From Vicugna vicugna (lineage: Eukaryota): a stretch of 44,943 nucleotides of DNA. The notes under the pieces are model-generated. The model was given only the letters and a program-made list of their open reading frames with translations. It made no database searches and was not told where the DNA came from. Location of the stretch: positions 102,646 to 147,588 of the forward strand of contig MU057833.1 of NCBI GenBank assembly GCA_013265495.1, in the 5' to 3' direction. Position 1 is the stretch's first letter, and every line of letters begins with the position of its first letter. A program made the position numbers and the translations under genes. Below are positions 1-44,943 of this stretch, piece after piece.

Positions 1-90
1 ATATAGTCTGCAAAAAAAAATCACTATGCTGTACACCTGAAACTCACCCAATATTATAAATTCACTATGCTTCAATTAAGAAAAGAATTA
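1..90 (+). mobile_element. LINE-1 3' terminal fragment
   Basis: 'tcactatgctgtacacctgaaact...attataaattcactatgcttcaattaagaaaa' resembles the laurasiatherian L1 3' terminus. The same motif recurs at about 25830-25905 and about 33975-34040. Confidence 0.65.
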
Positions 91-129
91 TTAAACAAAA
101 TGGAACTAAAACTAAAACTAAAAGATTTG

Positions 130-625
130 GAAAATTCTGCCTATCCATATTGTAAAAAATAAGAAAGCACTGTTCAAAACAGAACAGTAAGGGTGTGGCC
201 CAGCAACTCTTTGATAAGTTTATTATGAATGTGAGCTGTGGACCTATCAGCCACTTCAATAGAAACCAGATGCTATTCTTCAAAACAAGGAGAAAATGAC
301 CCCCAAAGGGGATTCATGGATTATCAGGGCTTTCTCTTTAGTTTCAAAAAGGGAAAAATCATTACCTTAATTTTAAGAGGCCAGACAGCTTCCTCCCAAA
401 GCCCTGGGAGCCCAACTCCGGCCCAGCAAAGTGTAGGGCAGGCCCACGATCACAGGGGTTTGAGAAGGCAGGACTCCTTCCCTAGCAGTCCTGGAGGGCA
501 GAATGTTGAACCAGAGAAATGTATTCTTGAGGCTTAGTATCTCATAGCTTGCTTTTAGTTTTCACTTACCCATTACTTCTATTTTGGCATGGAAATGTCC
601 ACCATTGTATTCTGGAAGCATACAG
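130..625 (+). mobile_element. ERVL-MaLR internal (MLT1/MST-int-like) fragment
   Basis: Ends in 'ttttggcatggaaatgtccaccattgtattctggaagca', resembling the 3' part of MaLR internal consensus as I recall it. Confidence 0.45.
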
Positions 626-669
626 AATATAAGATAGTATTCTTAATGTCTTCACAGAATACTAGCATT

Positions 670-1152
670 AAGAAGACATTAAGAACACTGTCAATCAGCT
701 TGTCCTAATTGACATTTATAGGTTATAGTACCCAACAACAAAATAATTCACTTTAACCAAGCTAGGCCATATCCTAGGCTATAAAACAAATATCAATTAA
801 TTTAAAATAATTTGTCATAAGAGTATCTCCTCAGAACACAATGGAATTAGGTAAAAATCAATTATAGAAAAAAACCCAAACTGAAAGAATTCAACAAACT
901 GTGCTGGGAAAACTGGATAAATACCTGCAGAACAATAAAACTGAACCCCTATCTCACACCACTCACAAAAATTAACTCAAAATGCCTCAAAGATGTAAAA
1001 CTTAAGACCTGATACCATAAAATTCCTGGGAAAAAATGTAGAGGAGCAGCTCCTTGACATTGGTCTTGGCAATAATTTTGGATGTGAAGCCCAAAGCACA
1101 AATAACAAACGGACCGCATCAAACTCAAAAGCTTATACACAGCAGAAGAAAC
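670..1152 (+). mobile_element. LINE-1 ORF2 fragments, truncated
   Basis: 'tcaacaaactgtgctgggaaaactggata...ctatctcacaccactcacaaaaattaactcaaaatg...gacattggtcttggcaataattttg...aaactcaaaagcttatacacagcagaagaaacaa' is typical L1 ORF2 sequence. It breaks off at a T-run at about 1155. Confidence 0.85.
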
Positions 1153-1164
1153 AATTTTTTTTTT

Positions 1165-1962
1165 TAATCTTGGGATTTTTCCCTTTTCTCACAAGACTAA
1201 GGCCTCTGCTCAGGGGAACATGTTCCTATTTCTCCCAGATGAATCATCCTTACTCACGTGAAGATCTCCATCGTTCACCCAGGTCTCCCCTACACTTGTG
1301 AGACACATTTCTTTTTCTCTCCTGAGATGCACCTCCTTCTCTAATGAGCAGTGATGCATCCACTCTCTAGAGAATATTCACTTATTCTCTCAAAAGGGGG
1401 TACTCAAAACTTGCAAGATTTGCTCCATTGCTCGTTAGACTAAGCCCACTGCTCTGAGGAACATAGCCCCATTTCTTGCAAGACAAATCTATTTCCTTGC
1501 ATGAAGAACTAGATCCTTCACCAGATTCTCCCCTACTTCACTCCCAAGGCTCACTCCTTTTCTCTTCTTGCACTCGCGAGTGGTGACCCATTCACTCTGC
1601 AAAAATATCCACTTATTCTCTTTAAAAAGTGTCCCCAACTCTCACAAGAGTCACTGTTTTTCTCATGAGACTAAGCCCACTGCTCTAGGGCGCACAGCCC
1701 CATCTCTGGCAAGAGGAACCTATTTTTCACTTGTGTGAAGACCTCCATCACTTACCAGATTCTTCCCTACTTCCCTTGTGAAAGTCATTTTTTTCTTTCC
1801 TGAGAGTGACCCCCTTCTCTTGTGAGCAGTGACCCATTCACTCTCTCAAGAGCATCCCATTATTCTCTAACAAGGCGTTCCCTAACTGTCAAGAGATTTC
1901 TCATTTTCTCACGAGACTAATCCCACTGCTCTGGGGAGCATATTCCATCTCCTGCAAGACAA
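1165..1962. repeat. Degenerate satellite-like tandem repeat, ~240-bp unit, ~3.3 copies
   Basis: The anchor 'agactaa(g/t)(c/g)(c/g)c(a/t)ctgctc' occurs at 1194, 1437, 1668 and 1914 (spacings 243, 231, 246). Shared internal blocks: 'tgaaga..tccatc..(c)accagattctcccctac', 'gagcagtgacccattcactct', 'cacttattctct'. Confidence 0.85.
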
Positions 1963-2299
1963 AGCCTGCATTAAGATATTTCCCTCAAGGAGAAATCATG
2001 GTTCCAACAGACATAAAAAATAACAACAAAAAGAAACAACAAAGACTGTTAACCACGTCGTGATTATATAAACACATATTTATTGGCTTATGTCCTTTTA
2101 TTAGATACGTCAAGTTCCTGGGGAATTAAACTAATATTGGAGGAACTTTTGGGTCAGTGAAATATTTAGGTGTTTATGCTTTCACATTAACTGCTATTAT
2201 CAAAGATACCCATTTATTCAAAAGAAAGGGATTGAAAATAAATCTAAAAAAGGAGGGTAAAAGGCAGTGGCTCCTCCTCCAGCCCCTTCCCCCACACGG

Positions 2300-3050
2300 C
2301 AGGATGACTGCGAGGGACCGCGCCCTCCCCGAAGACGCTGGCTTCTTGGCGCCCCCGGCCGGCCAGAGCATCCTCCGCGGAGGGCACCCCGGTACCGCGG
2401 CGCCCTGGTGATGCCGAGCCCGCCGCAGCCTCCCGGAGGGCCGGCCCCGAGCCGGGGCGCCCGCCGCAGCCACGAGTGCCCGCCCCACAGCGCCGGGCCC
2501 GCCGCCTGCCCAGGGCTCCCCCGCCCCCCGCCCCGCGGCCCGGCCCGAGCGCCTCGGCGGAGGCGGGTCCCCGCTCGCTCGCCGTGGCGCGCGGCCGACC
2601 TGGGCGAAACCGCGTCCCGGATGTTCCAGCTGCATTTGGGCGGGGACGCCGACATGGAGGAGCGGGCGTTCCCCAGCCCTTTCCCGGACTACGAGGCCGC
2701 CGCCGGGCCGCGAGGAGCCGTCAGGTGCTCGGCCCGCGCTCTCCCCCGACGAGCTGGGCCTCCCTTTCCGCAGCGACGGGAAGGTGAGTCGGCGGCTGGC
2801 AGCCGGCGGGCGGGCCGGGGCCGCTCGGGGTGGTGGTAGGGTCCGCTCGTCGCGCGACGTCACCCGCTCGCGCCGTGCACGTCACTCGTCCGCGCCGCGC
2901 GCCGCGCGCAGCTTGCGGCCTGGGTCCCGCGGCGAGGGCTCCGGGGACCGGGCCCCTCTGCGCGCCTTTCGGCAGCGCGGAGCTGCGGCCCTTCCCGGGC
3001 GCCGTGGCCCTTCCAGGGGAGGATCGGTGCTTCCCTTGTCGGGAGGCACC
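2300..3050. promoter_or_regulatory. CpG island / promoter of the LANCL2 copy
   Basis: Very high GC and CpG density with GC-box (ccgccc) motifs, overlapping the LANCL2 exon-1 equivalent. CRE/E-box-like 'gacgtca' at 2856 and 'cacgtcac' at 2878. Confidence 0.85.
2600..2783 (+). pseudogene. LANCL2: LANCL2 exon 1 remnant
   Basis: Reads (L)GETASRMFQLHLGGDADMEERAFPSPFPDYEAAAG, versus LANCL2 MGETMSKRLKLHLGGEAEMEERAFVNPFPDYEAAAG. After a frameshift near 2705-2712 it reads EEPSGARPALSPDELGLPFRSDGK (LANCL2 ...DEPGLPFHQDGK). Donor aag|gtgagt at 2783/2784. Start codon is CTG at 2600. Confidence 0.93.
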
Positions 3051-3273
3051 GCCGTCTCTGTCAGAACAGTGAGCGAGATAACACCTTTAAACTTGTTTTA
3101 ACTCTTCTCTGCGCTGGTTTTTTTTTTTCATTTTTAAGAAATACGTAATTTGTTTGATGTTGCCCTTTCAGAAACACGGTTCATGTAAGCTTTTCATGTA
3201 ATCATAAAATAATATCTTGAAGGGAAAAAGAAAAGGCAATAATGCTTTTTGGGGGGCGGGGGACTCCTTCCAG

Positions 3274-3477
3274 GCATTGCCCTTTTGTGCCTGCAGCTGC
3301 GCCGGGTCACACGTGACCAGACCTGTCTGCCCCCATCCTGGATTAGGTGAAGAGAGCACTTAGGAATCTGAACGGCCGGAGGGTCACCTTCCTCTATGGA
3401 GATGCCGGCCCCTTGCCGTCAGAGCCGTGGTACATCATGAACTCAGCAGTGATTGAGAATCCTAGGAATGCATCACA
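3274..3477 (+). pseudogene. LANCL2: LANCL2 exon 3 remnant
   Basis: Acceptor ttccag|. Reads GIALLCLQLRRVTRDQTC..LD*VKRALRNLNGRRVTFLYGDAGPL..VRAVVHHELSSD*ES*ECIT, with stops at 3344 (TAG), 3454 (TGA) and 3463 (TAG) plus frameshifts. Donor |gtgagt. Confidence 0.92.
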
Positions 3478-4213
3478 GTGAGTTATTAAAGCTGGCAGTA
3501 TTTTCTCCAAGTTCTCGGTCTTGCTGTAGAAAGAGATTCAAAATCAAAATTAGTTTTTAATTCATCTACTCTTTCAAGCAGGTCTTTGCAAGAAGCCAGG
3601 AGTTAGTGTTCTAATCCTGATCACATGCTCCATTTCTGTCCAGGCATGTGTTTGCCTTAATTTGAGGGGGGGGACTAAGCATAGTTTTTCCTAAGTAATT
3701 TTGGTTGCCTTCAGTGCATGAAAATTAGCTTGTACACCTTAGATGCACTGTAATTGTCTAAGAAACAATCAGAGATTCAGTTAATGTTTGTTAAAGGTAA
3801 GATGACTCAAGCTAATTTCCAACCATTGGCTACATTTTAGTAACATTTTCATTAAGGTTTTAAATCACTTCCTTGTATTTCTGGATTTCAGAATTGAGTA
3901 TCTTAATATGGTTTAGAGCATCTTACATGATTCATATGTGTATCTCTTACACATTTTAGATACAAATGTAGAACTTTTGAACAGAAAGGTGTTTTATTAT
4001 TAATTTTGAGACCTGAGAGAGAAATTTGTTTGGTTTTGTAGTAGGGAAGTTTTTCTTTTCCATGGGTGTTTTTTTATTTTTTGAATTTTTAAAAATCAGA
4101 TTTAAATTAAAAGTAAATAATAGATAATTTCTAAAGTGATAGGGTTGCTTGCAGCTTCAGGAAGAGTTATTTTAGACATTCTCTGGGAAAACAGAATTTT
4201 TCTTGTTGGGTCG

Positions 4214-4361
4214 ACTTTTGCAGCGCCAGAGAACCATCGTCTGCCAAGATTCAGACCTTCCCGACGAGCTGCTCCATGGACAGGCAGGCTATCTGTACCC
4301 TTTACTCTACGGGAACTCAGAGATGGGTCCAGGTGCTGGGCATGAGTCAGCTATCAGAGAG
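4214..4361 (+). pseudogene. LANCL2: LANCL2 exon 4 remnant
   Basis: Reads LLQRQRTIVCQDSDLPDELLHGQAGYLYPLLYGNSEMGPGAGHESAIRE (LANCL2 LLQLQRSVVCQESDLPDELLYGRAGYLYALLYLNTEIGPGTVCESAIKE). The frame is open over 148 nt, but the acceptor is CG rather than AG (4212-4213). Donor |gtact. Confidence 0.93.
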
Positions 4362-4516
4362 GTACTGTGTCCTGTCCCAGCCACCTGGCTGCCTGCGTAG
4401 AGTTACAGGAGTGGCTGGACTCCACTTCTAGGTGGGAGTAATTTCCTAAGGCATCTCATAAGGGTAATAAACAGCCCCTTTTTCTTTTTTCCTATGAGGC
4501 TTTTTTTTTTAAATTA

Positions 4517-4931
4517 GGTCTGTATTAATTCAGCTGTTTTTACTAGAACCAAACAATAGCAGCTTCAGAAGGATAGAATGTTTATTTCTCTCTCACGAGG
4601 TCTCTGAACAGCTGGGCAGTCCAGGAGAATATGGCTCTTCTGTCTTCATCCACCTTATTTTAGGGCCGTGCCCTTCTCTGCATGACCAAAGCAAGCTGTG
4701 CACCTGCAGCCCCCAGGGTGATGAGGAAGTGGAGGATGAGCACCTTCCTTTTTAAGGCCAGCTGGAAGTTACCCACCTGCCTTCTGCTCACATCCCACTT
4801 CCACACCTCAGTCAGATGACTGTGTCCAGCTGTCTGTATCTCAGAGGCCAGATGTCTAGCTGAAACTTGGAGCGTTGTTACCAAAAGTGTATGGGGGAGA
4901 GGATATGAGGAAACAATGAGTGTCTGCTACA
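4517..4931. mobile_element. Old MaLR solo LTR (MLT1J/K-like)
   Basis: 'gtttatttctctctcac...ccttctgctcacatcccactt...ggatatgaggaaacaatgagtgtctgctac' follows the MLT1 LTR layout. Confidence 0.6.
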
Positions 4932-5538
4932 TAATCTTTACAGATGTGATTGTCTTCTTTTGATCTGCTCTGAAATTCCCAGGAACTGTGTTAGTTAGAA
5001 ATATGTCCTGATGGTCAGTTGTTGACTACATCAGAAGGTATTTTCATGTAAGTTATGTTCCAGAAACTCATTTGTGAGTTGGATTATTTTGAACTATGTT
5101 TTCTTCTTCCTCAAGATTCTGATACCTTCCCAATTTTAAGCATCATTTGTAAACACACTACCATGTATCCCTTTGTTTTTAAGCTGTGTCTGCTGTTTTA
5201 CTATTTTGAATAAGCTACAGTGAACATTCTGGTACAGGTCTTTTTGTGGACATGTTTTGATTTCTTTGGAGCTAATTCCTAGGAGTGGAATTGCCAAATC
5301 AGAAAGTAGCTTGTTTAGTTTTTTAAGACACTGCCAGGCCTTTTCTCCAAGGGCTGTGCCGTTTTTCATTCCGTTAGTGGTACAGGGGAGGTCCAGCTGC
5401 TCCACGTCTCTGCCAACACTTGGTGTTGGAAGTCTCTGTGGTTTTCCTCTGGTGGGCATTTCATCTTGGTTTTAATTTGTGTCTTCCTGATGATTAAGGA
5501 TGTTGAGCAGTTTTGCTTGTGCTAATGGGTTGAGTGTA

Positions 5539-5754
5539 CAGTTGACCCTTGAAAAACATGGATTTGAACTGTGTGGGGCCACTTTTATGTGGATTTTTTT
5601 CAATCAGTACAGTTACAGTACCACACAGCCCAGGGTGGGTTGAATCTGAGGACACAGAAAGGCATACAGAGAGGGCCGACTGTACGTTATGCAAGTACTT
5701 CCAGCTGGGTAGGGGGTCAGCGCCCCAACCACCACGTTCTTTGTGGGTCAGCTG
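5539..5754. mobile_element. Tigger2-derived MITE (MER8-like)
   Basis: Terminal inverted repeats cagttgaccc... / ...gggtcagctg, flanked by TA on both sides (5537-5538 and 5755-5756). Confidence 0.85.
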
Positions 5755-6131
5755 TAAATCTTTGTTGAGTGTCTGTTCATATCTTTTACCCACATTGTTT
5801 TATGTGTTTATTTTTGTCCCCTTATTACTGAGTTGTAAAAATTCTTCATATGTTTTGGTTACAAGTCCTTTTGGTAGATGTATGTTTTGGAAATAATTTC
5901 TCCCAGTCTGTAGTTGGCCTAATCATAGTCTTTGTGAATATGAATAGAGTTTTTAATTCTGATAAAGCCTATCTTATCAGTGCTTTTTTTTTAAATGTCA
6001 GTTACTTTCTGTATTTTGTCTAAGAAATTTTACTTACCCCCAGGTTATACACTGACAGTATTCTCCAGCATGCTTCATGGATTTAGATTTATATTTAGAA
6101 CTGTGATCTGTCTCAAGTTAAGTTTTATATG

Positions 6132-6243
6132 TTATGGGGGGAGGTAATTAGGTTTATTTATTTACTTATTTATTTTAACGAATTGACCCCAGGACCTCAT
6201 ACATGCTAAGCACACGCTCTACCACTGAGCTGTACCGTTTCCC
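6132..6243 (-). mobile_element. tRNA-derived SINE (camelid type)
   Basis: Reverse complement reads gggaaacggtacagctcagtggtagagcgtgtgcttagcatgtatgaggtcctggggtcaatt...aaataaataaacctaattacctcccc, i.e. tRNA A/B boxes plus an AT-rich tail. Confidence 0.85.
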
Positions 6244-8859
6244 AGGTTTTGTCTGTTACGTAAAGGAGTGAGGTTTTTCTTTTAATAACCACAGGGGTAT
6301 CTGAATGTTCCCACATCACTTGTTGAGAAGATGGTTTTTTCCCCCGTTTGATTGATTTCGTGCCTAAAAAGGCACGAGGTCAAAGTCAAGTGAGCTGGTA
6401 AGCGTGGATTTCCTGCTGGGCTCTCTGTTCTGTGACTCTGGCCTGTTCACCTGTCACTGCGATGCCACGCTGATGGGATTCCTCTAGCTTTATTGTAAGT
6501 TTTGAAGTCAGGTAATTTAAGACTTCAACTTTATTGGGGTTTTTTTCAGAATTGTTTTAAATATTCTATTTTGGAATCCTTTGCATTCCTATATAAATTT
6601 TAGAAATTAGTTTGTCAGTGTCTGTAAAAGAGATCTATTGGGATTATGACTGAAATTGCATTCAATCTGTAGATCAATTTTGGTAGAATTGATGTCAATA
6701 TTGAGTGTTCTCATCCACAAATATGGTATCTCTCTCCATTTATTTACATTTTCTTTCACTTATGTCAGTAGTAGTTTATAGATTTTGATGTTTTTATGTT
6801 TAACGTGTGTCTCTTCATAATTGGGACTTGTCTAGCAGGGCAGTCTAACAATCTCGGCCTTTCATTTGGAATGTGTAGTTCATATCTAGTTAACTATATG
6901 GTTGGATTTAGCTCAGCCATTTTCCATGTGGTTTCTATTGGCTACATCTTGGGACTTTTTTTTGTCTTTGGTTTTTTCCTTCTTGCCTTTTTAAAGGAGG
7001 TAGGAGAGATTAATTGGATATTTTCTAGAATTGTGTTTTAATTTCTCTGTTGACTCTTTAACTGTATCTATTTGTACATATTTTTAGTAGTTGCTAAATA
7101 TGCATCATTAACGTTGCAACACACAGCTTGCAATATTCATTCTTAACTTTCCCAGTCCGCTCAGAGCTAACATTGTAACTTCTCGTGAACTGTAAGAAAG
7201 GACCAGGTGCCTGTTGTCTGACTGCAGTTCTGTACATTTTACTGCATCAGACGTGTCAGCAAATGCTGTAAACCCCCAATACCATGTTATAAGTTTTGTT
7301 TTTTAAATAGTCCTATGTATTTTAAAGAAATTAAGACCAAAAAAGGTGGTCTGTGATATCTGTTTGTACATTTCCCCTTTTCAGTGCTGTTCATTCCTTC
7401 CAGAAGGCCCAGCCTCTCTGGTGTCCTCTCCTTCGGCTGAAGAACCTCCTTTAGCATTTCTGATTGTCTAGGTTTGGTGACAACACATTTGTTTTTCACT
7501 TACCTTACGTTTGTCTTTACTTCCCCTTCATTCTTTAAAGATACTTTGCTGGGAGTAGAATTCTACGGGGACAGTTCTTTTTTCCTTTCAGAACTTCAGA
7601 GATACAGCTCCGCTGTCTGTGGCCTCCGCTGCTGAGAAATCTGTCGTCCTTTATGCACAGTGTGCTTTTCCTCTGGAAGCATTCAAGATGTCCTCTTACT
7701 TCTTGGTTTTCAACATTTTACCATGTACCTCTGTGTGTCTGTGTGTCTGTGTGTATTTATCCTGCTTTGAGGTTCCTTAAGCTTCTTAAACTTGTAACTG
7801 TACGTCTTTCAGTACATTTGGTAAATGTTAGGCCTTTACTTTCCATCAGATCTCTGAAGCTTTTATTTTTAGGGTTTTTTCCCTTTCTGTAATTCAGATT
7901 GCTCAATTTGTTTATCCAGCTTTATATTCAGTAATGGTTTCTTCTCCTGTGTCCAGTCTGCTATTAAGCCTACCCAGTAGGTTTTTTAATTTCACCTATT
8001 GGTATTTTTTCAGTTCCTGGATATCTGTTTCTCTTTGTAGTGACATTTCTTCTCAGATTTCCAACCATTCACTGGTGATAAGTGTAGTTTCCTTTTCATC
8101 CTGAAGGATTTTGGATAACTGCCCCAAATCCTTGTTTCTATTTTCAACACTTGGTCATCTCTGCATCCATCCATTTTGTAACATGAGCAAACAGGCTCAG
8201 AGAAGTTAGTGATGACCCCCCCCAAATTACACAGTATTTGTGGAAGAAGGAATCCAACCAACGTCTCCCTGCTCCAGATCCCCTATGCTTGTTTTCCTCT
8301 GCATGTACTGTCTCTTCAGACTTTCTGTCGTGGCATTTCCCAGGGAAATTTACCATTTGAGAAAAGTAAGACGGATCAGTAAACAGATTTTCTGGCCAAG
8401 TTATAATGGCTACAATGTAGAGAAGATAAATCTGTGATTAAATCTGGGAGTTCTCTTCTATAATCATTAAATGTTAAACTGTCCCACTGTTAAAAGTAGC
8501 CCCACGCTTACAGCACGAGTGGGCCGTCCCCCCAGCAGTCTGTCAGGGGAGCGGGGGTGCCGGGAAGGAAATCTGACCCATTTCCCTTTCCGCCCTCACC
8601 CGCTCCTGGCCACCCCCAGGAAGGAGCGAGTCAGCTCTTCTGTGGGACTGACCTTGCTCTTGTGTGGTTTTAGGACAGAGCTTCTAACACAGTCTCCCTT
8701 CACCTATTAGCTTTGATCGAGTATTTGTTTAAGATGGGGAGGTTTCTCTTTATAATTCATTTTAAGAGGCTTCAGACACAAATGACAGGAAGGAGTGTTT
8801 GTGCTGGGCTGGGAACGTGGGAGAGCAGTAGTTACCGGCAGCTCAGGAGTAGTCAGCAC

Positions 8860-9050
8860 TGTGTGTGCCACGCAGCGCGCTAAGGGCTGCTTGTCTGTTA
8901 CTTCATCCTAATCCAGCAAGCCGCTGAGGGGAAGAAATGGTAGCGAAAACGGAGACATAAGAGGTGAGGTGACTTGTCCAGGGGCACCGTTAACGGTGAC
9001 AGAGCTGATTCAGACTCCAGCAGTCGGACCCCAGAGCCCACGTCTCACCT
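8860..9050. mobile_element. MIR SINE
   Basis: MIR core-like 'gaaaacggagacataagaggtgaggtgacttgtccaggggcac...gagctgattcagactccagcagtcggaccccagagccca'. Confidence 0.65.
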
Positions 9051-9955
9051 GCTCTCATGAGTCAGGGTTGCTTCTGACCCCGGCGAGACTCTGCCCCAGG
9101 GGCGGTGACTGACGTGGGGGCGTGCCCGTTTCCCGGGCCCTGCCCCGGGGGATGCTGGCTGCGGTTCAGGCCCTCTGGTTTCCTGCAGCCTCCGACCTCC
9201 TCAGCCACGTGCCCAGGAGGTCACTACTCGGCAGTCACGCGGAGGGTCCCGTTTTCTACCCCAAGGAGCTGTCCCCAGTGACCTTTTTGCCTGTGGTCTG
9301 TGGTCCAACACTCACTCGCACTAGAATGGAACGAGTTAAGCAGGTGGAGATTGCCAGTAAGGGATTCGGAGGAGAGGACCAGGGAGAGAAAATGAATGAA
9401 GTGTGAAGGGAATCTGGGGAGGTGAAACTGGCGCCCCATCTTGCTGGCGTTGTCTGTCTGTCTGTCCACGTAACCCCTCCCCGGAGACAGTGCCGCTGCC
9501 CCCGGGCTGGAAGCGCTGTGCAGGTTTATGTCCTCTCATGGGGCACTCTTGATGTGTGGCTGACCTGGGATATAGAATGTTCTAGACGTAGCTGCCAGGA
9601 TGGTGTGAAACCATCGACAGCCCACTACACAAGCAGGAGTTTCAGAGCTGCAGCCTGCCTCCCAGGAAGCACCGAATGGTCTGTGACAAAACATCTCATA
9701 AAAGAGATCTGGTAGCTTCTCTTGATTTTTGAACTCAGTTTGAGAACTGCTTTTGAAAAAGCGCACACGGGCAGAGGACGAGGGCCGTGGAGATTGCAGG
9801 CCGGTGGTGTGGTGCTCAGGTCGGGGCTGGTCTTACCCCCGGGGCCATTTCAGGTTTCCTAACGCCGGGCAGCTTTCTAAACAGAAAGAGAAAGTATTTT
9901 GCTAGGTCATTATTAAAGACATCTTTTTAACACTGACCTGTTTTTCACTGCCTAG

Positions 9956-10112
9956 GCATTTAAGAAGTACCTGAAAGACGCTGTGGAGCGCGGCGGGTGT
10001 AACCTGGCAGCGAGGCTTGCTGCAGGATCTGCCCCAGACTGCTAGGAACGGCTGCCCTTCCTGTCCCTGTACTGCCCCCAATAGGACAGAGTATCTCTTC
10101 TGCGCCTGCAAG
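9956..10112 (+). pseudogene. LANCL2: LANCL2 exon 7 remnant
   Basis: Acceptor cctag|. Reads AFK-KYLKDAVE..VTWQRGLL..IC..TARNG..FLSLY...YLFCACK (LANCL2 VFKEEKYLKEAMECSDVIWQRGLLRKGYGICHGTAGNGYSFLSLYRLTQDKKYLYRACK) with several indels. Donor aag|gtaagg. Confidence 0.92.
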
Positions 10113-10329
10113 GTAAGGGCATCCATCCACACACCTCCTGGACCCTCCAGAGTGGGCACAGAGCCCCAAACAGCTCCCTCCTCCAGCTGGGTTCTCCTGG
10201 CTCTGGGGTTCCTCCCGGCCCAGCCTTGCCCCTGGCCGCTCTGTGCTGGGGGCCCCTCCTTTAACGTGGGTCCAGGGAGAGGAAGTGTGTTCTGCAGTCT
10301 CATGACCGGTTAGAATGGCCTCCTGCGCA

Positions 10330-10440
10330 GTTATTAGTTTTATGACTTCAGGGCACTCCTTCTTCAAGCTTCAGTTTCCCCGTCTGTAAAAATACTACCC
10401 CTCTCAGTTTGTTCCAGGAAGAATTAATTGAAATAGATCA
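10330..10440. mobile_element. MIR SINE fragment
   Basis: MIR core-like 'gcttcagtttccccgtctgtaaaaat'. Confidence 0.55.
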
Positions 10441-12689
10441 TTTGTAGTGGCCCCTGCTTAGCTCCCTCCAGTGGTTTCCCACGGCCCCGTGAAGAGAACC
10501 CACACCCCCAGGGTGGAGAGCCCCTTGTGCCTTGGCCCTCCGCTGCCTCTCCACCGCCTCCCCCACTCTCCGCAGAGTGGGGTGTGCCTCGGGCCCCCCC
10601 CCACTGCCTGGCGGCTCCTTGCCATTCCCGCCCCCAAGTACATGCTTTCGTGGAGCCTGTAAGGTCTGCCGTGGCGGAGCCGCCCGGTCCCTCCCTGTGC
10701 TGCTGCTCCTCCCTGAGTGCTCACCCCGGACCGTCAGCTGCACGGCCATTTGTCCGGGTCACAGCCCTACCGTGGTACCTGGAGCAGAGCCCGGCACTGT
10801 GTAGAGACTTAATAAATATGCATCCAAGGTGTGAAGATGCAGGACTCAGTAAATGTTGGCCAGTGTTTTTGTAACTCTACACACTTTACAAAACAGTTAT
10901 AGAGATACAGAAAAAAATACAGAAGAAAATACACCAGAACGTCTGCAGTGACCCTTGGCAGACGGAAGTATTCAGGGTGGCTTCTTATTTATATTCTTTT
11001 TATCGTGAAACCTTCCCTCAGATCAGGAGGAATAGAGCCCCCCGTCCTGGTGCCCGGGACACACATGCTGCTCAGTGCCCACGCTCACAGCCAGGCCCGG
11101 CAGGCTGCTCCAGGGGCACACGGGGAGGGCAGGCGCTGAAGCCGGGCGTTGGGAGGTGACATCGGGGCCGAGACCTAGGAGACAGCTGGAAATCGAGCGA
11201 GGAGGAGTGGGAGCAGTGCCTCCAGCAGAGGGCCCTGGAGGGCGAGCGCCCAGGTCCTGGGGCCAGGGAGGGGAGGCCAGCCCTGGCTGGCGGTGATCCC
11301 AGTAGCAGGCGGGTGAGTAAAGATGGAGACGGGCAAAGGGAGGTGAGACGGCTGGCTTTCTAAAGATGACGAGCCAGGCAGGTGTGGCGTGGCGAGGGGG
11401 GCCGCCGGGTCGGAGAGGCGCCCTGCAGAGGCAGGGAGGCAGGCCCAGCACGGTGCGGCCTGCAAGCCCGAGCCCGCACACTCGGCGTGGGGGATGCGAG
11501 GGGTGAGCGGGGAGTCGGGGGGACAGAGGCCAAAGGAAGCGCGTCCTTCCCTTTAGTCAGCAGGTCTCAGCCTCGGTCACACCTGAGACTCACGGGGGAG
11601 CTTCGAGAGAATGCCTGGGGCCCACCCTAGACTTGGTCTTGAGGGAGGCCAGGCCTGCGGTGCCCGTGACCAGCCATGCGGGTCCTCATCCGGAAGGGGG
11701 GCTTCACAAAGGTGTGAGCTTCGTGTTCAGACTCCTCTCTCGGGCTGGCCCTGCTCACAGTGGGACGGATGAGGTAGAGGTTGGGTTTTTCCAAACTGCT
11801 ACTTAATAACTAATGCAAGAAATGTTGCGTTATAAACCAAGGCATGGGCCGTGATACGAAAGAGGAGAGATTTAGAAACACTTAGGATGTTCAGTCCACA
11901 GAACTTAGTAGGTTTTTTAATGTAGAGAAGAGGGGAATGTATGAGTGTCTCCCTGATGTCTGACCAGGGAGACCAGATAGATGGTGCATCAAACAAGCTG
12001 GAAGAGTGAGCAGGTTTAGAGGCGGAAAGCAGTCAGTCTTCGTTCATATGTGCTGAATTTGGTATCCCTTGTGTTTATTACCTATGGTTCTTTGTGCACA
12101 TGTGACAAAAAGTAAGTTAGCTTAACCAGAAAGAGGGAAACGCATTATAATGTAAAAATCCACTGAAGAGGTTTAAGAGGGAAGGGCCTGGGAGCTCAAG
12201 GGAAATGGCTGACAAAGCTGAGGAGCGAGTTTTCAAGATGAACCATGCGGTCGGTCAGCAGCGGGCGGGCCAGGGAGCCGCGGGGAGGGGGCGAGGGCTG
12301 CGGGCTCCGGCACTGGGGCCGGGACAGTGGCCAGGGCCAGCCGAGCCAGGAGCACATCCCGGGGGCGGCTTCAGAGCCAGTGTCTTAATCTGGGGCAGGA
12401 GGCACTGCCTAGAAAAGACAGGGTGGTCGTTGAGGTGTGAGATGTCTTCCTCAGTCCTCGCGACCACCTTTTGAGGTGAATTCCACCTGACAGATGAGGA
12501 GACAGGCCCAGGCAGGTCTCACCAGCTCAGAAGAGGGGGCGCCGCGTTCGCCCAAGCCCACGCTCCCGACCGCTCTGTTGCCGGGAGTCTGGTTTCCTTG
12601 ATTCTTGGTGAATTCACTGTGGTCTCTTGCTTGTTGTACTTCCACCAAGTGCAGTCTCCACTCTTAAAGAGAAGCCTCTTTCTTCCTAG

Positions 12690-12750
12690 TCTGCAGAGTG
12701 TACGGAGCACGGGTGCCGCATTCCCGCCAGGCCCTATTCCCTCTTTGAAG
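12690..12750 (+). pseudogene. LANCL2: LANCL2 exon 8 remnant
   Basis: Acceptor ttcctag|. Reads SAE..YGA..GCRIPARPYSLFEG (LANCL2 FAEWCLDYGAHGCRIPDRPYSLFEG) with two internal deletions. Donor gaag|gtgaga. Confidence 0.9.
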
Positions 12751-13329
12751 GTGAGAGTGAGGGAACAGCCCTAGGTCTGAGTATCTGGGTGCGGGAGTCT
12801 GTCCCCGTCTGTCTGCACTGGCCCTGCCAGTTGGTCTTCCTGACTCCACAGCTGTTAAATGACTGACTGAGCAAAGCAGTTCATCGCTGAAAATCACATC
12901 TGTCTCCCTGGACTGCTTTGTGCCCCTGTGAATTTCTCCCAGGTATTTTTAGATCTTTTGTGAAGTATTTATGCAGGCACAACACAGACTGTTTGCTGCT
13001 CAGTAAGGGAAGAAATAGTAAGTTCACTCCTCTGCGTTCCATCTGTGATGCTGTGTGTCTAGCACTGGTCTAGCAAACTTGGTATTTCAGTATGATTATT
13101 TAAGTCAGATAAAGAAGTGTGAATAACTGATAGTAGTAATTTAAAAGTTGTAATAAGTAAAAATATTAGTAATTGGAAAAAGTAGTAAGAGAATATTGAA
13201 GAAAGTTCTGAAAAACGAGCAATGACGGAAAACCAGCAAACACATTGAGTCTGCTGCAGGCGGGGTGCATAGGATGTAATTCAGAAGAACAAAGCGGATT
13301 CCCACAGAGACTCAGACACCCTCTGTTTA

Positions 13330-13376
13330 GTGTGTGTGTGTGTGTGTCTGTGAGAGAGAGAGAGAGAGACAGAGAG
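13330..13376. repeat. Compound (GT)n(GA)n microsatellite
   Basis: gtgtgtgtgtgtgtgtgtctgtgagagagagagagagagacagagag. Confidence 0.9.
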
Positions 13377-13509
13377 AATTGGATATTTTATAGCATAAGC
13401 CACAGAAACCAAAGGGCAAAGGTTAATAAATGTTAGAATAAATTGAAGATAACTTTTTGATTACTTTAGAGCCACATTTCAGAAGGAATAAATGATTGAA
13501 CACTTCTTA

Positions 13510-14175
13510 AAAAATCAAAGGGTGCTGAATTTTGTCAGGTGCTTCTCATGCATCAGTTGATAAGATCTCATGGTTTTTCTACTTCAGCTTCCTGGTGTTG
13601 TGGGTCACACTGGTTGACTTTCGAATATTAAGCCACCCTTGCGTCTCTGGAATAAACCTTCCTCGGCCACGGTGTGCAGTTCTGATCCTGCAAAACTGCA
13701 TTTGCTAGCACTTTCTTGGGGATTTTTGCATCTATATTCACGAGGAATACAGTTTTCCTTTCTCATACTGTGTGGTTTTGCCATCAGGGTAATACTCGCT
13801 AACACTGTATTGAGAAGTATCTTCTTCTCTGTTTTCTGGAATAGGTAGTGTATTCATTGGTGGAAAAATTGGTGTTAATTCTAATTCTAACTTAAATGTT
13901 TGGTAGAATTCTTCAGTGAAACCTTCCTGGCTTAGCAATTTCTTTTTCAGGAGTTTTGAATTTATAAATTCCATTTGTTTAGTAGTTTATAAGGCTGTTC
14001 AAGTTACCTTTTTCCTACTCAAGTGAGTTTTAGTCGTTCGTATTTTTGAGAAACTGCTCCATCTCACCCGTGGGATCAGATGTGTGCGCATAAAGCTTTG
14101 GGGGTGGCCCTGTATTATCTTTTAACATCTGAATTGTCTGTAGTGATGTGCCCTGTTTCATTGCTGCTATTGTCA
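13510..14175 (-). mobile_element. LINE-1 ORF2 fragment, antisense
   Basis: Minus-strand ORF 13738..13974 contains 'GFTEEFYQTFK.EL.PI', a known L1 ORF2 motif. The flanking sequence is typical antisense L1. Confidence 0.85.
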
Positions 14176-15621
14176 TTGTAGTCATGTAATAGAAAAATGA
14201 GCAGTGGAGCATTTGTCATGATCTTTTGTAGAATAAGATCTTAATACTCAAAGAAATCATAATGGAAAAATGTTTTTCCGAATAAACCTTTTTAGTCTTT
14301 TGTGTCAGTGTATTTGTATGAAGTAGAACTGGGTGAAAACCTGAACCCTAAATGGAGTTCATTCAGGTTTATAAATTCAAGTTTCTGATGGCAACTTTAA
14401 AGCCCCAGTGGGTGAACATCTCGGAGGGTCCGCTCCCTAAAGGCTGGGAGCTGTCAGCTCCGCCGCTCCACCGCGCCTCACACGTGCCCGGCAGTGGACA
14501 CTAGGCTCTTGTCAGATGGGTGAGCACATGTGCTGAGGCCACTGGGCCGGCAGGGCCACCAGCACCTGTGACCCTCTCTGGAGGAGTCCCTCCTGCCCAG
14601 GTGTCCCTCGGGGAGGCCTGCTGCTCCACCCCGAAAACAAGAACACGGGTCCTTTCAGCGTGGCCGGCTCTGCGTGGCCGGCTCTGCTGGCCCTCCTGGC
14701 CATTGTCAGGGTCACTGTCCACTTCCAGCCACTTCTAATAGATCACTGGTTTTCAGGTATCTTTAGCCGCTGGAACGTTTTTCCCAACAACAACTTACAG
14801 GGAAAGCTAGAAACAACCCAGATGTGGGAGGACAGCTGCGCTGACACACACAAAACGAGCGCGAATGTCAGAAACACTGAGGGAAGCAGCCAGACACAGC
14901 AGGCTTATCGTGCTGTTGGTTTCACTCATGTGACGCCCACAACAGGCGACACTAATCCGAGGACCAGACTGGAGAGGAACTTCCTAGGGGAGGTGATGGA
15001 AATGCTCTGCATCTCGATCAGGGTTTGGTTTACACAGGGGTATGCATTTGTCAAAACTCACGGAAGTACACTGAACACTTGTGTGTTTTGCTCTGTGTAG
15101 ACTTCACGTCACAAGGAAAACGGCAAGCCAGCCGCAGGGGACAGGGCCTTCAGACTGACGACAGAGGCTGGGCGCCCGCAGCCGCCGGGCCACCCTGCGC
15201 GCGCCCCACGCAGCAGCTGCAGCCAGTGCTGGGCCACTGCCGTGTCTGCTGCGGGGATTCTGACACGTCCATTTTAAAGGAACATTTTTAAAGCCTCCTT
15301 AGGTATAAAATGCAACTTTGTTTGGAATAAAAACATCAAGGCTCTTGAGAGGTTTATTATATTGAAATACCACAATAGCAGTGCTTTGATGTTTTTGTTA
15401 GCAATTCTGTGCAGCCATCTTAAAGCATCAAGATACAAGGCTGAAGTTCAGAAACCAATTTTTTTAAACAGGTAGTGAAGACAACTGGTGTCGTTACCTG
15501 CTGGGTGCGGATACAGGGATTTCCTTTTTTTGTTTGTGAAGTTATTTTTAAAGTTCTCACCACTTTTTCCCCACATCCTTACAGCTTTGGTAAAGGCAGT
15601 GATTAAAGGTCACTTGGTTTT

Positions 15622-15714
15622 GGGGGGAGAGGGTATAGCTCAGTGGTAGAGCATATGCTTAGCTTAGGCCAGTCCCCAGTACCTCTGTTAAAAGAAAGAA
15701 AATCCACCCCCCAG
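15622..15714 (+). mobile_element. tRNA-derived SINE (camelid type) with 15-bp target-site duplication
   Basis: ggggggagagggtatagctcagtggtagagcatatgcttagc...; TSD aaggtcacttggttt at 15606-15620 and 15715-15729. Confidence 0.9.
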
Positions 15715-15780
15715 AAGGTCACTTGGTTTGGACACCAGTCTCACACCCTTTTTCATAAGGGACTGCGTTTTACGTTGCAG

Positions 15781-18140
15781 GCATGGCTGGCGCCATTCAC
15801 TGTCTGTCCGACATCCTGATCCCAGAGACATTATGGTTTCCGGCATTTGAACTTGGATCTTCACAGAGGGATGCAAAGGTGCAAAGACTACAGAGAGACC
15901 CAGCTGGACCAGAAGCCGCTAGGCTGCTTAACGCCTGACATAGAGCCAACTGTGAATCCTGAAAGACGGAGGAACAGGAGATGCAGACACCTTCACGGGC
16001 CCCTGTCAGTGTGAGTCAGAGCCGTCCCGTCAGCGTTCCGTGCCAGCGCTCCCCTCATTGGTGTAACACACGGAGTCTCCGTGCCCAGCTCTCTGTAGTG
16101 TCCACGTCTCTTGGTGTTTCCTGTCTGTAGGGGCAGGTGGTTCTAAGTGGAAGTCCTCTGTCCATGAGCCCGAGCTGGCTGTGCATGAGGGAACGTGGCA
16201 GTCGCTTCTCTATATAATATTTACAGTGTGTTTATTGACAAACGGAATTGGCAGGTGGTGTCTCTTATGTATTAGAAAGGTTCTCTCCATGGTGATGGCC
16301 CACTGGTAAGAGGTTTCAGCATTCCTGTGGGTACCTTTCAGATGAGCAGGAGAGAAAGGCCACTCCAGAAATGAACAGAAGTGGAACGGGTGGGGAGTTC
16401 TGCTGGAGTGGAGGGTGGGGAGCCCCCAGGCAGAAGTTTTGTGCTCGCCTTAGTGGTTTTTAAGAAGCCAGAGCGGGTACACTGCAGCTCTGCTGAGGCC
16501 CCCATTCTCAGGCTGTGTGTGGAGTTCCGGTCTCTCCTTGCGGTCATCCAAGGCAGCTAGCTTGTGCCCTGCGGAGTGGGCTCATGACACCAGGGACGTT
16601 CAAGGCAAGCCTTTCCACGGCCACACTGCAAACCCAGCAGCAGTGACTGGAGGTTGGCAAGTGTAGACTCAGTGTATGTTATGAAAACAGACTCCACCTC
16701 AGTTTTATCAACTTCATAGCTTAGTGTTCAGTTCAGTGGACACAATTCTAGGTGGGTAATCAGCTGTTCCCATGTCCCTCCAATTAAACTTACTTCAAAA
16801 TTTGGTGAGTTATCAAAGTATAAATTTGGGATGAATATAGTCCTCAGTTTTTGTCTACTATTTGGGTGATGAAAATAAAATCGCACATTGATGAAATGTA
16901 TTAAGCATAAAGTGCTAGCCTCCATTTATGCATGTGGGCAACAAGGTTCTAACCAAGAAAATTATGATGCTGTCTGTCTGACGTTTTTATTTTAAAAGTG
17001 GGCATTAGTTTGCACTTTACCCTGTAGATCTGTTTTTAGAACAGTTTTGTTGTCAGGATATGAGTGGTCCAGGGTCTTCCAGACTTCTCACCCCACAAGC
17101 TAAGGCACGATCCTAAGCACAAGCGAGGGCTCTCTGGCGGTCTGGTTCTTGTGCACAAGGGCGGTCTCAGGGCTTGGCAGCCCTAGTGCCCACCCTGTTC
17201 GGTGACCTCCAGCTTCTAGATGATGGCCCGTGAGTCTCTTTGTTGCAGACACTCGAGTCACCACTGTTCAAGTTAGATTGGTGACTTCCGTGGGCATGAT
17301 CCCTCTTGGTGGTGCTGTAACCAGCTTCCTGTGCCTGCTCCTGTGCTGCTCAGCAGCCCGATTCCCCGGGACCTGGAGGCAGGACACGAGCGAGCTGAGG
17401 GCACTCTCGGCAGAGAGCTCTCCTGCTGCCACCTCGCAGCCACCGCGCAGCTGACCAGCACGGCCGCCCCCTCGTCCACACCCTGCACAACAGCCCCCGG
17501 GGCCTTGGCGACAGGTTTTGCAGCTTCGCCATTTCTCAGGGGAGGCCGGTGGGGCTGCCCAGGGACCACCCCCGCCCGGCAAGAGGGAGGCAGGTCGTGG
17601 AAGCCCTGGCTCTGCTGTGTCTCCTGACCAGCAGCAGCGAGGGTGACCCTGTCACTTGGGCACCTCACTGTGCATGGAAAGTACTTGTTGGGCTGGCTGC
17701 TGACTGACACGCTGAGGGAAAGGCACAGCACTTGCAGGGTGAGGGGAGGTTCTGTTCACAGGTACAGCTGGGTTGACACCTTCCCACTTACCCACTAGAC
17801 ACTGAGACATGTGCAGCCTCTGACTCCCCAGTGACCCACGTCCTGGCCGCTGACACAGGCAGCCCGCTGACAGCGGTTCCAGCTCTCAGGCCCCGAAGGC
17901 AGCTGAACAGGATGCACAGAACCTGCTTGAATAGTTCTGACAGGTGTTTGAATTCGGATCTCAGAACATCTCACGATGATTTCTTAGATTAGTTTGTGTC
18001 CTCGAAAATGTGTCTGAGCTTTTCAGAGTGTGTGTGCACAATTCCATTTTAAAACGTGAAAGAAGAAAAGTCAATGTCCACAAAAAGCACATGGGTTCTC
18101 TGGTTTGGTGCTCAATAAAGATGGTCTTGTGGTGACACTC
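15781..18140 (+). pseudogene. LANCL2: LANCL2 last exon remnant (coding end plus 3' UTR)
   Basis: Acceptor ttgcag|. Reads GMAGAIHCLSDILIPETLWFPAFELGSSQRD (LANCL2 GMAGAIHFLSDVLGPETSRFPAFELDSSKRD). The 3' extent is inferred from the poly(A) signal at 18114. Confidence 0.85.
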
Positions 18141-18160
18141 GTGTGGTCTCTGTTCTCACC
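18114..18160 (+). terminator. Polyadenylation signal with GU-rich downstream element
   Basis: AATAAA at 18114-18119, followed by 'tggtcttgtggtg...gtgtggtctctgttct'. Confidence 0.6.
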
Positions 18161-20799
18161 TGTGCCTGACTCTGAGAGTGACAATCAGGAGCTTTGGTCA
18201 CTTCTGAAGATTGTTTTGTTCACTTAAAAATACGGCCGTTGCTCATGTTACGATGTACTACAGAATCCGTTAGAATGACAGCTTGCTTTTTCCAAGGCCC
18301 TTCAAAACCTGGGTAGTCTGAGAAGGGAGGGCTGTTGTGAGCTTGCACGTGTGACAGGCCTTTCTGCTCCCAGCGGCCCTGAATGGTCACAGCACTGCGG
18401 GGGGTCACGGCACTGCTGGGCACTGTCATCACCTCTGTATGACACAGGAGAGAGCCAGTGGCCTTGCCCAGGGTCTCAGCTGGAATGAGAGGCAGACGCG
18501 GACGGTTCTTGCCAAGGGCCACGCTTCTGACTTGTACTCAGTACCTCCTCTCCTGTGTTCCCAGCACAGAAGGCAGGAAACTGAAACCTGGGAGAGGGCT
18601 TTGTCCTCTTCCCGCCCCCACCCTCCTGGCTGGGAGGGACCCTCGAACCACCCGGTGCAATTCCACATGCACTGCTTCTGTGTAAGGCGGCCTCAAAGCT
18701 CTTGCTTCCTTGGCTAAATCCACAAAAGCAGGACCGAAGTGTGATGCACAGCTCCCCTGAGCACATGCACAGCCTGTTCATTCTTCCCAGTCTTTTGCTG
18801 CAGCTTCAAGGGGCCTTTCTTTTCAGGTCTTAATTTTCCCACATCTTGTCTGGAGGAGAGCGCGCGAAGTGTTAGTTCCAAGATGACTGTCACCCCTGAT
18901 GCCTGTCAGAGAAAGGCTGCAGCCTCCTTCTAGTTCCCTTGAAGACCACTAGATGGCTGGGGTCTGCTGACGTCCGCCTCATGGATGCCACTGCCCCATT
19001 TCCTGCTTCCACTTGGGAGATGGGAGGCTCGGTTCCTACATTCAGCAGGTGTCTGCTGCACGCCTCCCGCATGCCAGCATCGTGCTAGGTGCTGAGAGGC
19101 AAGTGCTAACAGCGCTGGTGCACATCAAAGTCCAGCCTGGCGACCGCCAGGGGGAAGTGAGCAGCCTCAATGCTCAGGCTCTGGGGAGCCCTCCCCTGGC
19201 CCAGCCTGGGACAGCTCCTCTGTGTTTGGCGTCAGGGGTGGTGTGCGGGGTAGCAGGCTCCCAGTGTGCACTGGCAGGTCACGGCAGGAGGGGACCACAG
19301 GGGAGTGTGGTCAGCCCAGCCTTGCAGTGTGACGCCCCTGGCACAAGGCTGCAGCCGCCCCTGTCATCAAGGAGCCTGCGGAGCGGAGGTCACGAGTGGG
19401 GACTCGAGCCTGGGTGTCTGTGTTCATCTCAGAGCTCAACCACTGGTATGACTGGGACACGCCATTTCCTGCAAGGGTTTTCTGTGTACTCAGGACAACC
19501 TTGTTTGGTTAGTGGGATGATTGAAGTGAACGGTCAGATGAGACGGTGTGTAGCACATGGAGTGCTGTGAAGGGGAGATGAAGGTGGCAGTGCAGGGCTT
19601 TCACTGTAGAGACAGGCTCGCTCCTCCTTGGTGAAGGGAAACCCAGACCCGCCCAGCTCCTAAGTCCCAAGCACCTGGTACCGCTGCTCTGCCTGGCAGC
19701 TCCGAGCCCTGAGCCAGCAGTGTGCGCTTGTGTGCGCGTGTCTGTGCGTGTGCCCAGCTGCCCCAACGTCCTTCAAGGGGAAGAGCTGCCACAGGGGCAA
19801 GGAGGAACCAAGCCACAGTTCCAGGCTTATGCATCCAGAAAGGCTCTCCATTCCTCTGGCCTGTTCTTTGCTCAGCGCCCCCCCCACCGGAGACCTTCCC
19901 GGCTCTTTACCAGGTGGACCTGTGGCTTTTGTAGGACCGCCCATCAGAAGCAGTGCTGGCTGTGTGTTAACAGGGTCCTTATGCCACTATTCAAAGTGTC
20001 GTCCATGAGAGGACAAAACAAGCACCAAGCAGCGTCCACCTACAATCCTGTGAACACCCCCAACAGCCCCAAGAACTGACTCAAACCACTTCCTGGCGGA
20101 GGCCCTGGGAAAGTCGTAAGAGGCTTTATGCTCGCCCGCTGGAGCTGCAAGGAAGCTGACAGACAAGAGCAGCCCCCCCACCCCTCCCACCCAGCGGCTC
20201 TCCAGGAGCAGGAGGCGGCCTGCCCCCTGCAGCTGAGCTGGAGGTGAGGCCTCACGTGTCTGAAGGATGTCTCTGTTTTGCCCTGACACTGAAATCATAG
20301 GATGTTCAGAGAATTCTGCACTGGAAGTCACTTTCCTAGTGAAGTTTCAATCATACTGTCTTCCAGCTTCCGACAGCATTGCCTGAGAACCTCACAGCCA
20401 CAGTGATTCTTGTTTCTCTGTGATCACTTTGCAGGCTGTAGAATTTCTGTCATGATAACGAGCCTGGTCCTGGGTTCTTGGCAGGCCCTTCCAGTCTAGA
20501 ACCTCCTGTGTTTCAATCCTAGGAATTTTCTTCTGAATTATTCTTTTAATGTTTTTCTCTTCTGCCTTTTGCTTTTTTTTTCAAAGAAATTTCAGCTTTA
20601 TTTCCTAGTCCTTCTACTGTGTGTTCCTTTATTTCCAGTTTTCCTTGTTCTTGGGGTAGCTCTTGTGTATATTCTCTCCCTATTTCTCGCTGCAGTATCT
20701 TACCCCTTTGAGGATGTTAATTTAGCCTGTCCTGTTCAGGAGCAGTGAATGTTTATGTGGAGGGGCAGGGGTTGCAGGGGAGGAGATGGAGGAAGGCCA

Positions 20800-21600
20800 G
20801 GCCTCTGAGGAGTCCTAGGGCCTGGAAGGCCCTTTCTGAGGAGTTTCGCTTTTTCTCTGGGTGGAGTAGACAGTCACATAGTTTTTGAGCAAAAGGAGGA
20901 CATTATCTGATTAATGCAGGAAAGGGGTCATCCTGAGCGAATGCCAGGTGGGAGAAGGGAAACTAGAGGGCTGGTCCAGGAAGGTGGCTGGTGGGCTTGG
21001 TGAGAATGGTTAAGACTCTAGGTGCGTCCTGAAGCCGGAACCAGTAAGATTTCCTGACCATCAGGTACAGAGCAGAATGAGCAGGCAGACTTGTCTCCAG
21101 AGTGGCCAGGCCCCGGGAGGGCGTTGCCAGCCTCTGAGATGTGGGGAGGTCAGCCAGGCGGGTCAGGGTCCGCTACGGCACGTGGAGTCTGCGGAGCCTG
21201 CGCTGACAGGGGGCTCAAGGGGAATCTGGGAGGAAACTGTCACTTTGGAGTCATTTGCATGTTGGTTATTTAAAGCCACGAGCTGGGCGAGCTCGCCAGG
21301 GAAATGAGGGCAGAGGGAACACACCACATGAAGCAGCGGGAGGACTTTGCTCCAGCAAAGGAGGTGAGAAGAGGCAGTGACGGGGTGGGGGTCTGTCCTC
21401 CTGGAGCCCAGGGAGGACGGGAGCCGTCAGCTGTTTCAAGTGATCCTGATACGGAAGGGAAAGACGAATGGCCCTTGGATTCAGTGGCCTGGAGGTCGTG
21501 GGTGAATCTGTGAGCAGCAGACACCACTAAAGTTTTGTTGCAAAAGAGGAAAGAAAAGGGGCCACAGTTGGTGACAGAACTAGAACTAAGAAAAGCCTCC
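20800..21600 (-). mobile_element. LINE-2 fragments
   Basis: Purine-rich antisense L2-like blocks: 'ttttgagcaaaaggaggacattatctga', 'tggtccagg...ggtggctggtgggcttgg', 'ttggagtcatttgcatgttggttatttaaagcc'. Confidence 0.6.
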
Positions 21601-23199
21601 CCCTCCAGGAAATAACAGCATGTTTGTGAATCAGTGGGTGTGATCCAATAGGGTTTTTTTTTAAGTGACGTAGAATAGAAGAGGGGATGAGCAGGAGGGA
21701 TGTCTTCAGGCAGGCAGAGGAGGTGGGAGCCAGCGCCCGGCAGCAGCGCCGCTAGGAAGCAGCCTGGGGAACAGGTGGGCATAGGGTGAGGGTGGGTCGT
21801 GGTGGGGGGGTGAAGTCCTCCGAATTGTTCAGCCTCCTCAGTGAGGTCAGGAGTGAGACAGCATCTGCTGAGAAGATGGAGGGGGAAGAGGGAGGTTGGA
21901 GGAGAGGAAGTGGGGGTGCTGTCCAGGGAAGCAGGGGAGGGGAGCGACTCAGGTCGGGGATCATGCAGAGGGTTTGTTGAGATGCGACTGCTGGGCTAGT
22001 GTCCGATCCCGCTGGTCTGGAGCGGGGCCTGAGAGTTATCCCCTGACTGGTGCCAGGCTGGCCCTGACGCTGCCCCAGGCCCCTAGGCTTCAGGAGAACA
22101 CCCTCTTAGCTCCCTTCTTGGTTTCCCTGGTCACTCAGGATGGCTGGTCTGCTCTCCCAGCCACGTCCAGCGTGCTTTTAGTTGATCTGAATTACTTTTC
22201 CTGCTTGTGGGTTGCAGTTTTTATCTTTCACATCAGAGGGTCCGGTCCGCTGGTTCCGTGCTGTGGATGCTGACTGGGACTTCTGGTCCCCGAGCCTGAA
22301 CTGGCTCGACCTTCAGTCGGGAGGTGCTGGCATCAGTCCCTCCCGAGACGCCCAGTCCCCGCCTGCAGGTGGCGGGAAGGACCCTGTGAGGAAGAAAGCT
22401 GGACAGCCACCCTCACTGGATGGCACCGCGACCTTCACCTAGATCCAGTGTCCTCTGGGCCAGAGACCAGAACGCTTTCAAGAAAAGGCGGCTCCGGTTT
22501 GGCAGAGGAGGGGAGGCGGCCGTGATGCTGCTGGGCGGGTGGGGAGACATCTGGCGTCTGAGGGGACGTGGAACTGGCCGCTGCCCCGGGGGGCTCCCGC
22601 CCTTCTTGCTGTGGGCTCAGGGCTCCCTCTGCTCAGTCACTGGTCCCCAGCTCATCTGCTGTGGGGCTTCCTCAGCGTGCGGCTGTCCTCCCCCTTGATT
22701 CCAAGCTCTCTGGGCATCCCCTGGGGGCCAGGCTGCTCACCAGCTTCAGGAGGGGCCCGGGTGCTCAGCCCCCAGTTTCTTCTCTTCCAGCTCCTCAGCT
22801 GGGTTTGAAGGGCCAAGTGTGGCCCAGTGTTTCTGAGCCCCCAAGGGCCTTCATTCCCCGCATCTTCCCGGGGCTCCTCCTGAGCGGTGCTGAGCACCCC
22901 GCAGCATCAGTCATCATGCCCCGAACAGAGCTGAGCCCTCCCAACACCGCTGAGCCATATCCCTGCCACGTGTTGCAACAGGGTCTAGTCAAGGGGGATG
23001 TAGTTGTTTTTTGAAGTTTTCTCACATTGAATTCTCTAACATCTTATTTTTGATTTTGTCCCACATAGAAATCCTGTTTATTTTTGTCAAATAGGAAAAG
23101 TCATAAATGACAAATGTGAAGTGTCTATAAAACACCATAGTTTCTGAGTTGTTTGACCACCACAAATATTTCCCATCTCTGGAGGAACAAACAGCCTTT

Positions 23200-25184
23200 T
23201 TGTTTTTTAAGTATTAACGCACACTTCTTTTTTATTATAATAAAATCAGGCAATGGTCTGATGATAAAAAAGGCTGCTTAAGGAACACTGTTGAGTTAAA
23301 AAAAGGTGGGAACAAAAAATAAAAAAAAAAAAAAAAAACCTTAGAACATGATGAATTGCTTTTATTTCTGTATGCATCCACATCTCAGCATTAGGTGGTC
23401 CAGAACAGAAAAGTGGAAAAACGCAGCAATCTGCCAGGATGTCGAGCCCGCCAATGCTGGGGATCTGCCGTGCAGTCCGAGTTCGTCCTTAATCCCTGCT
23501 CAGGACCGTGAGAAGCAGCAGCACCAGAACCAAGGTATGCACTGAATTCGACTCTTTCTGTTCCAGTTGTCAGATTCCAAACTAGACCCAAATGGACTGC
23601 AAGGATGACCAAGTAAGGGCCCTGGTTTAAACTACCTCAATTTTTAAATGCAAAAGCAATTACAGGGAAAGAAGCCAATTCACTCAGAGGACTGTGTGTG
23701 CTCACAGGTGCCTACTGTGGCCTTTCTCCACGTTTAACCACCGAGGACTCAGAGTTCGCAGGTCTGAGCAGCCCTGGTGACTGCTCTTGTCACCTTATCA
23801 AAACCTGAGCTGAAAAAAGCATCTGCTGATGATGACAGCAGAGGGGGGCAGGCCGAGGACCCAACATGTGGTTCCCAGGCCGGTGGAGAGTAAATAAATG
23901 TGGTTCCACAACTAAATGAGGGAGGTCAGAGACTATTTCCAACCTTACCTGATGGCTTCCGGCCAAAGCAACGAAGTGTCATGGAAAGAAAGTCAGTGTT
24001 GGGTGGTGATGGGGCAAAAGGGATTTGAAGAGGAAGGAAAAGCGGTACCCCTCGATTAAGGTGGGGGGAGAAGATACGGGGAAAGCCCTGAATTTCTCAC
24101 CAAAGGCCAATTTCAGAGGGGAGCAGAGGGGGCTACTATCTATGCTTCGGCCAAGGGTGGTAGTGGAGAGTGGGAAAGGATGACGGCTCAGAAGGGGGGC
24201 ATCATTTAAGACTTAGAGAAACTAGGGGTGCAGAGCGCCCACACACACCCAGCAGTAGTCCCACAGGCTATGACCCGAAACCTTCACATCTACCCTAAGC
24301 AGCCACCCCAAGCTGGAGGGCTGCTGCAGGGAGGGAAGGAAGCAGGGGGAGGGGGAAAAGGCAGAGACCCCAGGCCATGTCGTCAGCAGCAAGGTGACTG
24401 TGTGATGTGTCCTTTCACAGCTGAGTTACATGTGCCCACCAGTTATGATGGGAATCAACTTAAATACACTTTCTTGATCCCAGAAGCTCAACCATGTGGG
24501 CAGTGGTTACACTGAACAGGAGGATCTGTTACAGGACAACTTATGTATTTCAAATGGACAAAAAACTAGTATCATTTACAGGATCGCAAGATAAAGTCCT
24601 CTGAGTGGGAGTTTCCTTTCCAGCACTTCGAGGTCTACAAGACGTGTCTAGAAAATGTACTGCTGTGGGAAATGAAGACTGCTTAAGTCGAGTGGGGAGC
24701 AAGGGAGGGCCTGTGGCTCTCCTTTGTGACGAATTGCTGTGACACTGTCCTTCGGGTGGCCGAGGGGGTTTCACGTCTCCCTTAGACGTCGCTAGGCGCC
24801 GAAGCTTCTGCAGGACAACTCTGATGCTTCGTGAATTCTGCCATTTTGCTAGCACTGACACGGCTCTTGGGTCACCAGCCCTTTAGAACTAGTAACTCCA
24901 TTCATGGTCATTTTTGTTACAAATCTTACAAAGAGGGGTGCTTCTGGGTATTTGGGTCCACATTCTGTTTTAAGGATGTATATTTGGTTTTCATAAATCA
25001 TTGTCGGAGGCCCAATTATCACTCCTGTCCATCTTATAAGTGCCGTGTCTTCGTCATCTTCTAGACCCCAGCTGACCCCTACTCCTTTCTGGCCTTCTTC
25101 GAGTTCTTCCAACAGTCGGAAATGGCAAGGGACTTTTACTCCCAAGCCCGTGGTGGCTGCCATCTTGAGTCACTGTCACTCCAC
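23200..25184 (-). pseudogene. UBE2V1: Processed (retro) pseudogene of ubiquitin-conjugating enzyme E2 variant 1, including long 3' UTR
   Basis: Intronless CDS remnant at 25163..24730: [29 protein letters not shown][---][10 protein letters not shown]...[14 protein letters not shown]..., a frameshift near 24875, then [22 protein letters not shown]...PPEGQCHSN. Minus-strand AATAAA near 23235, a short A-tail at about 23200-23208, and a candidate TSD aacagccttt (23190-23199) / aacagccctt (25185-25194). Confidence 0.95.
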
Positions 25185-25827
25185 AACAGCCCTTAAAGAT
25201 CAACAAGCACAGAAGCGAGCGTCTGGAGGAGGCGGGAACAGAGAGGAAAGGGGCCTGCAGCTGCCAAACCACCCGCTGCCCCTCCGACCAGGAGAGTGTC
25301 AGGCCTGCAGCCACGGGCCTGCCTCCCACGCCGGGCAGAAGTCTGGGAGTTAAGTGCCCTGGGGAGACAAAGTGAGCGGGCAGGGTCTGGAGACCGACAA
25401 GAACGATCCGGACACCAGGCTCTCCGGGTTCCAGTCTGGGCTCTGCCTCTCCCTACTGCCTCACAGGGTTATGGGGGATCGCACAAAACAGCCCCAGGAA
25501 AGTGCCCAGCACAGTGCAGATATCCAGTAAGTGTCACTTTTATTGTCAAATTAGGGATTAAGTAACTGACATCAGATCACTTTTTAGGGGAAAAGGCCTG
25601 TGATAATGAAACGTGTGTGCGGGCATAACCTAGGGGCAGTCAGGCAGCCCCAGTGCCGGGCGGGACAGCTTCCGCAGCGCTTCCTGCCTCTCCAGCAGCT
25701 TCTCTGATTCTTCCAGGGCCCCGAGGCCCGCCTTCTGGGAGGTGCTGGCCTCTCCATGTCAGCATGGACACACACAGTGTGTTCTATTAATATTTTATTA
25801 CTAACTTTAAATGAAGTGTGATCTATT

Positions 25828-25905
25828 AAAATACTGAATCACTATGTTGTACACCTGAAACTAATACACTGTTATAAACCAACTGTACTTCAACAAAAAA
25901 TAAAT
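25828..25905 (+). mobile_element. Short 5'-truncated LINE-1 3' end
   Basis: 'tactgaatcactatgttgtacacctgaaactaatacactgttataaaccaactgtacttcaacaaaaaataaa'. Confidence 0.75.
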
Positions 25906-26376
25906 GTGTAAAATCAGCACATTTTGGAGTTCCTGGCAATCCTCCCAATGACCACTCCGGGGATACAGCAACAGGCATTCTCCGCACGTTTATTCTCGCA
26001 TATGGTGGATGGCTATAAGCACCTGAGTGCGTTTCCTTCCCCATGTGCGATAACCATGTGGACCACGCGCTGAGCTGGTGCATCCCCACATCCAGCCTGA
26101 GGGAAGCCTGTGCGGAGGAGCTGCAGCCACGTCTTGCTAGGAGGCGACTCAGGGTTGGGAAGAGCTGCCCAAGGGGACAGGACTCCCAAGCGTGGGGCAG
26201 AGGTTCAGGCAGACCCACATGTGCAGGGGTAGCATGGGACATCTCAAGCTCAAGGATGAAAATGGGACTGATTTCCATTCTCACTGAGAGGGGAGGGTAG
26301 TGGAGGGAGATAAGCCATTAGAATGCACAGTAGAGTAACACCACGGTCAGAGCGCCGCGGACAGGGCGCTCAAGGC

Positions 26377-27066
26377 AGAGCCCAACGATATGCTCGGGAT
26401 CTAAGCATTAAATCGTGCACGTGAGCTCTATGATTCTTGTTTTACACCTGTCAACAGGCATGATTCTCAGTGCTTTGGCCTACGAAAGATACACTTGAAA
26501 GAAAAACAGAATGTACGTGTTACAGCTCTGCCCCCTAATTAATTAGGCAATGACAACTGATTGCTATCTGGAGACTAGTAGACACTGTGTAACTTCTGAT
26601 GGAAAGACACACTACCACCTCTGCAGTCGACCTACAAACTAAAACTAACAAAACAAAGCAAAACCTGAATCTGACCAAGCTCCTCTACACATCAGTTTAC
26701 ACAGAATACAAACATCATGGAGAGCCCAAAGATATGCTTGGGATCTAAGCATTAAATCGTGCACGTGAGCTCTATGATTCTTGCTTTACACCTGTTTCAA
26801 CAGGCATGATTCTCAGTGCTTTGGCCTACGAAAGATACACTTGAAAGAAAAACAGAATGTACGTGTTACAGCTCTGCCCCCTAATTAATTAGGCAATGAC
26901 AACTGATTGCTATCTGGAGACTAGTAGACACTGTGTAACTTCTGATGGAAAGACACACTACCACCTCTGCAGTCGACCTACAAACTAAAACTAACAAAAC
27001 AAAGCAAAACCTGAATCTGACCAAGCTCCTCTACACATCAGTTTACACAGAATACAAACATCATGG
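26377..27066. repeat. Near-perfect direct tandem duplication (344 bp + 346 bp)
   Basis: Copy 1 is 26377-26720 and copy 2 is 26721-27066. Both start agagccca and end aatacaaacatcatgg. By eye they differ by 3 substitutions and one 2-nt indel. Confidence 0.97.
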
Positions 27067-27924
27067 AGATATTTGAATCACTGTGGTGACAGAGATGCCA
27101 CCAGCAAATCCCAGACTGTAAGCACATCTGCAAGGAAAGCAACTTGGCTTCTTCTACAGGGAAACGGCAACAACGGATAAAAACTGATGGAGGGGAAACT
27201 ATGGATCCAAAAAGATAGAGAAACCAGTATTACGATGTCACCTTATTTGGATGCAAACAGATGATTTTTAAAAAACTGCAAGACAATCAACAGAAATGTA
27301 AACACTGATTAGACTTTTAAAGATACTGAAGATTATTGTTGATTTTAATTGTGTGATAACACTACCTGCTGCATTGCTTGTGGATGAGATGTTTGGGATT
27401 TGCTTCAGAATAATTCAGGGAATGGCCAGAAGGAATAGAGATTGAGCAAGTAAAACTGGCCTAAACTCAGAATTGTTGACGCTTAGTGACGGGTGCCTAA
27501 GAGTTCATTATCTTAATCTCTGTTTGTTAGTGTTTTTTGAAATTTCCTCTAGTTGAGGCTGGAAACATGGGTCTACAGTGGTCCGGAAAGAACCCTGGGA
27601 GAGCAGTGCTTTGACCTGCAGCAGCGGTTGGGCAGGAAGAGCTGAAAGGAGAGCCCGTGTCGTGGGAGGGCCAGGGAGACAAGGCGTGTGCTCTGGGGAA
27701 GGCGGGGTGCACGCCCTGCAACAGGGAAGCACGGTCCTCCCACCAACCTGAAGGCCACACTGTTTCCCAAACCAGCTTTTCAGTTTGATAACCTTTAACT
27801 GCTCATGACAAGTCTCCAAACCATCATCATAGCTCTAGATCAGAGCCAACAAACTGTAAAACAAAGAAGTGAATGTATTTATTCATCCAAGGGTTCGGCC
27901 TTCCCCCAAGGTCCTTGCAGTGTT

Positions 27925-28815
27925 CATCTTAGCTGTGTACCACGTTACCCCAAAGTTCAGTTAAAATCATAATAAACATGTCTGCTTCTGTGGGGCAGAA
28001 GCTGAACTGCAACTTAGCCAGCACTTCTGGCTCGGGCTCTGTCACGAGGCTGCAGAGCAGATGGCACCGGCAGCGGGGGAGATGTCCAAGGTGGCACGCA
28101 AGCTGGTGCTGTGAGCAGGGGGGCTCGGCTCATCTCTGCTCATCTCCTGGGGCCAGCGTACAAAGGCTCACGTCCTTGGTGGCTTGAAAAACAGATTTAC
28201 TGTCTCAGTGCTTGTGGCTAGAAATCTGGAATCAAGGTGTCAGCGAGGCCAGGGTCCTAAGGATCCCAGGGAGGATCTGGCCCATGCCTTTCTCGTAGTT
28301 TCTGGGGTTGCCAGCCACACTGAGCGCTCTGCCCTGCAGACACGTCGCTCCAGGCCCTGCCTCCATCCTCACACAGGCTACAGGCTCTCCCCGTGTGCCC
28401 CTGTGTCCCTCCTCCTGGTCTCCCTAGGACACCAGTCATACCGGACTATGGGCCCACACTGCCCAGGATGGCCTCACCTTAACGGCATCTGCAAAGACCC
28501 GATTTCCAAATAAGGTCACATCCTGAGGGTCTGGGAAGGACCTGAATGTGGGGTTGGGGTTGGGGTTCTTCTGTGCTCAAACAGACTACACTCTTCACAT
28601 GGGCCTCTTCACATAGCTGAGCAGTCAGAAGACAGGGCAGCGGGATTCCCCAGTGCAAGGACCCGAGAGCCCAAGGTCATTGTGTTCTGGCCAGACACCA
28701 TTTCTGCGGTATTGTGTTCAGAGGGGAAGGTCTGGACGAGGCACGGATGGCAGGAGGCAGGGGCCTTGAAGGCCACCTTGGAGGCTGCCTACATGCTTCA
28801 CATCCCTCCACCTGA
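27925..28815. mobile_element. MaLR (MLT1) LTR with a second MLT1 LTR nested at about 28170-28560
   Basis: The inner element has 'ggtggcttgaaaaacagatttactgtctcagt...ctagaaatctggaatcaaggtgtcagc...catctgcaaagacccgatttccaaataaggtcacatcctgagg'. The outer halves resemble an older MLT1 LTR. Confidence 0.7.
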
Positions 28816-29832
28816 GGAAACACACTCGGCCCCTCCCCGGGCCCCACAGACGCTCATTCCATGGCGGCGGCAGCTGTTTCTGGGCTGTGGAAGAATGAAG
28901 CTCTTCAAAGAAGGGCTTCTGTCTGAGTGGTTGTCTAAGGCATGACCCTCGAGTTTCCTCTAAACAAAACTTAATGAAGGATTCCACAGCTGCACTCCTG
29001 CCTTCGTCTTTATACCGTATTCCCGATAGACTCTGGGTGTTGTCTTTGCCTGGAAGCCGTTTCTTCATTTTAGCATCATCATAGCTCTAGACCAAAGCCA
29101 GCATCTGGGGGGCTGAGAATTTCCAGAATCAGCAAGTCCTGGCTCCTCTGTGTGTAGCGGCCTCTGGCAGCTGCTCCCTGTCACCCACTTCACGGTGAAG
29201 AGCGGGAAGCAGGCAGACAGCATCCTGAACGCTCTCCCTGGAAACCTCTCCTAAGTCTCCTGGTTCATCAAGTACATTTTCTACTTTATTGGAAGAATCA
29301 CGCGTGACAGGACTATTTTAAAAAACATTCACCATATCTGTTATACTTTCTCCCTCTCTCTCTCTCCCACTCTCTGCATGCACACACGCGCACACACCCA
29401 CCCCTGCTGCGTCATTAGAAAGTTGTAGGCATTACAACTCGTACTTCATCATGCATCTTCTAAAAATAACATGCCACGTAATCACAACAGCAGTGTCACA
29501 CCTGAGGAAACTAACAGTAACTGTAACACTGCGGTGCACCCACACTGCGCCCGGTGCCCCCGCTGACCCGGGAATGCTGTAAGTCTGTGCTGTTGTTTTC
29601 AACTGGGATCCAATCTAACTTCCTGCTCTATGTTTTGTCAATCTCTTCTAACCTAGGACAGTCCCCACCTCACCTGCTTTTGTATTTTGTCTTTAATGAC
29701 ACTGTCTGAAGACTCCAGGACTGTCATCCTATAAAGCTCCCTCATGGGTCTGTCTAATCCTCTCCCTGTGGGAACGTGTTCTGCCGTCTCCCCGCTCCTG
29801 TAGCTTGGAGGTTAGGTTTGGACTCTGGAGAC

Positions 29833-29996
29833 ACACTGTCCAACACGGTGACCATGAGCCACAGATGAATATCCGAGTTTTAGTTGGTTCAATGAAGATG
29901 AACCTACATTTTTAAATGCAGTTCCTGATCTCCCCAGCCTCGTTTCAAGTGCCCAGTATCCACACGTAGCCAGCAGCTACCATACTGACCGTGCAG
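29833..29996. mobile_element. hAT-Charlie MITE (MER3-like)
   Basis: 'cactgtccaa...gagccacagatg...tttcaagtgcccagtatccacacgtagccagcagctaccatactgaccgtgcag'. Confidence 0.65.
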
Positions 29997-32900
29997 ATGT
30001 CCCCATCACCACAGAAGCTGGTTGGGTAACACTGCTCCCAATGCCGTTACACCCAGGTTGGACGTTTCTGGGACGACTGCTTCTTAGGTGACATTTGTGG
30101 CTCCACACGGCACCACATGCAGATGCCTGGCTGGGAGTCCCGAGTGCCGAGGGACTTGTAAACTGCACACATAAGTAGCAATATCACACACCCACCCTCA
30201 CATCCTTCTCTGGTCCTGTCAGCCAGGACCTTACATCCTGTAATGGAAGGCGTTTCTAGGGAAAGTAAAAATAAAAGAATTTTAGAGATGAGAGGGAACT
30301 TTGGTATTATTTTATAAACAGCTGAGGAAACTGAGGCCCACAGAGGTTCAAGACTTGCCCAAGTTCACTGATGCTAGCTGGAAGTAGAGAATGATCTTCA
30401 ACAAGCATTTTCTTACTCCCAGCCACTAGATATTAGAGTTAAAGTACCTGGTGGCAACTGAGGTCAGTTGGTACTAACACTACTAATAGTGATCACAAAA
30501 TACTTTCTATTGAGTAGTTGTCAGTATTAGGCACCGTATTTCATCCTTAAAATTGCTTCACATGATTCTCACACCCCACGAGGAAGCATTTATAGAAAGC
30601 CTCTAACAGGAATTTATTTTTTCAGGTAATAAGAAACCTAGAATTGGTTCACCAGTTAAGTAGCTCAACCCTGTGAAAGCTGATATCTATCTGCGGTCAC
30701 CCTTGGCCTTTCCATCATGCTCACAGGGTAGCTGCTGCAGCTCCAGACATCACATCAATGATCCAAGCAAGGAGAACCTGAACATGGCAGTGCCAGTATC
30801 TCTCACGACAAAAATAAAATTTTTCCCAGAGGCCCGAGTAACTTCTACAGTACCTGTCACTGGCCAAGCCTCTACCCCTATCGCGAAGAGACTGGGGAAA
30901 TGAATACGTGGTGCAGCTCTTCTGGCTTCTGTAGAAGAGACAGGGAAGGGAAGAGGGCTGGATGAACCAAGCAACAATGGAGGTGTTGCTATCCTCACAG
31001 GTCAGATGAGGAAGCTGATGCTCAGAGTGTGAAACACCTCACCCACAGTCACCCAGCCAGTAAGCGGCCGAGATGCCTTGCGCACCAGCGCACATGACTA
31101 GTGAGGCGTGCTCACTGAGGAAAGTGATGGGGATTTTGATGCTGCCTGGGTCTGGGTGGGTTCAAATACTTCAAGGGTAGGATGTGTTTGCCCTCAGCCA
31201 GCAGGGGAGGGGTGGCCCAGACATTGATGCTGCCACCTGAATAATGACCTGAAGAAGGACGTGCAGAAGAGCAGCCTGCTGGTGCCCACAGCCATCTGGG
31301 GAGTGGACCGCTTGGAAGACGTGTACTTTATGCATGATACACATTAATGCTGTAGTTCACGTGTCTATGTACTTAATGCTATATTTCGTATTTCCCCCCA
31401 GCCTTCTCTTTTCTATGAGATCTTGGTCTTGCCAACCACACACCCTTCAGAAAGATGTTTTCTACAGTTGGTGAAACAGTCATGTAATAAATGATGCAAA
31501 TCAAACAAAAATGGGTCTTCTCATTCCTCTTCAAGTTGGCAGTTGTACATGGACTGATGATCACATGCAGTGTCAGCAAAGGCTGGCAGGACACATCAGT
31601 ACAGTCTTCCTCATGGAAATATGTGTCAAAAGCTTTTAAAAATGTACATAAAGATGCTTTGACCCAGCAATTTAAATGTAAGATTTTATTCTAAGGAAAT
31701 AAACGTGAATGGACATAAAAAATGGTCACAAGCATGCTCAGCACAGCATTATTCCTAACAGGCAAAAATCAGCAATAACTTTGGCAGAAAGGGCAAGCTG
31801 GAGAAATATATTAATATTATAAAGTTAAAAGTGAAAGTGCAACTATGTGGAAAAGCAGGGATTGTAAAAGTGAAACAGGTGATGCTGGGAGGTGCAACTA
31901 GGCAGAGATTCACGGGGGCCTCAGTTTGGTGTCCTGAGTGGGAATGTGTGTCCATCTTACTATTATATTTCATCTGCATCATCCACAGTGATGTCAACAA
32001 ACTGTGAGGCATCACAGTAAAGACTGATTTTTCACTGGAACCACCATCTTGCAGTTCGTAGGCGATCTCAGCCCGGGGCAGTCATCCAGAACGAGGCTCT
32101 GACTTTCACCGCCCAGGAGTCCCCCACCGGAGTCCCGCATCCAGGTGCCAGGGAGGGAGCTGCAGCATGACCCTGGTCCTCTGCAGCCTCCCCCCACTGC
32201 CCGCATGGCCCCACCCCACCTACACATCTTATGCAAAAGTTAGACTCATTATTCTGTGCGTAGACTATTTTGTTATTTAAAAAAGGGAAAAAATGGAATA
32301 ATCCCAAATTCAATCAGAGTTGGGTGGATTAAGTCAACTGCAGAGAAGCCTTATGGTGAGATGGTATTTAACTGTTGCAGGCAAGAGGCAGAGGGATATT
32401 TAAATGCCAGGGAAAATGCGAGAGAACAACAGGTGATGAGAGGTCCTGCGGTGTGTGTCGTCAGAGCAAAGGAACTAAAAAGCGACAGAAACCAGACTAG
32501 AAAGGACAGGTCCACTTGGCCCAGGGCAGGGGCAAGGCTCCACGGGCTTAGCTCTGCCCCCTTCAATATCCCTGCCCTTCCCCAGCCTTTTGAAAAGCTA
32601 TGAAAGCTCAGTCCCTGTGAAAGGCTCTACACTTTGGCTTTTACAGATACTGTCACTAAAACAATTTCAGTCCAAGTGGCAGTGGACTGGTGGGGGGACG
32701 TGGGTAGCCTGTTTCTCAATAATATTAAGTTATCACAGAATTGTGGTCTAGGTTCCTGCCAATTTTCTTCTTTTGAAAAAAAAGGTAGTTGGGAAAAAAA
32801 CACAATTTGATCCAAGATCTTGGATGCTGAATTTGTAGGTAATTCCAGTACACACTAATATTTCTTATGTAGGAAAATGAGTAGAAGAAAGCTCCCTAGA

Positions 32901-33279
32901 AATTCTTGGTTAAGATGGAAAGTTAAGAGTTACAATGGAACTCAACAGACCTGAGCTCCGTCCGGGGCTGCCCCTCCTTGGCTGGCCACTCAGGGCCTGC
33001 TTCTAGCACTTTAAACCCCCAGCGCCCAGTCACTGCTAAGTTCTCCTTCATTTCAAGGACTGAGCTGAGAGGCTGCTCAGTGAACCACCACTATCACAAA
33101 CACACACATATACACACACACACACCCATTCTCCACATGATCAGACGTCTCAACCCACTCTCCCAGCAGTCCATGTACTAGGTAGAAATTGTTGATTCTG
33201 ATGAGATGCTTCTATAAGTTGGTGACATAAATTAATCTGTCTAACTTGCTTTAAGCCAACAGCTGGCAGAGCACTGAAA

Positions 33280-34045
33280 AATGCTCTGGGGGGTGTGGAG
33301 AAAAGGGAACCCTCCTACACTGCTGGTGGGAATGCAGTTTGGCGCAGCCATTGTGGAAAACAGTATGGAGATTCTTTCAAAGACTAAAAATAGACTTACC
33401 ATATAACCCAGCAATCCCACTTCTGAGCATATATCCAGAAGGAACCCTACTTCAAAAAGACACCTGCACCCCAATGTTCATAGCAGCACTATTTACGATA
33501 GCCAAGACATGGAGACAGCCTAAATGTCCATCAACAGGTGACTGGATAAAGAAGATGTGGTGTATTCATACAATGGAATACTATTCAGCCATAAAAACCG
33601 ACAACATAACGCCATTTGCAGCAATATGGATGTCCCTGGAGAATGTCTTTTTAAGTGAAGCAAGCCAGAAAGAGAAAGAAAAATATCATATGATACTGCT
33701 AATATATGGAATTTAAAAAAAATGAAAGAAGACAAGTGAACTTAAATATAAAACAGACACAGAATCATAGACATAGAAAACAAACTTGCGGTTGCCAGGG
33801 GGTGGGAAGGGAAAGACTGGGAGTTCGAGATTTGTAGATGCTCACAGGTATATATAGAGCAGATAAACAAGTTTATACTGTATAGCACAGGGGAAATATA
33901 TACAAGATCTTGTAATAGTTCATGGTGAAAAAGAATATGAAAATGAATGTATGTACGTTTATGCATGACTGAAAAATTGTGTTGTACACCAGAAATTGAC
34001 ACATTATAAACTGACTTTGCCTCAATACAAAATAATAATAAATTA
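33280..34045 (+). mobile_element. Relatively young LINE-1 3' end (ORF2 C-terminus plus 3' UTR)
   Basis: ORF 33339..33716 reads [28 protein letters not shown]...CTPMFIAALFTIAKTW.QPKCP...WIKKMW..HTMEYYSAIK, the L1 ORF2 C-terminus. It is followed by an L1 3' UTR and an A-rich tail. Confidence 0.95.
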
Positions 34046-34589
34046 CAACACAGTTCTTGGATCATTGTACTCAATCATAATAGTCAATACAGCTCTGTAA
34101 AAACCAGTTCACAGCTTCCATGTCCAAGAAAGGAAACTCACAGGCAAGGATCACCTACTGTGTGCCACGTACCACTGAGGTGCTGCACACCTGCTCAGCC
34201 TGGCTCCTTCTACGTGACTAGAGGTTTGGGGTTGGGGGAAAGTAGGAGACAGGCTACAGCCTGTGGTCTTGGAACTGGTGATGCGACATGGGGAGAGCCG
34301 TGAAGCTGATGAAGAAAATGATGAAGTCCGAGTCCCAAGTGATGAGTCCTCTGGAGTAAGGAGTAGCCCCAAGCCCTCAGTTGAGGGCCACGAAGGGAGA
34401 CATGCACGGAAGGAGAAGGTCTGGATGCATAATGAAGGTTTTATAACTGCTGCTGCCCAGTGAGTCCCAGAGGGTAACTATGAGCACTGAGAAAGGAGAA
34501 AGGCTCCTCCAAAGAGTATCTTTAGCTCAATTTGTGGGAGGGGGCGCAGGGGGCATCAGGCACCAAATGAGTGCAATTACATGTGCTAT

Positions 34590-34740
34590 CGCAATCCTCA
34601 CAACAGCCCTCTGAGAGTTACTATCCCCATCTTCCACATGTAAAAACTGAGATTCAGGAAGGCTAAGTAACTTGCCCAGCTTTACACATCCAGAACACAT
34701 TCCTAGGCCTGACTCCAAAGCCAGTATTCTTTCTACAACA
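34590..34740. mobile_element. MIR SINE
   Basis: 'aatcctcacaacagccct...atccccatcttccacatgtaaaaactgagattcaggaaggctaagtaacttgccca'. Confidence 0.75.
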
Positions 34741-37099
34741 TCTCCTTGTGTCTCAGAGACTAGGGAACAGGGAAGGGTCCCCTGCTCCAGGCTGCAGACT
34801 CAGCCAAAGGGACTACAATACCATACGAAACAAGCCCCAGGTTGGGGAAATGAGAACTCAGAGCCACTGTATTTGAATATAAAGTAAAATCAACTTAAAA
34901 AGACACTTTTTTATAACAGGCTATCATTATGTTTATAAACAGAGTATTTTGCTGTGTGACAAAGCATTCATTTTCTTCCATCAACATTTTCTTCTTCACT
35001 TGTTTCTGTAACTGAATGTTGTGTTGGAACTTCACTGTGTTAGAGTAAAGCAGAAACTTTACAGACTTTGACCACCTTGACAGCTAAACACAGAAGACAG
35101 ACAGATCCTGAAATGTACATGTTACTACCCACATTACAGGATTCCCTGGGAAGTGGGGGGAGGAGCATGAGGCTCAGACCTAAAGTACAAGCCGGTTCTT
35201 TACTGCTCCACAAACGGGCCGTGGAACAGACAACTGCCGTCTTCCTACCTCAAGCCCAATTCCAGCACGGGAGTAAGGAGCCCTGCACCCTGAACGCCGA
35301 GGGCAGGATTAGAGAACACTCTCCCTGAGCGCCTGTCACTCTCAGGAAAGGTTCTTCTTTGTTGCACAACATGAAGTAAGAAAGAAGGTAGAGAGAGGCC
35401 CAAAATCTCTCTCCAGTCCCACTTTCTATCATGAGGGTTGGAACAGAAACCCGAGGACAGGGGTGACATACATCCACCCCAATACATGCCAGGCTTTTAG
35501 TCTTTTGGTATTTATTACGGTGTGTTTCACTGGCATCACGCTAGTCGATTTTTGGTTGCTTGGTGACAGGCTTTTAAAAACATTTTTGTAGTGGTGTTTT
35601 AGTCTGTATTCAGAAAAAAATATATATCACATTTTAGCAAATCATGAGGTAAAGATTTTTGAAGTATACACAAAAAAACATACCAGTGTTAGTATGGGTG
35701 ATACGCACATGATGAAGAACCATACAAAGGGAGGCTGGGAAAAGATGTCACAGGCACTGTGAGCAATAGCCAGAAGCCAGCCAGGCTGGGCGGCCTGCGC
35801 AGCGCTGCGCCCTCGCCGCCCCACACTCTGCATCTTCCTACACGGAGCTTCCCCCTGGGATGGCGGGTGGGTGTTTCACTTCTCGCTCACAAGACTAGCA
35901 GCGTGAGTCAGGCAGCATTCCATGCAGCACCTAAGGTCAAAGTTCACTCCCTATTCTATTTCCTATCACGTCCAGTCATGTTATCCAAAGCAGTTCACCA
36001 GACTTTATGAAATGAATCCAAAAACAGGATCAACAACATCAAAATGTCTCAAATATGAGCAACAGGAAAGTCTTATTATTCAACTTCCTCACAGCTAAAT
36101 CCCCTTGCAATTAAAAGCCCACAGAAATTAAAATCAAAATGCCTCATTCCCGATTTCATACAACTGTCTCAGTCTCAGCCAGAGGGCATTACTCAGATGC
36201 CGGGGGCTCTTACCCCTGCAGCTGTGTCCTAGGCTGTCTCTCCCACGAATGGATGCATTTTCTGCATTTTCTCCAGCCTCTTCCAAGTTAATTCAAACCT
36301 CTACTCAGCTCTACTCTCCAAGAGGTCAGTAGCCACAAAAGAAGTGCAGCTCCACTACAGAAGTTACCACAAGCGAAATCATAGTCCCCAAACTAGGTGC
36401 ATGGTGCAAAGCTGTTCAGCACTGCTACTGCCAGCCAGAGTGTGCGGCAGATAACCTAACGGCACCTGTGCTGAGACAGCGAGGACCTGAGAAGGGTCAG
36501 GTCTCAATCCCACGGCAGGCCAGACGCTGCGCCAGGGCCAAGGCCACAGCCTGGAATGCTGTTCACTGAGCAGAAACTGCCCAACAGCTGTGCTTCTGCA
36601 TGTTTATTATGTGTGTGTTTCTTTGTATTTTTCCGTGTTTTGTTCTGTTGGCTGAGGCTTGTGGGGCTCTCCCCATATATTTTGCCTACTTTCTCTCAGA
36701 GGGTGACACTTTAGATCTTATGGCCATCTGAGAAAAGTTAGATACTCCGGTTTGTTCATTTCCTCTTGTCTGTTGTCTCATGCACAATTGTGGTCGAGAG
36801 AAAAACTCTACTCCCAAATTCCTCCAGGTTCTCTTGTGAAGTATCCTCTTCTCTAAGAAAATACGAGGAATGGAGTAAGGACTACCCTTAGCACTATGTT
36901 TTAACTTAATGATTTACAAAGTTTTATTTATTCTGATAGTAGTAATTGTCATCACTCTTCCATAAGCCCTTCCTCCGAACTTAGGCAGACTGAGTTGTAG
37001 TTAGGCAGTAGGTAACCAGAGCCAAAATTTAAAACAAACAAACAAAAAAAATTAAAGCACCAGGATCACAGTAAGGGCCAGTGAGTCAGGATAAGCCTG

Positions 37100-37600
37100 T
37101 ACACTGTCATGGGAATGGAAACCGGTTCCTTTGGAAACAATGGAAAACAACGTAAAGATTCCTCAAAAAACTAGGAGTAGAACGCTAAATGATACGGCAA
37201 TTCGAATTCTGGCTGTTTATCCAAACAAAACAAAAACACTAATTTGAAAAGATGTATGCGTCCCTATGTTCACGGAAACATTTTTACAACCACCAAGATA
37301 CAGAAACAACCTAAGTGTCCACTGATGGATGGATGAATAAAGAAAACATAATACACACTTTATATATATCTCCTATATATATATATATATATCTCCACAT
37401 ATATTTGACATATTTATATAGGTATATATAAGACAGGATAGTATGTAGCTACCAGAGAAGGAAATCTTGCCATTTGCCACAACATCAACCTTGAGGGTAC
37501 TATGTTAAGTGAAATAGGTGAGGTGAAGAAAAACAAATCTGTGTAACTTTGCTTTTATATGGAATCTAAAAAGCAAAACAAAGAGCAAAACTTGAATTTG
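37100..37600 (+). mobile_element. LINE-1 ORF2 C-terminal/3' UTR fragment with internal (TA)n
   Basis: 'tggaaaacaacgtaaagattcctcaaaaaacta...aacaacctaagtgtccactgatggat...gaaatcttgccatttgccacaacat'. Confidence 0.85.
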
Positions 37601-37614
37601 CTGAGCACCAGCAA

Positions 37615-37805
37615 CTATGCACACAGCACCTATGCTGTACTAGGTGTTAAGAATCATCTATAAATGATGTAACCTGTACGGAAGGGAGGGCACAGGTCAT
37701 ATACCAATGTCAGGCCATTTTATATACGGGACTCGAGCATCCATGGATTGTAGTATCCACAGGGGATCCTGGAACTAATGCCAAATAAATACTGAAGGAT
37801 GGCTG
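37615..37805. mobile_element. Tigger-family MITE (MER2-like) 3' part
   Basis: 'gccattttatatacgggactcgagcatccatggattgtagtatccacaggggatcctggaactaat...atactgaaggatggctg' followed by TA. Confidence 0.75.
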
Positions 37806-40800
37806 TATTATTTTAGGCACATTTAGATATTCTGTTCATCATGTATTTTATTTTTTGAAACTTGAAATTCATTTTTGAATGTATTTTTTCCAATTGGACT
37901 TTTAAAATATTGCAATAAAATATCATTAATTTTATTTAATTAGTTTTGGCACACCCTCAAATTTTGTGTGCCACGATTCCCTCACTCTATTATGCATCTG
38001 CCTTGAATCAGAGGCTTTAAGTCAAACATCATTTCCAGGTATGGCCAGCAGAGGGCAGCAAAGGGTAGCAGAGCCAGTGCTAAGGAAGGGTAGGCATGGT
38101 CTCGCGTCAGTCTTTGTGGAGGTAAAAACCAGCTAGCAGGGAGCAGAAAGTCCAGAATGCCACAATCAGGAGAGAACTTACTCACACGGACAGCAAACCA
38201 GAATGAAAATTAGGCTGAGGCGGCAGTGGAAAGGTTTAGCCACAGTTCACAGCCAGGTAACTGTTGTAGAGACGTGAGCAACTAGACCTCAGACCGCTCC
38301 TCCCAGCCTGTCTGCAGCCTGTGGACTCGCTCGTTCAAGTTACAGGCACCTGCTGTCCATGCTGGGAGCTGATCACACTTCCTGTCATGCAACCAGCAGT
38401 GGCTAGTGGTTCACAACGAGCCATGTTGAGGAGGAGAGGGGTGGGGTCTGGGCACCAAATGCAAACACACACAGTCAGTGAGAGCACTCAGACACGTGCC
38501 AACTAAACACCAACCAAACCAACCTACACATGATGTGGCTTCGTATTTTTCTTCAGTCCTTCAGGAGGGAAACATTTTTTGTCTCATTCAGAGGGAAACA
38601 TCGCTTAGTTGCGGAAACACTGTATGACTTTGAAATGAGACAAACGTGACTCTAGGGATTGTTAGCTATGTGGCTCTCAGTTACTTAACTTCACTGAGCC
38701 TCAGTGTCTCCATCAGGACAACTAGAAATATGGATTCTTAACTCACAAATCTGCTGCAAAAAAATGACACAAGGTATTCAAACTGCCTGGCAAAGAGCTT
38801 AGCAACTTGTAGTTACTCTGTCAACACCACTCCCTGTTCTGTCTCCCTCTTTGGTCAGGGAAGACCACACATGATGACTTGCTAATTCTGAATATAAAGT
38901 CTCATTGTCTCCTAAAAGCATAACTAACATGAATTGAGAGGTTACGGTGCTGGATACCGTAGTAAGTTTTCACAAGTATTATCTCATTTAATTCTCATCA
39001 CAACCCTACAAGAAAGGTACTTTTATCATGATCTGTATTTTACAAATAAGGATATTGAGACTCTACAAGTGTACCTGGTATTCCTAGTCTTCTCAGGTAG
39101 GTAGTAAATAATGAAGAGGGATTGAGAACTACATAACTCGGTTCTAGAACGTATACATATGATACTACACACTGTTTTTGAGTACAGATATTTAATCAAA
39201 TATTTAAAAATTTAAGGGAAAAGTAGAACTAAGAAAGCTGATTTTGCAACATGCTTAAATGCTGCTACTAGTGATACAGGATCACCTCTTCTACTGGGTA
39301 TTTAGGGTGAAAGTTCAGTGTTTAATGAAATACATGAAAACAGACCCGATCACTGTCATTCCACTCACAGCACTTTCATAAAAGGAAAAGAACAATGGTA
39401 TTTTGGAAGAAAATAAGCTGTTATATTTAAAAGTAACTATTACATCACTAAGGGAAAGCTCCTTTGGTCTTTCTAGGAACACGTTTTCTCCCCTTTGCTT
39501 CACACTAAAGGGGAAGATGGCGTAAGAATCCTACTTTGTTTTCAGTGGATGCCTAAAACACAATCACAGTGCTGGTTACATATACGAGTCATGCCGAAAG
39601 CTTTTTATAAATACTGGTTTTCTGGATCTGCTGACTCAGAACCTCTGGGGGGGGGACTGCCTGAAAAGCTTCCCAAAGCCATTCTGATACATCAGTCTTG
39701 GCCACCAGGGACTGGATTCCAGAAGGGGACATGGCTCCCTGGCCTCTAACCTCCCTCTCCAAAAGGGAGAGGCAGAGAGTGGAGAGGATCTGGGAATTGG
39801 GGAAGGTGCAGAGACATGGCTGCCTACATTTCACGCCTTAGACAGACTCTGGCAGATTCTGTATGAGGGGCCAGGAAGTGCTGCCATGTGAGCCCCCACG
39901 GCTGTGAAGACAGGCCAGTGCAGGTCCAGACCAGCACTTCCCTTTACAAGTGGGGAGAAGGGTCTGGAGGCCACTATCTAGATGCCACTTAGGCTACAGT
40001 AGTTTTAAAATGAGAGGCCTGAACAAGGTCCAAAGGACTAAAAAGACCCATGCCTCTGGCCTCCACCTACCTTTTCAGACTTATCTCACTTTCTAGGAAA
40101 CTATTCCATGTCTCTGAAATTTCATAAGCTCAAATTCTATCCCTTTGACATGGAAATAACGACACCATCCCACCCAACACACGGTCTTCCCTTTTTCTTC
40201 TTTCTTTTCCTCTCTCTCCTCCTGCCTTTTGAATCTCCTAAAAATAATTCAAAATTACCTTTTAAACTTCATTTCAAATGAGCTCTTCAAAGAAGCCTTC
40301 CTTGCCAGACCTCTCCACAATCAAACACAGGTGTCCCTCTTTTAATTACTCATCTTACCCTTTAATTTTTCTTTATACCTGTGAGTCTCGTGTTAACACA
40401 TTTATTGTTGGGAATCTGTTCAATTTCTGCCTCCACCGTGCATATCTAGGTTTTCTGAGAGAACTGAGTCTGACTCCCTTGTTCCCTGCTGTCCAAACCT
40501 AACCAGGTGCCTTTCTTTAAATACACACACAAACTCTCTCCGCTGAATGAATGAACTTAAAGGAAGACTACTTCAGAGTATCCTTTTGTCCTTCATCCGT
40601 GGCAGAAATTTGTTTCATCCACTTATTCAATTACATGTTTTTAATTCCTCCAATGTGTCAAGGCCTGTGAGAATTAAATGCTAAGATAGATTTCTTTCCT
40701 CAAGGTCCTTAGAAGTTACTGGGGAATAAAACGTATGTATTCAGGTAACTATTACATGAGCCTACAAAAGAAACCGCACACTTTTTTGCTACCATGGTTG

Positions 40801-41029
40801 GGTTTCAGTCCTCTGCAGTTGTCAAAGTGCCTGCTCCTGTGAGAAGAGGGTAGGGGACCTCCAGGGTCAGCTGGGTTTGAAGCCTTTGCTTCCATCATGG
40901 CGGCCTTGCTTGACAGCTTCTAAACCATCTGGGCAGCAGCCTCATCATCTGCGCCCTGGTCAGTTTTCTAGTGGAGAGAGAATGCTGTCTCTACATACAA
41001 TGTTTGTAGCAGGTTACTACAGGTCCCAC

Positions 41030-41890
41030 AGCACTGAAGAAAACACACAGATGGCAAATAAGCACAAAAGGATACTGAGCATCACTAACCACGAGAGAAA
41101 CAGAAATTAAACCCACAATGAGATGGCACTACACAGCTGTCAGATGCCTAAAATTAAAATGACCCACCAAATGTTTGTGTGCAGGTGGGGAAACTGACTC
41201 AGACATAGAGTGCTGGTGAGAATGAGAAATGGTGCCGCCACTCGGGAAAACAACTTCTGACAGCGTCTTAAGAAACAAAGCACACAGCCACAACAGCTAC
41301 ACCACCACCCAGCATTTGCCCAGGGAAATGAACACTTGTGTTAACACAAACACCTGCACACACACACTGGTTGCAGCTTGGTTTGTAAGACCCCCAAAGT
41401 GAAGACCGACCCAGACGTCCCTCAACAGTCGGTTCAGCAAACTGTGACTCGTCCCTATCATGCACCACTGCTAGGAGTTACAGAGGAACCGACTATTTCT
41501 ACCCGCCTCAATCCTGACGAATCTCGACCCGTGCTCACTGCAAAAGAGCAAACCCCAAATGGTTATGCACTGTATGATCCCATTGATGCAACATTCTAGA
41601 AATGCCAAAATTAAAGAAATGGGGAACGTATCACAGGTTTCCAGGGACTGAGAGATGGCAGAGTGGGAGGGGGGTCTGTGCGGCTGAGAAAGAGTAACAG
41701 GAAGGATCCTCGAGGGGATGTTCTGTGTCTTGACTGTATCCATGTTAATATCCTAGTTATGATACTGCAGTAAAACCTAGAGAGATGTTACCATTGGGGA
41801 AACTGCGTGAAAGGTTATAGGCCCTCTTTGCTATTTCTTATAGCTGCACTGCAATCTACAGTTATCTCAACATGAAGAGGTTGATTTTTA
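41030..41890 (+). mobile_element. Old LINE-1 (L1MB/MC-like) 3' region
   Basis: 'gaagaaaacacacagatggcaaataagcac...aaattaaacccacaatgagatggcactacac...gatgttaccattggggaaactgcgtgaaagg...tctacagttatctcaa'. Confidence 0.8.
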
Positions 41891-42066
41891 AAAGTCAAAA
41901 GATGGAGGCAAAATCAGGGAAACAAGTATGTCAGTTTGTCAGTTACGGCATGAGCCTCAGAACTCTGACATCACAATGGCCAGAACCCTGCCTGCGGCAG
42001 AAGCTCAGGCTTCGTCGAGGAGTTCACAGCACTCTGCCAAGTGCTGGAGACACACTCGGTTTCCAG

Positions 42067-42145
42067 AGCACAGAGCTGAAGACGACAGGATGTTCACCTC
42101 AAGCAATGAGCTTGCAGGTGATCATTCAACGTTTGACTATATGAG
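42067..42145 (+). CDS. Candidate upstream/first coding exon of the ARHGAP20-like gene
   Basis: Acceptor-like tttccag| at 42066. ATG at 42090 with A at -3 gives MFTSSNELAGDHSTFDYM-R. Donor ag|gtaat is in phase 2, matching the phase-2 start of the exon at 43207. No homology support. Confidence 0.4.
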
Positions 42146-43206
42146 GTAATCTTTTCATACGCTATTTTTTCACTGTTAACATTCCATTTACTTACTATAT
42201 TTCAACTAAAAAGTTGTCCAGGATATAATGTAAGTTGACAATGTTGTGTTAATTTCTGGGGGTACAGCATAGCAGTGCGGTCACACACACACGTACAGAC
42301 ACTATTTTTGATCATCAGAGCAGACTAGTGGTCCCAGGAGGGGCTTTGTTTCCTCTAAAATATAGGAACTACTTTTTATCTTCAGCACTGGTTTCATGAA
42401 AAGCTACTCGTGTCCATAAGATTCAGCGCTGCTGAGTACCAGACAGCAGGTTTGACGTTCTTGGCTGGGGGGGCTCACTTTCTTGACTTCATGGGAAAGA
42501 ATTTTCTGTAGATTTACGATAATCTCTGGTCTACATATCAGTTTTTAAGCTCAGTTGAATTCAGGTGTTTTACCTATTATGATCGGAAGTTCTGTTAGAG
42601 CTCAGCTGTAGCTAAGCCAAGTAATAGCGAAGCACTTCCTCATATTTAGAAACTTTTTAATGACTCCAGTATCATTTCCGGAACTTTGAGAATGTTTCCC
42701 AAATATCTAAATATTGATTTACAATATAGTCAATTTACCACAATCCTCACTTATTTAAATTTTTGTGTTAAAATGAAACCAAACTGTAATTACTTCTCTG
42801 TAATCTTCATATAACTTTATCTGTATTAGCCCACAAATTATCCTATTTGGGTTTTCCTTGCTTTTGATTAGTTTTTTATCTTCTTGTAATACACTCATCA
42901 CTTAAGTTTGTTCCTCTTCCTTATAGTTTACAAATCAACTCTGCTCTTTTCTCCTTTTCCCCACCTCAAAATGTGCCATGCCTTGGCACTCTGTCCCTGA
43001 TAAACTGTTTTCCATCCACATCAACCCCCTAAGCGACCTCATTTCTTTCAGTTGCTTTCTATAACTTACCAACTCCTGATTGGGAGCTGTGAAGCCTTGT
43101 TCGGGAGACTGAGGCTAATTTTTAGTGTCCACCTTGACATTTAACATAAACTCCATCAAATACTTGACCAGTGACTAGCTGTTCTGTGGTGTTTGATGTT
43201 TTGCAG

Positions 43207-43374
43207 GGAAAGCCCTTCTATTGCGGTGGACGCCCACGGGGACAACGCGTCACCATATGAGGGCACCCAACGTGTTGTGATGATGTTCGGCCCAGCCAAG
43301 CTCCAAACAGGCTGGAGGAAGAAGAAGAGGCAGCTGTTCCTGTACAGGGACAAACTACTGATCTCCAACACCAA
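43207..43374 (+). CDS. Exon of a divergent Rho GTPase-activating protein 20-like gene (start of PH domain)
   Basis: Acceptor ttttgcag|, a 168-nt open exon, donor aa|gtatg. Reads (R)ESPSIAVDAHGDNASPYEGTQRVVMMFGPAKLQTGWRKKKRQLFLYRDKLLISNTK, versus ARHGAP20 (R)DSPSASVDTCTFLSSLVCSNRTLLIDGRAELKRGLQRQERHLFLFNDLFVVAKIK, with both boundaries at equivalent positions. Confidence 0.75.
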
Positions 43375-43899
43375 GTATGCACATACTATGCTCTCTCGAT
43401 AATCGTCAAGTTGCATGTTCACTACCCCTTACTGTAAAACATGTGGCAGGCAGGGGCTCTCTTGTATGGGGCTTACAGACAGACGATAAATCGGGGGGAA
43501 ATTACTGACCATTACTACTGCTTTTGATAAAAGGTAGGCAGGATGCCATGTAAAGATGATGAGCCCGTATGACACAGGGGTGTCCAGCAGGACCGCTCCA
43601 ATTGGCAGCCGTTAAGCTAGACCCACAGGGTGAGCAGCAGCCATCATTCCCAGACAAAGCGCCTGCACCTTGTAGGCTGGGGGAACAGCCTGGACCCTGG
43701 AAGGGAGAAGTGCACTGAAGGCCAATGTGACAGGAGCCCACAGCATGGGGCGTATCTGGCAGGATACTGTGTTCAGGGGGTCTAGTCACATGGGGTCCCA
43801 CAGGCCACAGGAAGGGGTGGAAACACTATGCTGAAGGGCTGTAACCAGCAGTCACCACATCTGGTTTGTATTTGCAAAACTTTCTGCACGTGGGAGGTC

Positions 43900-44075
43900 T
43901 CTCTCCCTCCTCTTAGAAGCCCACCAATCCGATTGCATTAGACTCTTACCTTGATGACCTCATTTAACCTTAATCACACCAGAAAAGCTCTGTCTCCGAA
44001 TACAGTCTTACTGTGAGTGAGGGCTTCAGTGGATAAAAGGAGGCGCTGGCAGAGATGGGGGAGGTGCAATTCCGT
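43900..44075. mobile_element. MaLR (MLT1A/MST-like) LTR fragment
   Basis: 'ccaccaatccgattgcattag...gatgacctcatttaaccttaatcac...ctgtctccgaatacagtc...agggcttca'. Confidence 0.7.
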
Positions 44076-44943
44076 AGGTAGCTGTAACTAGCAGGCCCGA
44101 GCGCTGCCACCCTGCACAAGTTCTTATGAGTTTTAGCAAACTATCTTCATGATCATTTCTGTAACAACATTTGAGTATATTCATGTCCATTATGTATATT
44201 AAGAAATTTGCGTATTTTCCAGAAAGAAACAACACCTAAATATACAGCCACCTGTAACAATGAACTTCTTTCTTCCCTGCCAGGCCTCACTCCTAGATGG
44301 AGTGTTGCATTATGTCCTGAATCAATCGGCTAAACATAATAATCTGAGTTTACCACCAAGTGTTTCCACTTAGCCTTAAGCAGGGGGGGAACTAAGCTTC
44401 CACTCTTCCCCAGCTCACCTGCAGTGCAGCTGGAATCTGAGCCATCCTTGGATTTCTCCCTCAGAAAGCGGCACACACGGAATAGCTGACTAACTGCTAC
44501 CTTTGTATCTGGTCGTAAGAAGTGCATTTCAGTTTGTGTGTAATCATACACGGGGCTTCAGTGTTTCCTTCTTCACTAATGTTTCTCCAGTTGTGGGAGA
44601 TGCTGAAACTCAGTGAGAATCCTCTTGAGATTTCTGTCATCGTTTTCCTACTACACACATTAGACACTTCTGTTCTCAAGACTTGCCGCCAGATACAGCC
44701 TTCACTATCACTTCGGATATTCACTAGAATGCTCAGGAAGTTACTTTCTACCAAACTATTTAGTTTTTACAACAGGATCTCTATGGTAAACATTAAGATA
44801 CTAATACTAGTAGACGCCCATGAAGAACTGCACACGGGGACTGCACAGAGCGCGCCCATCTTGACGCATCATTATCCTCAAATTTAGTTAGTAAAGAGCG
44901 CAGAGACAATGAAAGACACTTTCTTTAACTCTAAAGATGAAGA

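Follow-up and report, generated by a model that had tools for sequence, protein, structure and literature searches.

A disabled, unprocessed LANCL2 copy in camelid DNA, very probably left by a stem-camelid duplication

The closest described system for the locus presented here is the functional mammalian LANCL2 (PF05147; PDB 6wq1; XP_072811661.1, XP_074214650.1, XP_064338389.1). LANCL2 begins with Met-Gly, the start used for myristoylation (sections of PMC4879523). For LanCL1, the residues Cys276, Cys322 and His323, His219 as well as His277 have been described as zinc ligands and catalytic residues (sections of PMC9934072); these were mapped to the AAHG, WCHG and ICHG motifs, which show the same spacing of 57 and 46 residues. 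In the alpaca genome, LANCL2 has been placed on chromosome 36 with SEC61G and VOPP1 on either side (PMC6598621, Table 4).

Furthermore, pseudogene-rich repetitive blocks containing NEK10-like, ATF5, FMN2-like and ABHD17A-like copies have been described for alpaca chromosomes 11, 17 and 36, which are reported to be absent or reduced in camels (sections of PMC13751797). Neither LANCL2 nor ARHGAP20-like is named in the searched sections and the xlsx supplement of that paper, and a search of bioRxiv 10.1101/2025.08.28.672513 (main text) for LANCL found nothing. In the literature searched (gene-loss screens without their supplementary tables), neither a pseudogene nor a loss of LANCL2 is described for camelids.

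Here, a window of 44,943 nucleotides, meaning the whole stretch of DNA that was analyzed, contains six collinear remnants of LANCL2 exons, namely exons 1, 3, 4, 7, 8 and 9. They were delineated by frameshift-aware alignment to the LANCL2 proteins of Bactrian camel (P0127) and alpaca (P0160) together with a splice-site census:

2600..2783, forward strand: exon 1 remnant, CTG in place of ATG, 2-nt deletion near 2711, GT donor retained
2784..3273, forward strand: interval of 490 bp without a trace of exon 2 (score -9 against a shuffled maximum of 13)
3274..3477, forward strand: exon 3 remnant, three stops in frame with LANCL2 (TAG at 3344, TGA at 3454, TAG at 3463)
4214..4361, forward strand: exon 4 remnant, frame open, acceptor CG instead of AG at 4212-4213, 36/49 identical
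4362..9955, forward strand: interval without a trace of exons 5 and 6 (scores 2 and 7 against shuffled maxima of 20 and 21)
9956..10112, forward strand: exon 7 remnant, 157 nt against 177, numerous indels
12690..12750, forward strand: exon 8 remnant, 61 nt against an inferred 73, indels
15781..15891, forward strand: exon 9 coding remnant, 31/36 identical, 2-nt deletion near 15882
15892..18140, forward strand: putative 3' UTR remnant, its end placed solely by the AATAAA at 18114

The six remnants, the CTG start, the frameshift in exon 1 and the three stops in exon 3 had all been proposed in the original prediction and were recovered by the frameshift-aware alignment, as were the CG acceptor of exon 4 and the indels in exons 7-8 in the window sequence by alignment and splice-site census. 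The exon 1 remnant comprises 184 nt against 186, has the 62-codon camelid form and is identical in 50/61 codons, and the exon 3 remnant carries two 1-nt deletions (~3330 and ~3413) and lacks the final two bases before the donor. Exons 1, 3, 4, 8 and 9 reached 33-75 bits against a shuffled-query maximum of 20-25. Exon 7 was missed by tblastn (21.9 bits, match elsewhere) and scored 55 with the frameshift-aware aligner against a shuffled maximum of 11. The homology is to LANCL2 and not to LANCL1, as seen from exon 4, which matches residues 178-226 of 6wq1 with an E-value of 4.8e-18 and LANCL1 only at ~1e-3, and from the tree described below. The locus retains its introns, which are 0.5-5.6 kb long and have GT donors, and a processed pseudogene was rejected on this basis.

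Exons 2, 5 and 6, which amount to 149 of ~451 codons, scored at or below shuffled controls both in tblastn and with the frameshift-aware aligner, and they are therefore regarded as deleted; for exon 2, the deletion junction lies somewhere within 2784..3273. The AAHG and WCHG motifs, which contain the catalytic His and one zinc-binding Cys-His, fall in the deleted exons 5 and 6, and in the ICHG zinc motif of the exon 7 remnant the His codon reads CCC (Pro). Judged from these codons, the set of zinc ligands and catalytic His residues of a LanC-like enzyme is incomplete in the remnant. An open frame of ~450 codons from Met-Gly is absent owing to the CTG start and to a first stop codon that ends the spliced remnant after 86 codons. 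In a transcript that uses the remnant's own splice sites, 68-86 out-of-frame codons would be followed by a stop in exon 3. The locus therefore makes no LANCL2 protein, and such a transcript would probably be degraded.

That these lesions are errors of assembly or sequencing confined to one assembly was considered, since in all three DNA runs compared the matching contig deviates from the window at five positions within 3343-3421, which points to private differences in the window assembly or haplotype. Against this, the exon 1-3 region is matched at ~99.4% by contigs of 3/3 runs, whose organism labels all differ. X1 record 1 (2200-2706, CTG unchanged), X1 record 2 (2767-3666) and X5 record 8 (2521-4141) align to the window without gaps and with 0, 5 and 9 differences, respectively; in X5 record 8 the interval lacking exon 2 has the identical length. 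The codon at 3344 is TAA in all three runs and TAG in the window, and is thus still a stop. For exons 1-3, the region covered by this comparison, assembly error, which the original prediction had named as a possible pitfall, is excluded, and for the lesions as a whole its probability is negligible.

Another reading, also raised in the original prediction, is that the source species has no LANCL2 besides the one in the window and that this gene was disabled at its original position, so that a reported abscisic-acid receptor and glutathione-conjugating enzyme would be gone with metabolic implications. In its favor, all major exon remnants are collinear, the introns, the promoter island and a poly(A) signal are still there, and the matches listed (15 of 408 in one cluster) include no LANCL2 protein from llama, guanaco or vicuna. 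However, NCBI records with an open LANCL2 protein exist for four camelid species, Vicugna pacos (XP_072811661.1, XP_031526941.1), C. dromedarius, C. bactrianus and C. ferus, whereas a unitary pseudogene leaves its lineage without a functional copy. The alpaca protein aligns to residues 88-450 of human 6wq1 without gaps. A normal exon 1 is absent from the alpaca records compared (P0160 begins in exon 2 and the N-terminus of P0162 is unrelated), and an intact exon 1 was found in Bactrian camel only. Based on PMC6598621 and the lengths of the records, the working gene most likely lies elsewhere than the window, in alpaca on chromosome 36.

The degree of decay points in the same direction. An ARHGAP20-like exon in the downstream flank matches an alpaca protein at 100% and camel proteins at 96%, which marks the source as closely related to alpaca; therefore, the decay of the remnant, 20% at the protein level plus three lost exons, cannot postdate the split between the source and alpaca. 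Furthermore, the broken locus is common to three organism labels, and more diverged LANCL2-region contigs are present alongside it in the same runs. A loss of LANCL2 in the source species is consequently very improbable. Since camels and alpaca retain an intact LANCL2, the locus is very probably an ordinary, unprocessed duplicated pseudogene that originated on the camelid stem, with the intact gene elsewhere.

The camelid origin assumed in the original prediction is supported by the ARHGAP20-like matches and by a 13-row tree, in which the remnant groups with 3 camelid rows against 9 non-camelids with a support of 87/96, a value below the starred level of the tool. The branch of the remnant is 0.27 long compared to ~0.01. 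Over exons 3, 4 and 9, remnant and alpaca are identical at 118/148 residues, compared to 149/154 for alpaca and dromedary and 140/154 for alpaca and horse. The remnant shares camelid-only states (Ser at column 35 of exon 4, Ala at column 31 of exon 9 and the 62-codon exon 1), and it keeps the outgroup state at five sites (exon 4 columns 7, 12 and 37, HGT against HGA in exon 7, and exon 9 column 33) at which camel and alpaca agree on a different one. Exon 4 columns 7 and 12 are homoplastic, since human also carries the 'camelid' residues there, and one site (Arg in exon 3) common to remnant and alpaca only speaks against the dating. Of the 6 candidates in a protein search with exon 4, a weak search, 4 were hits. 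Two of these are LANCL2 records from pig and two are unnamed fragments, and none is the remnant itself. Taken together, these states suggest a duplication later than the split of camelids from other even-toed ungulates and earlier than the camel-llama split, which the literature places at ~16 Ma.

The upstream part of the locus contains two further features:

1177..1959, no strand assigned: degenerate tandem repeat, ~4 units of 231-246 bp, 62-79% alike
2051..3400, no strand assigned: CpG island reaching from the former LANCL2 promoter across exon 1 into the first part of intron 1 (sliding scan)

The promoter CpG island is still intact in an otherwise broken copy, which is an oddity, and it is the sole island-like stretch of the window in a 500-bp sliding scan. 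Its core (2250-3060) has a GC content of 0.78 and a CpG observed/expected ratio of 0.98; the ratio is 1.02 in exon 1 versus 0.45-0.52 in exons 3, 4 and 7. These values, together with the retention of donors (5/5), acceptors (4/5) and AATAAA, would fit a retained element, dead as a protein gene, whose island promotes transcription of a non-coding RNA or influences a neighboring gene. Nevertheless, an island unmethylated in the germ line retains its CpGs without any selection on the product, and the loss of 1/10 splice sites is, as a rough inference, about what divergence predicts, so that splice-site retention falls within expectation and was rejected as a sign of function. A retained element is unlikely, and the remnant has probably been neutral. 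In the RNA-labelled run X22, a targeted single-cell library of which ~1 in 100 reads was considered, 7 reads fit the locus partially and without joints, and 5/7 were <90% alike.

Downstream of the LANCL2 remnant, the window extends for 26.8 kb, while the human gap between LANCL2 and VOPP1 is ~37 kb. A six-frame scan with five short motifs, a weak test, found no VOPP1. The flank contains:

41928..43378, forward strand: first two coding exons of an ARHGAP20-like gene (41928-42146 and ~43205-43378)

This gene is a member of the camelid 'Rho GTPase-activating protein 20-like' family, which is spread over multiple chromosomes. The exons match 6/9 alpaca family proteins. The records that encode these proteins have five different lengths between 18 and 39 Mb, and the 8.98-Mb record of the intact alpaca LANCL2 is not among them; none of the alpaca ARHGAP20-like proteins is identical to the window over both exons. 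The DNA runs compared above also contain three additional types of LANCL2-region sequence. These differ in their joints near exon 3, and their measurable pieces are 10-16% diverged. Contig depths of 17-31 for the window type and 7-48 for the others are not read as copy numbers, and one of the types would represent the intact gene. The open camelid records, the diverged types and the multi-chromosome neighbors all favor the old segmental duplicate that the original prediction had offered as its other option, as do the pseudogene-rich duplicated blocks known from alpaca (PMC13751797).

Mechanistically, a genomic segment with the whole LANCL2 gene, promoter included, would have been duplicated on the camelid stem lineage; in the duplicate, exons 2, 5 and 6, the start codon and the reading frame would then have been lost, with drift ever since. 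The duplicate appears to have been copied further, so that the broken copies now form a small family located in duplication-rich DNA. That the duplicate was the founder of this family with a promoter island active for >16 million years, driving a non-coding RNA or serving as a dispersed regulatory element within blocks that also spread ARHGAP20-like genes, is improbable.

The result is mainly a negative one: camelids have not lost LANCL2, and therefore the locus cannot be linked to glucose or redox physiology in these animals. Several copies at roughly 85-90% identity can, however, confuse LANCL2 annotation, primers, read mapping and camelid gene-loss screens, and the locus adds one more roughly datable example in duplicated, pseudogene-rich camelid DNA.

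Compared to the functional mammalian LANCL2, the remnant has the same exon order and splice positions, ~80% of the residues of exons 3, 4 and 9 and camelid-specific residues. It differs by frameshifts, stops, the deletion of exons 2, 5 and 6 and a change at the equivalent of His323, while the motifs equivalent to His219 and Cys276/His277 are gone with the deleted exons; since the start ATG is missing, there is also no Met-Gly start for myristoylation. With the multi-copy, fragmented genes in repeat-rich South American camelid DNA described for alpaca chromosomes 11, 17 and 36 (sections of PMC13751797) the locus shares this setting; in contrast to these blocks, the founding LANCL2 duplication looks older than the camel-llama split. 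From unprocessed pseudogenes in segmental duplications there is no essential difference: the introns, exon order and promoter of the parent are kept, the many lesions are real (exons 1-3), the flanks contain repeats and duplicated-gene fragments, and an intact parent exists elsewhere in the lineage.

Six remnants of LANCL2 exons lie collinear on the + strand of the window, as revealed by frameshift-aware alignment with camelid LANCL2 proteins as references. This bears out the original prediction, which had claimed six such remnants with a start ATG changed to CTG and a frameshift in exon 1, three stop codons in exon 3, a CG acceptor at exon 4 and indels in exons 7-8. The remnants and their lesions are as follows:

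Remnants of LANCL2 exons in the window
2600-2783, + strand, exon 1: CTG as start; 2-nt deletion near 2711
3274-3477, + strand, exon 3: stops at 3344, 3454 and 3463; two 1-nt deletions; end short by 2 nt
4214-4361, + strand, exon 4: frame open; acceptor CG
9956-10112, + strand, exon 7: 157 nt vs 177
12690-12750, + strand, exon 8: 61 nt vs 73 inferred
from 15781, + strand, exon 9

With tblastn, five of the six remnants scored above shuffled queries (33-75 bits vs a shuffled maximum of 20-25); that of exon 7 was detected by the frameshift-aware aligner (score 55 vs 11 shuffled) and not by tblastn. The exon 4 remnant matches human LANCL2 (PDB entry 6wq1) with an E value of 4.8e-18, compared to about 1e-3 for LANCL1. 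For exons 2, 5 and 6, neither tblastn nor the frameshift-aware aligner (30 shuffles for exon 2, five each for exons 5 and 6) gave a signal above the shuffles in the window. Since these exons score at shuffle level, 149 of about 451 codons, one third of the coding sequence, are missing.

A word search with 2500-5000 brought up 20 runs from eight studies under four organism labels, with 59-87% of the sampled words present. Three of the 20, the DNA runs X1, X5 and X6 (labels A, B and C), as well as one RNA-labelled run were aligned to 2200-5000. Here, X1 matches 2200-2706 with 0 differences and 2767-3666 with 5 differences and 0 gaps, X5 matches 2521-4141 with 9 differences and 0 gaps, and X6 matches 2549-3666 with 7 differences and 16 gap letters. 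The CTG start is genuine since X1 carries it, and so are the frameshifts in exons 1 and 3 and the short interval between these exons, since X5 is gap-free there. The exon 1-exon 3 part of the locus is thus real DNA, and an assembly error, considered earlier as a source of the lesions, is refuted for this part. Among the matches listed, five window letters within 3343-3421, four of them within 18 bp, disagree with all three DNA runs, one being the TAG at 3344, which reads TAA in the runs; the segment is therefore a private haplotype, a second copy that is nearly identical, or the site of local assembly errors.

The original prediction left two readings, a lineage-specific loss of LANCL2 or an old duplicate of a gene intact elsewhere. 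A search with pig LANCL2 combined with cluster look-ups retrieved open camelid LANCL2 proteins:

Open camelid LANCL2 proteins
Camelus dromedarius: XP_064338389.1
Camelus bactrianus: XP_074214650.1
Camelus ferus: EPY75178.1
Vicugna pacos: XP_072811661.1, XP_031526941.1

The alpaca protein aligns gap-free to human residues 88-450, and the normal exon 1 is absent from both alpaca records. On the alpaca chr36 scaffold the order SEC61G-LANCL2-VOPP1 is given, in a table without EGFR (PMC6598621, Table 4). The window comes from a close relative of the alpaca: the exon at 43202-43375 shows 100% identity with a protein of the alpaca, compared to 96% with camel proteins. The remnant cannot be the alpaca gene's orthologue after recent decay: it shares 118 of 148 residues with alpaca LANCL2 across exons 3, 4 and 9, whereas alpaca and dromedary share 149 of 154. 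Loss in this lineage is contradicted by the open proteins, which together with this divergence favor the duplicate. The locus is therefore a pseudogene of the ordinary unprocessed kind that goes back to an old duplication in camelids, and, judged from protein records, a functional LANCL2 is kept. In two older dromedary records (P0128, P0131), the exon 1 region is out of frame relative to Bactrian camel LANCL2 (P0127); an older assembly with errors in its GC-rich parts is the probable cause, and the shift could pass for damage to the real gene.

Furthermore, all three DNA runs contain three further sequence types with exon 3 joints 3141-3407, 3330-3477 and 3330-3479. Among the matches listed, their measurable pieces lie 10-16% from the window, a figure in which no piece is assigned with certainty to the 3330-3477 type, vs 0.6% for the own locus. 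In one type (681 nt), 2926 continues directly into exon 3, and it holds 150 letters vs 148 in the window, where an intact exon would require 151-152. Due to both features, it is probably another broken copy, likewise without exon 2. Another type, whose start lies near 3050 in each of the three runs, may represent the intact LANCL2 gene. Probably, the remnant is one of a few LANCL2 copies.

A tree of 13 rows and 154 columns, omitting pig and Bactrian camel as isoforms without the usual exon 9, groups the remnant with the three camelid rows, apart from nine non-camelid mammals (support 87/96), the remnant branch having a length of 0.27 vs about 0.01. The remnant has a Ser in exon 4 and an Ala in exon 9 that are otherwise confined to camelids, and its exon 1 has 62 codons as in camelids, vs 63 in the other artiodactyls checked. 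At five sites it keeps outgroup states, whereas camel and alpaca have a different residue in common. The tree grouping, the camelid-only states and these five sites would date the duplication to the stem lineage of camelids, earlier than the split of Camelini and Lamini at about 16.3 Ma (PMC12337305). Evidence against this date comes from homoplasy at two of the five sites, where human has the camelid residue, and from an Arg in exon 3 common to the remnant and alpaca only, possibly the result of parallel change or of gene conversion.

The sequence on either side of the remnant is consistent with duplicated DNA, given a degenerate tandem repeat upstream (1177-1959, roughly four units of ~240 bp, 62-79% identity, after L1-like sequence) and multi-record exons downstream. 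The repeat appears satellite-like and matched no named family. The two downstream exons (41928-43378, + strand) have open frames and are coding exons 1 and 2 of a camelid 'Rho GTPase-activating protein 20-like' (ARHGAP20-like) gene. They match six of the nine family proteins of alpaca, encoded on records of five sizes (18-39 Mb), none being the 8.98-Mb record with intact alpaca LANCL2; no exact equal was found among these proteins. The nine proteins of the alpaca cluster lie on records of seven different lengths, as for a multi-chromosome family, possibly still coding. Duplicated blocks rich in pseudogenes are described for alpaca (PMC13751797); the name LANCL2 was not found in the sections searched and one xlsx supplement.

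The original prediction names a link of LANCL2 to AKT/mTORC2. The addition of glutathione to dehydroamino acids and the role in abscisic-acid signalling, both claimed in advance, are described in PMC9934072 and in PMC4879523, the latter also reporting a myristoylated N-terminal Gly; further sources are PMC10747503 and, for synteny, bioRxiv 10.1101/2021.06.09.447812. In LanCL1, the zinc ligands are Cys276, Cys322 and His323, the acid is His219 and His277 contacts the product (PMC9934072). Equal spacing assigns these residues to the LANCL2 motifs AAHG, WCHG and ICHG; the first two motifs are lost with exons 5 and 6, and the third has Pro in place of His in the remnant. The remnant cannot give rise to the enzyme. 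A transcript using its own splice sites would reach a stop in exon 3, 86 codons after the CTG or 68 codons from the ATG at 2654, and we infer decay of such a transcript. The CpG island of the old promoter is intact (2250-3060, GC 0.78, CpG o/e 0.98), with a CpG o/e of 1.02 in exon 1 vs 0.45-0.52 in exons 3, 4 and 7, and no second island occurs across the window. This intactness would allow, and does not show, ongoing promoter activity.

Elsewhere in the window, a ubiquitin-conjugating enzyme variant (UQ_con, E 8e-9), presumably UBE2V1, has left a processed pseudogene at 23280-25170 (- strand). It is frameshifted and carries a long 3' UTR, and near 23320-23337 there is an A-rich run. A recent 346-bp tandem duplication (26377-27069, 98% identity) is either true or an assembly artefact. 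AT-rich stretches at 35500-36600 and 34860-35100 (both - strand), one with a minus-strand AATAAA near 35511-35516, resemble by eye the 3' UTR of a gene. A 153-codon open stretch lies in a young-looking 3' end at 33280-34030 (+ strand), which we take to be L1, and two SINE-like copies, presumably tRNA-derived, lie at 15620-15695 (+ strand) and 6205-6243 (- strand).

No description of this LANCL2 remnant was found in the literature searched.
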